Assembly (NCBI GenBank): GCA_017499595.2
Contig: CM039003.1
Location: forward strand, 930,001-994,000
Source: Psilocybe cubensis
Taxonomy: Eukaryota
Direction of reading: 5' to 3'
Length of the DNA stretch: 64,000 nucleotides
Part shown: positions 1 through 64,000 of the stretch, piece by piece
Position numbering within the stretch: the first letter of the stretch is position 1
Layout of the letters: each line of letters begins with the position of its first letter
The notes under the pieces: generated by a model
The model's input: only the letters and a program-made list of their open reading frames with translations
What the model was told of the DNA's origin: nothing
Database searches by the model: none
Program-made: the position numbers and the translations under genes

Positions 1-390
1 CATGAACTTAAGGCGCACTCACCTTCCAGACACACGCTCTTCGGGGCATGAACTTGAGCTTGAGCTTGAGTCTTGGATAGATCATACAAAGCAACGCCTT
101 GACCAGTTTACGACGAACGGTACATAAAAGTTGGAAGAAGACATATGTAAAGCATGAAGAAAAAACTCAATGGACCCGTGACCGTTAGGTCATGAATATA
201 GTGACCACCGGAATTAGACGCCGAACCACAATCGCATCTACGCGACTTGCAATTGGGGAAATTATGTTACGCGACAAAACGCGCTGATGATTGTTTGAAG
301 CATCGCTCACCGAGAATCCAGTTTACAGCTGATATCCCACTGCAATAGATATTCCACAACATACAAAAAAAAAAATAGGTGGTATCCAAC

Positions 391-2576
391 TCAAAGCTTC
401 GCCTTCTCCACCTCCTTCTCCTTCTCCTTCTTCGCCGCCGCCTCAAGCATATCCTTCACCTCCGTCGCCGCCTCCGCCAAATAATGCTTCAACACCCTCC
501 CATCAACCCTCTCCCCAAACCTCGAATATCCCCCCCTCAAATTCGTAATCGTCCACCTAACATAATCATCCCCAATAGCATACGCAACTCCATACCCATC
601 CTCCACCACCTCGCCGTACCCCCACCCGCTGAAGTAGGGACTGCTCAGCTGGCTCGTGCTCAGTTCCCAGTGGTTTGATTTGCTGAATGCGCCGTCGGTG
701 TATAGTGCTGGCACGGGCTCGGTGGGTTGGAGTAGCTTTTTGAGCCCGAAGAGGTGCCGGTCGACGCCGGCGCCGTCAGCGGCCCACGAGGCGTATTGGA
801 TATGTCGCGCCGCCGCGCGCGTGAACAGAGATTTCAGGTAAACCGGGTCCTACATTCGTATATATAATGTGAATACATGTCCTGTAAACCTGGGAAGAAA
901 ACACGTACGGTGATTTTAGGATCCAGCATAGCCTCAGCCCACGCTTTACTCTCATTACTCGCGCTGCGGATAACCTCCGTGCGCCCGAGCTGGTACTTGC
1001 GCGTCTGTGCGCTCTCGTACGTCACACCCGGCCGACCGTTCATCTTATGGAACGCGAGCTGCTTGATGAGCTGCGCGGTCGCGTCTGGTGACGTTTTATG
1101 GTGCTTGGTAAAGTTCTTGCCAAAGCCTTCGTAGTGCAACACCTATAGACCAACCATCAACATCAGCAAGTCATGATAAGAAAGAAAGAAGAGAAAAGAA
1201 AAAACACGTACCTGCAGATCATGCTTCCCAACAAGCTCATCAAACCTCTTTTCCGCGCCTTGCACCAGACCCTTAACCTTCTCATCCAACTCAAACACCA
1301 ACTCCTCCACCACGGGCAACTTCTCCCCATCCACCCCCTCCGGACCCAAATCCACCTTCCCCTGCGCAAGCGCCGCAAGCACAAACTCATTCATCCTCAA
1401 CGTCGGCGTCCCATCCATACACGAGTGCTCACCAAGGAACCCCGAGCGCCCATTCTCATACACCACAAGCTGATGCTTATCATACCACCGATTCCTCCCG
1501 TCGCCCACCCAGGTGCCCCAGCTGATGTCTTCGCGCGTGATGGGCTTGCTGTCGTCCAGCGCAAGCACAATCATCGCGCCCTCGATCTTCCTCAGCAGCT
1601 CCGCGTTCCTTCCCGAGGGCGATGCCGCAAGCAGCGCTTGACGCGCGTCGGCCCAGAGGTCGCGGTTGTCAGCGGTCAGCGCGCCGACGGGGTACGCGTA
1701 CGGCGTCTCCCCTGCCCGTGCGATGATATTGTTCAGCTGCGCCTCGAGCTCAGCAGCGGAGAGCTCCGCGCCGGAGGTGTTGGTGAGCGGGACGAGGAAG
1801 AAGCGGTTCTTCCGAAGAACGATGATGTGGTTGTTAGACTTTGCGTCGAATTTGGCGGCGGTGTCGGATGGCTTGACGGGGTATCTGGAGGAGTGGAACA
1901 GCCATTTGTACGAGGCCATGCACAGGGGCGCACCCCGCACTTTTTCAGGTTCCAGCCGGCCACTTTTGGGTGTGCACGCAGTCAGAAAATTGGATATCGG
2001 AAGAGTACGGCTGGATAGCTCACCTCTCGACGAGTTCGCGGAACGGGAGCATCGCTTTGATCAAGCTCGCCGCGCGCTTTGCAGGGTCCCGTCTCGTACG
2101 ATCGTCAAGATGCACGAAGAAGTAGCTGACAAACACGACGACAGGGTCGCGGTACCCCATATACGCCGCCTCGTTCCACCACTCGCTGAGCCAGCTAAGC
2201 GTCTCGGGCGCCGCTGCGCGGTCCTTCAATCGCTTTTGGAGCTCGGCGGCGAGCGGGGAGGAGAGGAAGGTGGAGACGGCGGATTTGGTTTTGGAGAATT
2301 CTTCCTGTGTGAGCAGGGGTTGTGCGGTTTCGAGGTATTTGGCGCATGTGGATTCGAGGGTGGGCACGGGGAGACGGGGGAGGGAGGCTTGGTATCGTAG
2401 CATAGGAGGCGCAGAGGCATCTATGGAGTAGCCTGGAGGCAGGGAAGAGGATTTTCTAGACATGATTGCTGGTGAACGCTGTTTCGATCGTTGTTTTGTC
2501 AGCATCGCGCACATTGGCAGGAAAAGCGACGTACGATGATACGCTTGGATGCGTTGGTAGTGGTGATTCTGAGCAT
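391..2576 (-). CDS. CAT2: Carnitine O-acetyltransferase, multi-exon, probably dual mitochondrial/peroxisomal
   Basis: Spliced ORFs give LPRLPVPTLE, NRWYDK, the catalytic GEHSCMDG motif, TYESAQTRKY-GRTE and WELSTSQL. The C-terminus is AKL (PTS1). A short first exon at 2535-2576 (MLRITTTNASKRII) splices in frame to a second ATG at 2463. Confidence 0.93.
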
Positions 2577-3780
2577 CGGCAAAGAAGTCAGCAAAGGGTG
2601 CAGAGGGAGATAGAACGAGGTGTCGGACACAGCAGGCTGGAACGACGACCTAGCTCAATCTAATCGGAAGAGTATATGTAGTGGAGATAGAGCTGAGGAA
2701 AAGTCAAAATTAGTCTAGGGTCTAAGCAGGCAAAGCAAGTCGCTCGCCACAATGTCCGCCAGCAAACTTTTTATGAGCCATCGCTCCTGTCCCTCCCGGT
2801 TACCGGCCCTCTTGGCGTCCGAGTTCACGTGAATATCTCTTCCGGCAATGACCTCCCCGAAATGTTAGTTTTTCTGCTAATTTGGGGAGCCCATCCTGAG
2901 TGAGTCGGACATCGGGTGCTGAGGTGGTGGCCATTACTAACGGCGGGGTGCTTGAGTATCATATAGATAGCAAGGCTAAACTTGACACTGACAGAAATGC
3001 GATGCTCTGAATCCCATCCGTCGGCGTATCCGGATCATCGTCATCATATCTCCACTAGTCCCGCAATCGCATATTGGTTTCTCCAGTGTGGGGTTTGCCG
3101 GGGTATGCCCATGCGCTCTTCGTGTTCTCCATCGAGCAACAAGAAATTCCGACAAGGCTTAGCTGAGAGGCTGAGGCGCTGGGACGCTGATATACGTCGT
3201 ATTCGGCTTTTGAGCACTCGTTGGTGCGCCCGTAGATTCCATTCTGCTCTCAAGTGCTACAAGATGCATGATGATGCGATGCACGGGGATCAAAGTTTGA
3301 AGTTTGAAAAAGTAAGCTTTGGCGCGTGGCCGCTCTCTCCCCCGATTCAAGCTGAGATTAAACTTACTCGGACTTGTTTAAAAACCTTGCACTCTGTACA
3401 ATTCGACATTGTTCATCTCTTGCTTTCGTTTTTTTGTCTATCTGGTAGAACTCTCGCGAAGATGAAACTATCCCTCCAGAACGAGCATAGTATAGCTGGT
3501 TTGTTTGGACTTGAGATGAGTCCCTTCAAATTGTGTTGAATGGTAATTACAACCCCCAAATGCACCCAAGTTTTTTCAATCTGATCTGATGTGCTAAACT
3601 GAGAGTGTTGCTGATCCACTCATCGATCGATATAACTAGGAATCACAAAGCCTTCATGTCATCGAGATGACACATCGATATCCCCAAGACCCTCAAAGAG
3701 TGAACGCCCTCCAGTCTTTCACAACCCACAATAGCATTGTTTTCGTGAGTAATTCTCTCCATATAACCATCCACTACAAC

Positions 3781-4067
3781 TACGACTCGGGTCCCCTATC
3801 GGCATCCATGCGCCTCCGCCTCCGCCTCAGGCTTTTTGGCTTCGGCGTGCTGTAAGCATCTCATGCAGATGCAGACGTCTACTCCATCATACGGATCTCT
3901 TCCACTGGCTGACTTTGGTCGCCTCGTATAACAGGTTGAAGGGCTGACTTTGGTCGCCTGAGGGCCGGCGAGATGGGTATGTGGGATGTTACTCCTGTAA
4001 CCCATTAAGCTTTAAGTGTTATACAGTGGGGATCTTGATGGGATGTACGAGGGGGGTCCTAGTCGTA
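3781..4067 (+). ncRNA. Intronic structured RNA, copy 1
   Basis: TACGACTCGGGTCCCCTATCGGCATCCAT (3781-3809) pairs with ATGGGATGTACGAGGGGGGTCCTAGTCGTA (4038-4067), allowing G-U pairs and small bulges. Confidence 0.62.
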
Positions 4068-4476
4068 TCATGTTTTCTAAAACTCGACGGGACATGAAGA
4101 AATCGATGACTTACACTTTATTTTGTTTTGTTGTTCTTTTAGGGTACCGAAGTATGTGGAATTGGAGTTGCCGATTCGTTGACAAACCATTCCATTCTGA
4201 AGACTTGAAATTATTTGTGAGTCAATTTCTTATAACCGTCTTGCCAGAGTTTTCAAGCTGATATTGAAACAGATGTACCCATAGAAAAACAAAGTCGGAT
4301 TTTCTTCATGCCTTACACATGTCTTCTTCCAACTTTTATGTACCTTTCCACATCAATCAGCAAGGCGTTTACGTTATCCTGGATATGGTCCCATACAAGC
4401 CCAAGCACCGAGCACCAAAAAACGTTGGTCTGTAAGGTGAGCACTCCTTCTGACTTCACATCACCCAAACCCACCC

Positions 4477-4980
4477 CGCAATGCGCAACGCGCGAAACGT
4501 AACCCCCTATCGGCATCCACGCGCCAGACTTGTACAGGCGTGGGGACAAATGGAAGGAGCTATAGGAGGTTGTCCTGCTATAAGCTGCCTACATTGTCTT
4601 CATCATCCATGCATGCATCATGAAACCCCTCCAATGCCTCGATGATTGATTACATTACATCGGCGGCGCACCGCAAGTTCCCTAACCAAGCCGATTTGCA
4701 ATTAATTGCTTTGACACTGGCACGATATTATATTTATAATAATATTGTGAATTGGTCTGTGTTGGGAAGTTGAATATGGTAGTACGGCTGACTTTGTCGG
4801 TTTACTAGTGGATTGGGTGTGGGATTTATATATATGCGTATATGTGTATGCGTATGCGTATGCGTATATCTGTGTACATGCGTATGTGTATGTGTGTATG
4901 CGTTTTCCTGTGCCTTATCTGCTTCGTGATATTGGAGGATTTGTGATGGGACGTACGAGGGGGGTTACATCGCCATTGCG
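4477..4980 (+). ncRNA. Intronic structured RNA, copy 2
   Basis: GTAACCCCCTATCGGCATCC (4499-4518) pairs with GGGACGTACGAGGGGGGTTAC (4948-4968). Distal CGCAATG (4477) pairs with CATTGCG (ending 4980). Confidence 0.62.
4830..4902. repeat. Degenerate (TATGCG/TATGTG)n microsatellite inside the loop of RNA copy 2
   Basis: Directly visible repeat. Confidence 0.8.
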
Positions 4981-5550
4981 ATTTTTTCTTCTTCCTTCCT
5001 TTCTTTCTTTGTTTCTATGGGTGTGGTTGGCTCGGACACTGACACTGACAACGATTATACAGAGAATCCGAGGGGTATGTTGTGGAGTGGATATGGGATA
5101 GTGAGGCGGTACTATTTTTTACAAGATAGGTTGCGCATATAGTTATGATTTTCGTCCAAGTTTCGTCTTCTATTATCTTCCTCCGTCCAGCTAGTGTTGA
5201 ATATATGCGGCACTTGGTAGTGCATTGCGATCGCGTTACGTGTAGAACTAGAACACTCTTTGCCAACGCGCGCAATGCCGTAGTTGTACGTAAATTATCC
5301 ATGTCATTCCTGTCGTGATCAATTTCAAGCTCAGCTTTAATCTTGTTTAGCGAGTTTAAAAAGGCTTCGTGTTCGCATCACCTCTTTACCTCCTACTCTC
5401 ACTTATTTACTCGTTTGCTCTATTGGACGATGTCTCTACTCTGACAGAACGACTGTTGCGCCTATGCAGCGCATTGTCTATGTTGTCTGTAAGGTGAGTT
5501 TCACCTTTCCACCTCATTTTCTTCTCCCACTTCCAATTTTTCGTGTTTCC

Positions 5551-5936
5551 AATATGAATCCCCTATTGGCACACACGCGTCGTAATTCGACGTGTCATCG
5601 AAGTCCTCAGCACTTCTGACGAGAACAGCTTTCACGCTGTGTTATAACATGGCGTGTCAAGCGCATACTACAAATGCAGTAGGGCACAAAAAGAAAAAGA
5701 ATGCACAACATTGTAATTGGTCTGCCCCATTGCGCGACGTGGCACGGCGCTTTGCGCTGAGCTGCTTTGGATGACGTGTATACGATGCATCGGGTCTTCC
5801 TACTAATACCAAGAGGATGTATCTGGTCATGTGTTGAGCGGTATAGGACGGGGTGTGTGGCTTTTGTAGCTGCGATACTTTGGAGAGGTCCATCCGATGG
5901 GAGTTCTTGAGTGTGTGTACGGGGGGATTTTATGTT
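5551..5936 (+). ncRNA. Intronic structured RNA, copy 3
   Basis: AATATGAATCCCCTATTGGCACACAC (5551-5576) pairs with GTGTGTGTACGGGGGGATTTTATGTT (5911-5936). Confidence 0.62.
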
Positions 5937-6084
5937 CTTTTCCTTGATCTTGTGTCATGATTTTATCTCCATTGGGGACCGACGCGGATGTGCTAACGCG
6001 TGGACACTTTTAGGAATCTGCCTACTTGGTTCAATATTGCCAGGGGTGTGCAAAGTAAGTGTTGTTGTTGCTTTGGGCATGTTG

Positions 6085-6435
6085 GATACAATCCCCTATC
6101 GCGGCCACGCACCACTAGGTGGTGTACATGACTCTATCGAGTGCTGCATCAGCACCTGAGTATGTGTGGTATACGTTCAACAAACCCTCATTCAAACCCC
6201 TACTGGAATGCTGCATCAGCATGGTTGCTATGCTCTTTCTATCGGATTGAGCAGAAGTCAGGGGAATTATCCGCAGACCATTGTTTACCAAAACCTGCGC
6301 CGTGTGGTGTTATTAACCGACGGGATGACAGTGCTTGTGTTTTCTTGTTGCTGTCTCTTGTATCTCGGCGAAGGTCGAGACCTGATTGGGGGGGGCGCGT
6401 TGAATGTATGTGGTCCGTATGAGGGGGATTGTATT
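6085..6435 (+). ncRNA. Intronic structured RNA, copy 4
   Basis: GATACAATCCCCTATCGCGGCCACGCAC (6085-6112) pairs with GTATGTGGTCCGTATGAGGGGGATTGTATT (6406-6435). Confidence 0.62.
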
Positions 6436-7771
6436 TTTTTTCCTTGCGCCTTTGCTCTCTTTGTGTTTCTTTTATTGAACTGTTGCTAACTGTATTTGTT
6501 TTGATACTTTAGATGCTCTCTGGAGAACCAGCGGAAAGTTGGATTGACAACTGGAGGACTCTTCGGTGGGTTAAAGAAGTCACAAGTGAAGTGCTTCTCT
6601 TGATTTACACCAAGGTTTGTCTGCGTACTTCATGTTATAGCTATTTTCATATCGATAGACCTATCCGCTAAATTTACACGTACACGGATAAAGAATTTTA
6701 TTGAGCGGAGCATAAAATTTAAAGACGGCAAATTACGGGAACTAGCAAAATCGTCCATGAGTATTTACAAAAAAAGTCGAGCTATGAGAACTAAAGCAAT
6801 ACCAACACATCAGCAGCATCCTAGAGACACTCCCTTCTCAAACTGAAAGGCATGTCAGCGCTTTTCTGCAAGATCGTACCATAGATTAAAATAAAATCAA
6901 CATAGGAGCATTCCTTATGTAACAAGGTTACGCAGAAATTCAAGTCCGACTGTATGAATATATTTTTACGTTGGGCCTATCGATATGAAAATAGCTGTAA
7001 ATAAATGTATTTTGTAGCAGTGTATCATCGTCCTATATAGCTGAGATGTTTGAATAATCAACTCTATTGATTATGTAGTGTGAAAAGTGTGTGCCGTAAA
7101 TCGCTTGGGTACATGTCGAGTCTTCGAGTCGGCTTTTGGTTCACAGTTTTGATCCGTTTCGGCGCTTACCGAACTCAAATAAGCGAGCCGCCAGAAAGCA
7201 AAATTTGCTTGTCGGAAGACAGGGGCTCTTCTGGGAGGACTCACGACACATGTTTTTTTTTTCTTTTGCAAAGGCTGTAAATTTGGACTCACTTCCATTG
7301 GCGCGCGTAGGACTTCAAGTTCAACGACCTTGAATGCGGGAGGGTCGCTATATAGGTCGCTATATACTTGGTTCTGATAAAGAGGCTAAAAACAAGGTTA
7401 CAAGAATAGGCTATATGTGTGTTGTACTATTTGTACTCGAGAAGAACCAAGACCAAGGCTGGATCATGCATGGTCCGGGGAATTCGAAGGCCAACCAGCT
7501 CGCGAGTCACACGCCGCGACGGTTGCAGGGTTGTCTTTTCCCAACCATCTTCGTTGTTCAAGTCTTCAAGCCTTCAAGTTTCAAGCTTCAACGTCGATAC
7601 TATACCCCAACCCAACTATCTTCAACGTCCACACCATATTTCCTTCAACGTCGATATCGACACACCATATTCCAACCGTCTTCTACGTCGACACAACCAT
7701 TTCACCCAACCATCTACCCAACCATCCACCCAACATCGACACAACCATCCAACCCAACCATCCACCCAACC

Positions 7772-8875
<1,104 letters not shown>

Positions 8876-9237
8876 TGAACAAGGTACAACTAGCGCCCGT
8901 CGCCTAATATCATGATCAATGTACTCAGGAATCAGGATCCCCCCCCCCTCAATCACTGACTTCGAATATCGAATATACCCTGGACATTTAAACCTATCTA
9001 TGTCAAATGTATGTAAAGACGAATTGATTTCCGTTTGAAGATTTTTTTTTTTTGGTGGTGTAATTTGTGATATAGAGGTTGTATTCCCTCGCTTATCTCT
9101 CCCAACTCTTGCAAAAGCGAAAAATTATAGAAATGTTCATGATATGATATACAGGCCTAGTTTAAACATCCTCTACTCGGCACGGCTTCAAGCTTCAGCT
9201 TCCGACCTCTTAATCCACGTCCACGTCCACGTCCACA

Positions 9238-9756
9238 TTAATAACATCCCTCAGGTCGATTCGACAAACAAAGCGTCGTACAGAACTGCCACCCACCAAT
9301 CCACGCACTGCGATGCGCACCCGAAATCGGCACACCCCCCGCACCGCACTTATCCCTAATCCTCATCGCCGCCCGCGCAAGCTCCGCCCCGCGGATCCCC
9401 GCGCCCTGCGTCGCGCCCGTGTTCCACGAGATACAACAGCGATTGCCGTACTGGTCCCAGTCGCACTCCGCTTTGGTGTACTTGGTGTCCGGGGTGAGGT
9501 TGGAGAGCTTGTTGATGATCTTGTCGCACGCGCCGGGGCTCGCGCGGTTGTTGACGGTGTCGCAGTATATCTGGTTGGGGTCGGTGTTGCCGTCGCAGGC
9601 GGCCCGGGCGCCGAGTTCGAGCGCGTTGTTCGTCTCGAGAGTTTGGTTGAGGGATATGTGGGCTACCTCGGTTGTGGTGGGTTGAGGAATGGCTGTGATG
9701 GCGGGGATCATGACGGCCATGGAGGCAATGGCGCTGGCGATTGCGAAGAACTTCAT
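9238..9756 (-). CDS. Small secreted cysteine-rich protein (172 aa, 10 Cys), intronless
   Basis: Signal peptide MKFFAIASAIASMAVMIPAITA, a pro-region ending LGAR, and a mature domain with CCISW and C-terminal CLSNRPEGCY. A TATA-like TATATAAAG lies upstream on the minus strand (~9876-9884). Confidence 0.82.
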   Translation of the reverse strand: MKFFAIASAIASMAVMIPAITAIPQPTTTEVAHISLNQTLETNNALELGARAACDGNTDPNQIYCDTVNNRASPGACDKIINKLSNLTPDTKYTKAECDWDQYGNRCCISWNTGATQGAGIRGAELARAAMRIRDKCGAGGVPISGAHRSAWIGGWQFCTTLCLSNRPEGCY

Positions 9757-11185
9757 ATTTGAACTGCCAGAAGACGTTAAGCCGCGATAAGAGCGATAAA
9801 ATCTTGTTGAACACACCTTGAAAGCAGTGATAGAATACCTGACACAACTGCAGAACGAACCACGAACGACACACTCTTTATATACCTTTCTCTATGCACA
9901 TATATCCACAGGTATGTATCCACTTTGATTCAAGTTTTTCTTTTTTTTTTGGCTCGTCTCGCATGCTTTTTCCATAGCCGACGAATTTGATTTTATTTTA
10001 CGCGTGAATAGGCGGTGTACAGATTCACGACAACCAAAAAAATGAGCCGTGATCGTCCAGTTTCACTTGCAACTATATTTCTTTCCTCAAGATGCTAAAG
10101 CAAGCTATCTTCACTGTCCAGTACTAGGCCAAAGCACCTGTGAGTCCACATGTACAAGCGCCAACAGGTCACCCAGTTTCCCATTCAACAACCTCCAGCA
10201 AAACTCACCTATGCCAACGGTAAGAGTCAAGTACAAAGATGAGATGCGAAGGCGCAGCACCAGCTCTTGGCCAACATTTCCATCAATTGACCCTCCGGCG
10301 TCAGATCGTCGTGAAATAAATGAGAACGGTATAAATATACCGATACAAGCCACTTACAAGCCGTGGAACTCGCCAGCTGGTCTCAGCTGGTACGCATATA
10401 CCAAATGCTTTTACCGATGTTCATCCATGACGCAACTCAGCGTTTTCAGTGTGCTGCTCGGTTTTTGTATTCATTCAACAACAACAACTACTCCAACTAT
10501 TATTAGTACTACAAATCCATTGAGCCAAGATAAATGCCTTAAGAATCGTCAATATTCTTCACGATTAGTAGTTAACTTTTCATCCAATATGCCTTGAGTC
10601 TCAGCATCGTTAGGAGCCGCGGCAGCTTGCCAAGACCCCTGTCCGAAACACATCCACCTCTCGCTATAGAATTTACACAACATGATCAAAGGCAGTGACA
10701 CTTATTCGACCCAAACACCTGAAATTTTCCAAGACTCGATCGAAGTCGCAGCAGAGGAATACAACTTTCCATTTTCAGAGAACCATACACCAAACATTAA
10801 GCATTTATTAGTTTCGAAAGGGTATCGCGGAAATCGACTACGAAATTGTGAGTAATATCATCTATGACAACCGGATGGAAACGTCTCCCAAACCTATCCC
10901 TTTCCGGCTCATTTTTTGCTTGTCCTCGCAGGTTTTAGACTTTTAGTACAACAGTAAAAAAGTGGATGCATTCATAATGTAGTAGTAGAGACACAGTGTA
11001 CTAGAAACAAGATGGTATCAAATATCAAATATCGAGCGGAGAGATGATGTAAATGTATTACGATGAGATTCAGATGGATGGATGGAAAGAACAAGAAAAG
11101 AGAAGAAAAGAAAAGAAAAATTTGGGAGACATTGTAATTCTAAATAGGTATGCGTGATGAGTCGTCAAAAAAAGAGTGTCCGAAA

Positions 11186-14100
11186 TCATGAGCTTTTCCT
11201 CTTCCTGGAAGGCAAGAAGCTGCCAGTGTGGATTCGGAAAAGGTACGTCAGGGTATAAATCGCAAAGACCTAATATAATCATGAAGTTGAGCGACTGCGT
11301 AGACGAAAGAGAGTACTAAAAAAAACTTACGTTGAACATTGAGAATACAATCATGAACCCAATGTTTCGCCAGCGATGGTCGTAAAAGATATTGAAGTAA
11401 GAGGCAAGATATTGATCAGTGTTGTTTACACCGCAGAACTGGCAACCTGATGTTGCGTCTGGGTTTTGCAAGTAACCTCCGGCAGTGGAAATGAAGTCGG
11501 CCATATATTGGCCGCATGTGAGGTTGTTGGGCGGCTCAACAGTCACGAATTCGATGGGAGAGCAAGACACAGGGCGATGGCCGAGAGCTGGATAAATATT
11601 AAGCATCGAGAAACTGCATTGGTAAAAACATTCCAAGGGACATACCTTGACCAGCGAATCCTTCGAGAAGGTAGGTGTAGGGGGAAACTCGGTACCTATG
11701 CAACGTATTGGCATCGCTTTAAGAATCGAAGACTAAAAAAACGTACATCCACTTCCACCAGTTAAGTTCCCTGTATGGCTGCATCACACCATTGCTAGAG
11801 AAGAAAATGTGAGTTTCTTTGGTCAGAAGCATTTTTTTTGTCAACTTACAAGATAATGATGAAGGAGAACAAGAACCCGAAAAGAAGCTGGGCAATTTCT
11901 GCGCTAGGCGCCATACTTGCAATAGCCTGGGCGATGGTAGTGTAGTAGAGAGGGAATACAACTCCAACAGACAAGTACGAGTAGCCGGCGCGACCGGATG
12001 GGAAGCGGGAGGTCCAGTACCAAACAAGGAAGTAAAGGCTGGATCCCAGGATGTTCCAAGGCAGTTCGGCCAGAATTTGGGCAGTGATGAGGGCGGTCCA
12101 GCTGTACATTCTGCTTGGGCGCTCCCTGACCTCGTAGATAGTACGGGTTGCGACGAAGGGAACTTGCAACATGTTTGCCAACGGTTGACTGTAAAAATAT
12201 TCGTCAGTTTAGTGAACTCAAGGAAGTAATTGAAACCAACCTCAAGACGAGGAGCATGTAAACAGCCTAGTAAAGAGGGGTTATGAGATAAAAGTTCAAA
12301 TCCTACAATGAATGAAGCTTACAAAGATCCTGTTCTGAACGCCTTGCATACTGTCCTGGTTCTTGAAGAAAGACAGACCAATGAAGAAGCCACCAGCGAC
12401 GTTGAGGATGAGCTTCGCGAACAGATATTCCGAGTTGCGGTAGTGGTCAGCAGCTCCTCGCTTGACGAGTTCGATGACCTGGTTGCGCCATGGGGTGGGG
12501 TATTCAGTCCTGAGAGCAGTTTCGACAGCAGGTTGGCTTCGTCCAATTGTGTGGATCTCCTCGATTTCTTGCTCAGTCCTGACTGCCTCGGGGGAGCGTT
12601 TCCAAACTTCGTGCCAGTTGATGCTGCTGAAGGCAGTCGCTCCGGCACCAATAACGTCCAACATATACTCGGCACTAAAAATTAGGCGGGGATAGATCAG
12701 GACAAGGCACCAGTGTAATGGCTAAAAATAACGCACGGATTTTCTTCAGGAAGACATGGGCGAGCGCCGTTAGAGTCGAAGTAGTGCAGCAAAGTTTCAG
12801 CATTGTGTCCAAGGTCACCGAAATAGACTGTTTGGCCACCCTTCCTCAACAAAAGGACGCGATCGAAGACCTGGTAAATTTTGGTCAGTCAAGGCACAGT
12901 AAAATTGTATCAAATGACGTACATGGAACAATTCAGCGGAAGGCTTTTTGGAAAAAAAAAAGTCAGTAAGATGGCAAAGAGGTACATCACCGCAGAAGCT
13001 CACTTGATGAATCCTAATGAGTGACACAGAGATCAGTATATAAACAAGTGATAATAGATGATTTACTTACGTGCACAGGATAGCCTGGCCTTGATCAGCC
13101 AAGCTTCGTAAGAAGGCAACAATGTTCCAGGCACTCTGAGAGTCAAGACCAGATGTGGGCTCGTCGAGGAAAAGCAAAATTTTGGGCTATTATAGAATAA
13201 TTTAGATGGATGCTGACACGGGAGGTTCAATAAACACGCACCTTCGCCGCGAGTTCGACACCGATGGTGGTTCGTTTCCTTAGTTCCACGCCGAGGGATC
13301 CGACAATAGCGTTCCTTTCATTCCAAAGGCCACACATGTGAAGGCATTTGTCGACACTTGATAATTCAATTTAACAATTGAAATGAGTAAAGTATAGAAA
13401 GACTTACTATTCTTCCTTCTCAGCGAGAGGGACCGTTACAGGCTGACGCAATTTAGCAGAGAACAAGAGCGCCTCCCTAACAGAGGCGGTAGGCAAATGC
13501 GTATCAAGCTGTTGGCAGTATCCACTATAATGATGTGAGTGATGTGAGTGGGAACGCTATTACGATAATTTGGTTCTTACGTTTGAGATTGGAAGTCATC
13601 GGGAAGTGCCTGGCCATTGATGAATCGATCACCAGTAACAACACCGACATCGGTTCGCTCGGCGAGGACGTTAAGAAGGGTTGTCTATGAATAGCGAGAG
13701 ATGAGCATTAAAAACACACGTCGAAAAGACAACAACAGACCTTTCCAGCTCCAGATTCACCCATCAACGCCGTCAACGATCCGGGGAACACATAGCCAGA
13801 AACATTATCGAGAAGTTGCTTTGTGTCGCCATTGGGCAAGTTGATGTGGTACCGAAGGTGGGTGAACGAGAAGACATCCTTGTGCTTAGTGCCCTTGTCT
13901 TTGCGGCCGTTCGATGAGCCCGTTTCATGAACCGGCTGCTTCTCGGTGTAGCCTGCATCGTTAGAATCCGCAGCGTCGTCCAACTTGGTACCGCGCTTGT
14001 ACAAGGTCATCACAGAAATACCGGTGAGGGATGTGTTAATTTCGGTGAACAAAAAGAGTAATCCAAAGAAGAGCATCCCAAAGGCGACGAGGATGCCAAA

Positions 14101-16755
14101 GTTCTATTGTGAATGATCAGACACTGCCTCAAGTTGGATCACCGATAAACTTACCCTCCAAAGGTGAGAATATGTGTAGTTGAAGGACAGCTTGATGAAA
14201 CGGCTTCCTTGTACGCTGAGTTGACCGGGAATAGCTCCAACAGTCCCGCAAACTTGGTTGGCGAGGGTGATATTGGCGTAGCTAGGCCCTTGAGGTACAA
14301 GAGCGGTACACAAGCCGTTCAAAGTTCGGAATTCGTTGGACATGACACCTTCAAATCCATATTTGAGAGGCTAAGGTGGGTTGAGTCTCAATTCTTCTGG
14401 GGAGTAGAATACCACTTACATTAATGTACGTGAGCCATCGTAAGACCCAAATCATGGATGCATCAGGAAGGACGTAGCCTATAATGGAGATGTCAATATC
14501 GTATTGCCGGTACAAATGTGAAGCGATAATACCTGTGTACAAGGCCATGGATAGGATAGACATTCCAGCCAAAGTTTGAGCAGTAGCTGTGAAGAAAGAG
14601 ATGAGATGAAGTGTATAGAATTTAAAATATTATGTCGTTTACCTTCGGATTGACACATGGCCGCCAAACTTCGGAAATACGCTCGCATGAGAACAGCAGT
14701 GAAGAACACAAATAGCAGGTAAATGCTGTGGCGATAATAAGAAACTGACGCATGATGTTATGGACAGGGTACGCACAAGAATTGTTCCGCCGATTTTTGC
14801 AGCCCCACGAGAGAGTACACCAAACCACCGAATACCAGAGATGTGAAGAAGGTGACCGGGACATCAACGAGAGTAAGTGCCACCGCTTCAATGAATGGGT
14901 GGTATAAACCCCACTGTTGATGCCTCAAGATGATGGGTCGTTGAGAGAAGAGGGCGGGAATTTCAGTTGTGGACATGAGTGCGGACAAGAAAAGAGCGCT
15001 ACAAGATATCAGTTAGCAGATGGTTCAAATGGTGATCATCAGTGCACGTACAAGAAAAGAACACCGGCTCGCGAGTAGAAAGCCGATGATTCTTGAGGAG
15101 CCTTTAAGAAAAGTGTACCCATAATAATGCCTTGGAAGATGTAACCACTGATTTCCAAATAAATGTCAGATCGAAAAACTTGAATCAATGAGATGTTCTG
15201 ACATGATGTTAATCATCGTAACCAATCTGGCACCCAAGACAATGTGGAAGCGTCTAACCATAACCGCAGAGGCCTGAGTGAAGAGGGAAGCAACATAGGG
15301 GGATGTCCGGCGAGCGTATCTGGCGTGTTCAGCAACGACGCTTTGTTTATAGTTAACAACGCCTTTCTCGTCCGCAAGACATTCGGCCAAGTAGGAATTC
15401 ATGTCGTCCCGGTTGCGTTCACCAGCGGCCGAGAGTGCGAAGGATGCAGCGAACTCGGCGGCAGTACGTGGCAGGGGTGCTTCAATCTGACGGGGAATTC
15501 GAGCATTGGGATCTGTGACCGCTACCAAGAAATCGGCGGTGGTCTGACGATGGGCAGGCTCGTAACCCAGATTGATGAAGTAATCCCTGGCCTGGTTGGC
15601 GGGTCCAAAGTAGGCCATTCGTCCCTCGTAGATAACACAGACCTGGAGTTTTTGTGAGACGGCGATATCGGGATTCGACGACAGAAGTACATACCTTGTC
15701 AAACAATTCGTACAGATGCTCTCCAGCCTGGTACAGTGATACGATGGTTGTGAGTCTGGAGACATCGGTCGCAGTGCGTAGAGCTTGAACATATTCCAAA
15801 GCAGTCGACGAGTCAAGGCCTCGTGTAGCGCTGAAAGCGTTACGTTAGTCCAAAACCCTATACAACGCTAAACAAATTAACTCACTTATCCCACGAGGTG
15901 AGACATGTCCTAGCAGCCAAGGCCTCGCAAATAGACACGCGCTTCTTTTCACCACCCGACACTCCGCGGAGGATGGCGTCACCGATTGGGGTATTCTTTG
16001 TGTGTTGAAGTCCGAAGAGGGTCATCAAGGTGTCTGCGGTGGTCTTTGCATATTCGGATCTCGAAAGACCAAGGCGCTGCTTCGGTGCGCGCACTCGTGC
16101 TGCAAATTCGATGGTCTGCGAAACAGTCAAAGTCGGGAAGTGGATATCGTCCTCTGGGCAGTATTGGATATCGCCGCGGTAGGACTTCGCGATTGTCTCC
16201 GGCGAGAAAGAGTCGTAATGGACATCGCCATTCACAGCATGATATTCGTCTCTTTTGTTGCTCAAAATCTTGAGGAATGTGCTGCATCCTGATCCAGGAC
16301 GGCCCAAAACGACTGGAAATAATTTATCAGAAGACGCTGCAAATCAAAGGATGCTGACTTACGAAGCATTTCTCCTGGACGAACGACACCTTCAAATCCA
16401 GATAAAATATCCCGAGTGGCTGGGTGGCGCTGATTTTGAATGACTTTGATGAGGTTGACAGGATTAAGAGTGGAAGCAATGGTATCCTGGTGAGATGCAG
16501 CTGCACCAAGGCCCACGACATGAAGATCTTTGAAAGTCACCCCAAGTTCTCGAGGGATGATTCCAGCCTGTTTGCGGCTTCACATCCCACGTTAGTGTTT
16601 CTACCAAAGCTAGATCAAGACGTCGAGGCTTACCTGTCGACCATGTCCCGTAGGACCTTTTCAAAATCGAAACCTTCATGGACAGATGTCACCTGTTGGT
16701 CTACTTGTGTCTTTTCAGACAATTTGAGAGAGTGGCTCCTGGTTGGGGAATCCAT
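11186..16755 (-). CDS. Full-length pleiotropic drug resistance (PDR/ABCG, SNQ2-like) ABC transporter, many introns
   Basis: NBD1 Walker [10 protein letters not shown] and signature [17 protein letters not shown]2 Walker [28 protein letters not shown] and [40 protein letters not shown]. No lesion seen. Confidence 0.93.
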
Positions 16756-19700
16756 CGTTCAAGCCAATCTACCCTCTATACGTGGTGAGAGAGGCGGTGA
16801 TGAGTTTTGACTAGGCAGACCAGTGGTACTGTATAAGACCCAAGCAAGACTGCAGGCGCAAATGGAAAGTAACTCCCAGATATACTAGGAGGGTCAGGGG
16901 GAGGGCGGTAACCAGAACTGTGAAGGAAAGCAGACGATCCTTGCTCGAGTTCGAGTGGTATTTTGTACCTTTGGCAAATAGTCTAAATATGGCTCGACCG
17001 ATACATTAGGACCCATAGAATCGCAGGGTAAATGAATGAAAGGAGAATGAACGGTTGCAGCGACTCGGTTTCTTCGTGTGTGATCTCGGCTAGGAATACG
17101 CAGCCTGAATCACTGAACAAACAGCAGAGCCGAAGCGATGTCAGGCCGTATATGGCAGAGCCGTATTCTGTAGACCCCTCCATTGCATCTAGCACTGATG
17201 CTCACCGCCAGCTCCCCGATGCCCATAGCCGAAGCACCTCGTCAACGACGATTGACGGCATGCTCCCCCCATTACCAAAAACGCTGAAGCGGGAATCTCG
17301 GATTAAAGTTTTGATCTCCATCAAGTATCTGTTGAACAATGAAAAACTCGAGAAACTAGAGAGGTTACTGCGTTGAAGAAGAAGATATTTGTTGTCCAGA
17401 GGTACAAATTTAGAAACTCGATTAGAACTCCTACTTGCTCCGAAAGACACGTGAAGTCCCCTCTGATTGTTCACAATTTGGCTTTGGCCGTTTTCGTCAT
17501 GTCATTCACGAGGACTTCGGCGATGGATGATGGAGTCTTCAACAATTGCCGATCTAAGAAAAATGCACATCTTTTTGATTTGCATGAGCACATTAGTCAG
17601 TCCCATCCTCTCTGCAGCAATTCCGTGCTCTGAACCGAGCTGGGCCTTGGCTCAATTTCAGTCTACCAGAGCGCCTCATCAGAATGCTCACAACGACATC
17701 TTCCTCGACAATTTGACAATAGATACTCGACCCAACACGCGTAATATTTCCATTGTCAGGGTCGCGATTGTTTGGCGAAGGCAATCGCGTTCATGACATA
17801 GGACACGCCTTTTCCTATTAGCATCAGCATGTATTACTTCTGTGTTTGGCATTGTACAACTGCAAATTAGCCTTCAGTCCAGAAAATAGGATATAGCTGG
17901 TAGTGGCTTGGACTGCGCGCTTAATGATATTTATTGGTATGATATTGCTGAATATTTCTATGTCCCCGGTGCAGCGTGTATTTTGAAAAGCAGCAAGTAG
18001 TCTCATAGTTGGAGCATTGTCGAGGAAATATCCCGGAATGCCTATGCACAACTCAAAAAAAACTCACGAGTGCGAAGGTGATCGAAGGAACTATTACCGA
18101 TGTTCTCGTATCTACGACATAACACATAATGCAGCGTGTTGAAAGGCTGCCAGTTTCGAATATGCGACAAACTACGCTCGCTAAATGTGACTGAGTGTTT
18201 CCTTTGTGCAAGTTCGATAGCAGAGCCCGCGGTCTCCAGAATATATGCTCCGTCCAGGGCCGTCCAAGCATGCATTAGGCCACCGTCTTCACTGCGCAAG
18301 CTCGCCATGGTGTATTTCCGTTTTCCATGGTGATACCACATCCGCCGCATCCGCCTTGGAAGAAAGGCTATCTTTGAAAGATATTCTTATCACACCGTCA
18401 TACGGTATACATAGGCGCTTATCCTTTCCAGTGCCCGACCCCGCCTTTCGGTGACAAGCCGAAGTATAGCAACACGAGATGCCGCCTCTCCGCGTATTCT
18501 TATGTGTCGTGAACTAACAATAATCTCTTGTCTTAAAAGCTTCTGCCATCCATTATGTGCCTATGTGCCGCCAGTTCAAATTCTAGGAACCTTCAAAGAG
18601 TTTGCCTTTAGCGGGGCGGGAGCTCTTCCTGTTATAGACCTGCACACCCAACATGCACCGACGGGGACGAGTAAACACCCTGCCTATTTTAGCATCAGAT
18701 GGAAGTTGAGATTCAAGGTTACAGGAGGAGCCTGAATTTAAAACGGTTTGAGATAACTATAACTTCCCGCTGATATCTAGGGAGCACCTTTGCTAGCATC
18801 AGAGCAAGCAGATGGTCGCGAGTGAGAGAGTAAGAGGGTAGAGAAAGCACTACGTAATCGTTCTGGAATACCGGTGTAGATGCCTATCACCTACCATTGT
18901 CTACATGCTCATTGGTAGAATGGAGCATCCGTAAAGCTCGAGCCAGAGCCTGCAGGAAACCTAAAGGCCTATGTTCCGTCGCATGTCGATAACGATGATA
19001 TTAACCTGCCATAGGTCATGAGTCAGGGAAACCAATTACTGGACTATAAATAGACGCATACTTCTATTAATAACTAAACTATTATAGCGTACTTCTTGGC
19101 AACAATAATCAGAAATTGAGCAACACCGCACGTCTAGATGGCAGCAAAATGGTTCGATGTGGTTGCAATTGAGCGCCCAGTGCCTGTGCTCGTCATATAT
19201 ATTATAGTGGGCCTCGATAAGACACGTAGTCGGAGCAGAAGATGCAACCATCGAGGATGCTCCGCTAGAGGCATACTAATGGGTAGTCGATATTCACGGC
19301 AATCGGGACTCGTCTGACTATTCATAGATAGAAAGGACAGCTAGAAGCCATTAATAACTGCATAGGTACACCTGGGGTTCATTCGCAATAACCTTAATTT
19401 CTTATTCTCCACTCAAGGGAATCGTATCACTTTGCACACTCTTCAGAATGAAAGGGTCAACATTTCACTACAGTTTCTTTTGTAATTTAGCAATCAAAAA
19501 TCATTCTGCCACTCAATATATTATGAAATACAAAAGAATTCATTCCGTCAAGAAAGAGCATTGATTAACATCAGCCTCTCAAATCCAATGAGCAGTGTGA
19601 AACCATGACGGATAGAAGACCACTGCATTTCCAGCCGGATTCAGATTCAAGGACCGGATTATATCCCTACCAATGAGATAATCTCGGTGAAATTGGGCAC

Positions 19701-20948
19701 CGTGCAACGATCGACTAGCTCACGAGAGATATAACCAACACTATTATGTTACAGAGCAAGGCGCTCAGCCAGCTGCTGCATGAACCCTGTGACGCTTTCC
19801 GATGCTCGCGTAGCCTAAGAGGCCTTGTGCTGATGGATCATGCACCTTTCACCTTCCTCCACCGACCAAACCCGACTCATCGACACCAACCTCGTGGTTG
19901 CGGTACCGATTGTCTCGCTTGCAATTCCAAATTGTATCCGTATTCCGCATATTCCGTCATTCCACTGGTATTCGACTCGGTGGACGTGCCAATGACGATC
20001 GACGCGTCTGAATAAGTGCCGATTCGAAAGAAATGACTATGGCCATTATCCAGTGAGTCAACAACCACTAGCGAACACGACACATATCCGCGGTTCTCGA
20101 CAACTTAAAGACCAGACCTTGAGATGGATATCACCCAGCTGCGTCGATCGAGATATTAGCGAAGAGAGCAAAATCGAAGACTTACAAGAAGTTGGGTCCT
20201 TGAAAGAGCGGAAACGCGATTCATGGCAGTGTCAAGCGGACAAAGGCGGACGGCGCTACACAGCGAATCATAATATGACATGAGCGGCTATAATAGTTTT
20301 ACATTTGACAGTCTACAATCACAATGACTGCGGGCATTGGCACATCAACTCTTCGAAATTATCGAAACACCAATGGCAAGTTTTATTTCATCCGATACAC
20401 ACCCTCAATCCGCCGAACATACTGAAAAGTAAAGACTAAATAATATCCACAACCAACTCGCAGAAAAAAAGTCTTAACTCAACACCACTCTCGCTGCGAT
20501 ACGATTGGTCCTTGAAGTTTGAACGGGCGCTGGATTTTATTTTAACTCAAGCTCCGTCGAGTAGATCGTGGATTTCATTCGACCTTACAGTAACGCTCCT
20601 ATAAATTCTCAGCGTCGACTGCGTGCATAATTTAAAAATCTTCCATTCCTTCAATCCTTTGATTATTAACCCTTGGAATTTATGTGTCAATGTCCGCTGT
20701 GGATCAATAGACAGTAAGCAGTAAGTGGAAGCCGAAAGCCGCGGAGCAATCCCAACTGTATGCAAGTGTTCAAAAAATGATCTGACAAGACATTTGTGCT
20801 TGTTCAACTATTAACGTCAAGCCTTAGCAGACGGGTTCCTCAGACATGCGCAACAACTAGAGGAAGCGTGAAGATCTTGATATCGAGCCGTCTGTTGCGT
20901 TTATACCATATCAGCAGAAACCTGAACCGAAACCTGCTATCAAATGAA

Positions 20949-21172
20949 CTCTTACTCGACCCTGCTGATGAAGGCACCAAACTGATGAAGAAAAAGAAAA
21001 CAGCACAGCAGATCAAACCAAAGAAAAGGAATCACCTTCAAGCGACTGCCAAATGTCTAAAATGCAATTCACCTCTTACTCGACCCTGCTGATGATGGCC
21101 CACCAGCCGCAAAAAAAAAGAACAGCACCGCAGATCAAGTCAAAAAAAGCATTACCTCCAGGCAGCCGCCAA
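20949..21172. repeat. Two-copy tandem duplication, period ~124 bp
   Basis: CTCTTACTCGACCCTGCTGATGA occurs at 20949 and 21073, each followed by similar AACAGCAC.GCAGATCAA and ACCT.CA.GC..C.GCCAAA segments. Confidence 0.75.
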
Positions 21173-21345
21173 ACGAGTAGTAAAGTAAGTTTTATTTGGG
21201 TGGGTGGGTGAATCTATATCGCACAACGAAAGAATGTACGAGTCATTCATGAGCATTAAAGGATCTATTAATTGCGGTAGCTACAATGGTATTTACAAAT
21301 CAACAGGCGCCAAATGTTTGCATAGAAGAGCACTTACTGACCTCT

Positions 21346-22974
21346 CTAGTAAATCATGGATGACATGTCGGTGCGGATACGGTTGTAGTCGAGGAGACCT
21401 TCAATGGGACCAAGGGCAGCAACAGCAATCTACAAAAGATATCCTCGTCAGTAAACAGTCTATAGAAATAACACACAGAATAAGAGAAACGCACATCCTT
21501 ATCCCAAAGGTATTTCTGAGCAACACGCTTGATGTCGTCAACGCTGACAGCATCAACAGCGCTCTCGATCTGCTGAGGGGTGTATCGCTTGCCGCTGGTA
21601 ACGAGCTGGCGACCAATGTCCTCAGCAACAGCGGTGGTGCCATCGAGACCGAGCAGGAGACCAGCCTTAAGCTGGCTCTTGGCGCGCTCGACTTCCGCGG
21701 TGGTGGGGGCAATGCTCATGCGAGTCCACTCCCGGAGGGTAAAGTGGGTGAGATCGTCCAAGTTCATGAAGTTCTCAGAAACGAGGTAGATACCCCACAG
21801 ACCAGTGTCGGAATACGACGTCGAGAACGACATGAAGGAGTTGGCAAGGTTGTTCTGCGAGATGATGTGCGACAGGCGGGAGGAGGTAAGAGAGGAGCTG
21901 CCGAGGCTGCGATCCCAGTTACCGAAGATGCTCTGCATGACCATCATGGGGAAGTAGTCGGGGGAGCTCCAGCCAACACCCTCAACGGCGATGGCAATGT
22001 TGGCAGTAGGGATGGTGTCGTCCCTGATGCGGACTTCGGAGCCGACGAAGGTGGTCTTGGGGTGGGCAAGACGGCCGAGGGGGATGGGGTTGGGCGAGAC
22101 AGGGAGAGAGGAGAAGTGCTTCTTGGCGAGGTCAACAAGCTCGTTGTGGGAGACACCACCAGTACCAACGAGAACCATCCTGTCGGCAGTGTAGTTGGTT
22201 TTGATGTATGAAGCGAGGTCATCGCGGTTTATTGAGAGAATGTTCTTTTTGGGGCCGAGAATGGTACGTCCAAGAGCCTGGCCTAATTGTGATCCCAATC
22301 ATTAGCGACAAAACAATAGTGGTATGAAGTTTGGTAAAGGGGTTGAAAAGCATTGAACGCTGACGTACCCTGGAATGCAACAGCATGGAGGTGGTCAAAC
22401 ACGACCTCCTCAAGCTGCTTATCCACCTCCTGCTGTTCCCTCAGAATCACGTCCCTCTCCCGCTCAATAGCAGTCGTCTCCAGCTTCGAGTTTTGCAAAA
22501 TATCGCTGATAATATCGACAGCGGCGGGCACATCTTTGCGGAAGCTCTTGGCATAGTAGACAGTCTGTTCTCGCGAAGTGTATGCGTTAAGGTGGGCGCC
22601 CATGTTCTCGACCTCGAGTTCGAGAGCATGTTGGGAGCGGCGGCCTGTTCCCTTGAAGGCCATGTGTTCGAGGAAGTGGGCGGTTCCGTTGGTCTTGTCT
22701 GTCTCTGCACGGCTACCAGCGTCGATCCAAACACCGACGGTGGCGGTTTGGGCGTGGGGCTGCGCCTCGGTAGCGACGGTCAGACCATTTGGGAGGGTGG
22801 TGACCTCGGTGAAGGGGGAAGAGGGGGCGTTGTGTGCTGTCGCGAACCCGCGCAGAGCTCGCTGGCAAAGTCGGGGACTGGATGAGGATATTTTTCTTAG
22901 AAATTTTGCGTCAAACTCACCGGGTTGCGAGCAGCACTCTTGATAACACGGCTGAGGACCGTTCTAGAGACCAT
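21346..22974 (-). CDS. MAS1: Mitochondrial processing peptidase beta subunit (peptidase M16)
   Basis: Zinc motif [11 protein letters not shown], then [23 protein letters not shown] and [12 protein letters not shown]; Arg-rich N-terminal presequence; ends [10 protein letters not shown]. Confidence 0.95.
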
Positions 22975-25900
22975 GGATGCTCAAATCCTCTCGTTGGACA
23001 AGTTTTTTGGAGAAAGCTCCTTGCTCGGAATATCACGCAACGTCCACATCGGACTCTGCCGGAAGCCCAATTTCATTGTCATGTGACCCTGGAACCATAA
23101 TCCTCGCCTCTCGATTGGCCTGTTCGTCTCCTGAACGGTCACCTCGTCTCGACGTCGTTCATTTATGCGATGCTTTATACACCGACACTGTGCATTCAAC
23201 GCAGCACAAAACGCCTCACGATACTCTTTATCCGGGCTTCCTATCGTGCTTTCCGGATGATGCCGCCAGACATAGCATATGCTGAATAAAATGTCAACAT
23301 TTTGTCAATATTTTCTGGAAAACGTCGTTTCTCGTGATCCACTTTTGTAATATCTCATGTCCGGGCGCCCCATCCAAACTCATGTTGGTTATCTGATACT
23401 GAAAAACAACAGTCCCTAGCTGCGCTTATTGGTCTTTTTTCGGACCAATGCGCATACTCTGCCGACGTTACGCGTACGTGACATGTTAATGCAGACAACA
23501 CCTTCAGCACACGTCCTCACGCGTATGAACGAAGTCACTGTCTTACGACAGCTCATACGCGTAAGAGATATGGTAAGTAGATTCGGCATGCACAATCTCT
23601 AATTAATTGATGATCCTTTCCGTCTAAATATCTAAAGTGACACCATTACAGCCTACGGTTGTTTTGAATGCAGCATTTGGCTGCGGAAAGTACACCCAAA
23701 TTATGACTTGCCCTCTGATTTGGTTTCACTGGCAAATCATGATATGTGTCAATCTTTCCGCACTGCGGGCTATCCGACTTACCAGACTACACATTTTTCC
23801 ATAAGTACCCAAAAGCATACCCGAGTCGTCCTGTTCATTCTCGGTACTTTCTCTATCCCCATCTCATTGTTTCTCGCACCCACAATGTTAAAGCTTGACG
23901 CTGAATCCGAGAACAATGTCCAACATCAACAACATACTGTCGACCTTCATACGCTGCCTAATAATTCTGACCAATTGACAACAGTCGGTGGCGACTCCCA
24001 GAATACTTTAGATGTTGTGCAGACTCTTGGTCGACTTGCGAAAAGGTACTCTTACGACGCCTTCAAATTCTTGTCGCTAACAACGACCCCGTTTCTTGTC
24101 TTAGTCGCGAAGATGCTGGGATACTGCCTCGAGAGTTAGGCGTCTCGTTTCGCGGACTTGAAGTTATTGGCCTGGGTGCAGCATCGTCTTACCAGGACAC
24201 CGTCGGCTCCATATTCAACCCCTCCAACATGATCAAGCAAATACAAGCCCAACGCCATCCGTCAACACGCCACATAATTTCTGGTTTCGAGGGCACAGTA
24301 AAACCCGGCGAAATGCTGCGTCAGTACCTCCCACCTAACCAATATTTTAAATCTCTTACTCACACAAATCTATCACCAACAGTCGTCCTTGGCCGCCCCG
24401 GCTCAGGCTGTTCCACCCTACTTAAAATTCTCACTAACAAACACGACGAGTTCCACTCCACGAGCGGGGACATCCTCTACAACACCTTCCTTCCAGGCCA
24501 AATCTCCGCCCACTTCCGCGGGGACGTGCACTACTGCCCTGAGGACGACATCCACTTCCCCACACTGACCGTCGGGCAAACCGTAGAGTTCGCCGCGCGC
24601 GTGCGGGCACCTCGGGCCGCTGCGCGGATGGGCGAGAGCAGAGCTCAGTATGCGAAGCATACAGCGGATGTGCTGCTCAAGCTCTTTGGCTTGGAGCACG
24701 CGCGGAACACGCAGGTGGGCGACGCAACGATACGCGGCATCTCTGGTGGGGAGAAGAAAAGGCTGTCTATTTGTGAGGCGATGGCGGCGAGGTCGTGCCT
24801 AACGTCATGGGACAAGTAATGAATTTTCGACGTCTATATGTTATTTGCATGCTGAGACCACTTTGTTTAAAGCGCGACCAGGGGACTCGACTCGTCAACA
24901 GCACTGGAATTTGTTCAGATTCTGCGAGCGGCAACTGATATCAACCGACTAACAAGCATCGTGTCGCTTTACCAAGCCGGTGAGCGCTTATATGAATTGT
25001 TCGACAAGGTCCGCAAAATTCCCTCCAAAAGAATGCAGCGTCTTGACCATTTTTCTATATGTCCAGGTCTGCGTGGTCTACGAAGGTAGAATGGCCTACT
25101 TTGGCCCTGCCAACCAAGCCCGCGACTACTTCATCAACCTCGGATACGAGCCCGCGCACCGCCAAACAACCGCCGACTTCCTCGTCTCCGTGACCGACCC
25201 TAACGCGCGTATCCCGCGCTCAGACCTCGCCCTCCCCGCTCCACGCACCGCCGCAGAGTTCGCGTCCGCCTTCACCCGGTCTGACATCGGCCAAAAGAAC
25301 GCGCAGAGCGTGGACATCTTCCGCGCCGAGCTGCAAGCTGATAGGAAGGTATCGGAGGTGTATGTAAAAAGTGCTAGGGAAGAACATGATAAGTTGGCTA
25401 GAGCTGGCTCCTCGTATGTCGCATCGCTGCCAGCACAGGCAGCGGCAGTCATGCTCAGACGAATTCAGATACTTCGGGGGGCACTGGTGATATCTATCAT
25501 TAATATGGTGTACGTCTTCTCCGTTATCTATAAGCTATTTGCCTTCGCTCACACTGCAGGTTTACCCAGCGGATACATCTTCCAAGGAATAGTCCTCGGC
25601 ACAACCTTCCTCAAGGAACCAGCATCCACGAACTCATTCTTCTCGCGCTCTGGCATCCTCTTCTTGTAATTAATCTCACAAAAATGTTAAAACAAATGAA
25701 AAACTCACTACCAACCTACCCGCTATAGCTCTCTTTTTTTCTTCGCTTTGATGGCACTACCCGAGATCCCCGCTCTTTTTTCCCAACGGCCTATCATCCT
25801 ACGACACCAGCAAGCTGCGTTCTACCATCCATTCATAGACGCAGTTGCGTTGACACTCGTCGACGTTCCTGTAACATTTCTCAACTCGTTGATATTTGGA

Positions 25901-26544
25901 GGGATCATATATGGCCTCGTGGGGCTGGAGAAAACCGCTGGACAGCTTTTGTACGTCACATCCAATCTTCCTGGCTATCCATTGTCTTCTTTATGCTAAC
26001 GGGATTTGTGTATAGTATATATTTCTTGTTTGTGTTCACCACCGCCCTGGTGATGAGAGCGTACTTCCGTTCATTGGCTGCAATGTGCGCAAATAGACCA
26101 CCTTAAAGTGTAGTATAGTATACCTGACATACCACCAAGATACGTACCCTACATACCACCTAATTCAACAACCAACATCATATTTGTACTTTTCTCATAA
26201 GACACCGGTAAATGTGTATTCAAGTTAACCCATACCTACACCTACTATATATCATCAATCTACATCTGAAACCTCTAATCCAAAAACAGTATTCATTGGG
26301 TATAGAATGAGCGTTCAGCTCATTTGACATCTGACGGGTCAAAATTCAAAATAGATTTCTCACAAGACAGTGATCGTGAGAAAGGTCATGTGAGCGTCGG
26401 GACTTTGACATTTACATTTAGAAAGCTGCAATCAACTTGAACGCGAGGCTTGTATTGAGATGAATAAAACTTGAAACATTGTAGATTTCGCATCTGAGAT
26501 CTGAGAATGTGATTTATACATGCTAGAAAGGAGCGCGGAAATCC

Positions 26545-27530
26545 ACATTTGGAAGGCTGAAGGTTGCATGAATATACATCTAGAAATGTTATTTGATGCC
26601 TCTTGGTGTCGGAATCAAAATGACATCTGTGAGCAGTAAATTAACCACAATAACATCTGTGAATGAGGTTTAGTTTGCTGGAAGGGGCGTATAAATCAAC
26701 ATTTGGAAGGTTAAATCTTGCATAAATACAGATCTGGCAATGCTATTTGACGGTCCTCGGACTCGGAATTAAAACAGCATCTGGCAGGCTCAACATTGCA
26801 TGAATACACATCTGGAAATGTTATTTGATGCCTCTCGGAGCCGGAATCAAAATGACATCTGTGGCCAGTAAATTAACCACAATAACATCTGAGAATGAGG
26901 TATATGCTTGCTTGAAGCGGTGTGTAAATCAACATTTGGAAGGTTAAATCTTGCATAAATACACATCTGGCAATGTTATTTGATGGTCCTCGGACTCGGA
27001 ATTAAAACAGCATCTGGCAGGCTCAACATTGCATGAATACACATCTGGAAATATTATTTGATGCCTCTCGGAGCCGGAATCAAAATGACATCTGTGGCCA
27101 GTAAATTAACCACAATAACATCTGAGAATGAGGTATATGCTTGCTTGAAGCGGTGTGTAAATCAACATTTGGAAGGTTAAATCTTGCATAAATACACATC
27201 TGGCAATGTTATTTGACGGTCCTCGGACTCGGAATTAAAACAGCATCTGGAAGGCTCAACATTGCATGAATACACATCTGGAAATGTTATTTGATGCCTC
27301 TCGGAGCCGGAATCAAAATGACATCTGTGGACAGTAAATTAACCACAATAACATCTGAGAATGAGGTATATGCCTGCTTGAAGCGGTGTGTAAATCAACA
27401 TTTGGAAGGTTAAATCTTGCATAAATACACATCTGACAATGTTATTTGCTGTCCCTCGGATTCAGAATCAAAACGGCATTTGTAAGGTTAAATGGGCCAT
27501 GAATACACATCTTGCAATGTTATTTGACCC
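26545..27530. repeat. Subterminal tandem array, 233-bp unit, about 4 copies
   Basis: GGCTCAACATTGCATGAATACACATCTGG starts at 26787, 27020 and 27253 (period 233). Flanking copies are diverged. Each unit has several CATCTG/CATTTG motifs. Confidence 0.93.
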
Positions 27531-28084
27531 CCCTTGGAGACGGAAACAAAAAGAGATCTATGAGGCCATAAATCATGTTATATATAATCTGAGAATGCCT
27601 ATCAGATGCGCTCAACATTGCTGTGCCAAAATTAATTGTTAGACCTTGAACCAGCACAAACATCTGCAGAAAAAGAAAAAATTCAGTAGTGCTATGGTTG
27701 TATAATAGGCTGGGTAGTCTTGTTGACTGCCCCCCTATTTTATTGCTCCTGTAGCTTCCTACCAAAAGTCAGTAGATTCTGTAGATTTCTTAGTCATATA
27801 TGTAGCTTTTGTAGTCTTCTGTAATTTTAATAAATAGTATAATATTAATCTATAGGTACTACATTGCTAACTATATATTTTTATGCGCAATTTAATATTG
27901 AGTAAAAATCATTAATAGGACAGTTGATATCATTAATATCTTTATTAGCCATTCTACTCCGTCCAATTAGCTGACTTTGGATAGTAAGCCTCCATCCAGT
28001 CTAACAACATATTATACCTCTATCTAACTCTCTTCAACTTGTCTACTATCAGAATCTGTTAAGTAAATAACAACAGAAAAGATA

Positions 28085-28155
28085 TGGTTAGGACTAGAAT
28101 TGAACCAATGACTCCCAAGTATGTTGCCAATACTTTACCACTGAGCTATATGACC
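28085..28155 (-). pseudogene. Degenerate tRNA-like sequence
   Basis: Minus strand reads GGTCATATAGCTCAGTGGTAAAGT...ATTGGTTCAATTCTAGTCCTAACCA, with A-box TAGCTCAGTGG and B-box GGTTCAATTC at tRNA spacing. The T-stem pairs; the anticodon stem does not. Confidence 0.65.
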
Positions 28156-28339
28156 TATAAATAGATTGAGAGTTATATGTCAATATCCACTATTGAATCC
28201 ATTATTTGGACTCTGTGTTTGTTTGTTAACATTGACATTAGTATTGTTGTTATTCCACTTATTCTATTCCATCTAATTCCATATCATAAAATCCCATAAC
28301 TCAATTGACATTTATGCTATAGTCCATATTGTTTTGTAA

Positions 28340-28411
28340 AGTCTTATGGTCTACTGGTTAAGGACAGTCTATTTTTGGCTAAGGTTGACAGTTCAATCCT
28401 TGAGCAGGCCA
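28340..28411 (+). pseudogene. Degenerate tRNA-like sequence
   Basis: AGTCTTATGGTCTACTGGTTAAGGAC...GACAGTTCAATCCTTGAGCAGGCCA, with A-box TGGTCTACTGG, D-arm GTCT/GGAC and B-box AGTTCAATCC; 72 nt. Confidence 0.55.
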
Positions 28412-28739
28412 TTTATTTCGCTCGCAGACTACAAAGTCTATAAGTATATTGTAAGTACTACTGTATGTTGCATGGGCCTTGATTATATAGTTTCCATAAA
28501 TTACTGTATATTGTGAATACAATGTATTAAACCTATGTAATGAAAATATATTAGATAATGATGTTATGTAAGGCTACTAAGTGCAAAAAAGGCTACTGGA
28601 AAGTGTGGTTACTACGGTGTCTACTGTAATATAGGTGTGTACTACTGAAAAAAACCTTTTCCGCTGATGAATTTCCATTCGAAAGTTTGACTTGACAATG
28701 TAGGATATGATTTGCATACACTATCTGTACTCTACTGAG

Positions 28740-31700
28740 CTATGCAGTATCAATCTGCATAGTATCATTAACATCATCAATTCCATATGTAACAACCTTG
28801 ATGCCTTTTAATCTCGCCTTCAATTCTTCCCCAAGGCGAGTGAAAGAGACCATCATTAGATGTGTCTCACGTGAAAATTTCCCTCGTGGTCGGTGATCAT
28901 TGTAGATATCGCTTGCGGTCAGCATTGTTGCCGAAGTGAAAAGCTTGATCACAAATGCGCGGATGCGAGGCGGAAATACATCAGTCTTCATTGTTTCTTC
29001 AACGCTTTGAAGTTTGGGATTGGTTGATCGGATTGACAGTGTCTTCCAGAAGTAAAAGTCAAGGAGGACATTGTCTATAAGGCATCCACAATTCATGTGG
29101 CCTTCCTGAGGCGCAGCGCTATAGTCCGCACGGTAGGCCACTCCAGCTATATGGGTTTTGTTATCGCACTTCTTCACCATCGAGCTACGTTTGTGATAGC
29201 GGCACACTAGGTTGAGGTGAGAGGTCATGTGAATCCCAAGTGCAACTTGGCGGTGTGTAATGCACAGCTCAGGATGCATAAACTGAAGCATTCGTAACGC
29301 TTTACGATGCTTGACCTTCAGACTTGGGAGTTTTCCGGTTTCTAGGAACTCTTGAATAGAATTCTGAGCCCCATCTACTAAACTTTAGTGATCCATATAA
29401 GTAGAATAAAGCTGTAAAACAACGCACCACTAAGCGCCTGAAGCTCCGCACCAGTCATCCTAGTATACGCCTCCATTGCCTTTCTAAAATCACCAGCAAT
29501 TCCATCCTCTCCAAAAGCACCGGACAATGAATCTTCCCCCTCTGCCACCGAGGGAATTTGGGGGACTAGAACATCTGGAACAGATCCTGTTGGCTGATGT
29601 GCAGATTTCTCTGGCCTCTTTCGAGTGTTCAGCTGATCACGAATGGAAGACAACTCTTGCTCAATGGTACGTAGCTTTTCTTGAATATCTGCAAGATTTT
29701 GACTTGTCGCCGTCTTGAGAGAATTGGAAACAAGGGTCCTTTCCTTTCTCAAAACTTTCCGTCGATCCTCAAGGGGCTTGCGGTTCTGCTGCTCTCGATA
29801 CGCACGTTCATGCTGGATAATTGCAGCTTGAAGTTCGCCCATCCGTGCAGTTGCTTTCTGACAAATATCATGGTTTGAATCGATAGCTTGCAAAGCACCA
29901 CGTATCTCGTCCATGGTTCTTTGTTTTGGGCTGCATATATCAGCCTCTAGCTCAGCTGTCTTGCAGTTAACCGAAGCAAGGAACTGGGAAATTTGCTCAA
30001 GCTCTGCCGTAATCTGTTTCTGCAATGGTGGAAGCGACCCGGAAAGTGGGGGCGAGATAAGAGACATCATGGCTAAATCAAAGATTTTCTTAGCTTATAG
30101 TTATAATGAGAATTGTAAATGCGAACCAGTTTGATGTTCTCTGTTGTCTGAGACAGGTATAGCCTTTAAATCCCTCATCTGTATTCGGTAGTATCCATCA
30201 GATGATAGGTTACACTTCAAGTCTTTGGATTACATTACCTTCTTTGTCTTTCTTTCAGATATATTAAGCTCCTTGCTACCAGTTACAATTTTATCAAGGT
30301 CTTGTAAGTCAGTGTCTTTGAATAGTTCCATTGCCTCAATAAAAGAATAGTCAATATAAAGTTGGAACCGCTAGTGTGGAACTGAAATTACCTCCTTATT
30401 ATGGTCCTCTAACCGATTTGATTGGGTTTCAGCATCGTCAACTGAGGTCGTTGGCACGGTCTGGCAATGAGTAAGAGTTAGATTTAACATATAGATATAT
30501 AGATTTGTGCAAAATGGCGTTCGGGACTCCAGATTTCGCAGTGGCATCATATCACATTCTAGAATGTTAAATTGTCAAACACTGAGTATAACTCAGCACT
30601 AAACCCAGTGAGATGCGATTTGGCATCTCAAAATGGAGATTTGGTTATATCTCCTCAGAATCAAGACACGCAATTTGGCACTGCAGATGTAGAATCCCCA
30701 AAAACAATATGCACGTACCATAATTGCATCGTCATTTACGTTCCCAGTATTCTGCACCACACATAAGCCAATATTTGACTTTGCACCGGTGCATATCATA
30801 CCTTATCACTTGTAGTCTCTACTACGTTATGTTTCTGAGAGTTCCCATTGATCATCACATTTGAACATGGCGCTTCCTATCACGGAGAAGAGTTGTATTA
30901 GGTTCAAGTTCATGCAATTGAGAAATAAGATGATAAAACACACCATTGGGTTTGACGTGTCTGTGTCAATTTCCATCATCCGGGAACCGTGATCCGGTGC
31001 TGTACTGGTAGAATTATGAACACCAGAAGAAGGAAAAGCTGCTGCGCTGTCAGCAGGGGTGCTAATAGGTGAATTGGCAGCCGGAGATGACGTTGAAGAG
31101 GGCCTAGGATCCATGGAATCATTTGAAGATGTTTCACCAGTAGGAGCAAAATTCGGAGCGGATAATGTAGTAGAAAGGGTTTGAGCAGTAGAAATCGAAG
31201 TCGGCAATTCCACAGCAGGCAATTTGAGGGCAGAAATGGAGGCAGACAGGAGTGCAGAAACGGGTGAGCCAGAAGCAAGACTGGGATCAGGCAATGCCGC
31301 AGCAGCAAAGTGAGTGACAGGTGAATTCTGCAGTATTGGATCAATCATGTCTTGCTGATCCAGCACGATTGCATTGCCCAGGCTATCACCCTAACAAAAA
31401 CAATACGTAGATTAGTTTTTAGGTCTTTAAAATATCCAGTAACACACCTTTGTGGTGTTGAGAGCTGGAATCTCTTCCATTTGTACGTTAACTTGCTCTC
31501 GCTTCACTTTCTTTCCACGGGGACCGTCAAATCTTGTCTCATAGGTCTCTCGGAGCCTCTTAACCTTCTCTTGAGCATCATGCAAGCGCTCTTGATCCTG
31601 CGCCGACAGTCCCTTAGGTGGCGCTGCCTTGCGCAAAGGCTGTTTTTTGGACTTTGAGGGTAGCAAGGACTGCATTAGCTCCTCGCATTCCTTCTCTGCC

Positions 31701-31860
31701 GCAACTATAGACAATTTGGAAATCAAAACAGACATTATAAACTGCAAATATCTTACCTAGCTCGGCTCTCTGCACCTCCGCATCGAGGTAGGAGAAATCT
31801 GCATTGTATTAGACCAATATCATCGATAGCGCCCAATGACTTACCAAACTCTGTTTGCAT
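28740..31860 (-). CDS. Transposon cargo gene, hypothetical multi-exon protein (Ser/Pro-rich and coiled-coil regions, C-terminal HMNCGC motif); may be more than one gene
   Basis: ATG at 31860 (MQTEFDFSYLDAEVQRAEL) splices in frame into ORFs 31427-31747 and 30827-31366. Further same-strand ORFs lie at 29378-30070 and 28740-29291. The middle exons were not fully resolved. Confidence 0.55.
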
Positions 31861-32120
31861 TGTACGTTCAAACCTCCAAAAATGACAATATAAGATGTGG
31901 AATTGTTCAAGCGTCGTCAAATTCTACCAGGTCTGTATCAAACAATTTGAAAAGTCACTCAATGTACATTTCAAAATGTCATTTTATGCTGTGGTGTAGA
32001 AAATATAGCATTGAAGAATGTAAATTACATACCAACAGGATGTCGGCTCAGCCCATGTGAGATGTCTTGGAATGTGTAATTCCTAATTCCCAAACTGGAT
32101 GCACCAGTAAAGCACACATT

Positions 32121-32532
32121 CCAGTCCGTTTAGTCGCATCAGGCTGCGTTGACTCGCATCAGATCGCATCCCAATCTCATATATGGTCCAAGCGGAATTC
32201 ACACTTTCCAGTCCGTTTAGTCACATCAGGTTGCATTGAGTCGCATCAGGTCGGATTTGCATGAGGTTGCGTTGAATTGCATGAGGTCGTATCCCGATCT
32301 CATACATGGTCCAAGCGGAATTTCAGGTAGTTGAAGCGAAGGCCAGCCACCAAGTACAAGATTGGATAGCCCTTACCCACCGGGTCCGCTTTAACTTCCA
32401 CCTTGCATCTCTTCCCCCCTTTCCACCACGAGGTCATGTGGGTCAAGAATATATAGCCCTTACCCACCGCGTCTGCTTTAACTTCCATCTTGCATATCTT
32501 TCCCTCTTTCCACCGCAAGGCCATGTGGGTCA
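32121..32532. repeat. Two adjacent ~87-bp tandem duplications between divergent cargo genes
   Basis: CCAGTCCGTTTAGTC at 32121 and 32208; ATAGCCCTTACCCACCG at 32366 and 32453. Confidence 0.8.
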
Positions 32533-32553
32533 CCGTTTAGTTTTACTTAGGAG

Positions 32554-33439
32554 ATGTCTTCTCAAGGTAAGGTTCCTATCTCCTCAGTCTTTTTGTTACT
32601 GCTTACTTATTTCTATTGTCAGACTCTGATAAAGGTCAGCTCGTGTAGACCGTCTCACTATGAAGTATTGAACTGACAGCTTATGTATGTAGGTGTGCCT
32701 TGCATTGAATGTCAATGTAAGGACTGCCAGTGTCATTGTCATTGTTCTGGTGCAACTGGAGATGAGCTTCCACCACCCGATGAGAGGTGGTATAGCGTAG
32801 TAGTTGGACGGTCTCCTGGCGTTGTCCAGGGACAGTAAGTCTTCTGTTTAACTTCTTGATTCTGAATGCTTATCTTGACTCCAGGGACCATGCAGAGCGT
32901 AACTGGAGGGGTGTATCTGGAGGTGCTGCTTTTTACTGTCCAGATAGGCCTAGTGCAGAGCAGCATTTTGTCTCTGCCTTGCATCGTGGCGAAGCTGTTC
33001 ATGTCATTCCTGAGGTTCGGATTAGACTTGGTAGTCAAGACCGTGCCACGCTTCCCGGATTCCGTGTGCATGACCCTTGTAAGTTTTCTAATCTTTCTGC
33101 TTCATATTTTAAATTATTTACTCCTTCCAATTAGATAGTCCTGAGAACGCAACTTGGGTTGTTGTTTCAGTGGGGCGAGAGCCCGGGATCTACCTTATTG
33201 ACTCCAGGTGTGTTTCAATCACTCTTTGTTAGTCCCGGTTCTCAAATAATGTATACAGCTATTCTGGATATGGTCTTACCCTTACCTCCAACGTGAACGG
33301 GGTTAGTGGCGGCCATGTCATTAAATTTAAAAGCAGGTCTGCCGCCGTAGAGGAGTTTGAACGCATGTTGTCGGTGTCATTGATTGTCCGTGTTGTTACC
33401 GAAGTTAGAGCAGTACTTATGTCTGATGGTGTGGAGTAA
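32554..33439 (+). CDS. Transposon cargo gene: Cys/His-rich N-terminus plus two RNase H1 N-terminal (hybrid-binding / caulimovirus viroplasmin-like) domains
   Basis: Six exons splice in frame: MSSQDSDKGVPCIECQCKDCQCHCHC...RWYSVVVGRSPGVVQGQDHAERNWRGVSGGAAFYCPDRPSAEQHF...TWVVVSVGREPGIY...SNVNGVSGGHVIKFKSRSAAVEEF...GVE*. Confidence 0.72.
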
Positions 33440-34477
33440 ACTATACATTCCTATGTAGTATGGATTGAAAAATTACATTGCTTATGAGTCTGGAAATGTG
33501 TTAATCAACTGCGCTTTGATGTTTAAGAGTGAAGCTGCTTCAACGTCAAGCTTTGTGAAGGCATCGGCTGTTTCCACAAATCAGGTAGCGTGAGAATCTT
33601 GACTTAGTCTCACCTGTGTGTTCACGTTAACGCTTCAAATGCTTCATTGATTGCTCAATCGTTCAACACAGACGTAATTCATCATCCCGAATGAGTCTAC
33701 CCAGACATAAAGTAGGTTTTGGCTACCTGATTAAAGAAACCCATGGTCTATTTATCAGCCATTTGATGCACAGTACTATGACGAGAGATTTGGGAACTAG
33801 AAAAAGCAGATTGTGAAAAGTCGAGTTTCTGACTTGAATGAGCAATCATATCACTGTAGAAGATGTTCTTAGGTTTGTGTTTTCCAAGTCAAGATGGTAG
33901 TTTAGTCACGTTAATAGAAAAGACTTTGAAAAACTCGACCTGATATCACTGTGAACACTTTCTCTATATATCTAGTCTTGTCAGACAATGTGCACAATTG
34001 TATCACTGTATAAAATGACTTGACACTCATGTTCTCTGAGTCAAGATAGTGGTTTAGTAGCGTTGATAGAAAATTCTTTAAAAAACTTGACCCCATTCCA
34101 TTATGAACACTTTCTCTATACACCTAGGTCTATACAGCAGTTTCGTCAACAGTAACAATGTTGAAATAATGTGTCACATTACATAGCTGTCTACAATGTC
34201 TGTTACAAGAGACACAATCCAATATATGTGTATGTGATGTATATGATCTAGTACTAGTCATTTGTATCATAGGAGCTACAGAATTTCGTGTTTAGTACTG
34301 AATGACAAGTCGCATACACAACTGGCAGTCGCATATCTGATGTATCTGAGGTCGCATACGGTCGGGCCGCATACCAGGTCACATACACCGCATTTATTCG
34401 TGCTATCACCTCGCATTTATTCATACCATCACAATCTTACATTCAAGCTTACCTTTACAAACATTGTCCTTTTCTTA

Positions 34478-35236
34478 ATGGCCCCCCAAAAACATAGCAA
34501 TCAACGTGTTGGTGCCGATGGAAAAACAAAGCATCAAAGATATTTAGAAAAGTATAACGCTATTCTCACTGTCTTCAGTGCTTACTGACAAACTTTTAAA
34601 GGAATCGCTCGAAAATATATGCTAACAATGCTCGACGAAATCGTGAACGCCGTCAAAGACAGTAAGACTCTTAATTTGTACACTACACATGACACATACC
34701 TAAAGGCTCTTAGAAAGATGGAATCTGCTTGTACTCCCTCCCCTTCTTCAACTGTATCCCTTCCTGAAGTCCCTGCCGACGTCTCAGAAACTCGAAATGT
34801 CTGTATACAGACCCATATTTCCCTCATCCATTCGTCTTCAATGCATCGACCCCATCCTCGGATGCAAATTGCTCGTCTCAGCACACCAGAATTAGACAAT
34901 GAGGAGTTGATGCATTTCAAGAATCGCGAAAAGTCACTGGAACTGCTAAATCGCACTGTCGAGATACAACAAGAAATCACACTATGGGAGGAACTAATGA
35001 GCGACAAGTGGTCTTATTATTATGGTTGGATTATCAACTTTGATTTTAAGGGTACCACATACGAGCAAGTGACGAGCGAGGTGATGGAAAGAGTAAGCAA
35101 GTTGCTCCATGAGTGGTGTGCACTTGTGACAGACTCGGTCCCACAGGATTTCGATTACAAGACTGCAATCAAGCATATACAGGAGCTTACCATTGCCTTA
35201 AACTTCATGCAGAAGTTGAGCGACAATTCTGATTAG
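34478..35236 (+). CDS. Transposon cargo gene, hypothetical protein with a basic N-terminal helix
   Basis: MAPQKHSNQRVGADGKTKHQRYLEK splices to NRSKIYANNARRNRERRQRQ and then into the long ORF ending at 35236. Confidence 0.55.
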
Positions 35237-35587
35237 TATTGTAGCTATTTTTCAATCCAAAACTTGGCAGTCGTCTTGTCTCTATGTGCATAGCTTCTTC
35301 ATTTGAACTTGTCCATGTGGTATAGTGGATAAGCAAAACTTTGAGTTAATTTGCAATGCAAATCTCTTGGATCCAATTCTTAATGCCTCCATGTTTAGCT
35401 TAAAAGGGCAGCACATTCAATTGCTGTAGCCAGTATAATCAGCCATGGAAATGATTTGTAGCAATCCCATGTGCAACCAAGTTCTGTGTCAAACACTGAT
35501 CACAAAGACAGTATATATCTACACCAATGTATGTGTCCAGTCTCACGATAATCTACGTTTGGCTTATCTATTTCATTCATATAGACG

Positions 35588-36266
35588 GGATTATTCTATT
35601 CAGAAACCCCAGAAACCCTAGAAACCCCATAGAAACCCCCAAAATTCATAAAATCGTTATGAATGTTGTGGATGAAGGTGTGATGAATGTTCAGAATGCC
35701 GTTTCGGCGGATTAGGTAGGAGCTTGTATTCTCATGCGGGCCGTTTCAAGTGGCCACTCGGGTGCGTAGGTGCAACTTCGCTCAAAAATGGAAAAAGCAG
35801 TAAATTAACAAGTTAAAAGCCTAGAAACCTCTGTATAATGTAGCTCTTTGTACCTACCACCACTACTATACTCTCTAGTAATTTTCTTGTATCTTATAGT
35901 ACTCTGGATGCCCTACCTCGGTGTTCATAAACATCAAATATGATATCCCCTCGAATAAATAACCGTTAAACGACTCGAAAGTCCACTGAATGTGTTTGGT
36001 GAGTTTCATTGGCACTATGGCTTGCATTAGAAACGTTAGCGTAGAGGAATTTAACAATTGAATGTATTTACATGAAGACGATCAACTACTGATTCAAAAG
36101 CAATGACGACGGCACGACACGGCAGACCAGAAAAGCTAGGTCGGACCTTAGACCTCCCATACATGTTCAAGCAGGGGTTTAGAATGTTGCTTCGAGGACT
36201 ATTCAGAAACCCCTGGGGTTTCTGGGGGTTTCTAGGGGTTTCTGGGGTTTCTGAATAGAATAATCC
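35588..36266. mobile_element. Nested MITE, Mutator (MULE)-like, 679 bp
   Basis: Near-perfect ~42-bp TIRs GGATTATTCTATTCAGAAACCCCAGAAACCC..., flanked by a perfect 9-bp direct repeat ATATAGACG (35579-35587 and 36267-36275). Confidence 0.9.
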
Positions 36267-36646
36267 ATATAGACGCTTCAGGGACTTCCATTGATCTGGA
36301 GTCTGCGATCAATGACTGGTACCCCCGTCTTGGCCAATGAAAAACACTTGTTTCACTTGATACAGACACCGAGCATTCCCTTTTTTCGACTTGTCAAGGA
36401 ATCTTCAGGAATGGCAGAGAAAGTGACGCATTTTTGGACCCTTTTTAATCCACATGAGCCCCTTTGTGATCCAGATTTACACATTGTGTTACGACGGAAG
36501 GATGTTCCGGAGCAGGCTTGCATAGGGTTGGATCGTTTGACTACACTAGTTAAGCTCAAGGACAGCTGGGTGTTTTAGATATGTAGATAACTAGCAAAAC
36601 AACTATTTACGCCCACTAAAAGAGCTGACAAATATGTACACAATAT

Positions 36647-37914
36647 CTAGCTAGGGAGTAAACCATGAAGCTCCTGATACCGAGCCAACTGTTGAGAAAG
36701 CAAACGCTGGCTGTCACGCTCTGCTGCTATTGCATGCTCCATCTCCTCTGCGTGGCGACGAGATTCCTCTAACTGCTGCTGGAGATTAACATTGTCCTGG
36801 ATACGAGCTTGGATCAAATTCCGGGTGATGGAAGAAAATTGAGTCCCAATATTGCCGGCTTGAGCTGCTGCATCTCTTCGAAGACGCGGAGAAGCGTAGC
36901 TAATTGCGCCAGAGCGAGCAGTGGCATGTTGTGCTCCAATAAACAGCCAGCAACCGGTTTGTTTGGACAGGCCTTCACACTGGAAGCAGTATCAGTCATA
37001 TAATCCCACAAACAAGCTAAAACTGACCTTTTCAACGATTGCATTGATGGAATTTGTGAACTGCTTTACCAGTCGAGTGTTTTCGGATATGGGTGACGGC
37101 AAACTGTGGCCTCGAACAATTTCTATGGTAGATATTGGGTTGGTTAGAGTAGAGAGTAATAAAGGATTTTGGATGTTTAATACTCACGATATACCTCAGT
37201 CCCACGAAGTGCGCCCTGCACATATCCATGGTACGGATTCTGAGCACTTGTTCTAGGTGGCTTAGGGTGCGAAGGAGTAGTACGAGTTCGCAATGTTAAC
37301 TGGGCCAAACTACTTGAGGTCATTGATAAAATTGACGCAGTTTCCTGGAGCAACGACGAGCTTGTTGGGGTTCCGGGCGCGGAAATAGATGGAAACGTTG
37401 TGCTTGGTACCGTTGCAGAAGCACTGGAGGTAGGGTGATCTTCTGGACCTGTCAGTGGTGCAGAAATTTCAGGCCTCTCATCGTTTTCAGAAGCACTTGC
37501 AGAACCACGTTCCATCGCATCCACACTAGGTTCACGCAGACTCTATATTAGAGTAGACAATAATGTTCAATGTCAAAACCGGAGTTCATAGTATTCTCTT
37601 ACCTGTAAAGCCTGTTGTTCCGCAATATACTGCTGCCCCTTTTTGGTATGGATGCACTGCGACCGCAAAGGCCTTCCCGGACATCTTTTACACCTAGCAT
37701 CCTGACGTGAAGCCTTGAAAAATGTGCTTCAGATGACACGTCATAACACAGCATTGAATGCAGACGACATACAGTGATAATGGGCCCCTTTTTAGTACCT
37801 CCATTGCGTTTCTAAAGATCTGTAAGACACTGAAAATTCTGGATAGTAACTTCTCACCTTGTGTGGTGTAGACTCTACCAGTGTAGAGGCCTTTGCCGCC
37901 CGCTGTTTTGCCAT
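36647..37914 (-). CDS. Transposon cargo gene, hypothetical protein with a CxxC-x8-CxH motif and C-terminal coiled coil
   Basis: ATG at 37914 (MAKQRAAKAS); one exon encodes ARCKRCPGRPLRSQCIHTKKG; Ser/Thr-rich ORF 37177-37524; last exon QQQLEESRRHAEEMEHAIAAERDSQRLLSQQLARYQELHGLLPS*. Confidence 0.55.
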
Positions 37915-38714
37915 TAATGTGGGTGGTAGGACAAGAGGAACAACTTGAAATTTGAAGACGCTACTGGAAATGTATATACATTCACACATTGATGAGTAAT
38001 ATCCTATCTTAATGGTCCATTTTACATCAACAGATGTCAAATTGAATTAGGCTAATATACATTGTACCCAGATACAAAGAGTAATTATCATCTAGAAATA
38101 TAAATCCTATGTAGAATGGCAAAACAAGGCTTGACATCGAGCAATGCAATGATTGATTAAGTCAGTTTGACATTTCTAAGTCCAATTCCCACAGCTCCCA
38201 CGGCCTTGTGACCGTCGGAGTTTTAACAAATGACTGATAAAATGACTACCAATTCTCATTTGTTTAGGCTGTTTATGGCTTTACTAACAATTTCTCCAAT
38301 ATATAAATGATTAATACAATACATATATCACTTTTTCAAAGGTGCACAGTACCTTGGGCAGTTTGTGCGCCGTTTTCAGTCACATCAGGGTACGAGGTAG
38401 GGGTGTCACATTTATGTGACCCGCGAGTCACAAAGGTCAACTTTTGACAATGTTTGCAGTCTGCACACCGGGGCATAAGCTGCTAAGGTATGAAAGGTGC
38501 ATGGTTCAATAGTGTATGGTACTTGGTATGATTTTGTGTAAAAAATCAATGTCACAGCCAAATGATTATAAAGTAATATCTACCTGTATGATTAAACAAA
38601 GTTATCTTGGCGTGGTATACTGGTATTTAACAAACCTAGCACTAATGGCTCTGTTATGTACACGTGTATTCTTTCTTCGCAACACATCTCTTGATTCACT
38701 TTGTGCATGCTCCA

Positions 38715-41700
38715 ATGAGCAGAACTCCTTCTCCAGTAATAGTCTATGCACCATTGCCGGAATCTCCCACACAGATAGACTATACTCCATTGCCAGACAT
38801 CCAGGGCTACGATATTAGCACTCCCCAGTGCAAAAGGAGAGTTGCTAAAGGAGCACGTCAAGGCAACACCAAAAAAAAAAGGCATGGCAATTTGAGCAAT
38901 GCTTCAATTGAGGATCTCTTGGATGACAATGAGCCATCTGATATGGCTATGATGGATGTTGAGCAAGGACCTGGTGAATCTGAAGCCAACATGAATGATG
39001 ATTCCGAGGATTTTCTGCAATTTGCTGAGGCAGTAGTGGCAGAAGAATGCCCTATCTTTCAGTTAACCGAGCGGATGTTTGTTGTGAGTGGCTGGAATGC
39101 AGCCAAAAGAGAGTCAAATGTGAGTATTATGTGAATATATTTGAAGAACTGGCTGACATCATTGTATTCAGAAATTCTGGTACCACGCTATGCGGGATAA
39201 TACCCAGGACACAGTTTCAGTTGTTTGTCTGTGTCCACTTAACCGGTTGCAAGCATGTTATCATGTGAGGTACCTGACCGAAGAACTTCCGCACAATGCG
39301 ACAGTAAACGAAGTATCTCTATCTGGTACGTGTGGCAGTGACCTTCATAGATTTGTAGTAAACTAATAATTGTGTATTTCAGCCTATCAAGAGGCACGAG
39401 CATTTCTTTTCTACAGAAACGAAGGTGTCATGGATAACTTTTATACCAATATTTTTTCAATCCCAACTTCCACACGATTTCCAACCATTAAGAATCGTAG
39501 CATTGTTGAGCATTATGGAGACGACTCTGGTAATGGGACATGGAAATGTAGCAGGGATCAAGGCGCAACATCATGCTCCCACATTGTACAAGCCCGTCAC
39601 GCACTGCAGAAGTATATTCATGGAGACTGGAATGCACAAGATGAAACCATTGATAGTAGTGTAGCTACAGATGGTGTTCAATTTGGTGGTACGCTTGTAT
39701 TTGAATGGTTCAAGTCCAGAGTATTTCTAACTAATGAAGTAGGAGTTCCATTACGACAGGTTTCTGGAGTTGCTGAATCAATTTCGTATAAGCGAATTCC
39801 ACCTCCCTGTTGGTCCCAAATTGGGGCAGACCCTCCTGCACCACCCAGAGTTATTTTCAACTCACCGCCATCATCTATTTCTCTAGGTGACAATGGCACA
39901 TGTATCTGCTCCAACCCTAGGGAATGTTTTGACCCATTTAGGCCGTCAATCGACAAAGAGTGTACTGTTTATACACTTACCGGTGCTTCTAAGGCAGTAA
40001 TCTCACTGCAACAATGTCTAAAATGCTCACACCGTTTTATTGGGCCAGAATGCAGTGATCTGGGTTTATTCAATTTCAATAACACCAGCCTCTTTGCCCA
40101 TGATCTGTTGGACGACTACACAAGTGCATTTTCCACCTCGGAAACTCCATTTATATCCTGGGTTAACACTGTGTCACGGCGCTATCAACTTCGTGGGTCT
40201 GACGTCCCCTTTGCAAGCGACAAGCTCTTTCGTGCTGCTTGGTTCTCCTATTCACGGCTATTGCTATTAGAAAATGACATGACCTGTTTAGAATGTGGCC
40301 CAAATCCCAAGGCAACAATATGGGATGGAGTAACTGTAGCATTCAGTCGTCAAATGCTTCTACCTTCGCTTCATCCACCAACGTTAACAGGTCCCTCTTC
40401 AATTGAGAGGCCAGAGGTTCATCCCACATCTAATCTGCACGCTATTCCAAACCGAAATATTCGTATACTTATCCGATTCATTCTCAAGGGCCCACCACTC
40501 ACTACACTGTCAACCGAAGCAGAGGTCACAGAGGCTAGTCCACATTTTGAGAGAAACAAGAAAATTGTAGAACGCCTATCAAAAGTCTCGGAACTAGTCA
40601 ACAAGCTTTCCAATATTAACACACATCTAGGTAATCTGTTTAATAGTCAGTTTGGACTCTCCGCTGTTTTCAGAAAGCAATCCATCCCTGAAGTTTACAT
40701 TAAATTCTTTCTCCAGGTATTTTTTTTTTATTCTGCATAATTTTCACACCAGTACTCATGTCCTACAGGTCGCTGCGGATGAGTCAATCCTACAAGCCTT
40801 ACCATATCCTTCAATCTTGAGCCTGAGGCGATTTCTACGAGATCCTAGTGCACAGCATATTACCTGGTTGCGATATACACCTTTCATTCAACGTGTCATC
40901 CAACATGAAGTGCGCTTCGGGAATATTTCAGCAGATACCTTAGCAGTATGTGAGTGGCTCTACGTGCGGGCTATGGCTGTGTTTAGCATCATCAAAGTGC
41001 ATGATGGACCGGCCAAAAATGATGACACTGTCAATTCAAATATTGAGCAGGAAGATTGGCTTAAGGTACGTATATAGTACTCAATCATATCTTCATGTGG
41101 TGTGGTATACTTATGCCATAATAGACAGGCTGCCACTATGCAATGGCACAGATCCGTGAACGGCCAAAATATCCCAACCTCCCATATGAAGCCGGAAATG
41201 ATCTTGTTGGCGCCAATGAAGATGAGGACACTTGTCATAAGTACTATTCAACATATTCCAAGAAGCGCCTCACCGGTGGAATCATGTGTGTCTGGTGCAC
41301 ACACAGTGTTTGCTACGGTTTCCATTGCATCCGCGCAGCCGAAGGCCGCAATGATGTATTTTCAGCAATATACACACGGTGGAAACAGGCTCCGGAGGTC
41401 ATCGTCTACGATTTTGCTTGCGCACTTCAACCCTACTGCATGTCACGCGAGCCAGACTTCTTCAAAAACACGCGTTTTGTGATCGACATTTTTCATTCCA
41501 GTGAACACAAATGTGGGGAGGCCTGTTTCTTGGCCACATACTGCCAGGAAAACCCAGACCTTCTACGATTGAACTCAAGTGCAGCGGAATGTGGCAACAG
41601 TGGTATTTCCAAGATCAGGAAAGGGGTTAGTTACATGACTCAAGACCGTGCTGTCATGTATATGAAGGTTTTTTTTTCATTATGGAATCGACAGCAGATC

Positions 41701-41733
41701 AGAAAAATGGAAAGGACTGGGATTAGGAACTAA
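38715..41733 (+). CDS. KDZ-type transposase (SWIM-like fingers, CxC cysteine cluster, DDE core; HMGXB3/CxC4-like)
   Basis: CLCPLNRLQACYH and CSRDQGATSCSH fingers; CLKC..FIGPECSDLGLFNFNN cluster; CLECGPNPKATIWDGVT (D1); LTGGIMCVWCTHSVCYGFH; EGRNDVF; VIVYDFAC (D2); IDIFHSSEHKC (DxxH); NSSAAECGNS (E). No stop seen in the exons. Confidence 0.85.
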
Positions 41734-44700
41734 TGTACTGTCTTTACATATTTAAATGTGCATGGAAATTTGTACATGAGTCGTAATTTCTCATTTGTAG
41801 GCGTCAATTTATGATCAACAAGGATATTCCACTGGCATTGGTTAAAACCTGTAATTACTGACCCCAAGGATGTAGATTGTACAGTGTTTACCAAAGTGTT
41901 GATTTGGCCTCGAGAGATGAAGATCTGTGCCAATTTCTCACATGCATACCGGGCAATCCAGCATTCAAAGTATGAGCATTCAAAACACATCTGTAAATAC
42001 GAATTCTTAGTTATTTGAAACGGTGCTGCAGATATAGACTCACAGTATGTAGATTGTGGTACATTCTCATAGTGTGAATTTAGCATTCAGAGATGAAGAT
42101 CCGTGCAAAATTTTTGCGCACAGATACAATCCAGTTTGCAAGGTACGAGTATCCAAATCACATCTGCAAATCCAAACTGTGTGCTATTCAACACATCTGC
42201 GGCTCTAAATGCAATATACATGCCAGGATGTCAATTCAAAGAGTCTCACAGGGTTGGCATTGCTGTAGTTGGAACGCTCAAAATACATTTGGTGATGTCG
42301 ATTATAATTGCTGGACAATCAACATTAATTAAACACATTCTGAGACGCTGGCCGCTCAGAGAGGAGATTTCTATGCAGGGGAGCCATTTAGCCCACATGT
42401 TGGGTAGCGATTACTATGGGATGTCGGGTACATTATATCTACTTTTACATATAGTCGTTAACCCGCAATGTGTGCGTTTGAGCGTAAGTGACATCTTTGG
42501 TTCAAAATCCACATGTAACACGGTCCTTATTCATATGACTAGCCACGGCTCAAATGCTTGCTGGGCTGAGCGTTCTCGCTATGTGCCTGTGCACAGGTAA
42601 GAGTTCCGAATCTGCTTTGCCTACCGCGAGATCAGTCCGCCAATATCACCCATCTTGACAGGGTATGTTATCCCAGAAGAGTCCATGATCTGGGCACTCC
42701 GCTGGATGACTTTCATCAACGTACGTTTATCCTTTATATATCCATGCCCTACCAATTCCAAACCCTCATAACAACAATTTATTGCAGCCTTTCAAATACG
42801 GCTTCGAAAGCCTCATGGCGAACGAGTTCAAAGACCTCAACGGGACGTGCGCCAGCATCATCCCTCACGGACCCACATACACGAATATAAGCATTGCGAA
42901 CCAGGTCTGCGCCGTTGTCGGCGCTATACCCGGTGAGACGCACGTCCAAGGGGCACGGTTTATCAAGCTGTCACTTGGGTATACTTACAGCCATCTATGG
43001 AGGGTGAGTCGATGTTGTCCCGTGAACTTGTTTTATGTATGTTCCTTTGGTTGACTTGTGGTTGTCGTATAGAACTTTGGGATAGTCATTGCATTTGGCC
43101 TGGCGTTCCTTGCCGCCCTTTTCATTTTCACCGAAATCAATACCAAATTCACTGGAGTAGCGACGATGATTTTATACAAACAAGGCGGAAATTCAGAGGA
43201 TGAGTCCAAACAACATGATTCCGATAGTGTCGAGATGATGATCATCGAAGACAAGGTATCAAAAGGCATAAAAGACAATGTGGTATCATCTGTATCTGGG
43301 TCAAGTATCGCTGAAGAGTATAGAAAGGACACCAGAGAATCCAGCGATGGGATATTCTCTTTCACTGGTGTGTCGTATACTATCCAAGCCGATGGAAAGG
43401 ATCGCAAGCTCCTGCAAGATATTTCTGGATACATCTCGCCAGGCTCTCTTACAGCGTTGATGGGAGAATCAGGTGCTGGGAAGGTGAGTCTTCCGATCGG
43501 CTTGAACTCGCACTGAATAAATATATTAAACGACGTTCTAGACTACTTTGTTGAATGTCCTTGCCAATAGGGTGGATGTCGGCGTCGTATCCGGTGATCG
43601 ATTCATAGGCAGGGAAAGCTTTACCAGAGGATTTTCAATCACAGACGTGAGTGTTCTAACCCAGCATGCAATGATATCACTTGACCGATTGCTAACTTAT
43701 CGTGGCTAGCGGTTACTGTCAACAAATCGACACACATTTACCGACGTCTACCGTTCGCGAAGCTTTGCTTTTCTCTGCCAGGCTGCGTCAACCATCTAGT
43801 GTATCAGATAGAGAGAAAGCGGAATAGTAAGTCGTGATTCAGGCATAGCTAGTTGGATTATATGCTTATAAATACAGTGTCGACAAATGTCTTCACATGT
43901 GTGGTTTATGGAATTACAGGGACGCCATTGTTGGAACTCTCGGTGTCGAGCTTCGGAAGCGAACCACAGTCGGGGTCGAGTTAGCTGCCAAGGTGCGTGG
44001 AACACCTGGCCAAAAATGGATTTCGATTTTTCATCGAATAAAACTTTCGTTAGCCTAAGTTCCTTTTATTCCTGGACGAACCTACGTCGGGTTTGGATTC
44101 TCAAACTGCATGGAGCATTGTCACGTTTCTACGGAGTTTGGCTGATCAAGGCCAGGCAATTCTGTGCACGATTCATCAGGTGAGGATCCCAGTCTTCAAA
44201 TTTTCTTTCGCATTCTGACCTATAGCACTAGCCTTCCGCTGAGCTTTTCCACGTAAGATTTCTGCATTCCCTGCATCCAATATCCTAACCAAATTGACAA
44301 TTCCAGGTCTTTGACAAATTACTCTTGCTCAAGAAAGGAGGACAGACTGTGTACTTCGGCGATCTCGGACATAATGCTACCACTCTCCTAGCTTATTTTG
44401 AGCAAAATGGTGCACGTCCTTGTGGAACTGATGAAAACCCGTAAGTTCTCATTTCATCTGGAGACTTATGCAGGTGAATTGAAAGCATGTTTTAGCGCCG
44501 AATATATGCTTGATGTTATTGGTGCTGGCGCTACTGCCTCAAGCGACATCGACTGGTATGACGTATGGAAAAAGTCCATCGAGAAACAGGCACTCGACCA
44601 GAAACTCCAACGCATACACTCCGAGGGAATTCGTGCACCCATAAACACAACAACTCTAGTGTCCGAATATCCAACGTCCTGGTCAAACCAGTTCTTTGAA

Positions 44701-46189
44701 CTGTTCAAGCGAGGCGCCTCTGATCATTATCGCAATGTGGAATACCTCATGGCCAAAATATCTCTCAACATAATTGCTGGGTTGTTTCTAGGGTTCACCT
44801 TCTTCAAAAAGCAGAGCAGCATACAGGGAACACAGAACAGGATCTTCGTACGTTCTAATCAGGCATCCAGTTTTACTGTATACTGACGTTGTCACGTTCA
44901 GGCGCTACATATGGCATTAATTATTGGGTACGTCGCTTTGGACGGTACTCTACCACGCTGACTCACTCGTTCTTAGCATACCATTGTCGAATCAGATTCA
45001 GGTACCTTACATCGCAACTCGCCAGGTCTATGAAATCAGAGAACGTCCCAGCAGAATGTACAGCTGGACAGCTCTCCTGACATCCCAAATCATCGTGGAG
45101 ATGCTCTAGAACTTCCTAGGCTCCTCACTGTTCTTCTTCGTCTGGTACTGGACCTCTCATTTCCCAACGCATGGGGCGGGGTACGGCTACCTCGCCATGG
45201 GAATCGTGTTTCCGGCGTACTACACAACCATTGCACAGAGCATTGCGAGCATGGCACCGAATGTCGAAATCGCCCAGCTTCTGTTTGGGTTCCTGTTTTC
45301 CTTTGTTTTGGCATAGTAAGCTGGTCGTCTCAAACAGGGATTTAAAAATTTGTTAACCATTGTATTCGCAGCAATGGTGTTATACAACCATACTCCCATC
45401 TTGGGTGGTGGAAATGGATGTAAGCGGTATTTTCTTATCAGTCGGCAGGCGGTTCTGAATCAAAGTTCTTTTTAAAGGTACAGGCTTTCTCCGTACAAAT
45501 ATATCCTAGAAGGTTTAGCTGGCCAAGGTATACTAGTCAAGCCAATATGAGGCCTATTAGCGCATACTCACCCAATACACTAGGTATAGGTCACCAAGAA
45601 GTCGCATGCTCGCCCATCGAGTTTGTCTCCCTTAATCCACCAGCCAACCAAACGTGCTCCCAATACCTATCCGACTTTATAACTTCCTCAGGCGGCTACC
45701 TCCAAAATCCAGACGCCCTAGAAAACTGTAGCTTCTGCCCCTTGAAAACAACCGATGAATTTCTCGGCCCTACTCTCAACATCTTTTACGACAATAGGTG
45801 GCAAAATATTGGCATCATGATTGCATTCATCATCTTCAATGTACGTCATTCCAGTCTCCTTACAGAAGCAGATATTGATGCGCGGACGTGTACAGATATT
45901 CACTATCTTTTTGTTCACGTACTTGTTCCGCATTCATAAAGGCAGCCTTTTGCCATGGTCGCGGAAGAACAATTAATCTATTGTAATGACCTTTCATCCC
46001 TCCGTATATCGCGGAATACTACCACTTAGTCTTCGTACAACAACGACATATAATTAATTCGTCTATCTTATACTACTCGTGACTCCACCTCTAAATAGAT
46101 GGTTTCCTTGATATTATATTATAAAGTTGATCGAGTCAGGGCCTTCTTCACTTTTGTTTGTGAGATCACGATCTTCAACGACTTCCAAC

Positions 46190-48103
46190 ATGCCCTCGGA
46201 CAGCAACCCCATTCCCGAGGCCTTGAAAGCAATATGGATATCCAATGGCCTCCCAGAACACTTTCTTAATCATCTTAAGCTCAAAGGCGACGCAGACACC
46301 GCCGTGCCCTCATCCTTTCGACTAGGATTAGCAGCGCAGGTATTCCTCCACCTTCCAATCGATTAATGCGAGGGATCTAACGTCCCAAACTCACCACCTT
46401 TCACAGATATCAATAGGGTTAGCAGGACTCTCTGCAGCATACGTGCACTACCTGCGCACAGGCGTCGAGCAAGACGTCACCGTCGACGCTCGACACGCCG
46501 TCCTCTCATTTCGTGAGTCTATTTGTGTTCACCGGCTTCTTTAAACGCCGGTGCCGGCCCCTGAGCTCCGGTTACTTATATTACCAAATTTGAAGACAGC
46601 GAAGCGTGGTACACGATAAACGACGCGCTACCCCCTGGTGATTTATGGGACAACATCGCGGGACTGTATGAAACAAAAGACAACGGATGGGTCAGAATAC
46701 ACACCAACTTTCCACAGCAAGTTGACATGCTATACAATGCCTTTCCAATAACCGAGATCTGACATTTTATTCAGCCATCGAGCAGGGGTCCTGGATATCC
46801 TCAAAATCTCCGATTCTCCTACACTTGCAACCAGAGACGAAGTTGCTGCTGCTATTAGACAGTGGGATGGACAAAGCTTTGAAGACGAGTGTGCAAAGAG
46901 CGGCATGTGCGTGTTCAAGTTGCGAAAGCTAGAAGAGTGGAAAAACTCTCCACATGGCAAGGCGCTGGATGCGTCCCCTGTACCCGTTGTTCAGATTTAC
47001 AAGATAGGGGAGGCAAAGAAAAAAATCATCAGTGGTGGAGAATCGCCTCTTGACGGAATCAGAGTTCTTGACCTGAGTCGAGTGCTGGCGGGCCCTGTCG
47101 CTGGAAGAAACCTTGCAGGTAGATATATACGAGAGATTTCTGTTCGATTCATAGCTGACGCCCGAGTATCAGCGCAAGGTGCACAAGTTCTGCTCATTAC
47201 ATCTCCGAAATTGCCATCATTGCCTTACCTAGACACCGAAACGTCACTCGGAAAGAGGACGACGCAGTTGGATTTGTCTCCAACTTCCACCACAGACGTC
47301 GAGAAAATGAACAAACTTGTTCGTGGGACTGATGTTTTTCTACAGGCATACCGACCGGGTGGGTTAGAAGGGAAAGGATTTGGGGTTGATGATGTTCTTA
47401 AGCTGAAAACCGAGCATGGAGAGGAGGGTGTCGTATTTGCGAGCCTGAGAGCCTGGGGGTGGGATGGACCGTGGGCTCATCGTCGTGGGGTGAGTGTCTG
47501 CTTATTCGGAGGTCCATCAGACGAGGATAAATTGTCCTACAGTTCGATTCGCTAGTGCAAACCGCAGCTGGATTCAACGCGGATGAAGGCGAGGCATACA
47601 GATTATATATGGCTTCCCAAGGCAAACCAAGCGAATGGCGTCCGAGACCTTTGCCAATGCAAGCAATAGACCATGCTGCGGGGTACTTTCTGGCTTTCGG
47701 AATAAATGTCGCTTTAGCTAGGATGATTCTCGTAAGCCTTTTCACGAAAAGTTTCCGGCATCACTTGACATAACAATTCTTCCGCCTTCAGGAAGGAGGG
47801 TCCCACGAAGTACGCGTTTCTCTGGTAGGCGTCGGAAGGTGGATTCGCTCTCTAGGCAGGCTCGACCCTAGTATTGCTTTTGGAGAGAACGCACGCAAAT
47901 TTCCAGAACGTGCATGGCCACTGGACGAGGAGATACAAAGGCTGAGTATCGATTGGTCAGAGCGACAAGGGGGCAAAGGAAGAAAGATGACAGCTTTGAA
48001 GCAAGCAGCGGTTTTCAGCACCACCCAGGCTAAGGAGGGAAGGGGGACGAATTGGGGAGCACCAATGAGATTGAACGCGGATGAGGCTGAGTGGGTACTG
48101 TAA
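46190..48103 (+). CDS. CoA-transferase family III (CaiB/BaiF) protein
   Basis: PSSFRLGLAAQ, HTNFPHHR, LDGIRVLDLSRVLAGPVAGR, DTETSLGKRTTQLDL, DVFLQAYRPGGL, RRGFDSLVQTAAG, PLPMQAIDHAAGY. Confidence 0.9.
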
Positions 48104-48424
48104 AATTGTGCATACAACTAGAGGATTGCAAGTTAGACGTGCTGGATCGACGACTGCCAGACACTCAGAATATAAACTTTGAACTCCGCTCGGCTGTGAC
48201 CGCTCCAATGTGATTGAACGCGATCTACCCCTTTGATTGCTGAACACGAACACCCAACCAATAATCACTAATTCATACTATCCATATTGATCAGTTTCTG
48301 AACTAAAAACCCCTCGAAATATATCTGAACGTGAATCGTACTTGTAAAAGGTCTGCCTCTGCTATTTTCACCATGTGGCGCGATGGAGTACAAACGTCTT
48401 ATCGAGCGCTGACAGCAGACTGAT

Positions 48425-48930
48425 ATGGCCAGCTCCAATCAAAACCCTCAGTCACCCGAACCAAATGCGTCTATAGTGAAGGGCTATAGAATCCAACGTT
48501 GCTCTGGAGAAAGTGGAGGTATTCCTGTCTCGACGCCACTCTCCGCACACGAAGCCACCCATGCGACGCGTTCGCAATCCTATTCGCTAACTCTCAACGA
48601 GACTGGAACAGCGCGTAATGTAGCGCAAGTTAAAACCCTGGGAGAGGCTATACATGCTATAGATGGAGTGCAAAAGGGTTCGCACCTTCTGTCTACCTGA
48701 ACTCCTTATATATTCTAAGAGACCCAACAGCGTTGCGTAAAACCTATCTGCAGGTTGGGAGGCCACATGGTGACATAAATCCAAATGTCATGCTCCTGAA
48801 CAAGCATGGGGAGGGTGTGCTCGTCGACTGGGATAACAACTATCTCGTATTTAGTATGATGCGAACACTCGTAAGGCTTTCTTTTGTATCTTCGTATTAA
48901 CAACAACTTATCTGCGCTGCCAATAGTTGA
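48425..48930 (+). CDS. Short fungal protein kinase (FunK1)-like gene or fragment; 3' end uncertain
   Basis: Second exon reads ALRKTYLQVGRPHGDINPNVMLLNKHGEGVLVDWDNN, resembling the FunK1 HRDIS...G.LIDWD segment. Paralogous to 60620-61091. Confidence 0.55.
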
Positions 48931-49613
48931 GAGAGAGATATTACGGCCAGAAGAAAAGCTCTAGCTCTTATTTTTTCCCTGTCTCAATCTTTGCTAGTAG
49001 GTAACGATGGTGGGACACGGAAGGAATGTTGTTGATGATGTATTTGTTGTGACTGACTGTACGATAAAGTACTCATAAATACCGCTAAACACAGTGATCG
49101 TTAGGGATGAACCTGAATTAATTAACATTGAAAACGTCATACATTCGGCTCGAATATGTCTTTTCAATCCTGTCAGAGTTTTGGTGTAGCTATCTACAGC
49201 AACCCCTATTCGCCTCCAGCAGGCGGAATATGCCGATGATTGGCATCGTGCTTTGAGACAAACAACCTCCTATGATGAAGTGGGGCATCTTCAGAATCAT
49301 TGTTTGTTCACCTCTGTCACTCTGATCTCCGTGTTCGGGACTCCTAGGCCGCCCTGTTTCTACCCGGAAGCCTGGAAAGCCAAGGTCAACTTACTTGGAT
49401 GGGTTCTTTGTGAAGCCCCAGAGTCTAAGAGAGACATTCAACAACAACAACGCTTGCACGCATAGGCTGCAAAGCATTTCCGAGACACCTCCCCCATTTA
49501 TTCGTGTAACCCCGTCTATCTAATTTCCTCTTGTTCGTCTTGCCTGCTAGTTTTACGATATTACGACCTTACGACCTTACGACTTTACGAACAACAACGA
49601 ATTAAATTTCACT

Positions 49614-51862
49614 ATGGCTTCATCTACTACCATCTCCCAGTTGACTCCACTGTTATCGACGACGCCCTATTTGCTTGCATATGCGCTACCTCTACTTCTG
49701 CTTTCGCTCATACTCACATTTTCCGGCACATTTCTTACCCTTGATCGTTCAAGATCGTTTCCCCCAACAGATGGCGCAGTGAAAGGTGGGAAAGGCTACG
49801 CTGCTCTCCCGAAGCCTGGTACATTGTCCTTGGAAAAAACCAAGAAAACTCTCAGAAGACTTCATTGGATACTGGAGGGAGGAATTGGTGGACTAGCTGG
49901 AGGATACGTTTTTGGCTGTGAGTGTCGTTGTTTTGCTTCGAAAACAGTCTTCCTCATCTTATCTTTCAGTGCATTTCGCCACCGCCCTTGCCATTTTGAT
50001 ACCAGCAACGACTGCATCCGCCACATTGTCGCCTAAAGCATTTCTCGCGATCTGGATATTAACTTGCGCCGTCACCACACCCCTCGCAGGACGCTACTGC
50101 TATATCGCATTCTTTTTCTTCGGCCTCTCTGGCGGGTGAGTCCCTCCCGCTATCAGTTACGAGATAATTTTGATCGACATCACTTTTAATAGAACCCTGT
50201 TTGCCCTAGCACTCTCCATCATCATTCACCCCTCCCTACTTTCGCGCGTCATCCTCGTCGGTATCTTTCTGCCTCTTTTCACGCTTCTCGTTCTGTTCAC
50301 CGCAATCGTTCCGATCCCACGGCTCACCGCGAAATTCCTACATCCTGTTCTCCGATTCTGCACGGCGTCCACCGGATCCTTTGGGATCGTTCTTTCCATC
50401 GCTCTTCTACTCAAACCACAAGCAGAGAGCTGGGCAAATGCATGGGAGAGGTTCTACATGGAGAATGCCTCCATGGATGGTTATATGTGGGGGTCTAGTC
50501 AAGAGCAGGGTTTGAGCGCAGCGTATGCCGTGTTCCTCTTCAGCGGTATAGCAGTTGATTGGGCTCTGAGAAGACGGATTGGTGAATGTCCAGACGAGGT
50601 CAGTTTTACAAGTCCATTACTGGTATATGATTCGTCTGATCAAGTGGATGTAGAAATGGGACAAGTACCTCGCACAGTATGCAGCCAACCTTCCAAATCG
50701 ACCGGATAGGGCTGGAACATTCCAACCGCTCACAACGATTTGGGACCGTCTCTTCCCTCCTCCCTCGCCAGTGGTGCCCTTCGAGAAGGAGGCTATGTTT
50801 GGGAGCGAAGTCGATGTTAAGACAGCAGTGCCCGAGCCTCTGCCTGTGACGATGCATAATAAATCCCCCGGGAGACTCGAGCGAGGGATGGAACTCACCA
50901 GCGTCCCAGCAAGCACCGAACTCCTTAGGAAGAAGCGGTCCAAAGCTCACCGTGGAGGCGGATGGCGGATGGCCGGTGTGGATGGAGAGAGGAAGGAGCG
51001 CAAGCCTGTCAAGTTTGGAGAGACGAGTGACAGTTCTGACTCTGACTCTGACGATGAGACGAAGAAGGCATCGAGCTCGTCATCCCCCGCGTCATCCCCC
51101 GTTCTGCGCTCGCACCACCCGGAACGCAAATGGACTCTGATGGACGCCCGCCATTTCACGTCGTCGTCGTCTACACCCACGCTTGTAGGCCTTGCTGGCA
51201 AGAACACCACCTCGTCCTCGTCCTCTGACCCCCGAATTGATAGTCTTAATAAACTCGACTACGACAAGGAAATTGCGCAGCTCAAGATGCAACGCAAGAA
51301 GCTTGGTGTGGAGGACGACTGTGATGACCTCGACTACTCGGACTACGACGATAATCTCGCCGCGCGGCCCATTCTTTTCAGGACACGGACGGTTGAGGAG
51401 ACGGAGTGGACCCCCGCGTTTTTGACGAGGCACCAGAGCGCGCGGCGTGCTGAGCCTGGTCATCTGGCTGCGCCTGCACCGGTTCCTGCGACGCCTTCGT
51501 TGATCAAGGCTATTGATCGCCTAGCTATGGCTCAGCGAGAGGCGTTCGGGAAGGCGTCGAATTCTACGCCTGTCACGCCACCTGCGACTTCGCCCGTTGC
51601 CGCTGCGCCGACAAAAGCACCTGCACCAGCGTCGGGGAAAGCAGAGTCGAATCCCAAACCTGAGTCGAATGCGAAACCTCCTCGACCTCCGCGGTCCGCT
51701 TCGAGGAGCCGTTCTACTTCCCAAGCACGTCGTCAGCAGCATGTGTCCCCAGAGGACGCTGAGATGGGTGCCGCTGTCCAACTTGATGAGCCCAGTAACT
51801 CAGAGAGGTCCCCGCGATGGGAAGAGTTCTGGCGCGAGGTACGAGTCAAGGCGCAGACTTAG
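49614..51862 (+). CDS. Multi-pass membrane protein (DUF4203/TM7S3-TMEM198-like N-half) with a long low-complexity C-terminal tail
   Basis: Seven or more hydrophobic segments across spliced ORFs 49614, 49912 and 50170, followed by Ser/Pro-rich ORF 50771-51862 ending RWEEFWREVRVKAQT. Family assignment is from recollection of motif style only. Confidence 0.7.
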
Positions 51863-52436
51863 CCCACGCCCACTTTTCTTTGCACTGCCTATTCCTTTCT
51901 GTGAGCGGACACGATGACAGTGTTTTTAAGTTATTCTTTTTTTCTATATAGTGCTTATAGTGAAGTTACATCTGTTGTGTTCGTCTTTCCCCTCCTCCTC
52001 CCCTATCCCTCGCTTTGGCTTCTCGCTGTAGCTAGAGCATTGTAACGACCGAACCATTCAATGGTTGTAATGACATATCACGACTCTGATCCACCAGGAT
52101 CCGCCCTTTCCCTTGCCATGTGGAGGTCTAGCTTATTTCGTGTGTGGGTGTGTTGGCGTCTATTTTTGGAATGCCGGTCCGTCATTGGACACAAACGCAG
52201 CACTTCTTTTTCTTTCTTGAACACCGACTGTGTTGTCCATACAAGTCATGCTTGACCCCACGGGCCGCGGAGCTCGAGGGATTCCCTTTCTCGCTGTCGA
52301 CGTCTTCCACGCTGCAGACATATAATACGGACGATATGCGGAGACTGTTGCCAGAGCCTGAGTTAACTTTCTCAAGCGTCAAGACTCAATTAACATCGTC
52401 CCCAGAGTTTAGGAGCACTAAGGAGGCGACACTGCA

Positions 52437-54299
52437 ATGCGCACGGGCATAGTTTGCTCTTTGCTTACTCTGCTGGGATTGACATATGATGTCCTGGCGA
52501 TTTCTCCTCAGCATATGATTTGTCAGGTACAAAAGCCTGCGGGCGTCTCGCCTCTACATGGCTGTCCCAAAGGAACCATCTTCGTGTCCCAAGATACCAA
52601 TGACAAAAATGCGCATTTTCATAGTGTCCAAGAAGCTGTTCTTTCTCTGTATGTGGCCCATATTACTCTGTCCTGGTGCTCCTTGACGTTTACGATATCG
52701 TTCAGTCCAGAAACTGGATCAGCTACAATTCTCATCGCAGCAGGTGAATATCAGGAGGTAGTCAATGTAACACGGACGGGACCCCTCACTCTTCTCGTAA
52801 GCCCACATACCATATCTCAACTCAACCCACCCATTCCTTGACCAACTTAATTCCATCATTTTTATAGGGCCAACTCCCACTCGAAGCCCTTCTCACAATC
52901 GACCAGCCTTTCGCCGACACATCAAAATCACCTTTTAACCAAAACCTCGTCAAGATCTGGAGCAACTCATTTGTGCACACGGGCATGGACGACGCGCAGT
53001 CCGCCGTCCTGCTCGTCGCACCGTCGTTCGACGCGTCGCTGATTGGCGCCGGCCCGACTGGCGCCCCTCTCCAGCCGCTCTTTGGGAACGTGGATTTTAA
53101 AGCGTACAATATCGATTTTGAGAATCGTGCAGTATGTTTTTTTCTTTCTTTTTGGCGTGTGTCCGAAATGCCGGGATTGTATTGATTTATCATTTCTATA
53201 GGCAAACTTCTCGATATCGCAAGCGCTGGTGACTGATATCTCGTATGCGAATGCCTCGTTTTACGGGTGCTCGTTTGCGAGTTTCCAGGACACATGGTAT
53301 ACGGGTCGGAATGGAAGCACATACGTTGTCGACAGCATCATCTACGGACAGACTGACTGTACGTATTCTCACAATTACCATCAAAGCAAACTCGCGGTAT
53401 AATGAATTAACACATGTATTTTTTGGGGGTACAAGATCTCTTTGGGTTCGGGACCGCGTACGCATATTGCATTCAAACTTACAAAGTTCTGTGACTAACC
53501 TTTGTTCTCTGTTTTTCTTAGTTGGTTCCAGAACGTCATACTGGCCAACCGTGCATGCGGAGGCGGACTTGTCGCCTGGAAAGGCACCAACCTGACAGAC
53601 GCCCCAGGAAACCGCTACGGCGCATACATCGCAGATTCAACAATCGTCCGTGTAAGTTGATATTGTTTTTCTTTACTCTCCTATCGGATTTAAAATGTGC
53701 TGATTATTGGTTGGTTATACCTCCTTGTTGTGGCACGTCCTTGCATGCATATATGCAGTCTCCAGATGCTAACGCAACAACAGTGACTGCCGATAAATGT
53801 TTTCTAGGTACGCAGCTGCATGACAGTGATACTGATAGATACACATGACGGTGTTGAATCTCGTCTGTTTTCTCATCTTAGGGCGGCCATGGAATGACCT
53901 TGCTACCACTGTGTATTTGAGGACCTTTATGGACGACAGCATTCGACCTGAAGGGTGGACGCCGTTCGACAGTGCAAGGTATGCTATCGTCTTTTACTTA
54001 CGCGATAACAAGAGTGCATACATGGAAGTTTGAACAACACTAATCCTTTGTCGAAACTGCAGGCCTGTCATAATGAACACAACCTTCTACGCCGAATTTG
54101 ATTCGACAGGTAAAGTCTCTTTGTGCTGCCAAATATCAACTGGTAATATTCAATAATCGGCATTATAGGGCCTGGCGGAAACACATCGGCAAGGATCCCA
54201 CTCGAGCACATCTTGACCGCCGAGCAGGCAAAGGACTTTACGATCGACAAAGTCTTTCTCGAACATCCTAAGTGGATCGACTTCGAGTATCTGTTCTAA
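52437..54299 (+). CDS. Secreted pectin methylesterase (carbohydrate esterase family 8)
   Basis: Signal peptide; FHSVQEAV, ILIAAGEYQEVV, SQAL, SFQDTWY, IYGQTDYLFGFGTAWFQ and FLGRPWN across many short exons. Confidence 0.9.
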
Positions 54300-54628
54300 A
54301 AGGGAATAGAAAAAAAATATCAAGATCTAATGGTACGCGGAGATTCGAGTGCGAATTTACAGTGCCAGAATATATAAAAAACTACGATGTTACAAGCCAA
54401 CCAAACGATGTCAACTACAATGGGGTGATAAAGATTTAACGAGGTTAGAGAAAAGTGAATAAGACCAGAGCAGGGAGTTGGGTGGGAGCGGGTGAGGCTA
54501 AGCCCTTGCGACAATATGAGGCGGAGCCTCAAATCAAAAGAAGCCGAATGAAATTTCCAAGTTCCAGAATCCTACGAAAAAGTGTCCGAAGAACGCTTTG
54601 CGCGTCGCAGAAAGAGTTCCTGCGGCGA

Positions 54629-56011
54629 TCAAGCACTTTCCCTTTCTTTGGGCCTGTACTTTACGATCCATGGGTGTTTCAGTACTTCGGTTAGTGGTAG
54701 GCGCTTCTGAGGTTCGTAGCGGAGTAACTGTCCCAGGTAATAAACATATGTGAGCCATTGACGCCAAAGTCACCGTGAACAGTCCACTCACTCTGGTAAT
54801 CAAATCCTTCACTTCTTCAGAAAGCCGGACGTGCTTGTCTTCAAACTTCAGATCCACCCTCGCGATTCGACGGTAGGTGTCTTCAAATACCTCATTAGCA
54901 ATCTCGGTAAAGTAAGAAACCAGAGCACTTACTGTTGACGCTATCGCGGTCTTCGAAAGGTGGGAAGCCGGAAACAAATTCATATGTCAGAACACCGAGG
55001 GCCCAGTAGTCCACTTTCTCGTTGTGCTCCTTGCCCTCCACCATCTCAGGTGGCAAATAGTCTAGGGTCCCGCAAAGCGTCATGCGCCTGTTACCAGGAG
55101 CATGAACACTCCAGCCAAAGTCACCAATCTTGAGTTCTCCATTGATGCCAATGAGCAAATTCTCTGGCTTGATGTCGCGGTGAATAACATGCTTCGAGTG
55201 AAGGTAGATGAGCGCGTCTGCCATTTGGTCGATATAGCGTGAGCTGCGCCTTTCCGAGAACCTATTAAGCTTGGAGAGCTGCTTGTACAGCTCGCCCTTG
55301 CCAGCAAACTCAAGCATCAAGAAGATACGCTTCTCATCGTGGAAGTAGCCGTAGAGACGGAGAATGTTGGGGTGGCGCAGGTTTTGTTGGATTTCAATTT
55401 CTCGTCGAATCTGTTTCTCGACTTTGGATTGGACGATTTCGGACTTGTATAGAGTCTTCAAAGCGACGATGTATTTGGGCTCAGCTTTGGTTCGGACCAT
55501 GTACACTCGTCCAAATTTGCCCTTGCCCAGTGGCCGGCCCATGTCAAAGTCGTGGAGGGTCCATTCACGAGTGGGATTTCGCCTACGAAAAGGTTAATAT
55601 GAATCTAAGAGAGTGGGCATAGGATGTGGCATACTTTGAGACACTGGAGTCAAGTGCAAGCTCCTCAGCCGCCTCTCCATACACTCGCTCTCCTCGTTTC
55701 TCGTTATCTCGTTCGAGACCACCGTCGTAGCTTCCGATATCAATTGAAGGTTGTGCAGAGTGTCCCTGTTTGTGTGCCGTAGAGCTTGAGGAGTTGGGAA
55801 CGGGGTTTCGCAGGGAAGAAGGATTTGTTGGTTTGTTGGATGCGTTTGTGAATGGGTTCGGGGCACCGTATTTAGTGAGCAATTTCGTCACACTTGGCTG
55901 TGCTCCCAGCTTTGTTGGTAACTTGTTAGACGAACCACTTGCTGGAATTTGCTTCTTGCTGGAAATTTCCATTGCAGCAATTTGCTTGGTCACTGATCCA
56001 ACTGTGTTCAT
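54629..56011 (-). CDS. IPL1: Aurora family Ser/Thr kinase (start codon uncertain)
   Basis: [75 protein letters not shown]. Confidence 0.95.
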
Positions 56012-58171
56012 GGCTGGTTGATTCGTCTGAGTAAGGGGAGGGGGTGAAATGTTTGATTGCCACTAATAATAAAATGTCGTCAAAATGCTAAAAAAACCAT
56101 TAGATCAACCTCCAGTAAGAATCGGTGGATAAAGACCTGTCGAACTCCAAAATTGTTTGAATCGGTCGAGGTTGTGCCGTCTTCTACAAGCAGTAAAGTG
56201 AATATAGGGTTAAGTCAAATACCTGTAAGATAAACACATACACTATTTGAGTCTTTTAGCTTGCTTATGTCGGTATCGCAGGGATTATCCAGCCTTGTGC
56301 ATGGAAACAAGAAAGAAGAGATAAAGAGTGTCAGAGAGAGACAAACACGGACGCCACGGTTGGAATTTGAACATTGAGAGCACGTGACCGTTCATTTATC
56401 AACACAGCCACATGCGAACGGAGCCTCTGCATCTCCGTCCCCGAGATTCCCCCTCTTCATTATCCTGCCAGCAGCCAGCAGCCAGTGTCCTCCGCAAATT
56501 CTGCTCAAGAAAATTTTATTATATCATTATCTTCTAAGTAACTGTGCCTTTGAAATGATCTAAACACGAACCTGTCTCTGTATCAACTGCCTTACCTCAT
56601 CTACACCGTTGCTAGCGGTTTTTGGCATTGTGCGGTAAGCCTGACAGTCTCATTACACTACCTTCTTACCCTTTAATGCCTATCTCTGATCGAAAAAAGC
56701 CACAGATTTGTACCTATTTCTCACCTAGTCAAAACTCTCCCGAATGAATCTCGATCTCTAAAAGCTATACGTTCTCACTGAAAATCCCATGACAGAAACA
56801 CCCTTCGAAGCTTGCGGGCTTAAACGAATCGATTTGTTTCTCCCAGTGAGTTCGATGATGCTAGCAGCGACTCAGGCCCCTTGACCAACACTATGCCATG
56901 TCGGAAGGGTTTAAACTAGCTTCATACGCAAAGGCATCGTCACCGCTCCACTTTTGTTATAACATCGTCTGACTCGCACCGATCGACAGGTTAAATATAT
57001 AAGATGCTGGCTCTTGGGCCATCTGCTCTGCGATTAGTGGCGATCGTAAACTATTGAAATGCTATCATGTTCTGCAAAATTACTCAAGGAGTAGACAGCG
57101 GTCTCGATCTCTTGCACGTCTGGTTTGTTATACAGCATCCCTTACATCAACTTTTACCACACAACTAGTAAAATGGTTCAAATGTACAGTCACAAGCACA
57201 TCAATTTTCTGCGGCTAAAATGGCTCACTGGACGCAACCAAATAGTGGGATTTACAGAACGCTACTCCCACGGCGACCTCAGGGCCCATGTGTATGGTCA
57301 TTTGGATTGTTTTCTAGGAAGAGAAAAGGGCCTTGAAGAAACGAGATTGAACTATTTAAATTCAGTGTGTACTTTCTTCAAAAAAAAACTCGGATGTCGG
57401 GCGCGTGTTTCCGCTGATGGTTTTCTTTGGGGGGCGAAGCTGCGATGCTTCTCTCATTTGGCATTTTTACAGGCTACGAATACCACTTCCAGTTTTCTGA
57501 CGTGGGCATCAAACCTCTGATTTTACTCAAGTCAGTCCTGTAGCTTCACCTTTCGTCCCCATATTTTAAAAACAAGTTCGTGCTGCCAATCATGGGATTA
57601 TAAGTGCTCCGAGGTCTATTCTCGGTGAATCATCTTTAAAGGTATGTTATAGATATAACTGATAGCACCTGACCTAAGATCCTTGAATTACTTGTCAGAA
57701 ATCGCTTCACCATGCATTTCATGGGCAACCACACATACTGGCGTCGACCGTAACACAATGAAGTTTGGATAGATTGGGCCTGCTTTAATTTTGGTGGCGT
57801 CTCAAGATTAAATGGATGTCTATGAAGTGTAAAGAACTTTCTTCATAACGCAATCCATGTGATATCTCTCCAGGTATCAATCGATCATTTGAATGATTGT
57901 CAAAAGGCCGACATGGTGGAGAAAATTCACCAAACTTCTCAATTGCGCCCGCGATCCCCTCGGTCAGGATGTCATCCGACGACTCCGCCATTTTAATTTG
58001 ATAGTATGCCTACGGTCTCGTATATAGTTCCTCAACCTAGCCAATCGCAGTGGGTCGATCCTCTTCCAGCATGGTGTCAAATGGTCTCCATTTGTCAACC
58101 CGTGGATGAATAAAACGGGCATGTGTGGTATGGTATAAATGTCCTTATAACAATTAGTAGGATGTCTAACC

Positions 58172-60372
58172 ATGGCGCTCCTTCATATCTCGGACCCTCC
58201 ATTTCATCCATCCATTCCCCTTGCGACCTTGACTATCATCGCCGTTTGGGCATTTTTGCGACTCTGGAGGATATTTTTCAAAAATCCTTCCTACCCCCCT
58301 GGCCCTGTTGAGCGGAATTTTTTGCTTGGAAATTGGGACGATATTCCGACTGTCAAGCCATGGGCAACCTATGCTCAGTGGGGCAAAGTATATGGTATGT
58401 TCTATTGACCTGCTCGCGAACGGTGTAATTAACACTTTACCCATGCTCATGTCTATAGGCGATGTCGTTCATTTCCGACTTTATAGACAGCATACAATAA
58501 TTCTAAACTCGATTGAGGCTGTGGATGACTTGCTTGAGAAGAGGTCTAATATCTACTCCTCAAGATCTCAAATCGAAATGGTTAATTTGTACGTAATACT
58601 CGTTAAATGTATCGGTGTTTTCGGAAGGTTTTCATCCCTTGACGTTTGTTCAGAATGGGATGGGATTTCGCCACAGGAATCAAGCCATACGGACCGCAAT
58701 GGAGAAACCATAGGCGCTTCTTCCAATACGTATTCAGGTCGGCTGTGTCGCAAAGTTTGCGACCTGTTTTATCCAAGAAAGTCAACGACTTGCTTTACAA
58801 TCTTCTGCTTACACCCGAGAACTTCATTGGCCACTATAAATCGTGAGCGACTTTGACCAGTATTCCAAATGATTGAAAAAAGCTTATTTGATTTACAGTT
58901 TAGGTGCAGCAAATATTATGGCGGCCGTGTACGCGTATGACATAGCGCCCACAAACGACTATTTCGTATCACTTTCGGAAAATGCAACGGCCCGAGTATC
59001 CTTGAGCCTTGCCCCTGGTCCCTCTGCCGTCAACGCGTTTCCCATCCTGAAATATCTTCCGGAATGGTTCCCAGGCGCCGGCTTTCACAAGTTAGCTAAT
59101 GAGACAAGAGAATTAACAGAAGAGATGCAAGAGCTGCCGTTCAGGCATACTAAAAAGATGATGGTACTCGATAGTCTCTCCCATGCATACAACTTTCGTA
59201 ACAACCAAACCTTTCAGGACTCTGGAAACTCTCCTCTATGCATAGCTTCCGAGCTTATGGAGAGGTTTAACTCATCGGAAGAGGATATCGAAACCATCAA
59301 AGAAGTGTGCGCGTCTAGTTATGCAGGTCTGTGACATATTTCCCATCTCTAAAGACCCGTAGAATAACTGACATGGTTCTTCTAGGCGGAGCAGATACGG
59401 TATGCCTTCCCATGTCATTTCGCCCATTAAAATTTTAATTGAAACCTGTTTAGACCGCTGCTTCTCTTGGAATGTTTTTTATGGCAATGGCTACACACCC
59501 CGAAATCCAAAAAAAAGCACAACGAGAAATTGACAACGTTGTTGGAAATGGAAGACTCGTGACCTGGGATGACATGCAATTGCTACCTTACATCGACGCA
59601 CTAAATCGAGAACTGATGCGATGGAGGCCAGCATTACCTCTTGGGATTGCTCATTGTACAACACAGGATGATGTTTATAAAGGATACTTCATTCCCAAAG
59701 GCACGTTTTTGTTCCCGGCCTCGAACTATAAATTGATTGTTTTTGCGTTCGTAGGCACCAACGTAATATCTAACATATGGTTGTTTTCTTTGGTAAATTC
59801 TCCATAGCATACCCACTAATGGCATCTTTCATAGGGCAATATCACGCGATGAGCGAAAGTTCAAGGATCCAGATCAATTCAATCCCGATCGACACTTTGA
59901 TGAACACGGAAATCTGAAGAATGACTATCAGTCCTACGCGTTTGGCTTTGGTAGACGGTCAGTTAAACAAAACCTTTGACGCGAACATCGCCCGCTGAGA
60001 CCTGCCTTACTATAGAATATGTCCAGGACGTCATCTAGCTCTTGACACGGTGACGCTCTACCCATTCGTACTGTATAGCTGATCCACTTATATGCGCTAA
60101 TAGTTATGGCTAGCAACTGCTTCAATATTGTCTGCCTTCGATATCCAACCCAAGAAAGATGCGTCAGGAAACAACATACCCATAGATCCCGAGTACACTC
60201 CTGGAATAGTCTGGTAATCAACATTCATTGTCCTCGTTAATCCCCTCTGCTGATGAATTGCTATAAATCGTTTTACAGTCATCCACACCCATTTGAATGC
60301 ACAATACGTCCAAGATCGAGCCAAATGGAACATTTGATTAAACAATCCATTGAACAGGGCCACGATTCTTAG
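58172..60372 (+). CDS. Cytochrome P450 (CYP64-clan-like, multi-exon)
   Basis: N-terminal TM and PPGP; I-helix AGGADTT (14-nt micro-exon 59386-59399); ExxR ELMR; FNPDRH; heme motif FGFGRRICPG. Confidence 0.93.
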
Positions 60373-60619
60373 CTATCCGACGTGCCAACATTTTATCACA
60401 ATCACAACAGCAGGAAATGTACTCGCAGAAATAATGCTTGATAGTACATACATCTCTACGCAGTATCGAGCATTCATCTTGAGAATAGAAACGATTCAAA
60501 TTTCACCATACTTGTCCAGAAATCTGAATTATAACACTGCCAAATTATCATCATCAGTCTGCCTGCGTTGTTGGCCATAGTAGATCTTTCTCATCTGCCA
60601 TTGTGATAAGCATGGAGTA

Positions 60620-61091
60620 CTATAGCAAGTGCAAAGATATTACCGCTGTTCGAGCTAAATGCATAAATATCGCGTTGTTATCCCAGTCAACAAGTACCCC
60701 TTCGCCTTTCGCATTCACAAATATCACGGTGGGGCATATGTCACCATGGATGATGTGCGCATCCCGATATAGATGGTGATGAGCTGAACAACATAAGATG
60801 TATGCAGATTTTGACACAAATAAGCGAGATCTACTCACCGGTAAACACGTTCAACATAACGGTTGCAAACTCTTTGGTGTTTTTGCAATAATGAAGTGGC
60901 CGTTCTTGTCCACTGTCGTTGAGAATCATCGTGTATGCACGGAACCTCTTCGAAACGCCTGTGGAAATTGAGTCTTTGTTTAATATGTCATTTTTCTTTG
61001 GAGTCCATTTATCGGGCAGCAAATGCCATTTTGCCAATCTGTAGCCACTAGAACCAGAGGTCATAGAAATGGGCGTCGAGGAGTCGTCCAT
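60620..61091 (-). CDS. Short fungal protein kinase (FunK1)-like gene or fragment; 3' end uncertain
   Basis: Exon 1 RFRAYTMILNDSGQERPL...EFATVMLNVFT, phase-1 intron, exon 2 AHHHLYRDAHIIHGDICPTVIFVNAKGEGVLVDWDNN. Confidence 0.6.
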
Positions 61092-63452
61092 CGAAGAACT
61101 AAGATTTCAAGGAGTTTGGCTTGACAAATTTCAGAAGAATAAATCTTCACCAGTATATCGCGTATACAGGCAAGTAGGAGTGTTTCGAAAAGGTTCGAAG
61201 CCACCAAGGTAAGCAGATCCAACTAGGTATGGCACTCAGTTTGGTCCTCAGTGGCGCGGCGGACATTCAATTGGCACGTGCCCCTGGTTCAAGATTGATC
61301 CCGGGGTGGTTGAACGAGGCGAACAACTTACATCTAGACGGGATGCATTTGATGACCTCGCAGGTAGCCGTACAATTTTCTAACGTTGAATAGATTCTCT
61401 TGTCAACTTCTGAAGTGAGTCTTAACTTCTTTTGACGAACGTTAGGTCCTACCGAGTACCGACTTTCAAATTTCCCAAAAGGCTAGCAATTTCGCATGGT
61501 TGACTACAAGGTTTCCAAGGTCTGTAGCAAATACTGCTTCAGTGAAGATTGTGGACCGCATTTGGATGATCAGGGACTATATATCAACGTTGCGTCGCAA
61601 AATGATGACACCCCTACATTCTTGCCTCATCGCTGTCTGTGTCTGTGGATCTAATCTGCTCGCATAGTCACTGTTAGATAGTTGCAATTTGACTACTGAT
61701 GGATTAACTTTAATGGCTCAATATTCTGAGTCATTTAGGTGGCACACAGCACACTCCCCTTTACTTAGAAGATAAAACGCATCCATGGGAATTACATTGC
61801 CGGCCTCCACCACGCCCGGTACTGAGGTGCTTAGACAACACACAGACCCAAAACAGTCAAAGGCAATGATTTTTCTGGGACTAAAGGTATATGACTCGTG
61901 CCAGTGGGAAATGTAGCGTCTTTTTCTGCTGCGGTTCTATTATTAATGTACTCGGAGTTGAAGTGACTCCATAGATCTCTTCCACATTTGGGTTGTGTGT
62001 GCAACCTGTACGTATTCTTCTTGATGTGTGTATTCTCTTATCGATGGACAGCCATGGGAGCCTGGGTATAAAACTACAATTGTTTCAATCGTGCCTTCCA
62101 TCCCTCGCCATTCAACCGCTCCCCCTTTCACCCATTCTTTCTATATCCTCAAACTAGCGATCTCCTAGAGTGCCGATAACGGTCATTTCTAGGCAGACGT
62201 CTTTTGTTTGAGAGAGTTGCTTTTATTCATTCATGTTGCTTGATGTCATGTTTTTTCTTCCTATGTTGTTCCATTGACGTGTTTTTTATTGTTTTCTTCC
62301 TTTCCATAGCGGGGCGGGGGCCCGTCTGGGTGTCAGACGAGATGAAGGGGGTATGGATTTCTCTTCGGACCCATAACGATCATGTTTGCAGTAGTCGACC
62401 GCATATTGACACGACACTCTATGAAGATAGAATTGTGTCGACAAACTTTACCATTGTAAGTCATTTCCAAGTACAAACGCTGGCAGGAGTACTAAACAAT
62501 TTGTTAATCTAGTTTACTTTCCTGTCATATTATGCCGGCATCGATGGCCTATGCGCTATCATTCAGCCATTGATAATGGAACAAAATTCTTAACGCCATC
62601 CATTCTTCTTGCATAATTTGCTTGTCGTCATCGAGAGGGTCTTCAGTAGCCTGAACTCCCGGTGTCCCTGTCTTTGTCGTAAGCACATATTTGTTAATCC
62701 ATGATTTATCGCAACCTAACATAACATACCTAGGTAGTTTCTCAACTGTTTTCCCCAACGCTCGGAGGCCTCATTACTACCCATTCACTCGGAGAATACC
62801 AAAATATTCCCACTTAGTCGCATATTGCGCATTCAGCTCCGGGCGTTCACACAGACGACACTAATGACACTATATCCTGTATTGATTGAGGTGGGTGAAG
62901 CAATCTACGCCAGGATTTCTGACGGCTTACATAGTTCTTTTGCCAGAGCATACGCTGCACCGTGACATGCCGGCAATTATTACCACTCGCACTACATCAC
63001 ACCCGTCTCCCCAATAACTTAGCGCAAGACCCTTGACTCCCAGGATGTGGGTAGACATATACCTTATCAATCTTCAGTCACTGAACGTGCTGCCAGAGTC
63101 ATCCATTCTTTCAAAAAGCTGCAAAGCACCCTATCGTTCAAAATTAATTTACCGTACCGCAAACTCGCTTATATGTCCAATATTTGTCTCCAAAATATCC
63201 GTATACGCGTCTCATCCCCAATACTTCCCTTTCCATGTTAACATTTTTTGACAACAATTATCATTCACAAATCCTCCATCAACCTACATTGCATATGAGT
63301 TCATCATCTCTATATTATATAGCATGATGTGTCTCCTTCCTACTTTGATTAGATATAGTAATCTAACACTAAATCAAGCATCCACATCATTTAAATCTTT
63401 TGATTTTGATTGTGTGCATTTCTACTAGTACAAATCCATTTTGCCATCTATT

Positions 63453-63911
63453 TTAGTCCACCATGCTATATGGCTGAAACTCTGTGAACCAACCCGGCTG
63501 GATACACAGGCTTCGCATACCGTAATTGACGGCTCTCAAATATGCGTGGTCGGAGGCAACCGCAAGATCATGCCATGTCTCATTGGTGGCTATTGCAACC
63601 ACCAACATGCGGCCATGATTCTCTTCAGGCGGACCATGAACCCATCTCCAATACTGAAAACTTGGGTCCATACGCTTGGGTAACGCATTTATAATAATTT
63701 CATATGCCGGAATGTGACGCTGAGTAGGAGGGGCTTCGGGGTCGAAGGCGATTCCAACATTGATCAGAAGTTGGTCCAAATCTTTGTTAAGGAGAGGGAA
63801 CCCGTAGACTCTTAGCGGCTCCTGCTTGCCTTTAACGTATCTACGAACCGATGGATATTGGATCTCGAGTTCTTGTCGTTTGAGCCAGCGGTCAATGATC
63901 CTGAAATACAC
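63453..63911 (-). CDS. Hypothetical protein, probably the last exon of a gene starting at or beyond the window edge
   Basis: 152-codon ORF with globular-protein-like composition (PLRVYGFPL...MLVVAIATN...PGWF). No family recognised. Confidence 0.4.
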   Translation of the reverse strand: MYFRIIDRWLKRQELEIQYPSVRRYVKGKQEPLRVYGFPLLNKDLDQLLINVGIAFDPEAPPTQRHIPAYEIIINALPKRMDPSFQYWRWVHGPPEENHGRMLVVAIATNETWHDLAVASDHAYLRAVNYGMRSLCIQPGWFTEFQPYSMVD

Positions 63912-64000
63912 AAATGTTTCGACCCTGTCATGTCAACTTCGGGATGAGGGTACTCACATATCACGAATTTCTTGCTTCGTTGCAGGGCGACCTTCATATC

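Follow-up and report, generated by a model that had tools for sequence, protein, structure and literature searches.

Splicing in filamentous fungi works by recognition of short introns, and introns of 400-600 nt are therefore outliers. What, then, are we to make of a locus of Psilocybe cubensis in which four long introns follow one another, each holding a large hairpin domain? We examined this locus within a 64-kb window (the whole stretch of 64,000 nucleotides analysed; all positions refer to it) and conclude that the hairpins most likely aid the splicing of the oversized introns, and that they could be RNA products themselves. Four paralogous long introns that keep a closing stem by compensatory change provide a natural experiment on RNA structure versus length for an intron-definition spliceosome. 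Should the stem-closed domains prove to be stable RNAs, this would make the locus a host gene for cargo of a new kind. Such a host gene, missing from syntenic relatives, would also be young and would inform the origin of host-gene architectures.

A spliced locus with four oversized introns

The host locus is spliced on the + strand, with a carnitine acyltransferase gene on one side and an EBP/EXPERA gene on the other. The junction evidence, all from one study, consists of contigs of two runs, X1 and X2, labelled just ‘RNA?’ on the record; we take these contigs to derive from spliced RNA, since the introns of the protein genes on either side are missing from them but not from the DNA-like runs X3 and X4. 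The initial annotation had predicted four splice-site pairs here, and all four introns are skipped in the RNA contigs, on the + strand and with GT..AG ends throughout. Three introns are exactly as predicted, since the joints 4436>5063, 5493>6014 and 6054>6513 (the last present in both X1 and X2) skip 626, 520 and 458 nt: intron 2 (4437-5062; donor GTGAGC, CTGAC branch motifs at 5039 and 5045, acceptor ACAG), intron 3 (5494-6013; GTGAGT, CTAAC at 5993, TTTTAG) and intron 4 (6055-6512; GTAAGT, CTAAC at 6486, CTTTAG). For intron 1 (3745-4142, 398 nt), the acceptor TTTTAG at 4142 is also exact. Its joint in X1, 3731>4143, skips 411 nt with 8 other letters in between, and we infer the donor GTGAGT at 3745, since exon 1 of the RNA strain reads differently over its final ∼13 nt, where those 8 strain-specific letters stand. 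A search of intron 1 for a YTRAY branch motif found none recognisable.

A fifth, ordinary intron of 56 nt (4217-4272; joint 4216>4273) had been missed by the initial annotation. The other RNA-supported introns in positions 1-9000 measure 56, 56, 59, 61, 99, 102, 119 and 149 nt (n = 8), and the four long introns are thus 2.7-11 times longer. They are outsized, as had been claimed.

The exons, all on the + strand, encode no evident protein. Exon 1 (3689-3744), placed by the joint 3731>4143, holds no long ORF and has an undefined 5′ end, as the RNA contig begins at 3689 with a fold-back loose end. It is followed by exons 2a (4143-4216) and 2b (4273-4436), joined at 4216>4273, by exon 3 (5063-5493, 431 nt), which is bounded by RNA joints, is unstructured (z +1.31) and repeats the upstream motif of the cassette at 5324-5340, by exon 4 (6014-6054, 41 nt), with both joints in one contig, and by exon 5 (6513-6634), with an RNA joint at its start and an undefined 3′ end. 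Exon 5 abuts a repeat with terminal inverted repeats of 50 nt at 6635-7000. The longest ATG-to-stop ORF of the spliced model is 57 aa, none of 5 ORFs in the host locus has a Pfam match, and no peptide is common to the host units (best E 0.008 in a tiny database); the host is non-coding, as had been claimed. The locus may possibly comprise two tandem transcription units.

The suggestion that an exon-intron cassette had been duplicated is supported as well. Two donors do share an exon end, the identical 14-mer GTCTGTAAGGTGAG at 4428 and 5485; matching cassette landmarks lie 711-1072 nt apart, motifs are repeated, and all four hairpin copies have the same orientation in collinear cassettes. The units arose when a cassette some 0.7-1.1 kb long was duplicated in tandem. 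Synteny in relatives had been put forward as a further check, and the gene neighbourhood is kept in both relatives found, while the host locus is absent at the syntenic site in both (2/2).

Conservation and structure of the hairpin elements

Each long intron carries a single paralogue of the hairpin domain, and the exons, the 56-nt intron and the rest of the 64-kb window carry none. The original proposal of a single structured element in each long intron was borne out by 20-mer, regular-expression and profile searches. The element's 5′ 20-mer gave 3 matches at ≤3 mismatches against 0.01 expected (0/100 shuffles reach 3); the fourth copy, which carries an indel, was recovered by the regular expression and the profile, and these returned no further copies in the window. 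Related fungal contigs from 80 metagenome loci, 516 kb in total, contained 0 copies, and a metagenome scan with the element's 22-mer gave 0 matches.

In predicted folds, the four elements have 24-45 long-range stem pairs each, with a mean pair probability of 0.75-0.95. Element c1 (3781-4067, + strand, 287 nt) has 24 such closing-stem pairs, with core arms at 3793-3814 and 4036-4057 and a small side hairpin, P3, at 3810-3814/3844-3848; its interior varies by strain, 53 nt being swapped for 72 letters in X3 and X4. Element c2 (4484-4980, +, 497 nt; 43-45 pairs) has core arms at 4504-4525 and 4944-4965, P3 at 4521-4525/4537-4541 and a GT/GC-rich microsatellite in its interior at 4824-4915. Element c3 (5551-5936, +, 386 nt; 27-32 pairs) has core arms at 5560-5581 and 5908-5927, P3 at 5577-5582/5588-5593 and CACACAC/GUGUGUG as its inner helix. 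Element c4 (6084-6435, +, 352 nt) has a 13-bp outer helix (6085-6097/6423-6435), core arms at 6093-6114 and 6407-6428, and P3 at 6109-6115/6119-6125. In c1 and c2, an additional helix, P4, lengthens the predicted rods to some 45-50 bp.

The base of the element reads, from the outside inward, as a variable outer helix, an invariant CCCCU/GGGGG clamp, a bulged A, UCG/CGA and a covarying inner helix, with P3 adjacent. Unpaired bases are conserved too; the bulged A is invariant, and UACGA is a conserved sequence. The best-conserved blocks are two 22-nt segments (families D2 and D7), opposed in the stem with a variable loop above. P3 occurs in all four copies, and by our reading of the folds two of its five common pairs change on both sides.

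Pairing in the stem is maintained through sequence change. In alignment A2, which comprises only four sequences, all paralogues of one genome and the same four from which the tested structure was derived, 83.7% of 98 cells are paired and both sides have changed in 9 of 25 stem pairs; none of 500 shuffles matches the observed paired percentage or covariation score and 1/500 reaches 9 double-changed pairs, while slid controls give 36-56% paired and 0-4 double-changed pairs. Whole elements fold better than their shuffles (z -2.34, -4.73, -3.36 and -4.24 for c1-c4), and the host exons show no excess stability (z +1.31 and +0.48). The interiors alone give z -0.9, -4.0 (-2.1 without the microsatellite), -0.8 and -0.9. 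Alignment between copies is limited to the arms and a few short blocks (arm scores 39-42 versus shuffled maxima of 23-28); the arms of c1 and c2 are identical at 21 of 22 positions, though their interiors barely align. Conservation and excess folding stability thus reside in the closing stem and adjacent hairpin, and neither resides in three of the four interiors.

Proposed intron bridging and its alternatives

The placement of the stems with respect to the splice sites is constrained, as had been proposed. From minimum-free-energy folds, with stem ends at 4067, 4980, 5936 and 6435, we reproduce the reported distances of 75, 82, 77 and 77 nt from stem end to acceptor, and on the other side 36, 47, 57 and 29 nt separate the donors of introns 1-4 from the stem. 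With the stem closed, the effective lengths are 36+75, 47+82, 57+77 and 29+77, or 111, 129, 134 and 106 nt. We therefore tentatively favour, as the best of the readings considered, one in which the stems would bridge the introns in cis and bring their effective length down to 106-134 nt. In this reading, the locus is an RNA gene with several introns, non-coding and specific to its lineage, and selection acts on the base of the hairpin domain. The initial annotation had listed stems that simply bridge long introns as an alternative, and this fits the confinement of structure and conservation to the closing stem and adjacent hairpin. The closing stem would form in the pre-RNA after transcription of the 3′ arm and would loop out an interior of 212-407 nt, which could evolve fast and readily gain or lose sequence. 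The spliceosome would then be presented with the 29-57 nt on the donor side plus the 75-82 nt on the acceptor side, effectively an intron of 106-134 nt, which falls within the 56-149 nt spanned by neighbouring introns. In this way the stem would serve as a ‘zipper’ in cis that enables oversized introns to splice. Splicing, the non-coding nature of the host, paralogy, covariation and the confinement of structure to the arms are observed here, whereas formation of the stem in vivo and its promotion of splicing are inferred.

In yeast, zipper stems are known to aid the splicing of long introns (PMC12350175). The stems here are placed in a comparable way, starting 29-57 nt from the donor and, in introns 2-4, ending 54-68 nt before the CTRAC motifs. 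The linker from donor to stem and stem to branch motif is 83 nt in intron 4, 109-115 nt in intron 2 and 117 nt in intron 3, against a yeast-derived reference of 42-85 nt. That limit was set for the yeast spliceosome, and ordinary neighbour introns here reach 149 nt.

Several observations count against bridging. The yeast linker range holds for one of the three introns with a recognisable branch motif, and the arm-to-arm duplex energy beats dinucleotide shuffles only modestly (1, 5, 18 and 29 of 200 do as well; z -2.6 to -1.1). A mere bridge would have no need of an invariant bulged A, a conserved UACGA or a covarying P3 hairpin. Moreover, there is no evident reason for selection on splicing efficiency in a non-coding RNA, or for keeping long interiors.

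Conserved unpaired bases and a covarying P3 in all four copies are features that speak for the model of the initial annotation, a host gene for intron-released RNAs, here of a new, non-snoRNA class. After splicing and debranching, exonucleases would trim the intron to the stem-closed domain, and a protein would bind the conserved core (the clamp, the bulged A, UCG/CGA and the P2/P3/P4 junction), with a variable interior tolerated, by analogy with Y or vault RNAs. The non-coding spliced host with a single element per intron, the element-donor and element-acceptor distances of 29-57 and 75-82 nt, and the near-identity of the c1 and c2 arms (21/22) above barely alignable interiors all suit this model. 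It is nonetheless less probable than bridging, as the second reading in rank: in three of four interiors there is neither conservation nor more structure than in shuffles, the locus is absent at the syntenic site in both relatives with the same neighbourhood, and the cargo has no snoRNA boxes and no Rfam family. A box C/D cargo would show RUGAUGA and CUGA with a terminal stem, and an H/ACA cargo a hinge ANANNA and an ACA 3 nt before its end. The snoRNA-host architecture that had been invoked fails at its cargo: Rfam gave 0 matches at gathering score across the whole window (with E up to 10, only microsatellite-driven noise), RUGAUGA and UGAUG[AU] occur in 0/4 introns, and ACA occurs within 10 nt after the stem in 0/4 elements. 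A box C/D or H/ACA snoRNA is thereby ruled out. A more specific version, in which a dedicated non-coding host of a filamentous fungus makes undescribed non-snoRNA intron-borne RNAs, with a CCCCU/GGGGG-clamped stem and a conserved three-way-junction core that would recruit protein, and with at least intron 4 persisting after excision, possibly as a lariat, has a similar, fairly low probability.

It is unlikely that the four introns are an introner-like or other proliferating family of structured introns, with the hairpin kept for its own propagation or retention and four copies duplicated within one gene. Introner-like elements are longer than regular introns, with stable predicted structures and compensatory mutations, and same-gene intron duplications are recognised as a class (PMC3609843); sister (stw)introns of Hypoxylaceae have 45-55-nt terminal inverted repeats, no Rfam match and no flanking duplications (PMC8469720). 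Long introns, stable predicted structure, compensatory changes, no Rfam match and no flanking duplications are all present here. However, neither the rest of the 64-kb window nor 516 kb of related fungal contigs yields a further copy, the four present are old and have diverged instead of being near-identical, DNA contigs of related strains read through the elements into unique flanks, and the stems do not lie at the intron termini.

The opposed 22-nt segments D2 and D7 under a variable loop, in tandem paralogues with rods of about 45-50 bp via P4 in c1 and c2, bring to mind a cluster of miRNA-like substrates of Dicer or RNase III, with the basal rod cut to small RNAs sharing CCCCUAUCG at the 5′ end as a seed. 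We consider this quite improbable: bulges and a three-way junction interrupt the rods, and many positions of the putative mature sequence are changed, with compensation, in copies 3 and 4 relative to copies 1 and 2, unlike in miRNA paralogues.

In fungal introns, the TPP riboswitch switches the isoform. The stem might similarly mask an alternative donor in its 3′ arm, where pairing would hide the hexamer GUAYGR and force use of the distal donor until a stem-opening factor switched the isoform. The hexamer is present in all four copies (GUACGA at 4045 and 4953, GUACGG at 5917, GUAUGA at 6417), 96-110 nt upstream of the acceptor, an ordinary intron size, and a genuine GTACGT donor is used in a neighbouring gene. 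Yet none of the 15 joints listed, of 21, starts from a GUAYGR site, conservation of the hexamer may merely reflect its membership in the stem, and the host has no coding frame to regulate, so we give this reading little credence.

Least probable of all are miniature inverted-repeat transposons or foldback insertions with complementarity kept at the DNA level only: the arms are imperfect inverted repeats and a genuine repeat with 50-nt terminal inverted repeats does adjoin at 6635-7000, but no target-site duplications or direct repeats flank the four stems, whose flanks are complementary instead, the outermost arm bases vary while the inner ones are conserved (the reverse of transposon ends), the copies all share one orientation in collinear cassettes, and G-U pairs conserved at two stem positions in 4/4 copies, with the transcribed strand outfolding its complement in 4/4 elements, argue for pairing at the RNA level.

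Comparison with known systems

Polycistronic miRNA and fungal milRNA clusters consist of tandem paralogous hairpins in one non-coding transcript, with conserved, opposed ∼22-nt arm segments and variable loops. The locus shares all of these features with them, but its loops are very large and branched, a junction breaks the stem, the arms diverge and there is one hairpin per intron.

With snoRNA host genes (of the UHG/GAS5 type, and the Neurospora crassa box C/D clusters I-V; PMC2780460), the locus has in common a spliced non-coding host with one structured RNA per intron. Here the cargo lacks C/D or H/ACA boxes and an Rfam match, measures 287-497 nt rather than about 70-250 nt, and shows conservation in no part but its closing stem and one side hairpin; the two syntenic relatives lack the locus, and release of a stable RNA is putative.

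Introner-like elements of Dothideomycetes and the Hypoxylaceae sister (stw)introns (PMC3609843, PMC8469720) share with the present introns extra length, stable structure, compensatory changes, and the lack of Rfam matches and target-site duplications. Those families consist of many near-identical copies in unrelated coding genes, whereas here there are four old, divergent, tandem copies in one non-coding gene, and the inverted repeats lie inside the intron, 29-57 nt from one end and 75-82 nt from the other, rather than at the termini as in the (stw)introns.

The zipper stems of Saccharomyces cerevisiae RPS17B and RPL7B (PMC12350175) likewise form by long-range pairing after the donor and before the branch point in introns far over the norm. 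Compared to these, the linker in the Psilocybe introns exceeds 85 nt in two of three measurable cases, the stems are much longer (24-45 pairs), the host is non-coding, and a conserved sequence core is shared across four paralogous introns.

Splicing of the long introns and coding potential of the host

Contigs from four public sequencing runs were mapped onto positions 1-9000 of the window; one study supplied X1 and X2, with 'RNA?' as their only record label, and a second supplied X3 and X4. The X1 and X2 contigs lack introns of both flanking genes: three with CT..AC ends in the gene at 391-2649 (minus strand) and four with GT..AG ends in the one at about 7780-9100 (plus strand). The X3 and X4 contigs are contiguous across all of these. 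Because the neighbouring introns are skipped in the one study and retained in the other, we take X1 and X2 to be spliced RNA. Joints in X1 match exactly the plus-strand boundaries predicted in the initial annotation for intron 2 (4436>5063, 626 nt), intron 3 (5493>6014, 520 nt) and intron 4 (6054>6513, 458 nt), the last of which is also found in X2. For intron 1, the X1 joint is 3731>4143 with 8 other letters inserted; the acceptor is thus exact, but the donor at 3745 can only be inferred, since the exon end differs in the RNA strain. An additional ordinary intron of 56 nt (4217-4272) was absent from the earlier description. The four long introns do stand out in size, since the eight other RNA-supported introns measure only 56-149 nt.

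Contig depths (among them 2069, 879 and 90.5 for the host; 68.6, 41.4 and 10.6 for intronic contigs) are unfit for ranking expression or copy number, and gaps in X1 coverage (over intron 1, portions of exon 3 and 6428-6512) prove nothing and were given no evidential weight. Two apparent skips in X3 and X4 (4525>4586 and 4607>4799) were rejected as alignment artefacts, with sides of 22 letters, and are contradicted by a contiguous X3 piece (3937-4955). One X1 contig spans 6053-6424, from 2 nt upstream of the intron-4 donor to a point inside the 3' GGGGG clamp. Its start fits a fork in the assembly graph, at which two upstream contexts merge at the 5' end of intron 4: the end of exon 4 (...GCAAA) and the CTAAC branch motif at 6486-6490 (...GCUAA) linked to that 5' end, with AA common to both. 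Such a fork would imply lariat-junction reads and a stable excised intron 4; coming from the contigs of one study, it is a lead, not evidence.

The flanking genes encode Carn_acyltransf (E 6e-71) and EBP/EXPERA (E 1e-10) domains, in agreement with the identities (CAT2 and EBP) first assigned to them. The joined host exons contain no ATG-to-stop ORF longer than 57 aa, Pfam gave no match for five ORFs of 109-190 aa in the locus or next to it, and the cassette exons have no peptide in common; judged from its exons, the host is non-coding, as had been proposed. An upstream motif, TTCAAGCTSAG followed by TTTAAAAA, occurs both before exon 1 (3346-3400) and inside exon 3 (5324-5366), and therefore the locus may comprise a tandem pair of transcription units instead of a single one, with a second start possibly near 5370-5450. 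In the second cassette unit, the 56-nt intron has the motif (4252-4268) as its 3' end. Directly 3' of the last host exon lies a repeat of about 366 bp (6635-7000) with 50-nt terminal inverted repeats that are 76% complementary. The contigs of all four runs break there, leaving various loose ends at 6916 and at 7000-7002, and the sequence resembles a dispersed element of the miniature inverted-repeat transposon type.

A closing stem in each long intron

As the initial annotation had it, each long intron holds a single element. All four lie in the same (+) orientation: c1 (3781-4067) in intron 1, c2 (4484-4980) in intron 2, c3 (5551-5936) in intron 3 and c4 (6084-6435) in intron 4. A 20-mer from the 5' core has 3 matches at ≤3 mismatches versus 0.01 expected; the fourth copy, which carries an indel, was recovered with a regular expression and a profile search, and the 64-kb window holds no further copies. 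In minimum-free-energy folds, 24-45 long-range pairs close each element (mean pair probability 0.75-0.95), and the distances first reported from stem end to acceptor (75, 82, 77 and 77 nt) are reproduced. The shared anatomy begins with an outer helix that varies among copies, inside which lie an invariant CCCCU/GGGGG pairing that includes one U-G pair, a bulged A, UCG/CGA and a 3' bulge, and then a covarying inner helix (CAUCC/GGAUG, CACACAC/GUGUGUG, GGCCAC/GUGGUC). A small hairpin, P3, immediately follows the 5' strand in all four copies; its covariation comes from manual reading of the folds, MAFFT having misplaced the P3 3' strands. In c1 and c2 there is an extra long-range helix (CAUCA/UGAUG).

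The 3' arm of every element contains a donor-like hexamer, GUAYGR (GUACGA at 4045 and 4953, GUACGG at 5917, GUAUGA at 6417); it sits 96-110 nt before the acceptor and pairs with the 5' arm. Duplications are seen in c1 (3884-3959, an 18-mer repeated 35 nt apart, in a stretch replaced in related strains) and in c4 (6139-6221, a hairpin-forming 16-mer repeated 67 nt apart), and c2 contains an imperfect GTATGC/GT microsatellite (4824-4915).

The closing-stem pairs of the four paralogues were aligned (25 pairs, 98 cells); all come from one genome, and the structure tested was derived from the same sequences. In this alignment 83.7% of cells are paired versus 74.9 ± 2.3 in shuffles (reached by 0 of 500), both sides have changed in 9 pairs (matched by 1 of 500), and the covariation score is 0.393 versus 0.194 (0 of 500). 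When the partner was slid by 1-3 columns, pairing fell to 36-56%, with 0-4 pairs changed on both sides. Folding z-scores against dinucleotide shuffles are -2.34, -4.73, -3.36 and -4.24 for the whole elements c1-c4, compared to +1.31 and +0.48 for host exons, about 0 for the 3' intron tails, and -0.9, -4.0 (-2.1 without the microsatellite), -0.8 and -0.9 for the interiors, the looped-out sequence between the arms. Since whole elements, unlike exons, tails and most interiors, beat their shuffles, the excess structure is located in the arms. Against this stands the energy of a simple arm-to-arm duplex, which is only modestly unusual, being equalled by 1, 5, 18 and 29 of 200 shuffles. The sense strand is more stably folded than the antisense in all four elements. 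In local alignments between copies the arms alone score clearly above shuffles (39-42 versus maxima of 23-28); identities computed semi-globally for each segment were discarded as too noisy. The selected part is evidently the hairpin base, and the interior looks like tolerated filler. Each of the four long introns retains a paralogous, covarying closing stem, and the locus is real and well defined.

Origin, strain variation and relatives

Collinear blocks recur along the locus at a spacing of 711-1072 nt: the upstream motif (3346, 4252, 5324), an identical donor 14-mer (4428, 5485), and the two arms with short blocks of the interior between them. An exon-intron cassette is therefore repeated in tandem along the locus, and the duplication suspected earlier is upheld. 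Strains vary in the c1 interior, where X3 and X4 have 72 letters in place of 53 nt. Over 5569-6662 the X3 strain matches the window without a single difference in 1094 nt, and over 446-3883 it has 96 differing positions and a further 47 gap positions; on these comparisons, strain relatedness along the locus is mosaic.

Relatives were sought among 80 metagenome loci (516 kb) encoding acyltransferase relatives, three of which also encode EBP. In two of them the genes for EBP and carnitine acyltransferase are neighbours in divergent orientation. In one (L034) no more than about 0.5 kb separates them (within 4955-7300); in the other (L028) they are separated by 6.6 kb (within 2700-9300) containing two NACHT-domain genes. 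In the third (L018), EBP lies on the opposite side of the acyltransferase gene. Given this intergenic content, neither of the two relatives in which the neighbourhood is retained has the host locus, and the slot between the two genes appears, from the sequences compared, to gain new genes repeatedly. The 80 loci contain no element motif pairs, blastn against 2650-7600 returned a single 27-nt chance match and nothing else, and the best profile match had an E value of only 6.5; a metagenome scan with a 22-mer core gave 0 matches. By these searches the host gene is lineage-specific.

Candidate mechanisms and comparison with known systems

The elements are not snoRNAs, the cargo of the host genes to which the initial annotation compared the locus: no intron of the four has a C box, none has an ACA after the stem, and Rfam gave 0 matches at gathering score across the window. 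At E values up to 10, the only Rfam matches were miRNA- or snoRNA-like, fell on the microsatellite and were far below gathering scores (among them a spurious mir-297 match with E 5e-5 and 40 bits versus a gathering score of 90). Three observations argue against a transposon: there are no target-site duplications beside the stems, variation is found in the outermost bases of the arms and invariance further in, and the flanking sequences are complementary to each other instead of forming direct repeats. On reading the sequence, a (D1,2) stwintron was rejected because no AG precedes UACGA, and a canonical k-turn, a hammerhead core and a group II domain 5 were rejected as well.

We tentatively favor, by analogy with the zipper stems of yeast, a cis-acting bridging role for the closing stem. 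A closed stem would reduce the donor-to-acceptor path to 111, 129, 134 and 106 nt, within the local range of 56-149 nt. The elements agree with the position rules that PMC12350175 gives for zipper stems of long yeast introns. Two of the three introns measurable here surpass the zipper linker limit of 85 nt found there. That the introns instead release a structured RNA is a prediction we consider rather unlikely; it stays alive because bridging alone explains neither the conservation of unpaired bases nor the covariation in the P3 hairpin. Membership in an introner-like family is improbable: length, stability and compensatory changes are common to both (PMC3609843), but the defining trait of introner-like elements is many near-identical copies in unrelated genes, and there are 0 extra copies in 580 kb (the 64-kb window and the 516 kb of loci). 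It is quite unlikely that the elements are Dicer substrates, very unlikely that the stem serves to mask the conserved donor-like GUAYGR, and barely credible that they act as an inverted repeat at the DNA level.

A search of the literature returned no described system that matches the elements. The locus shares traits with snoRNA host genes, with zipper-stem introns and with introner-like elements, and is a member of none of these classes.

Follow-up and report, generated by a model that had tools for sequence, protein, structure and literature searches.

Four paralogous elements closed by a conserved helix in long introns of spliced transcripts

The four elements analysed here are tentatively explained as paralogues of one RNA structural module that sits in long introns of spliced transcripts. 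The copies would have arisen by local duplication of an exon-intron unit, and the fold would have been kept by selection on the transcribed RNA. The helix formed by the element ends (P1) most likely loops out the oversized intron interior, by analogy with the zipper stems of yeast. A sequence-specific partner, probably a protein, may bind the core of P1 and an adjoining small hairpin (P2), because the arms keep their sequence and not just their pairing. A looping-out role alone does not account for the 77-80% sequence conservation of the arms; the yeast zipper stems are given as just 20-30% conserved in sequence in the available part of PMC12350175.

The four elements and their closing helix P1

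The presence of four elements on the + strand of the window (the whole 64 kb stretch of DNA that was analysed), with similarity limited to about 22 nt at each end, was confirmed. An earlier note on this DNA had described four segments with shared 5' and 3' arms that pair across 230-430 nt, and the motif counts, the RNAduplex calculations and the folds are in agreement with it. The elements and their parts are as follows.

3781-4067 (+): element copy 1, P1 formed by 3781-3807 with 4041-4067, 24 pairs
3793-3814 and 4036-4057 (+): conserved 22-mers of copy 1
4477-4981 (+): element copy 2, P1 formed by 4489-4518 with 4949-4980, 25 pairs
4477-4483 and 4975-4981 (+): extra outer pairing of copy 2, CGCAATG/CATTGCG
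4504-4525 and 4944-4965 (+): conserved 22-mers of copy 2
5551-5936 (+): element copy 3, P1 formed by 5551-5576 with 5911-5936, 22 pairs
5560-5581 and 5906-5927 (+): conserved arms of copy 3
6084-6436 (+): element copy 4, P1 formed by 6084-6108 with 6410-6436, 24 pairs
6093 (start) and 6427 (end) (+): conserved arms of copy 4

P1 is a helix of 22-25 bp made by the element ends, and it encloses 230-430 nt of unrelated sequence. The 5' motif CCCCTATYGS was matched four times in the 64 kb, only on the + strand and at positions 3793, 4504, 5560 and 6093; the shuffle expectation was 0.32, and none of 100 shuffles reached four. The 3' motif GTAYGRGGGGG (at most one mismatch) also gave four matches, ending at 4055, 4963, 5927 and 6427, and is weak by itself because 10 of 100 shuffles reach this count. 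The energies of P1 obtained with RNAduplex were -37.4, -33.4, -28.4 and -33.6 kcal/mol for copies 1 to 4, and -37.2, -34.4, -29.8 and -34.6 kcal/mol with slightly shifted arm windows. Among 3807 random window segments of similar length, end pairing as good as that of the copies was found in just 1, 2, 9 and 1, respectively. The fold is robustly predicted: P1 closes the element in all four minimum-free-energy folds, with z-scores of -4.41, -5.29, -3.73 and -4.04. In the context of the whole intron, the predicted pair probabilities of the P1 core were 0.72-0.99 in three copies, while P1 of copy 2 is shifted by one register and 26 pairs enclose this copy in the minimum-free-energy fold.

Three parts make up P1: an outer part specific to each copy, a conserved core (C-run/G-run) whose irregularities are fixed, and an inner part that covaries. 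The mean identity of the 22-nt arms was 80% and 77% compared to 56-57% for shuffles (z about 8), and the arms of copies 1 and 2 are identical at 21 of 22 positions. The arms alone exceed the shuffles; the identity of exons, intron flanks and element interiors is no better than that of shuffled sequence. The interior varies freely, with large indels between strains, and no interior motif is common to three or more of the four elements. The motifs found in common are GGCTGACTTTG, which occurs twice in copy 1 and once in copy 2, and AATTGGTCTG, which occurs in copies 2 and 3. A TG/CG microsatellite lies inside the interior of copy 2 at about 4830-4905.

The P2 hairpin

A small hairpin, P2, was newly noticed, and it starts within the final five bases of the conserved 5' arm. 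Its predicted form in each copy is given below.

3810-3848 (+): P2 of copy 1, GCGCC / GGCGT, pair probabilities 0.80-0.84
4521-4541 (+): P2 of copy 2, GCGCC / GGCGT, 11-nt loop, pair probabilities 0.79-0.87
5577-5593 (+): P2 of copy 3, GCGTCG / CGACGT, 5-nt loop, pair probabilities 0.90-0.96
6109-6125 (+): P2 of copy 4, GCACCAC / GTGGTGT, 3-nt loop, pair probabilities 0.75-0.97

The first position of P2 is a G.U pair in all four copies, and two double changes were found: copy 4 has A-U in place of G-C, and copy 3 has U-A in place of C-G. A full 5-bp partner for P2 arises by chance in 8-27% of the shuffles per copy, giving a four-copy product of 6e-4.

The geometry of P1 and P2 bears on the possibility that P1 is a substrate of Dicer or RNase III, so that its arms give small RNAs of about 22 nt or P1 triggers cleavage of the unspliced RNA. 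P1 would be an imperfect double-stranded RNA of 22-25 bp, and the conserved blocks of copies 1 and 2 measure 22 nt per arm, as this explanation would have it. Nevertheless it is improbable, since a branched structure of 230-430 nt separates the arms and the 5-7 nt at the inner side of each 22-mer, instead of pairing with one another, belong to P2 or are single-stranded. Minimal hairpin criteria, in the available text of PMC9757828, call for a foldback without secondary stems or large loops and with at most 20 unpaired positions; the foldback formed here fails them. The suggestion of the earlier note that the elements are milRNA precursors is for these reasons of shape, namely the failed hairpin criteria and the branched interior between the arms, not upheld.

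Compensatory changes, co-adaptation of the arms and strand

The arms are co-adapted within each copy. The cognate assignment of 5' to 3' arms ranked first among the 24 permutations, which is the best result attainable in such a test, with a summed energy of -136.0 compared to -123.8 for the runner-up; the outer flanks alone likewise placed the cognate assignment first of 24. The stems quoted in the earlier note are present in the sequence, both the inner ones (CATCC/GGATG, CACAC/GTGTG and CGGCCAC/GTGGTCCG) and the outer ones (TACGACT/AGTCGTA, GTAAC/GTTAC, AATATGAAT/ATTTTATGTT and GATACAAT/ATTGTATT). Its view that structure is kept while sequence drifts is borne out by the cognate-specific arms and by the compensatory pairs of P1 and P2.

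Compensatory changes are present in three helical segments, namely inner P1, outer P1 and P2. For copies 1 to 4 in this order, position 3 of inner P1 reads A-U, A.C, A-U and G-C, position 4 reads U-A, U-A, C-G and G-C, and position 5 reads C-G, C-G, A-U and C-G. The A.C of copy 2 in the window places A4515 opposite C4952. A G was found at 4515 in all four X7 contigs and in the single X10 contig covering the site, which makes a G-C pair where copy 1 has A-U. These changes come from four paralogues of one locus and one strain variant, and their counts are not independent events because the four copies are related. The pair counts were taken from custom scripts because whole-element MAFFT alignments place the 3' arms out of register by 0-2 columns and leave P2 unaligned.

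The strand of the element was indicated by the type of change. In the alignment of the arm palindromes, G.U-type transitions numbered 12 and A.C-type transitions 2. The non-Watson-Crick positions of P1 on the + strand are mostly G.U, several of them at core positions common to all copies. P1 on the - strand is weaker in all four copies and the energy of the whole element is lower on the + strand by 23-63 kcal/mol, a difference to be read with the G/T-rich 3' arms of the + strand in mind, as these by themselves favour G.U pairs and lower the folding energy. An RNA on the + strand fits the pattern better than a decaying DNA repeat, in line with the functional RNA family proposed in the earlier note, given 12 against 2 transitions, the lack of a target-site duplication and the lack of an Rfam family.

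The same data can be set against the view that the elements are a neutral leftover, that is, a duplicated ancestral palindromic intron whose arms are conserved by chance or by local mutation bias. The copies are few, related and confined to a single locus, as such a leftover would be. This view is very improbable all the same, because the arms of copies 1 and 2 stay nearly identical amid surroundings at shuffle level, compensatory changes occur in the three helical segments and the G.U excess is strand-specific.

Host introns and spliced transcripts

The contigs of two probable RNA runs (X8 and X11) showed GT..AG joints which remove 3745-4142, 4437-5062, 5494-6013 and 6055-6512. Each element therefore lies inside one long spliced intron, since the removed segments hold the elements. 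Joints over all four elements were found in X8 and one of them also in X11, while none was found over the elements in the DNA runs X7 or X10. X8 and X11, both from one study, were taken as RNA on the strength of their spliced joints, the automatic RNA label being a guess. The features of the two units are listed below.

3689-5234 (+): first spliced unit (X8 contigs), exons at least 3689-3744, 4143-4216, 4273-4436 and 5063-5234
3745-4142 (+): intron holding copy 1, 398 nt, joint 3731>4143, acceptor exact
4217-4272 (+): ordinary short intron without an element, 56 nt, joint 4216>4273, GT..AG
4437-5062 (+): intron holding copy 2, 626 nt, joint 4434>5061 (cut +2), GT..AG
5382-6669 (+): second spliced unit, or first unit continued, exons 5382-5493, 6014-6054 and 6513-6669
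5494-6013 (+): intron holding copy 3, 520 nt, X8 joint 5491>6012 (cut +2), GT..AG
6055-6512 (+): intron holding copy 4, 458 nt, joint 6054>6513, GT..AG, in X8 and X11
22-170 (-): paralogous exon, with a 49-nt block 94% identical to 4300-4348

The donor GTGAGT at 3745 was deduced from the letters of the window, as the exon end of the X8 strain differs by 8 letters. An X11 contig carries 17 loose letters at 6012 that equal window positions 5475-5491. CTAAC occurs at 5993-5997 in the intron of copy 3 and at 6486-6490 in that of copy 4. Contig cover from the RNA runs is absent over 2761-3565, 7108-7400 and parts of the introns. P1 starts 29-57 nt after the donor and ends 76-82 nt before the acceptor. 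The linker sum, from the 5' splice site to P1 plus from P1 to the predicted branch site, is 81, 113-119, 116 and 81 nt for copies 1 to 4, with branch sites predicted from CTRAC-like motifs.

The longest ATG ORF of the first unit is 55 aa after splicing and that of the second is 53 aa. The transcripts thus appear to be spliced, + strand and non-coding as judged on ORF length alone, either one or two in tandem. The region had been described as free of ORFs; the absence of a long ORF stands, but the region is transcribed and spliced. Nor do the elements stand as independent genes in empty sequence: each of the four lies inside a spliced GT..AG intron. The paralogous exon 22-170 on the - strand ends GTCTGGAAG|GTGAGT, like GTCTGTAAG|GTGAG at 4428 and 5485, and its intron extends past the start of the window.

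The four introns also raise the question of whether the spliced non-coding transcript is a mere host of stable intron-derived RNAs, as snoRNA host genes are. Exonucleases would trim the intron to P1, a protein on the P1 core and P2 would protect it, and function would reside in the terminal domain or just in the presence of the RNP. This is an unlikely explanation, yet a serious one. Four successive long introns carry one element each in a transcript without a credible ORF, and the arm conservation of 77-80% compares with 72-84% for intronic snoRNAs and not with the zipper-stem range, in the available part of PMC12350175. The distance from the element end to the 3' splice site is near constant (86, 98, 87 and 85 nt), while the element length ranges from 264 to 461 nt. 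Four of the five intron-internal contigs listed from X8 and X11 stop in the 3' G-run or 1 nt past it (at 4053, 5925, about 6427 and 6428), whereas X7 DNA contigs continue through 4056 and 6427; the contig 6053-6424 begins at the 5' splice site. These ends are a weak hint, because a single study supplied both X8 and X11 and contigs reveal neither the ends nor the levels of an RNA. Against the explanation, the intron-internal contig 4588-5090 extends beyond copy 2 and reaches the following exon, and among the contigs no 5' end falls at P1. C/D and H/ACA boxes and an Rfam match are lacking, and the unconserved interior is odd for a trans-acting RNA.

Signs for and against a possible proliferating or mobile element

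It was also considered whether a proliferating element, either a MITE-like DNA transposon in introns or introner-like or 'sister' introns multiplying via RNA, left these elements behind as it decayed. Its conserved ends would be the arms, and the fold would be incidental or belong to its propagation mechanism. The shape fits, as terminal inverted repeats flank unrelated interiors, and introner-like elements exceed regular introns in length, have stable predicted structures and show compensatory mutations (PMC3609843, in its available part). The paralogous exon and donor on the opposite strand, 4 kb away, agree with this, and the summed contig depth of X7 and X10 over 5176-5980 is 2-4x that of the flanks, a hint of further copies of the unit.

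Several results make such an origin unlikely, though it too is a serious alternative. No target-site duplication was found: for lengths of at least 3 nt, with all offsets of 0-15 on each side, no scheme was common to more than two of the four copies, and none of the copies had a duplication of 8-10 nt (lengths 2-10 tried). The flanks are inverted and not direct repeats in all four copies. Although inverted arms are present, the 8-12 nt paired at their outer edge are entirely different from copy to copy and conservation is confined to a subterminal block, apparently the opposite of what transposon ends show. The repeat stops short of both intron ends, because P1 begins 29-57 nt inside the donor and is complete well ahead of the branch site, and whole-intron identity is at shuffle level. 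All four copies are oriented as the host transcript. The summed depth of DNA contigs over the elements is 1-4x the flanks, compared to 30-40x over the MITE at 6635-7000.

The other 61 kb of the window hold no further copy, which likewise speaks against a mobile element. A candidate fifth copy at 63128-63733, with one mismatch in each core motif, was rejected for having no arm similarity.

Searches for relatives

The scan against Rfam 15 called for in the earlier note was run on 3000-7500, both strands, with E up to 1, and no family reached its gathering score. Six miRNA-like or snoRNA-like matches at the TG/CG microsatellite (4828-4907) scored 19-40 bits against gathering scores of 64-100 and were set aside as low complexity. 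Reading the sequence for C/D and H/ACA boxes revealed neither a RUGAUGA...CUGA pair nor an ACA at three bases from the 3' end, and no Rfam snoRNA match rose above noise, in accordance with the earlier note, which had seen no convincing boxes. A metagenome scan with the 5' arm pattern gave 17 loci, none with a 3' arm within 900 nt, and these were taken as chance. They lie mostly on high-GC contigs, and one of them (L006) is an unrelated tandem repeat. The arm sequence strings were not found in the literature, and no description of such elements in basidiomycetes was found in the literature searched, as far as its available text extends.

Significance

The introns of filamentous fungi are kept very short. 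A set of four adjacent introns, 400-600 nt long and with only a covarying helix and a hairpin in common, would be a natural test case for the tolerance of long introns under intron definition, and for whether a bound intron structure can become conserved in sequence. Should stable RNAs come from the elements, the locus would represent a non-coding host gene of a new kind. Should the elements prove to be relics of proliferating introns, structured 'sister intron' families, so far in Ascomycota, would reach another fungal group.

Comparison with known systems

One of the closest known structures is the yeast zipper stem, a long-range helix within an intron that has at least 6 bp and is placed between the donor and the branch site (PMC12350175, available part). 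P1 likewise puts the greater part of a 400-600 nt intron into a loop, and every copy keeps it over 10 nt clear of the donor and over 20 nt clear of the predicted branch site. The linker limit of the zipper stem is 42-85 nt in the same partial source; copies 1 and 4 are inside it with 81 nt each, while those of copies 2 and 3, measured to predicted branch sites, come to about 113-119 and 116 nt. The elements are further unlike zipper stems in that arms 77-80% conserved in sequence recur over four paralogous introns with a conserved P2 adjoining, and in belonging to a non-coding transcript of a filamentous fungus in which normal introns measure about 56-61 nt.

The MITE at 6635-7000 resembles the elements in having inverted terminal repeats around a few hundred bases. 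It has 50-nt arms and a summed contig depth 30-40x that of its flanks in the DNA runs, whereas the four elements have short, bulged arms containing G.U pairs.

The introner-like elements of Dothideomycetes (PMC3609843, available part) are canonical spliceosomal introns, much longer than others, with unusually stable structure and compensatory mutations; intron duplication within one gene is also described there. The introns found here resemble them in GT..AG borders, in length (398-626 nt compared to 56 nt) and in folding z-scores (-3.7 to -5.3). The introner-like elements differ, within that same text, in being near-identical over the whole intron and in numbering hundreds in unrelated genes, whereas here just two 22-nt blocks are alike in four known copies at one locus. 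Membership on near-identity over the intron was rejected, the identity outside the arms being at shuffle level.

The [D1,2] sister stwintrons with near-terminal inverted repeats (NTIRE-10) in Xylariales (PMC12403724 and PMC8469720, available parts) make up a family of fungal introns in which an RNA stem is built from complementary repeats, with fully complementary variants, an apparently irrelevant folding of the interior and no flanking duplications, all of which recall the present elements. In these sources they differ as nested twin introns, with an inner intron that interrupts the donor of an outer one and a near-terminal stem that joins the terminal G's of the intron, found in unrelated protein-coding genes of Ascomycota. 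The element borders here are without splice-site-like GT and AG, and the copies sit in one local array. Identity with the [D1,2] stwintrons was rejected on the absence of a shared GT/AG at the borders and on the start of P1 29-57 nt after the donor.

Intronic snoRNAs in non-coding host genes place one structured element in each intron, with a terminal stem formed from the element ends. The present elements are like them in the spliced host without a credible ORF and in the fairly constant spacing to the 3' splice site, and unlike them in a length of 264-461 nt and an unconserved interior. It is conceivable, and held with low confidence, that these elements represent a class of intron-encoded RNAs or RNP-binding modules not described before, with the four copies from a mushroom-type fungus as its first members. 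Each would be bounded by a sequence-specific closing helix, P1, with P2 next to it. The hosts would be a small family of highly expressed non-coding genes carrying one element per intron, much as snoRNA hosts do, except that only the terminal domain would matter.

Conserved arms and the closing helix

The arms of four plus-strand elements are co-adapted within each copy, and a fold closed by these arms was predicted robustly in all four.

~3781-4067, plus strand, copy 1
4477-4981, plus strand, copy 2
5551-5936, plus strand, copy 3
6084-6436, plus strand, copy 4

The motif CCCCTATYGS of the 5' arm was found exactly four times in the 64 kb (at 3793, 4504, 5560 and 6093); the shuffle expectation is 0.32, and four were reached in 0/100 shuffles. 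Matches to GTAYGRGGGGG of the 3' arm end at 4055, 4963, 5927 and 6427, and this motif by itself is not rare, as 10/100 shuffles reach four. The end motifs described in the earlier note are present at all four plus-strand elements, and the search of the remaining 61 kb of the window gave no further copy of either arm. A blastn search of the full window with 2900-6800 as query matched only two 22-nt arm blocks, between copies 1 and 2, each with 21/22 identities. Segment-by-segment comparison gave mean arm identities of 0.80 and 0.77 vs 0.56-0.57 for shuffles (z ~8), and among the segments compared above-shuffle identity was confined to the arms. Everything else, namely the upstream exon, both intron flanks (5' and 3'), the preceding and following 40 nt and also the interiors, stayed at shuffle level; the interiors, compared for common motifs, gave nothing beyond one 11-mer, in copies 1 and 2.

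In the predicted minimum-free-energy folds each element is closed by its own two ends (4/4), with z-scores of -4.41, -5.29, -3.73 and -4.04 for copies 1-4 against dinucleotide shuffles. The closing helix P1 has 24, 25, 22 and 24 pairs in three parts. The outer part has its own sequence in each copy; in the core a C-run pairs with a G-run, after which come an unpaired A, itself conserved, and a step of 3 bp; the inner part covaries between copies. Of 3807 length-matched segments drawn at random from the window, only 1, 2, 9 and 1 had end pairing as good as that of copies 1-4, respectively. When arms were exchanged among the copies and all 24 permutations scored, cognate whole arms ranked first (-136.0 vs -123.8 for the runner-up), as did the cognate 12-nt outer flanks alone; for inner P1 alone the cognate assignment ranked third.

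Table. Pairs of inner P1 in copies 1, 2, 3 and 4
Position 1: G.U, G.U, G.U, G.U
Position 2: C-G, C-G, C-G, C-G
Position 3: A-U, A.C, A-U, G-C
Position 4: U-A, U-A, C-G, G-C
Position 5: C-G, C-G, A-U, C-G

The sole inner-P1 mismatch is A4515 opposite C4952 in copy 2. Position 4515 is G in 4/4 covering contigs of DNA run X7 and in the single covering contig of DNA run X10, therefore a G-C pair stands in those genomes where copy 1 has A-U. The compensatory inner pairs and the first rank of the cognate arms support the covarying arm pairing proposed in the earlier note.

A second helix that the note had missed, the small hairpin P2, is present in 4/4 minimum-free-energy folds. It starts with the five bases that end the conserved 5' arm (GCGCC, GCGCC, GCGTC, GCACC); its first pair is G.U in every copy and it carries two double changes. 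Pair probabilities were 0.75-0.97 with the whole intron folded, and the chance of a full P2 partner in all four copies was estimated from shuffles as ~6e-4.

Host introns and transcripts

Five spliced joints were found in contigs of the probable RNA runs X8 and X11, which come from one study and whose RNA nature rests on these joints.

3731>4143, 8 strain-specific letters between; donor inferred as GTGAGT at 3745
4216>4273, GT..AG, flanking an ordinary 56-nt intron (4217-4272) between the introns of copies 1 and 2
4434>5061, GT..AG
5491>6012, GT..AG
6054>6513, GT..AG, in both X8 and X11

None of the five was present in contigs of X7 and X10. A single X8 contig spans the first four exons, and a second one connects 5382-5493, 6014-6054 and 6513-6669. 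Copies 1-4 therefore lie within introns of 398, 626, 520 and 458 nt, and these long introns are spliced. The earlier description of the region as ORF-free holds in that it has no long ORF, but the region is not silent. Spliced forms contain no ATG ORF >55 aa, a 139-aa frame arises only if a putative intron 5290-5350 is assumed, and judged by ORF length the transcripts appear non-coding. The flanking genes encode a carnitine acyltransferase (minus strand) and an EBP-family protein. Together with the short GT..AG introns and their CTAAC-type branch motifs, they are consistent with a fungal source. A 190-aa stop-to-stop frame at 2967-3539 (plus strand) matches nothing in Pfam and is not covered by contigs of X8 or X11.

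The strongest rival explanation is a stable intron-derived RNA to which the transcript is merely host. It agrees with one element per intron in a transcript without credible ORF and with a nearly constant element-to-acceptor spacing of 85-98 nt. As a weak hint, 4/5 of the intron-internal X8/X11 contigs listed stop within the 3' G-run or immediately beyond it, where X7 DNA contigs continue; however, these runs are one study, contigs cannot define RNA ends, and one intron-internal contig runs through the element end. The unconserved interior also argues against a stable RNA.

RNA or DNA level

Each 5' arm was aligned with the reverse complement of its own 3' arm, giving 82 matches, 12 transitions that form G.U on the plus strand, 2 that form A.C, and 9 transversions; several of the G.U pairs recur at core positions common to the copies and therefore do not count as independent. 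In 4/4 copies the minus-strand version of P1 is weaker, and whole-element folding energies are 23-63 kcal/mol lower on the plus strand, an asymmetry which selection on plus-strand RNA predicts, with the caveat that the 3' arms are G/T-rich. The comparison covered this one locus, with four copies related to one another plus a single strain variant.

Proliferation as a MITE is disfavoured. No target-site duplication scheme of at least 3 nt fitted over 16 x 16 boundary offsets (at most 2/4 copies agreed), the outermost pairs vary between copies, and all copies share a single orientation. The element flanks are inverted repeats in 4/4 copies, which is not a product of transposition. DNA contig depth over the elements is 1-4x that of the flanks vs 30-40x at the MITE next door (6635-7000). 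The latter is a separate MITE-like element with 50-nt inverted arms (76% complementary) and possibly TA flanks; the 30-40x is summed X7 depth, the X10 value being ~25x. X11 contig pieces 6513-6611 then 6691-6720 imply a ~79-nt intron overlapping its left arm, a joint missing from the contig joint listing. Another foldback or MITE-like element, unrelated to copies 1-4, lies at 35588-36266; its 52-nt arms are 87% complementary and consist of AGAAACCCC-type repeats.

The milRNA precursor proposed in the earlier note failed, as the elements fall outside the hairpin-shape criteria in the part of PMC9757828 that quotes them.

Origin and strain variation

Short colinear landmarks, namely TTCAAGCTSAG... 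at 3346, 4252 and 5324, GTCTGTAAG abutting GTGAG at 4428 and 5485, and the arms, favour tandem duplication of an exon-intron unit over four insertions. At 22-170 (minus strand), immediately 3' of the gene for carnitine acyltransferase, there is an exon paralogous to 4273-4436, with a 49-nt block 94% identical; its end, GTCTGGAAG abutting GTGAGT, has a donor of the type at 4428 and 5485, and its intron runs beyond the window. What the two share of the short ORF is limited to the first 10 codons, so conservation appears to be at the nucleotide level.

Joints skipping 60-191 nt of interior (3873>3937, 4525>4586 and 4607>4799, in X7, X8 and X10 contigs) were read as indels that distinguish strains or paralogues; if so, large-scale change is tolerated in the interior while the arms persist. 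Within copy 1 (3907-3959) the 18-nt direct repeat GGCTGACTTTGGTCGCCT occurs twice, 35 nt apart, and the 63-nt skip 3873>3937 at this repeat, in X8 and X7 contigs, suggests an indel polymorphism. Over the unit of copy 3 (5176-5980) summed contig depth was 80-111 vs ~25 in X7 and 23-29 vs ~10 in X10, and two X10 contigs map there at ~80-88% identity; further paralogues of the unit may exist in the X7 and X10 genomes, summed depth not being copy number.

Introner-like or sister-intron proliferation is possible. In the portions of PMC3609843, PMC8469720 and PMC12403724 that describe them, such families are long and stably folded, carry compensatory changes and lack flanking duplications; their members, however, resemble each other across the intron or at its ends, which copies 1-4 do not.

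Proposed mechanism and comparison with known systems

P1 would loop out the element interior, bringing the donor to ~81, 113-119, 116 and 81 nt from the predicted branch site instead of 350-600 nt.

4110, CTTAC, copy 1
5039 or 5045, CTGAC, copy 2
5993, CTAAC, copy 3
6486, CTAAC, copy 4

Looping of this kind is an established function of zipper stems in the long introns of yeast, according to the sections of PMC12350175 that treat them. By the rules given there, the four copies have the position of zipper stems but two exceed the 85-nt linker limit; the same sections put zipper stems at 20-30% conservation vs 72-84% for intronic snoRNAs. A pure zipper role leaves the conservation of arm sequence and P2, with all else randomised, unexplained, and we therefore infer a sequence-specific partner, which would recognise the P1 core and P2.

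No Rfam family matches the region of the four elements in the search that the earlier note had advised. Matches to mir-297, mir-3149 and mir-1277 at 4830-4905, below gathering score, were spurious and arise from an imperfect TG/CG microsatellite within copy 2. In the open-access papers searched, the arm strings had no match and nothing equivalent was found for basidiomycetes. That copies 1-4 constitute a new class of intron-hosted RNA is considered unlikely. By defining features they are members of neither zipper stems nor structured sister introns; zipper stems are the closest known system for working mode and structured sister introns the closest for origin.

Follow-up and report, generated by a model that had tools for sequence, protein, structure and literature searches.

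How does a transposase recognize the ends of a large DNA transposon when those ends do not begin alike? The question is raised by an element inserted in an exon of a PDR/CDR-type ABC transporter gene, within a 64-kb window (the whole stretch of DNA analyzed here) from Psilocybe cubensis or a very close relative. An earlier note on this sequence had proposed that the ends are defined by paired 10-bp motifs instead of true terminal inverted repeats (TIRs). The element belongs to the Zisupton type of the KDZ superfamily of cut-and-paste DNA transposons, is autonomous, and is about 14.7 kb long once two nested elements are subtracted (16.4 kb with them). KDZ elements are large, poorly characterized fungal transposons; that they move, and that they cause drug resistance in Cryptococcus, has only recently been shown. 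Several of them have no detectable TIRs and are therefore missed by annotation pipelines. Features of the element and its surroundings are collected in Table 1.

Table 1. Features of the transposon and the interrupted host gene (coordinates are those of the window)
Feature	Coordinates	Strand	Evidence or remark
Host gene, 5' part	23636..26087	+	Pfam ABC_trans_N, ABC_tran, ABC2_membrane
Left target site duplication (TSD) copy, GCAATGTG, 8 bp	26080..26087		Direct repeat and empty-site joint
Whole transposon	26088..42464	+	16,377 bp, two nested foreign elements included; empty-site alleles, best-ranked end pair
Left degenerate TIR, 67 nt	26088..26154	+	Alignment to right end
Box L1, outer, TACCTGACAT	26121..26130	+	33 nt from left end (26088-26120); candidate transposase binding site
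Box L2, inner, TACCCTACAT	26145..26154	+	Motif scan
Left subterminal tandem array, ACATCTG-rich	26539..27673	+	233-bp period, 78/155 sub-units
Nested high-copy non-autonomous element	27661..28669		Termini CATC..GATG, flanks AA/AA
ORF3, conserved accessory gene	28743..30094	-	tblastx homologs in 7/68 related loci
Nested high-copy MITE	35588..36265		~52-nt TIRs (inverted repeat I1), 10-bp duplication CATATAGACG
ORF2, conserved accessory gene	36650..37730	-	Divergent from transposase gene; homologs in 25/68 related loci
Transposase gene, 913-aa product	38715..41733	+	tblastn of P0001; Pfam CxC4 (E 1.6e-43), KDZ (E 4.6e-7)
Right subterminal 173-177-bp repeats, ACATCTG core	41849..42188	+	Repeat families D9, D11, D13
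Right degenerate TIR, 68 nt	42397..42464	-	Alignment to left end
Box R2, inner, TACCCAACAT	42397..42406	-	Motif scan
Box R1, outer, TACCCGACAT	42421..42430	-	34 nt from right end (42431-42464)
Right TSD copy, GCAATGTG, 8 bp	42465..42472		Direct repeat and empty-site joint
Host gene, 3' part	42465..45936	+	Pfam PDR_CDR, ABC_tran, ABC2_membrane

Boundaries and nested elements

The ends and the 8-bp TSD proposed in the earlier note are borne out by alleles that lack the insertion. Four sequencing runs were compared (X1, X5, X6 and X12) and the site is empty in three of them, so the insertion is polymorphic. The empty-site joint runs from 26079 to 42465, skipping 16,385 bases, with 8-9 letters that fit either side; it is carried by one contig in X5, one contig in X6 and, in X12, 26 raw reads with 20 different start positions, and by no contig of X1. 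The empty alleles hold a single copy of GCAATGTG, giving the 8-bp TSD of the Zisupton clade, and contigs of X5 and X6 join the two parts of the host gene directly. In one strain, the allele with the insertion is a natural knock-out of this PDR-type ABC transporter.

Although the 26079/42465 site is empty in X5 and X6, both runs contain contigs of the element that start exactly at 26088 and stop exactly at 42464. Two X6 contigs continue 29 and 79 letters past the element ends with letters that are absent from the window; the element therefore sits at another site in X6, with identical end points. Among 2081 TSD-compatible pairs of ends, 26088/42464 ranks first by inverted similarity (19 vs 8.2 ± 1.7). 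The polymorphic insertion, the identical end points at the other X6 site and the intact transposase gene also uphold the view that the ends are intrinsically imperfect rather than decayed. The element is apparently active and recently mobile.

Two unrelated small elements have since inserted into the present copy of the transposon. The one at 27661..28669 is foreign to the ancestral transposon. A joint from 27658 to 28670, which skips 1011 bases with 2 shared letters, occurs in X1, X5, X6 and X12, and the depth over this element is many-fold above that of its neighbours. The corresponding joint of the MITE, from 35577 to 36266 (688 bases skipped, 10 shared letters), is likewise present in all four runs.

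Transposase and accessory genes

The transposase gene aligns in four BLAST pieces, 38715-39119, 39172-40719 (with a small intron within), 40763-41086 and 41125-41733, and two of its exons match a UniRef protein of P. cubensis at 100% identity. Pfam CxC4 (PF18717) matches with 148 bits, and with 147 bits at residues 329-457 of P0001. Pfam KDZ (PF18758) matches the C-terminal exon at 41125-41733 with 30.2 bits (cut-off 26.6); it is reported for this C-terminal fragment only, and a scan of the full-length 913-aa protein does not list it. An N-terminal CxCxnCxH zinc motif (C154-x-C156-x7-C164-x-H166) is invariant across 26 homologs, several of which are named SWIM-type in UniRef; the transposase gives no match to the Pfam SWIM model even at E <= 5. 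The AlphaFold model of the protein has a pLDDT of 78.1. Foldseek alone found no match for it at E <= 0.001. The best PDB match of the model core (residues 353-906) is the ISCth4 transposase (Z 10.0, rmsd 4.8, 245 aligned residues), followed by the Tn5 transposase (Z 7.8) and then by retroviral integrase cores. The core is accordingly modeled as an RNase H-like DDE fold with a large helical insertion.

Three other assignments were rejected. The Kyakuja clade needs a 7-bp TSD and 5'-CA..TG-3' termini, and the Dileera clade does not fit a protein that has CxC4 without CxC1 by Pfam and an element that lacks a long TIR (139-241 bp). The hAT superfamily was considered because of the 8-bp TSD; no BED or hAT-dimerisation family was found in 70 ORFs (21189-46363) or in P0001, and the structural match to Hermes is low (Z 5.8). 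THAP domains were likewise not found by Pfam.

Two further genes accompany the transposase gene. The product of ORF2, P0034, is 329 aa long (98% identical) and is without known domain; its paralog P0035 has a locus tag adjoining that of the paralogous transposase P0002. ORF3 consists of two ORFs that are probably one gene with an intron, and it matches no Pfam family. KDZ elements carrying a TET/JBP gene were reportedly described by Iyer in 2014, and also by Kojima 2025. No such gene was found here, there being no non-transposase Pfam match in the element's 36 stop-to-stop ORFs with a length of 75 aa or more, a scan that short or intron-split exons could escape.

Paired boxes within a degenerate terminal inverted repeat

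Each end carries two TACCYNACAT boxes, in inverted orientation between the ends and 24 bp apart from start to start, with 33 nt between the outer box and the terminus at the left end and 34 nt at the right. All of this had been described in the earlier note, and every coordinate proved right. The single motif has 7 matches in the 64 kb, vs 0.87 ± 0.84 expected, a count reached in 0 of 100 shuffles; four are the end boxes and the remaining three lie at 39263(-), 45003(+) and 59584(+). The paired motif with a 14-nt gap has 2 matches vs 0.00 expected (0 of 100 dinucleotide-preserving shuffles). Between the two ends each box is identical at 9 of 10 positions (18/20 together), vs 5/14 in the spacer between boxes. 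Nothing else in the two ends is as well conserved as the boxes, which are non-random. At the left, the longest direct repeat within the terminal 130 nt has 10 letters and a spacing of 24; in the right terminal 130 nt the longest exact direct repeat is 5 nt only, which is unremarkable by that unbiased statistic.

The claim that the boxes stand in place of true TIRs was right about the extreme termini and overstated for the rest. The left end begins CGCAAATA.. and the right end, in reverse complement, GGGTTAAC.., with one match in the first five positions; the termini are CG...CC and share no terminal bases. No long TIR was found at the element ends, either in the repeat listing or in the end alignment. 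However, the terminal 67/68 nt form a degenerate inverted repeat, with 45 of 70 columns identical (64%) in a global alignment whose score of 15 (vs -6.9 ± 4.1 shuffled) was equaled in 0 of 5000 shuffles. Taken alone, the outermost 33/34 nt give a marginal result, equaled or exceeded by 167 of 5000 shuffles. The boxes are thus the conserved core of a weak TIR rather than a substitute for one.

Ends of related elements

Conservation of motif and spacing in other copies had been put forward as a check. The other copies of the element are near-identical (in X5 and again in X6, a single letter differs somewhere in 634 nt at the left end), and conservation among them therefore carries no weight, the comparison having almost no power. 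Beyond these copies the exact pair is not conserved, being present in 0 of 68 related metagenomic loci. A single exact TACCYNACAT occurs in 5 of the 68; of the 8 such matches, 4 fall within one L028 array. By relaxed criteria, pairs with the 24-bp spacing were found only in an array of L016 and once in L036, none of them at mapped ends.

The comparison of ends between families covers the mapped right ends of two, A and B. Family A (L001, L002, L004) carries the 10-mer TCACGGTGCG twice, 47 bp apart (38 in L001); 33 nt separate the outer copy from the mapped right end, and a third, partial copy lies 55 bp further in. Family B (L017, L024 and L025, copies 85-91% alike) carries GTGAACG twice, exactly 24 bp apart, in all three copies, which differ in the spacer but not in either box or in the terminal 21 nt. 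Family B also ends in CGGATA and, 20-29 nt from the end, holds TA/TG-CCGACAT, similar to the box of our element. By chance, a 10-mer direct repeat at spacing 12-60 is expected in a 130-nt window with a background probability of 0.01-0.03; the longest direct repeat in the family B copy L017 is 7 nt, with a background probability of about 0.3. Both families have analogous paired subterminal boxes near their right ends, of different sequence and partly different geometry; these parallels were selected after looking. Box spacing is 24, 47 or 38 depending on family, and the outer box lies at 33/34, 33 or 54 nt.

Recognition of the ends

The best explanation as a whole, which we consider probable, is an autonomous Zisupton-type KDZ transposon whose paired end boxes are candidate transposase binding sites. 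The element would have been cut and pasted into the transporter exon, generating the 8-bp duplication. As the most likely mechanism, we infer that the transposase binds the boxes: its zinc-binding N-terminal modules would do so sequence-specifically, with two protomers or modules per end. Such binding would bring both ends together and set the catalytic core at the termini, about three helical turns away; the terminal sequence itself would be only loosely specified.

The alternative that survives best, although we think it rather unlikely, gives the boxes no special role. They would be the best-surviving patches of a tolerant TIR with an old internal 24-bp duplication, and the transposase would loosely read the whole ~68-bp end or mainly its outermost bases. 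The alignment of the whole terminal repeat fits this reading, as does the left-end repeat unit, which reaches 16 nt (the box plus ACCACC), as a duplication would give; even the outermost 33/34 nt show marginal similarity. The left ends of Auricularia Zisupton elements share the extreme terminus CAGATATG or CGGATATG (Kojima 2025, PMC12730594, Table S1), which, together with the similar CGGATA of family B, suggests that terminal bases matter in the clade. Yet the extreme termini of our element differ, its identity is concentrated in the boxes rather than in the spacer, and the family B boxes are unchanged in three diverged copies with variable spacers, all of which argues against this alternative.

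It is unlikely that the ACATCTG arrays are instead the main sites of the transposase or an accessory protein, the boxes being bound by the ORF2 or ORF3 product, by a host factor or by nothing. ACATCTG is certainly abundant, with 27 matches vs 10.48 ± 3.06 expected, and 17 copies at the left (26262-27666) and 3 at the right (41987-42199; starts 41987, 42160 and 42193) are all on the + strand. Their orientation is, however, the same at the two ends and not inverted, and at 170-1580 bp inside the left end and 265-480 bp inside the right one the copies are too distant to position cleavage. Of the 48 related loci with at least 500 bp of downstream sequence, 28 have tandem arrays in the first 1.5 kb after the transposase gene, and ORF2 is kept beside the transposase gene in 25 of 68, but the array motifs vary among families. 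A conserved three-gene, array-flanked layout is common to many uncultured relatives. Arrays and boxes may both be bound, the two not being exclusive.

In this branch of Zisupton-type transposons, box binding could also fix the ends as a ruler would, by distance from the bound pair, and the cut would fall some 33 bp beyond the outer box irrespective of the terminal sequence. If true, this would explain both the differing termini of one active element and the TIR-less look of such elements to standard tools. We find it very doubtful. The outer box lies at 33 and 34 nt here and at 33 nt in the sequence-unrelated family A; family B is a misfit, with its paired box at 54 nt and the box-like CCGACAT at 20-29 nt. 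That the paired motif is a functionless chance feature of AT-rich, low-complexity ends is extremely improbable: the motif is short and degenerate, has three more single matches elsewhere in the window and is not conserved in relatives, but the pair is absent from all shuffles and occurs just twice, in mirror image, 33 and 34 nt from independently verified termini.

With candidate binding at the boxes as the preferred reading, the element is a cleanly bounded, apparently active Zisupton-type copy with an empty-site control, and its two 10-bp boxes per end are concrete, testable candidate recognition sites. They help in the annotation of such elements and in planning the first biochemical assay of a KDZ transposase.

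Comparison with known systems

The closest described system is KDZx1 of Cryptococcus deneoformans, termed Zisupton-type, with KDZ, CxC4 and SWIM-type motifs (Huang et al. 2024, 10.1101/2024.08.15.608186). In the part of that account consulted, KDZx1 is 6.4 kb long, has an 8-bp TSD, no TIR detectable by its authors and at least one extra ORF without assigned function, and moves in the laboratory; neither subterminal boxes nor arrays are described for it there. Compared by description, our element resembles it in its CxC4 and KDZ transposase, 8-bp TSD, extra ORFs and mobility, and differs in length (16.4 kb) and in a host from another class of Basidiomycota.

The Zisupton superfamily (Bohne et al. 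2012, as cited by Kojima 2025, PMC12730594) is described there as having TIRs, and its TSDs are 8 bp. Fungal families are known in Auricularia and Agaricus bisporus, with consensus lengths of at least 12.7-24.4 kb (Kojima 2025, Table S1). In the sequences seen from that source, Auricularia left ends hold several ACTCCCAA- and GTCCCAAG-like direct repeats in the first ~110 nt and Zisupton-19_AB has a repeated AGAACCGG, so that published elements, too, show short repeats near their ends. Our element shares with these families the 8-bp TSD, the large size and the short subterminal repeats, and differs in its terminal sequences and in the TET/JBP gene that they carry and that was not found here. 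Kyakuja elements of Agaricomycetes, explicitly without TIRs in the portion of Kojima 2025 consulted, share superfamily and host class with ours, but have 7-bp TSDs and CA..TG termini vs 8 bp and CG..CC. The Dileera-type KDZ1, KDZ2 and KDZ3 of Cryptococcus neoformans, as partly described, are also mobile, with a KDZ transposase, extra ORFs and TSDs of mostly 8 bp; at 9-11 kb, they differ in having CxC1 and long, good TIRs (139-241 bp), vs CxC4 and a degenerate ~68-nt repeat here. Published examples of both Zisupton-type and Kyakuja elements that lack detectable TIRs thus exist already (KDZx1; Kojima 2025). Our element adds one member to a known kind and leaves existing knowledge of that kind unchanged; the modest new detail is in its ends.

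Several internal transposase-binding sites near imperfect ends are familiar from the P element, Ac/Ds, Hermes (hAT), En/Spm, Tn7 and phage Mu. Our element would work in a similar way to those transposons, in which short repeated sites lie tens of bp inside asymmetric ends and long perfect TIRs are needed little or not at all; P and hAT elements also make 8-bp TSDs. The transposases of P, hAT, En/Spm, Tn7 and Mu are unrelated or distant, and the core of ours, as modeled, appears nearest to the IS4/Tn5 type.

Boundaries and host gene

An 8-bp direct repeat, GCAATGTG, is present on both sides of 26088..42464, and comparison of 25000-43500 with four public sequencing runs (X1, X5, X6 and X12) revealed a joint, 26079->42465, across which 16,385 bases are missing and 8-9 letters could belong to either side. 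This joint is the empty site with one copy of GCAATGTG. It is carried by one contig each in X5 and X6 and by 26 raw reads (20 start places) in X12, and was not found in X1, possibly the run from which the window itself derives. The element contigs of X5 and X6 start exactly at 26088 and stop exactly at 42464, and their left-end contigs differ from the window by one letter in 634. Two element contigs of X6 continue for 29 and 79 letters off the window, indicating that the element sits elsewhere in X6 with its termini unchanged. These are genuine boundaries of a recent insertion. In X12, raw reads reach a depth of about 32 on either flank and of about 12-16 within the element, and in the contigs of X1 and X5 the element is some twice as deep as the flank; the depths point to a low-copy family, a rough sign since contig depths are not copy numbers.

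The insertion point lies in a coding exon of the ABC transporter gene, within the first membrane domain, with the Pfam families ABC_trans_N, ABC_tran and ABC2_membrane upstream of the element and PDR_CDR, ABC_tran and ABC2_membrane downstream. Since three other runs hold an intact allele, the disrupted allele of this strain is either a natural knock-out or heterozygous. Coordinates of the features are summarized in the Table.

Table. Features of the element and of its insertion site in window coordinates
Feature	Position	Strand	Remarks
M16 (insulinase-type) peptidase gene	21357-22963	-	upstream of the ABC transporter gene; ordinary
Interrupted PDR/CDR-type ABC transporter gene	23636-26087 + 42465-45936	+	Pfam
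Box L1 (left, outer)	26121	+	TACCTGACAT
Box L2 (left, inner)	26145	+	TACCCTACAT
Left tandem array	26539-27673		233-bp period
Nested ~1-kb non-autonomous element	27661-28669		termini CATC..GATG; flanked by AA/AA
ORF3	28743-30094	-	homologs in 7/68 related loci
Nested MITE, 678 bp	35588-36265		~52-nt TIRs of GGGGTTTCT-like repeats; 10-bp duplication CATATAGACG
ORF2	36650-37730	-	divergent from transposase gene; homologs in 25/68 related loci
Transposase (tblastn pieces of P0001)	38715-39119, 39172-40719, 40763-41086, 41125-41733
Right repeats	41849-42188		173-177 bp
Box R2 (right, inner)	42397-42406	-	TACCCAACAT
Box R1 (right, outer)	42421-42430	-	TACCCGACAT

Structure of the ends

Each end carries two TACCYNACAT boxes exactly where the earlier note had put them, 24 bp apart from start to start at either end, and its distances from the termini to the outer boxes (33 nt on the left, 34 nt on the right) are likewise correct. 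It had also claimed that the element has no true terminal inverted repeats (TIRs), which holds for the very tips, where the first five bases match once, but not for the ends as a whole, which form a degenerate TIR of about 68 nt. When the terminal 67/68 nt are aligned globally, 45 of 70 columns are identical, and the score of 15 (-6.9 +/- 4.1 for shuffled ends) was reached in none of 5000 shuffles. Among all 2081 position pairs with an 8-mer in common around the transposase gene, the true end pair ranks first for inverted similarity (19 vs 8.2 +/- 1.7). Similarity of the outermost 33/34 nt alone is marginal (167/5000 shuffles). The left and right boxes are identical at 9/10 and 9/10 positions, the spacer between them at 5/14. 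The two boxes are thus the conserved core of the degenerate TIR.

We put the probability somewhat above even that the boxes are bound sequence-specifically by the transposase through its zinc-binding N-terminal modules. They might also be no more than the stretches of a tolerant TIR that have lasted best; with inverted similarity running through some 68 nt on the one hand, and the contrast between boxes and spacer on the other, we consider this unlikely. By eye, a possible third degenerate box with two mismatches can be seen at both ends: TCCCCTGCAT at 42374-42383 (-), about 24 bp inside R2, and CAACCAACAT at 26167-26176 (+), 22 bp inside L2.

Transposase and classification

Pfam assigns the longest ORFs close to the right end to CxC4 (1.6e-43) and to KDZ transposase, the latter at 4.6e-7 and past the curated cut-off. 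Two exons are 100% identical to the transposase P0001, a 913-aa UniRef protein of Psilocybe cubensis, and the gene is intact. Residues C154, C156, C164 and H166, which make up a CxCxnCxH pattern, are invariant in 26 Agaricales homologs. Several homologs bear the UniRef name 'SWIM-type domain-containing'; the Pfam SWIM model gives no match.

In the AlphaFold model (pLDDT 78.1), the best match to the core at 353-906 is the transposase of ISCth4, an IS4-family element (Z 10.0, rmsd 4.8, 245 aligned), followed by that of Tn5 (Z 7.8), integrase cores, piggyBac, MuA and Hermes (Z 5.8). According to the model, this DDE enzyme has an RNase H-like fold into which a large helical segment is inserted. 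A Foldseek search of the full model against the PDB returned nothing at E <= 0.001; its top rows, PUR-alpha repeats, were rejected as too weak (E 0.04, probability 0.38).

According to the available text of Huang et al. 2024 (10.1101/2024.08.15.608186), the Zisupton architecture consists of KDZ, CxC4 and SWIM. The available text of Kojima 2025 (PMC12730594) attributes 8-bp target site duplications (TSDs) to Zisupton and Dileera, and to Kyakuja 7-bp TSDs with CA..TG termini and no TIRs. Based on this domain architecture and these TSD rules, the element is filed as KDZ, probably of Zisupton type.

Accessory genes, repeats and nested elements

No Pfam families besides those of the transposase were identified in the element's 36 ORFs of at least 75 aa, and a TET/JBP gene is absent from these. 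The motif ACATCTG, present in both repeat regions, occurs 27 times in the window (expected, 10.48 +/- 3.06). Its 17 copies in 26262-27666 and 3 copies in 41987-42199 are all on the plus strand, so that they are direct, not inverted, at the two ends. Sites bound by a symmetric synaptic complex would not usually have such a direct orientation.

ORF2 encodes a 329-aa hypothetical protein to which the UniRef protein P0034 is 98% identical; in relatives, ORF2 and the transposase gene are mostly divergent. The P. cubensis paralog P0035 has a locus tag adjoining that of the paralogous transposase P0002, so that ORF2 and the transposase gene form a unit of the element. The ACATCTG arrays, or the products of ORF2 and ORF3, might constitute the real recognition system; weighing the excess of ACATCTG and the pairing of ORF2 with the transposase against the motif's one-strand arrangement and the family-specific array motifs, we judge this improbable.

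Two other elements are nested inside, both missing from other copies of the KDZ element. The ~1-kb element (joint 27658->28670), whose depth is many-fold above that of its neighbours in all four runs, fits the description of PlavakaB, CATCA..TGATG with a 2-3-bp TSD, in the available text of Kojima 2025 (PMC12730594). The MITE (joint 35577->36266) is high-copy, and its long TSD suggests a Mutator-like origin.

Related metagenomic loci

Metagenome contigs were scanned with a 26-protein alignment; 257 stretches matched, 175 of them encode relatives, and the 80 kept gave 68 loci. The exact TACCYNACAT pair occurs in 0/68 loci. Relaxed pairs at a spacing of 24 occur in an L016 array and once in L036 only, and neither exact nor relaxed pairs lie at a mapped end in the 68 loci. 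Single exact matches were found in 5/68 loci, four of the eight in one L028 array. This absence counts against conservation of the motif itself, although differing motifs would be expected between families whose best protein segments share only 35-66% identity. The left array of L028 (125-944; 62% identical in the best protein segment) holds eight copies of CCTGACAT, the core of box L1, and the corresponding right side, in L030, lacks it.

In two families, the point at which three copies diverge allowed the right end to be mapped. Family A (L001, L002, L004) ends in ...CTGCCCCC. It has two copies of the 10-mer TCACGGTGCG at a distance of 47 bp (38 bp in L001), with the outer copy 33 nt from the end and a third, partial copy 55 bp further inward. 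Family B (L017, L024, L025; copies 85-91% alike) ends in ...GGGACCTATCCG and has GTGAACG twice, exactly 24 bp apart in 3/3 copies, the outer one at a distance of 54 nt from the terminus. The spacer varies among the copies, the two boxes and the final 21 nt do not, and TA/TG-CCGACAT, similar to the window's box, lies 20-29 nt from the end. These parallels were picked after looking, and the chance of a direct repeat (spacing 12-60, 130-nt window) is 0.01-0.03 for a 10-mer and about 0.3 for a 7-mer. By the exact-repeat statistic, the right end of the window's own element reaches only 5 and that of L017 only 7.

No left ends of relatives were recovered: that of family A was not found within the 10 kb covered, and family B loci reach at most 1.8 kb upstream. 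A scan of 23 loci for complete relatives by 8-bp TSD and inverted similarity was also unproductive, none of those inspected (L018, L068, L067, L011) being convincing; L004 and L047 score high only because their side arrays are mutual inverted copies.

A shared core, CC(N)GACAT, is suggestive at most. Downstream of the transposase gene it occurs 13 times in the expected orientation vs 3 in the other (84,046 nt), and upstream 20 vs 13; three of the 13 come from one family and eight of the 20 from one L028 array, and inspection of the contexts gave one notable near-match only, in L044. With part of the counts from a single family or array, this candidate was set aside.

Of the 48 loci in which at least 500 bp follow the transposase gene, 28 have tandem arrays no more than 1.5 kb downstream of it. 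Inverted-copy arrays are found on both sides of the gene set in L004 (1-1300 vs 13100-14500), L047 (1-1000 vs 12450-12900) and likewise L067 (660-1100 vs 12700-12800). Given these long loci, an array-flanked architecture seems general in this clade. The array motifs are family-specific, e.g., TATGGTG/CACCATA in L028, L030 and L016. Zisupton consensus left ends of Auricularia and Agaricus visibly hold short direct repeats in the available text of Kojima 2025 (PMC12730594).

Proposed mechanism and comparison with known elements

That the boxes arose by chance is very improbable: TACCYNACAT has seven matches in the 64-kb window, three of them outside the ends at 39263 (-), 45003 (+) and 59584 (+), against 0.87 +/- 0.84 expected (seven reached in 0/100 shuffles), and the paired pattern has two against 0.00. 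The element is a DDE cut-and-paste transposon that makes an 8-bp staggered target cut, moves from strain to strain, and has weakly inverted ends with two conserved boxes each. If the boxes are transposase sites, the N-terminal zinc-binding modules would bind them, and two sites per end could aid end pairing; binding would set the catalytic core at the termini, some three helical turns further out than the outer box. Such a role resembles that of internal binding sites in the ends of P, hAT, En/Spm, Tn7 and Mu.

We came across no mention of paired subterminal boxes for KDZ elements in the available text of the KDZ/Zisupton literature; older papers or supplements may cover them. The P. cubensis transposable-element literature holds nothing on this element among the matches listed, by titles and abstract starts. 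TIR-poor KDZ elements are already published, namely Kyakuja and KDZx1; the latter is of Zisupton type with an 8-bp TSD and without a detectable TIR, and moves in the laboratory (available text of Huang et al. 2024, 10.1101/2024.08.15.608186). New here are a well-bounded KDZ member, the modest descriptive detail of its end boxes, and a testable hypothesis.

Follow-up and report, generated by a model that had tools for sequence, protein, structure and literature searches.

The locus examined here raises the question of what has split a transporter gene of Psilocybe cubensis, whether the inserted DNA is a mobile element, and whether the other genes found in it belong to that element. In the window, by which we mean the whole 64,000-nucleotide stretch that was analysed, a PDR-type ABC transporter gene on the plus strand is interrupted in its first membrane domain. 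The 5' part of the gene lies at 23636..26087 (start approximate) and encodes ABC_trans_N and ABC_tran domains; the 3' part lies at 42473..45846 (end approximate) and encodes PDR_CDR, a second ABC_tran and ABC2_membrane. Between them is a plus-strand insert of 16,377 bp at 26088..42464, bordered by the 8-mer GCAATGTG in the host exon at 26080..26087 and by the same letters, GCAATGTG, at 42465..42472, both on the plus strand. We conclude with a probability of about 0.9 that this insert is a KDZ-superfamily DNA transposon, most likely of the Zisupton branch, that is discrete, flanked by an 8-bp target-site duplication (TSD) and absent from this place in other strains.

The repeat of GCAATGTG is by itself no proof of transposition because the 8-mer is as common in the window as expected by chance (three occurrences versus 3.4 expected, with 63 of 100 shuffles reaching three). 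The repeat cannot be extended in either direction (t/c before, c/t after). When 26088-42472 was deleted by script, the result was an open exon ending in ...RSLAAMCAFE followed by a GTAAGT donor, and 513 nt of the joined sequence aligned to a minus-strand ABC paralogue without a gap where the two sides meet, its introns on either side being positioned alike. The first-pass annotation had claimed that this deletion restores the reading frame and the next intron, and both were recovered. We compared sequencing runs X1, X5, X6 and X11, leaving out X7-X9 (share 0.24-0.29) and X10 (share 0.02). The empty site in other strains, which the first-pass annotation had proposed looking for, was present in exact form in three runs: in one 6,918-bp contig of X5, in one 32,473-bp contig of X6 and in 26 raw reads with 20 start places of X11. 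Its joint passes from 26079 to 42465 over 16,385 missing bases, the two sides having 8-9 letters in common, and leaves exactly one copy of the 8-mer. The earlier assignment of an 8-bp TSD in the ABC exon is thus borne out, the length being based on one insertion and its empty site. In the strain of P. cubensis that was sequenced, this PDR-type transporter allele is knocked out; other strains have it intact.

The element has the termini 5'-CGCAAATAG...GTTAACCC-3', with CGC...CCC as its outermost bases. Its left end is confirmed by X5 and X6 contigs on other flanks, and at its right boundary contigs stop at 42464/42465. It had been described as a 16.4-kb transposon, and the exact bounds of that description hold, but 1,699 bp are later nested insertions that other copies skip as segments of 1,011 and 688 bp. 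Subtracting these two high-copy MITEs gives a native element of 14,678 bp. The first, at 27661..28669, is a non-autonomous element of 1,009 bp with a 2-bp TSD, AA (27659-60 / 28670-71), and the ends CATCTG...CTGATG, which resemble the PlavakaB ends CATCA..TGATG given in PMC12730594. It is missing from other copies of the KDZ element, where 27658 is joined directly to 28670 (X5, X6, X11 and X1), and its depth is 50-680 versus 10-42 in the flanks. The second, a MITE of about 678 bp at 35578..36265, has a 9-10-bp TSD, CATATAGAC(G), and 53-bp terminal inverted repeats (TIRs; 35588-35639 versus 36266-36215, 94%), and is likewise missing from other copies (joint 35577 to 36266).

The element itself has no true TIRs; a script comparison of its ends showed that the outermost 21 nt of the two do not match, and no long TIRs were found. 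An imperfect subterminal inverted repeat, matching at 21 of 26 positions, has its left arm at 26110..26134 on the plus strand and its right arm at 42417..42442 on the minus strand, each 22 nt from the end. Its score of 25 was reached by 2 of 1000 shuffles when 60-nt ends were used and by 21 of 1000 with 300-nt ends, and no other inverted k-mers common to both ends were convincing. Further inward on the left is a plus-strand tandem array (26546..27559) of a 233-bp unit repeated 4.4 times, with a 78-bp sub-period, that is rich in ACATCTG. Within the element, the plus strand has 21 copies of this motif, of which 17 occur in the first ~1.6 kb and three in the last 480 bp; these 20 share the direct orientation. 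Elsewhere in the window (47.6 kb) there are one on the plus and three on the minus strand. The copies are not independent, since most of them sit in the one tandem array, and one of the 17 at the left end is part of a nested MITE.

A spliced gene at 38715..41733 on the plus strand encodes a predicted transposase of 913 aa with a SWIM-like C-x-C...C-x-H motif, a CxC4 cluster and a KDZ catalytic domain, and its exons match an annotated 913-aa protein identically. Profile searches, also proposed in the first-pass annotation, identified CxC4 (PF18717) with an E-value of 1.6e-43 and 148 bits, and this domain is present in 25 of 25 relatives. The match to KDZ (PF18758) is marginal, passing the cut-off of 26.6 bits with the last exon alone (30.2 bits, E 4.6e-7, profile positions 51-217 of 217) and not appearing at E≤1 when the complete protein is scanned; 14 of the 25 relatives match this profile at E≤0.1. 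Together with the TSD and the empty site, the CxC4 and KDZ domains uphold the original claim of a KDZ-superfamily insertion. Residues C154, C156, C164, H166, D482 and E866 are invariant among the 25 relatives, and D807 and D832 are at least 90% conserved. The gene had been called apparently intact, and we agree: it has no stop or frameshift, and all 161 columns with at least 90% conservation are kept. The SWIM profile was matched by one of the 25 relatives (E 0.019, below the cut-off) and not by the corresponding exon alone, while some relatives carry the source name 'SWIM-type domain-containing'. 'HMG domain-containing protein' is another source name among them; neither the transposase nor the 25 relatives gave an HMG Pfam match. 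Comparison of the transposase with PDB sequences gave no match.

Placement in Zisupton over Dileera was made from domain make-up and TSD length as given in published papers, and not from a tree. The combination of CxC4, SWIM and KDZ is called canonical for Zisupton (PMC11343200), and both Zisupton and Dileera are stated to make 8-bp TSDs (PMC12730594). The shared TSD length, also given for Dileera in PMC11343200, leaves room for a Dileera element here, and ends lacking TIRs, described for Kyakuja (PMC12730594), leave room for a Kyakuja element. We consider either of these two branches unlikely. The Kyakuja elements of PMC12730594 are reported with a 7-bp TSD and 5'-CA..TG-3' termini, compared to 8 bp and CG..CC here. 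The Dileera elements of Cryptococcus have CxC1 and TIRs of 139-241 bp (PMC11343200, PMC12810828), whereas we found CxC4 in all 25 relatives and no long TIRs. The domain make-up favors Zisupton; of the TIRs by which Zisupton is also recognized, the Psilocybe element has just the 26-bp imperfect inverted repeat.

In three runs the element is attached to left flanks other than this one, three in total, at 26088 in X5 and X6 and at 26086 in X1, and the public annotation contains two copies on different contigs of one assembly (JR316_0006807-10 and JR316_0010217-21). These copies also bear on whether the insertion might be an assembly artefact, or a non-transpositional event with 8 bp of chance microhomology. 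Such explanations could draw on the 8-mer not being rare and on the X1 contigs, which cross the two filled junctions by just 28-29 bases and may come from the assembled sample itself. They have very little probability in our view, given the single 8-mer in the empty allele, a 14.7-kb unit with the same-base end on three other flanks, and the two annotated copies.

Compared with the window, the element differs at 13 of 13,540 positions in X1 (0.10%), 27 of 14,024 in X5 (0.19%) and 85 of 13,994 in X6 (0.61%), whereas the flanks differ at 62 of 1,919 positions in X5 (3.2%) and 73 of 2,116 in X6 (3.4%). The element copies are therefore 99.4-99.9% alike while their flanks differ by 3.2-3.4%. Other strains that lack the element here have it elsewhere, suggesting recent movement. 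The early suggestion of a fairly recent and possibly mobile family agrees with these observations, with empty sites in three runs and other sites in three runs. Judged from strain polymorphism, the element family is recently mobile.

Among the copies compared, the one in the window is the most mutated by sequence. It alone contains the two MITEs and nine C>T/G>A changes that are missing from all four runs or from three of them; at seven of the nine the ancestral sequence was CpG. Derived substitutions include three in the transposase, two of which (R39C and R491Q) are at conserved basic positions, and four in the 788-aa protein described below when compared to the second copy. Given the MITEs and CpG transitions, methylation has probably silenced the window copy, and it is likely in decay. 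It could even be a dead relic that looks intact by chance and can no longer move itself, with only other copies active. The nested MITEs, the transitions and the substitutions in the two proteins are what such a relic might show, and we give this explanation somewhat less than an even chance. Against it, none of the three conserved genes has a stop or frameshift, every conserved transposase column is kept, and both ends are as in other copies; the window copy may also still be moved in trans.

The first-pass annotation counted four other spliced genes inside the element. This is approximate, as the public annotation lists three others for the window copy and, for the second one, four. The first, at 28740..31814 on the minus strand, encodes a protein of 788 aa that is identical to JR316_0006807 and is comprised of a coiled-coil middle and a conserved C-terminal Cys/His domain (C-x2-H ... 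C-G-C ... W-K). An open reading frame (ORF) for 198/202 aa at 34628..35236 on the plus strand (JR316_0006808) is annotated in both copies and is an orphan: its only real match among 1.84 billion representatives was itself, and none was found in 68 related loci. The third gene ('ORF-d'), at 36647..37914 on the minus strand and divergent from the transposase gene, encodes a 329-aa protein (JR316_0006809) with an N-terminal C-x2-C-x8-C-x-H knuckle, a linker rich in S/T/P, a conserved core and a C-terminal coiled coil. None of the three proteins has a Pfam family. The structure model of the 329-aa protein has a mean pLDDT of 53.6 and a pTM of 0.24, values too low for a useful structure search; an Atlas look-alike from a basidiomycete cluster (score 0.87) is a lead only, and a lone match of its profile to PDB sequences (E 0.9) was disregarded. 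The C-terminal domain of the 788-aa protein was modeled with a pLDDT of 61.4 and a pTM of 0.63. A Foldseek search of the PDB with this model gave none at E≤0.001 among 47 matches at E≤10 (best E 1.7, TM ≤0.2) and thus no functional hint.

These genes had been regarded as cargo. The view that they are host-captured passengers with no role in the element, as in Starship-like carriers, has in its favor that none of the three proteins belongs to a Pfam family, that the 198-aa ORF lacks relatives and could be captured or spurious, and that the second copy has an additional annotated gene. The gene neighborhoods make this improbable, and the 788-aa and 329-aa genes should not be called cargo, since they occur together with related transposases in Galerina and in metagenome loci as well as in P. 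cubensis. The 329-aa gene adjoins the transposase gene in six of six P. cubensis gene pairs, among them three diverged families with transposases 55-57% identical, and in Galerina (KDR72063|KDR72062). Of 68 metagenome loci, the 18 with at least 2.5 kb upstream are informative, and all 18 contain the gene (17 upstream and divergent, one downstream); some of the loci nearly duplicate each other, as do L001 and L004 at 99.7%. Relatives of the 788-aa protein are near related transposases in Galerina (KDR72068 versus KDR72062) and in eight metagenome loci. Its C-terminal domain occurs in five of the seven loci that have at least 8 kb upstream and in three further loci; its relative position and strand agree in seven of these, and in one it is on the other strand. 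Element genes, and not recent passengers, would be expected to stay linked at 25-45% protein identity. A Starship tyrosine-recombinase 'captain' had no match among the 26 ORFs scanned, leaving the KDZ transposase as the only enzyme found. No Pfam match to a TET/JBP dioxygenase was found in the 26 ORFs of at least 82 aa (E≤0.01) or in the accessory proteins (E≤10), a search that a very distant TET-like protein could escape.

From these features, the transposase, predicted to be a DDE-type enzyme with an RNase-H fold, would excise the element and paste it into staggered 8-bp cuts at the target. Because there are no true TIRs, the ends are probably recognized through subterminal sequence. Candidate signals are the 26-bp imperfect inverted repeat, the direct ACATCTG repeats clustered at both ends, or both. 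Their reader may be the transposase, through its zinc modules, or the 329-aa zinc-knuckle/coiled-coil protein, which in that case would be a cofactor. More speculatively, and less likely than not in our view, this branch of KDZ/Zisupton might be an obligate three-protein transposon in which the 329-aa and 788-aa proteins are cofactors for transposition or anti-silencing and the ends are recognized through direct ACATCTG subterminal arrays instead of TIRs. If true, asymmetric subterminal end recognition would be a mode undescribed for DDE cut-and-paste elements of fungi.

The element is a recently mobile one of a known KDZ kind and not a new class; what is fresh is its conserved three-gene module. 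In different genera, and in uncultured fungi as well, transposases of this lineage are constantly accompanied by two proteins of unknown family. The locus also provides a fully delimited and apparently young KDZ/Zisupton family in Agaricales, for which the left end is exact, the genes are listed from end to end, the site is available both filled and empty, and another copy exists. These features make it easy to test the family for activity.

Zisupton, of the same superfamily, is reportedly an element of fish (Bohne et al. 2012). Two-component DNA transposons include PIF/Harbinger, with a Myb-like ORF1, and CACTA, with TnpA/TnpD; subterminal repeats are also known from such elements. They differ from the Psilocybe element in having unrelated transposase superfamilies and other TSDs and termini, and searches with its accessory proteins found no sequence or fold similarity. 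The likeness would be functional only, in that a conserved second (third) gene suggests a DNA-binding cofactor. Published KDZ work, in the parts available, mentions extra ORFs without tracing them. Among the papers listed for Zisupton, KDZ and Kyakuja, none mentions Psilocybe, and the genus is absent from the main text of PMC12730594. Exact ends and a TSD had been put forward as valuable on the premise that fungal KDZ elements are mostly defined from protein domains, a premise that is out of date, both being already published for such elements (PMC11343200, PMC12730594, PMC12810828); these include a TIR-less Zisupton with CxC4, SWIM and an 8-bp TSD that was seen to jump (PMC11343200). The fungal Zisupton, Kyakuja and Dileera families in Repbase are of the same superfamily, multi-gene and from Agaricomycetes (Kojima 2025, PMC12730594). 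As described there, they were chosen for carrying a TET/JBP dioxygenase, to which the Psilocybe element has no match. According to PMC11343200 and PMC12810828, KDZ1, KDZ2 and KDZ3 of Cryptococcus neoformans are similar in being large (9-11 kb), low in copy number and gene-disrupting, with extra ORFs that have no known domains and TSDs of 8 bp (4-8 bp for KDZ2 and KDZ3). They differ in belonging to the Dileera clade, with CxC1 in place of CxC4 and TIRs of 139-241 bp. KDZx1 of Cryptococcus deneoformans (Huang et al. 2024, PMC11343200) shares KDZ and CxC4 (with SWIM in KDZx1 and the SWIM-like motif here), the 8-bp TSD, the lack of TIRs and insertion into a gene, and has a second ORF of unknown function (CNA07680) beside its transposase, much as accessory genes occur here. 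KDZx1 is 6.4 kb long with two ORFs, and its jumping was observed in the laboratory. By contrast, the Psilocybe element is 14.7 kb long and has a subterminal tandem array and, besides three conserved genes, an orphan ORF; that it moves is deduced from strain polymorphism.

The KDZ-type element (26088-42464) interrupts an exon of an ABC transporter gene and is bordered by GCAATGTG at 26080-26087 and 42465-42472, the duplication reported in the first-pass annotation. The target site duplication (TSD), read at one insertion, is exactly 8 bp because the adjoining bases are unlike on either side. On its own this 8-mer is unremarkable in frequency, with 3 occurrences in the window versus 3.4 expected and at least 3 in 63 of 100 shuffles. 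When 26088-42472 was removed in silico by a script, the exon read through and was followed by GTAAGT. The repaired gene aligned with a paralogous ABC gene over 513 nt, with no gap across the joint and with both flanking introns at matching positions, confirming the annotation's claim that deletion restores the frame and the next intron as in the paralogue. Comparison of the window with itself placed this paralogue on the minus strand at ~11.3-16.2 kb, with 71-82% identity to 24.5-25.2 kb and 43.9-45.8 kb. Pfam domains occur both 5' (ABC_trans_N, ABC_tran) and 3' (PDR_CDR, ABC_tran, ABC2_membrane) of the insert. Thus, the host gene is a full-size PDR-type transporter that was cut in its first membrane domain. 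The two PDR-type paralogues stand head to head, separated by about 7 kb (~11300-16200, minus strand; ~23600-26087 and 42473-45850, plus strand), and the transposon interrupts only one of this pair, whose exon DNA is 71-82% identical. The window also has a 49-bp inverted repeat of 94% identity at 115-163 and 4300-4348, enclosing ~4.1 kb.

Sequencing runs were searched with a 10-kb query that joined 4 kb of the element to 6 kb of flanking DNA. The share of sampled words was 0.98-0.99 in four runs (possibly the source), 0.63 in two runs of another study and 0.24-0.29 in three runs; two raw-read runs were added to this set. We compared four runs, X1 (possibly the source sample), X5, X6 and X11, with window positions 25000-43500. 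The empty site that the annotation had suggested looking for in other strains, a joint from 26079 to 42465 that skips 16,385 bases and has 8-9 letters common to both sides, was present in X5 (a 6,918-bp contig), X6 (a 32,473-bp contig) and X11 (26 reads with 20 start places). This joint was not found among the X1 contigs over 25000-43500, and X1 contigs cross each filled junction by 28-29 bases. All four runs retained the element. One contig each from X5 and X6 links base 26088 to a foreign flank, and the two flanks differ. In X1 a third foreign flank is attached at 26086, where the two-base overlap with the TSD may be due to chance. On the right, 42464/42465 is where X1, X5 and X6 contigs end. 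Depth over the element was about twofold that of the flank in X1 (~20 versus ~10) and ~0.6 of flank depth in X6 and X11, which would fit one or two element copies per genome.

Differences from the window were counted on contig pieces. X1 differed at 13 of 13,540 element positions (0.10%) and none of 2,181 flank positions, X5 at 27 of 14,024 (0.19%) and 62 of 1,919 (3.2%), and X6 at 85 of 13,994 (0.61%) and 73 of 2,116 (3.4%), respectively. Element copies at different sites and in different strains are therefore far closer to each other than host alleles are, which argues for recent movement of a young, polymorphic element. The earlier suggestion of a fairly recent, possibly mobile family is thus upheld by the empty sites, the other flanks, and element differences of 0.10-0.61% versus 3.2-3.4% in the X5 and X6 flanks.

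The annotation had described a 16.4-kb insert; its bounds stand, but this is not the size of the native element. The element copies of X5, X6 and X11, and contig ends of X1, lack two stretches, 27659-28669 (1,011 bp) and 35578-36265 (688 bp). Both show a 5- to 25-fold excess of depth, measured for the first against single-copy DNA in four runs. The first contains a high-copy, non-autonomous element of 1,009 bp (27661-28669) with a 2-bp TSD, AA. Its ends, CATCTG...CTGATG, are close to PlavakaB termini quoted by Kojima (PMC12730594), and it looks like a member of an active Plavaka-type MITE family of P. cubensis. The second is a high-copy MITE of ~678 bp (~35578-36275) whose 53-bp terminal inverted repeats (TIRs) are built of GGGGTTTCT-like units and whose TSD, CATATAGAC(G), is 9-10 bp long, a Mutator-like signature. 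Both are later MITE insertions into the window's copy, giving a native length of 16,377 - 1,011 - 688 = 14,678 bp. X1 contigs break precisely at the points of nested insertion, which would fit the presence of both an insert-bearing and an insert-free copy. The element also contains a tandem array of 4.4 units of 233 bp (26546-27559).

At nine element sites (29072, 29159, 30496, 32084, 34802, 35335, 36336, 38829 and 39248) the window has T or A versus C or G in all four runs or three of the four. These C/G to T/A changes are limited to the window's copy and seven of the nine sites were ancestrally CpG, a pattern that appears to be that of deamination of methylated cytosine. Two of the sites account for R39C and S161L in the transposase, where R491Q is a third derived change. 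By its nine changed sites and two MITEs, the ABC-gene copy stands out as the most altered, as might be expected of a methylated copy.

The transposase gene (38715-41733, plus strand) was called apparently intact, and this was borne out: the closest database relative is a 913-aa P. cubensis protein with exons identical to 38715-41733, and when aligned to 24 relatives (35-56% identical) and the second copy in the same assembly, the window's transposase has the majority residue at all 161 columns conserved at 90% or more. A SWIM-like C154-x-C156...C164-x-H166 motif, D482 and E866 are invariant in this alignment, and D807 and D832 are conserved at 90% or more. Two of 26 scanned ORFs had Pfam matches. 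The proposed comparison with KDZ and CxC models gave a CxC4 match (E 1.6e-43) and, with the last exon scanned alone, a KDZ match above the cut-off (E 4.6e-7; 30.2 versus 26.6 bits). The KDZ match was unreported at E≤1 with the full-length transposase; 14 of 25 relatives matched at E≤0.1, and one of 25 matched SWIM, under the cut-off. Counts of KDZ genes that rely on domain matches are probably too low for this transposase lineage.

With the last exon of the minus-strand gene at 28740-31814 as query, the matches were a P. cubensis protein of 788 aa and a Galerina protein of 605 aa (41% identity); with the minus-strand ORF 5' of the transposase (36647-37914), they were a protein of 329 aa plus four paralogues or orthologues. 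Two element copies in one assembly are evident from locus tags and accession numbers. The window's copy (JR316_0006807-0006810) encodes proteins of 788, 198, 329 and 913-914 aa; the second, on another contig (JR316_0010217-0010221), has one more annotated gene, JR316_0010218, between the 788-aa and 198-aa genes. The counterpart of that stretch in the window, 31815-34600, has nothing but short ORFs and a tandem repeat of 87 bp (32366-32532). In each of the six pairs seen in P. cubensis (JR316_0006809|10, 0010220|21, 0007405|06, 0008750|49, 0012771|72 and 0006700|699), which represent three families with transposases 55-57% identical, the 329-aa gene directly adjoins that of the transposase. Galerina has such a pair (KDR72063|KDR72062) and a 788-aa relative (KDR72068). 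A search of metagenome contigs turned up 68 loci whose transposases are related, 18 of them with at least 2.5 kb 5' of the transposase start. L001 and L004, being 99.7% alike, amount to a single locus. All 18 contain a 329-aa relative, 17 upstream on the opposite strand and one downstream. Of seven loci with 8 kb or more upstream, five have the 788-aa protein's C-terminal domain, as do three further loci. These linkages in P. cubensis, Galerina and metagenome loci indicate that the 329-aa and 788-aa genes are not passengers, and the annotation's cargo reading was not sustained for them. The lineage also shows a second gene order, at L013, L018 and L023, where the 329-aa-type gene follows the transposase in the same orientation rather than preceding it divergently. 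In the 329-aa protein, an invariant C-x2-C-x8-C-x-H knuckle is accompanied by a disordered linker rich in S/T/P, by a core that is conserved and by a coiled coil; the 788-aa protein is coiled-coil in its middle part and carries a C-x2-H...C-G-C...W-K domain. No Pfam family, PDB relative or fold match was found for either, and no relatives of the 198-aa ORF (34628-35236, plus strand) were found by database search or in related metagenome loci.

No inverted repeat is formed by the outermost bases of the element; an imperfect one of 26 bp begins 22 nt from each end, with a score reached by 2 of 1,000 shuffles of 60-nt ends and 21 of 1,000 of 300-nt ends. The element has 21 plus-strand and two minus-strand copies of the motif ACATCTG, versus one and three, respectively, in the remaining 47.6 kb of the window. 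Seventeen plus-strand copies are in the first 1.6 kb (most in the tandem array, one in a nested MITE) and three in the last 480 bp, and these are candidate binding sites. Near-identical related elements on different metagenome contigs lose likeness at one common base and then enter different flanks (L001:7899, L002:4368 and L004:14667; L006:13044/L007:4372; L050:12583/L060:2983). These breakpoints, 250-1,640 bp beyond the transposase gene, probably mark where sister families end on the right. One such terminus, ...CTGCCCCC, is C-rich like the ...AACCC end of the window's element.

The annotation presumed that fungal KDZ elements are mostly defined from protein domains rather than by exact ends, a premise that published ends and TSDs have made outdated (PMC11343200, PMC12810828 and PMC12730594). 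Huang et al. (PMC11343200) describe Cryptococcus KDZ1-3 (9-11 kb, CxC1, long TIRs, 8-bp TSDs, extra ORFs) and KDZx1 (6.4 kb, KDZ, CxC4 and SWIM, 8-bp TSD, no TIR, a second ORF of unknown nature), with movement observed for KDZ1, KDZ2 and KDZx1; PMC12810828 agrees on the KDZ1-3 TSDs and TIRs and gives the first observation of KDZ3 movement. Kojima (PMC12730594) reports complete fungal Kyakuja elements with a 7-bp TSD, CA..TG termini and no TIR, and fungal Zisupton and Dileera elements with an 8-bp TSD. Among the papers listed by a literature search, none joined Psilocybe with KDZ terms; supplementary tables of PMC12730594 may list related families. The element fails the tested Kyakuja and Dileera features and, on domain make-up and TSD length, would fit Zisupton. 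The insertion is real, with stronger support than the first pass could know: a PDR transporter allele was disabled by a Zisupton-like KDZ transposon of 14.7 kb that is young and polymorphic. The element class itself was already known, and the new biology lies in its conserved three-gene module and its TIR-less, repeat-rich ends.
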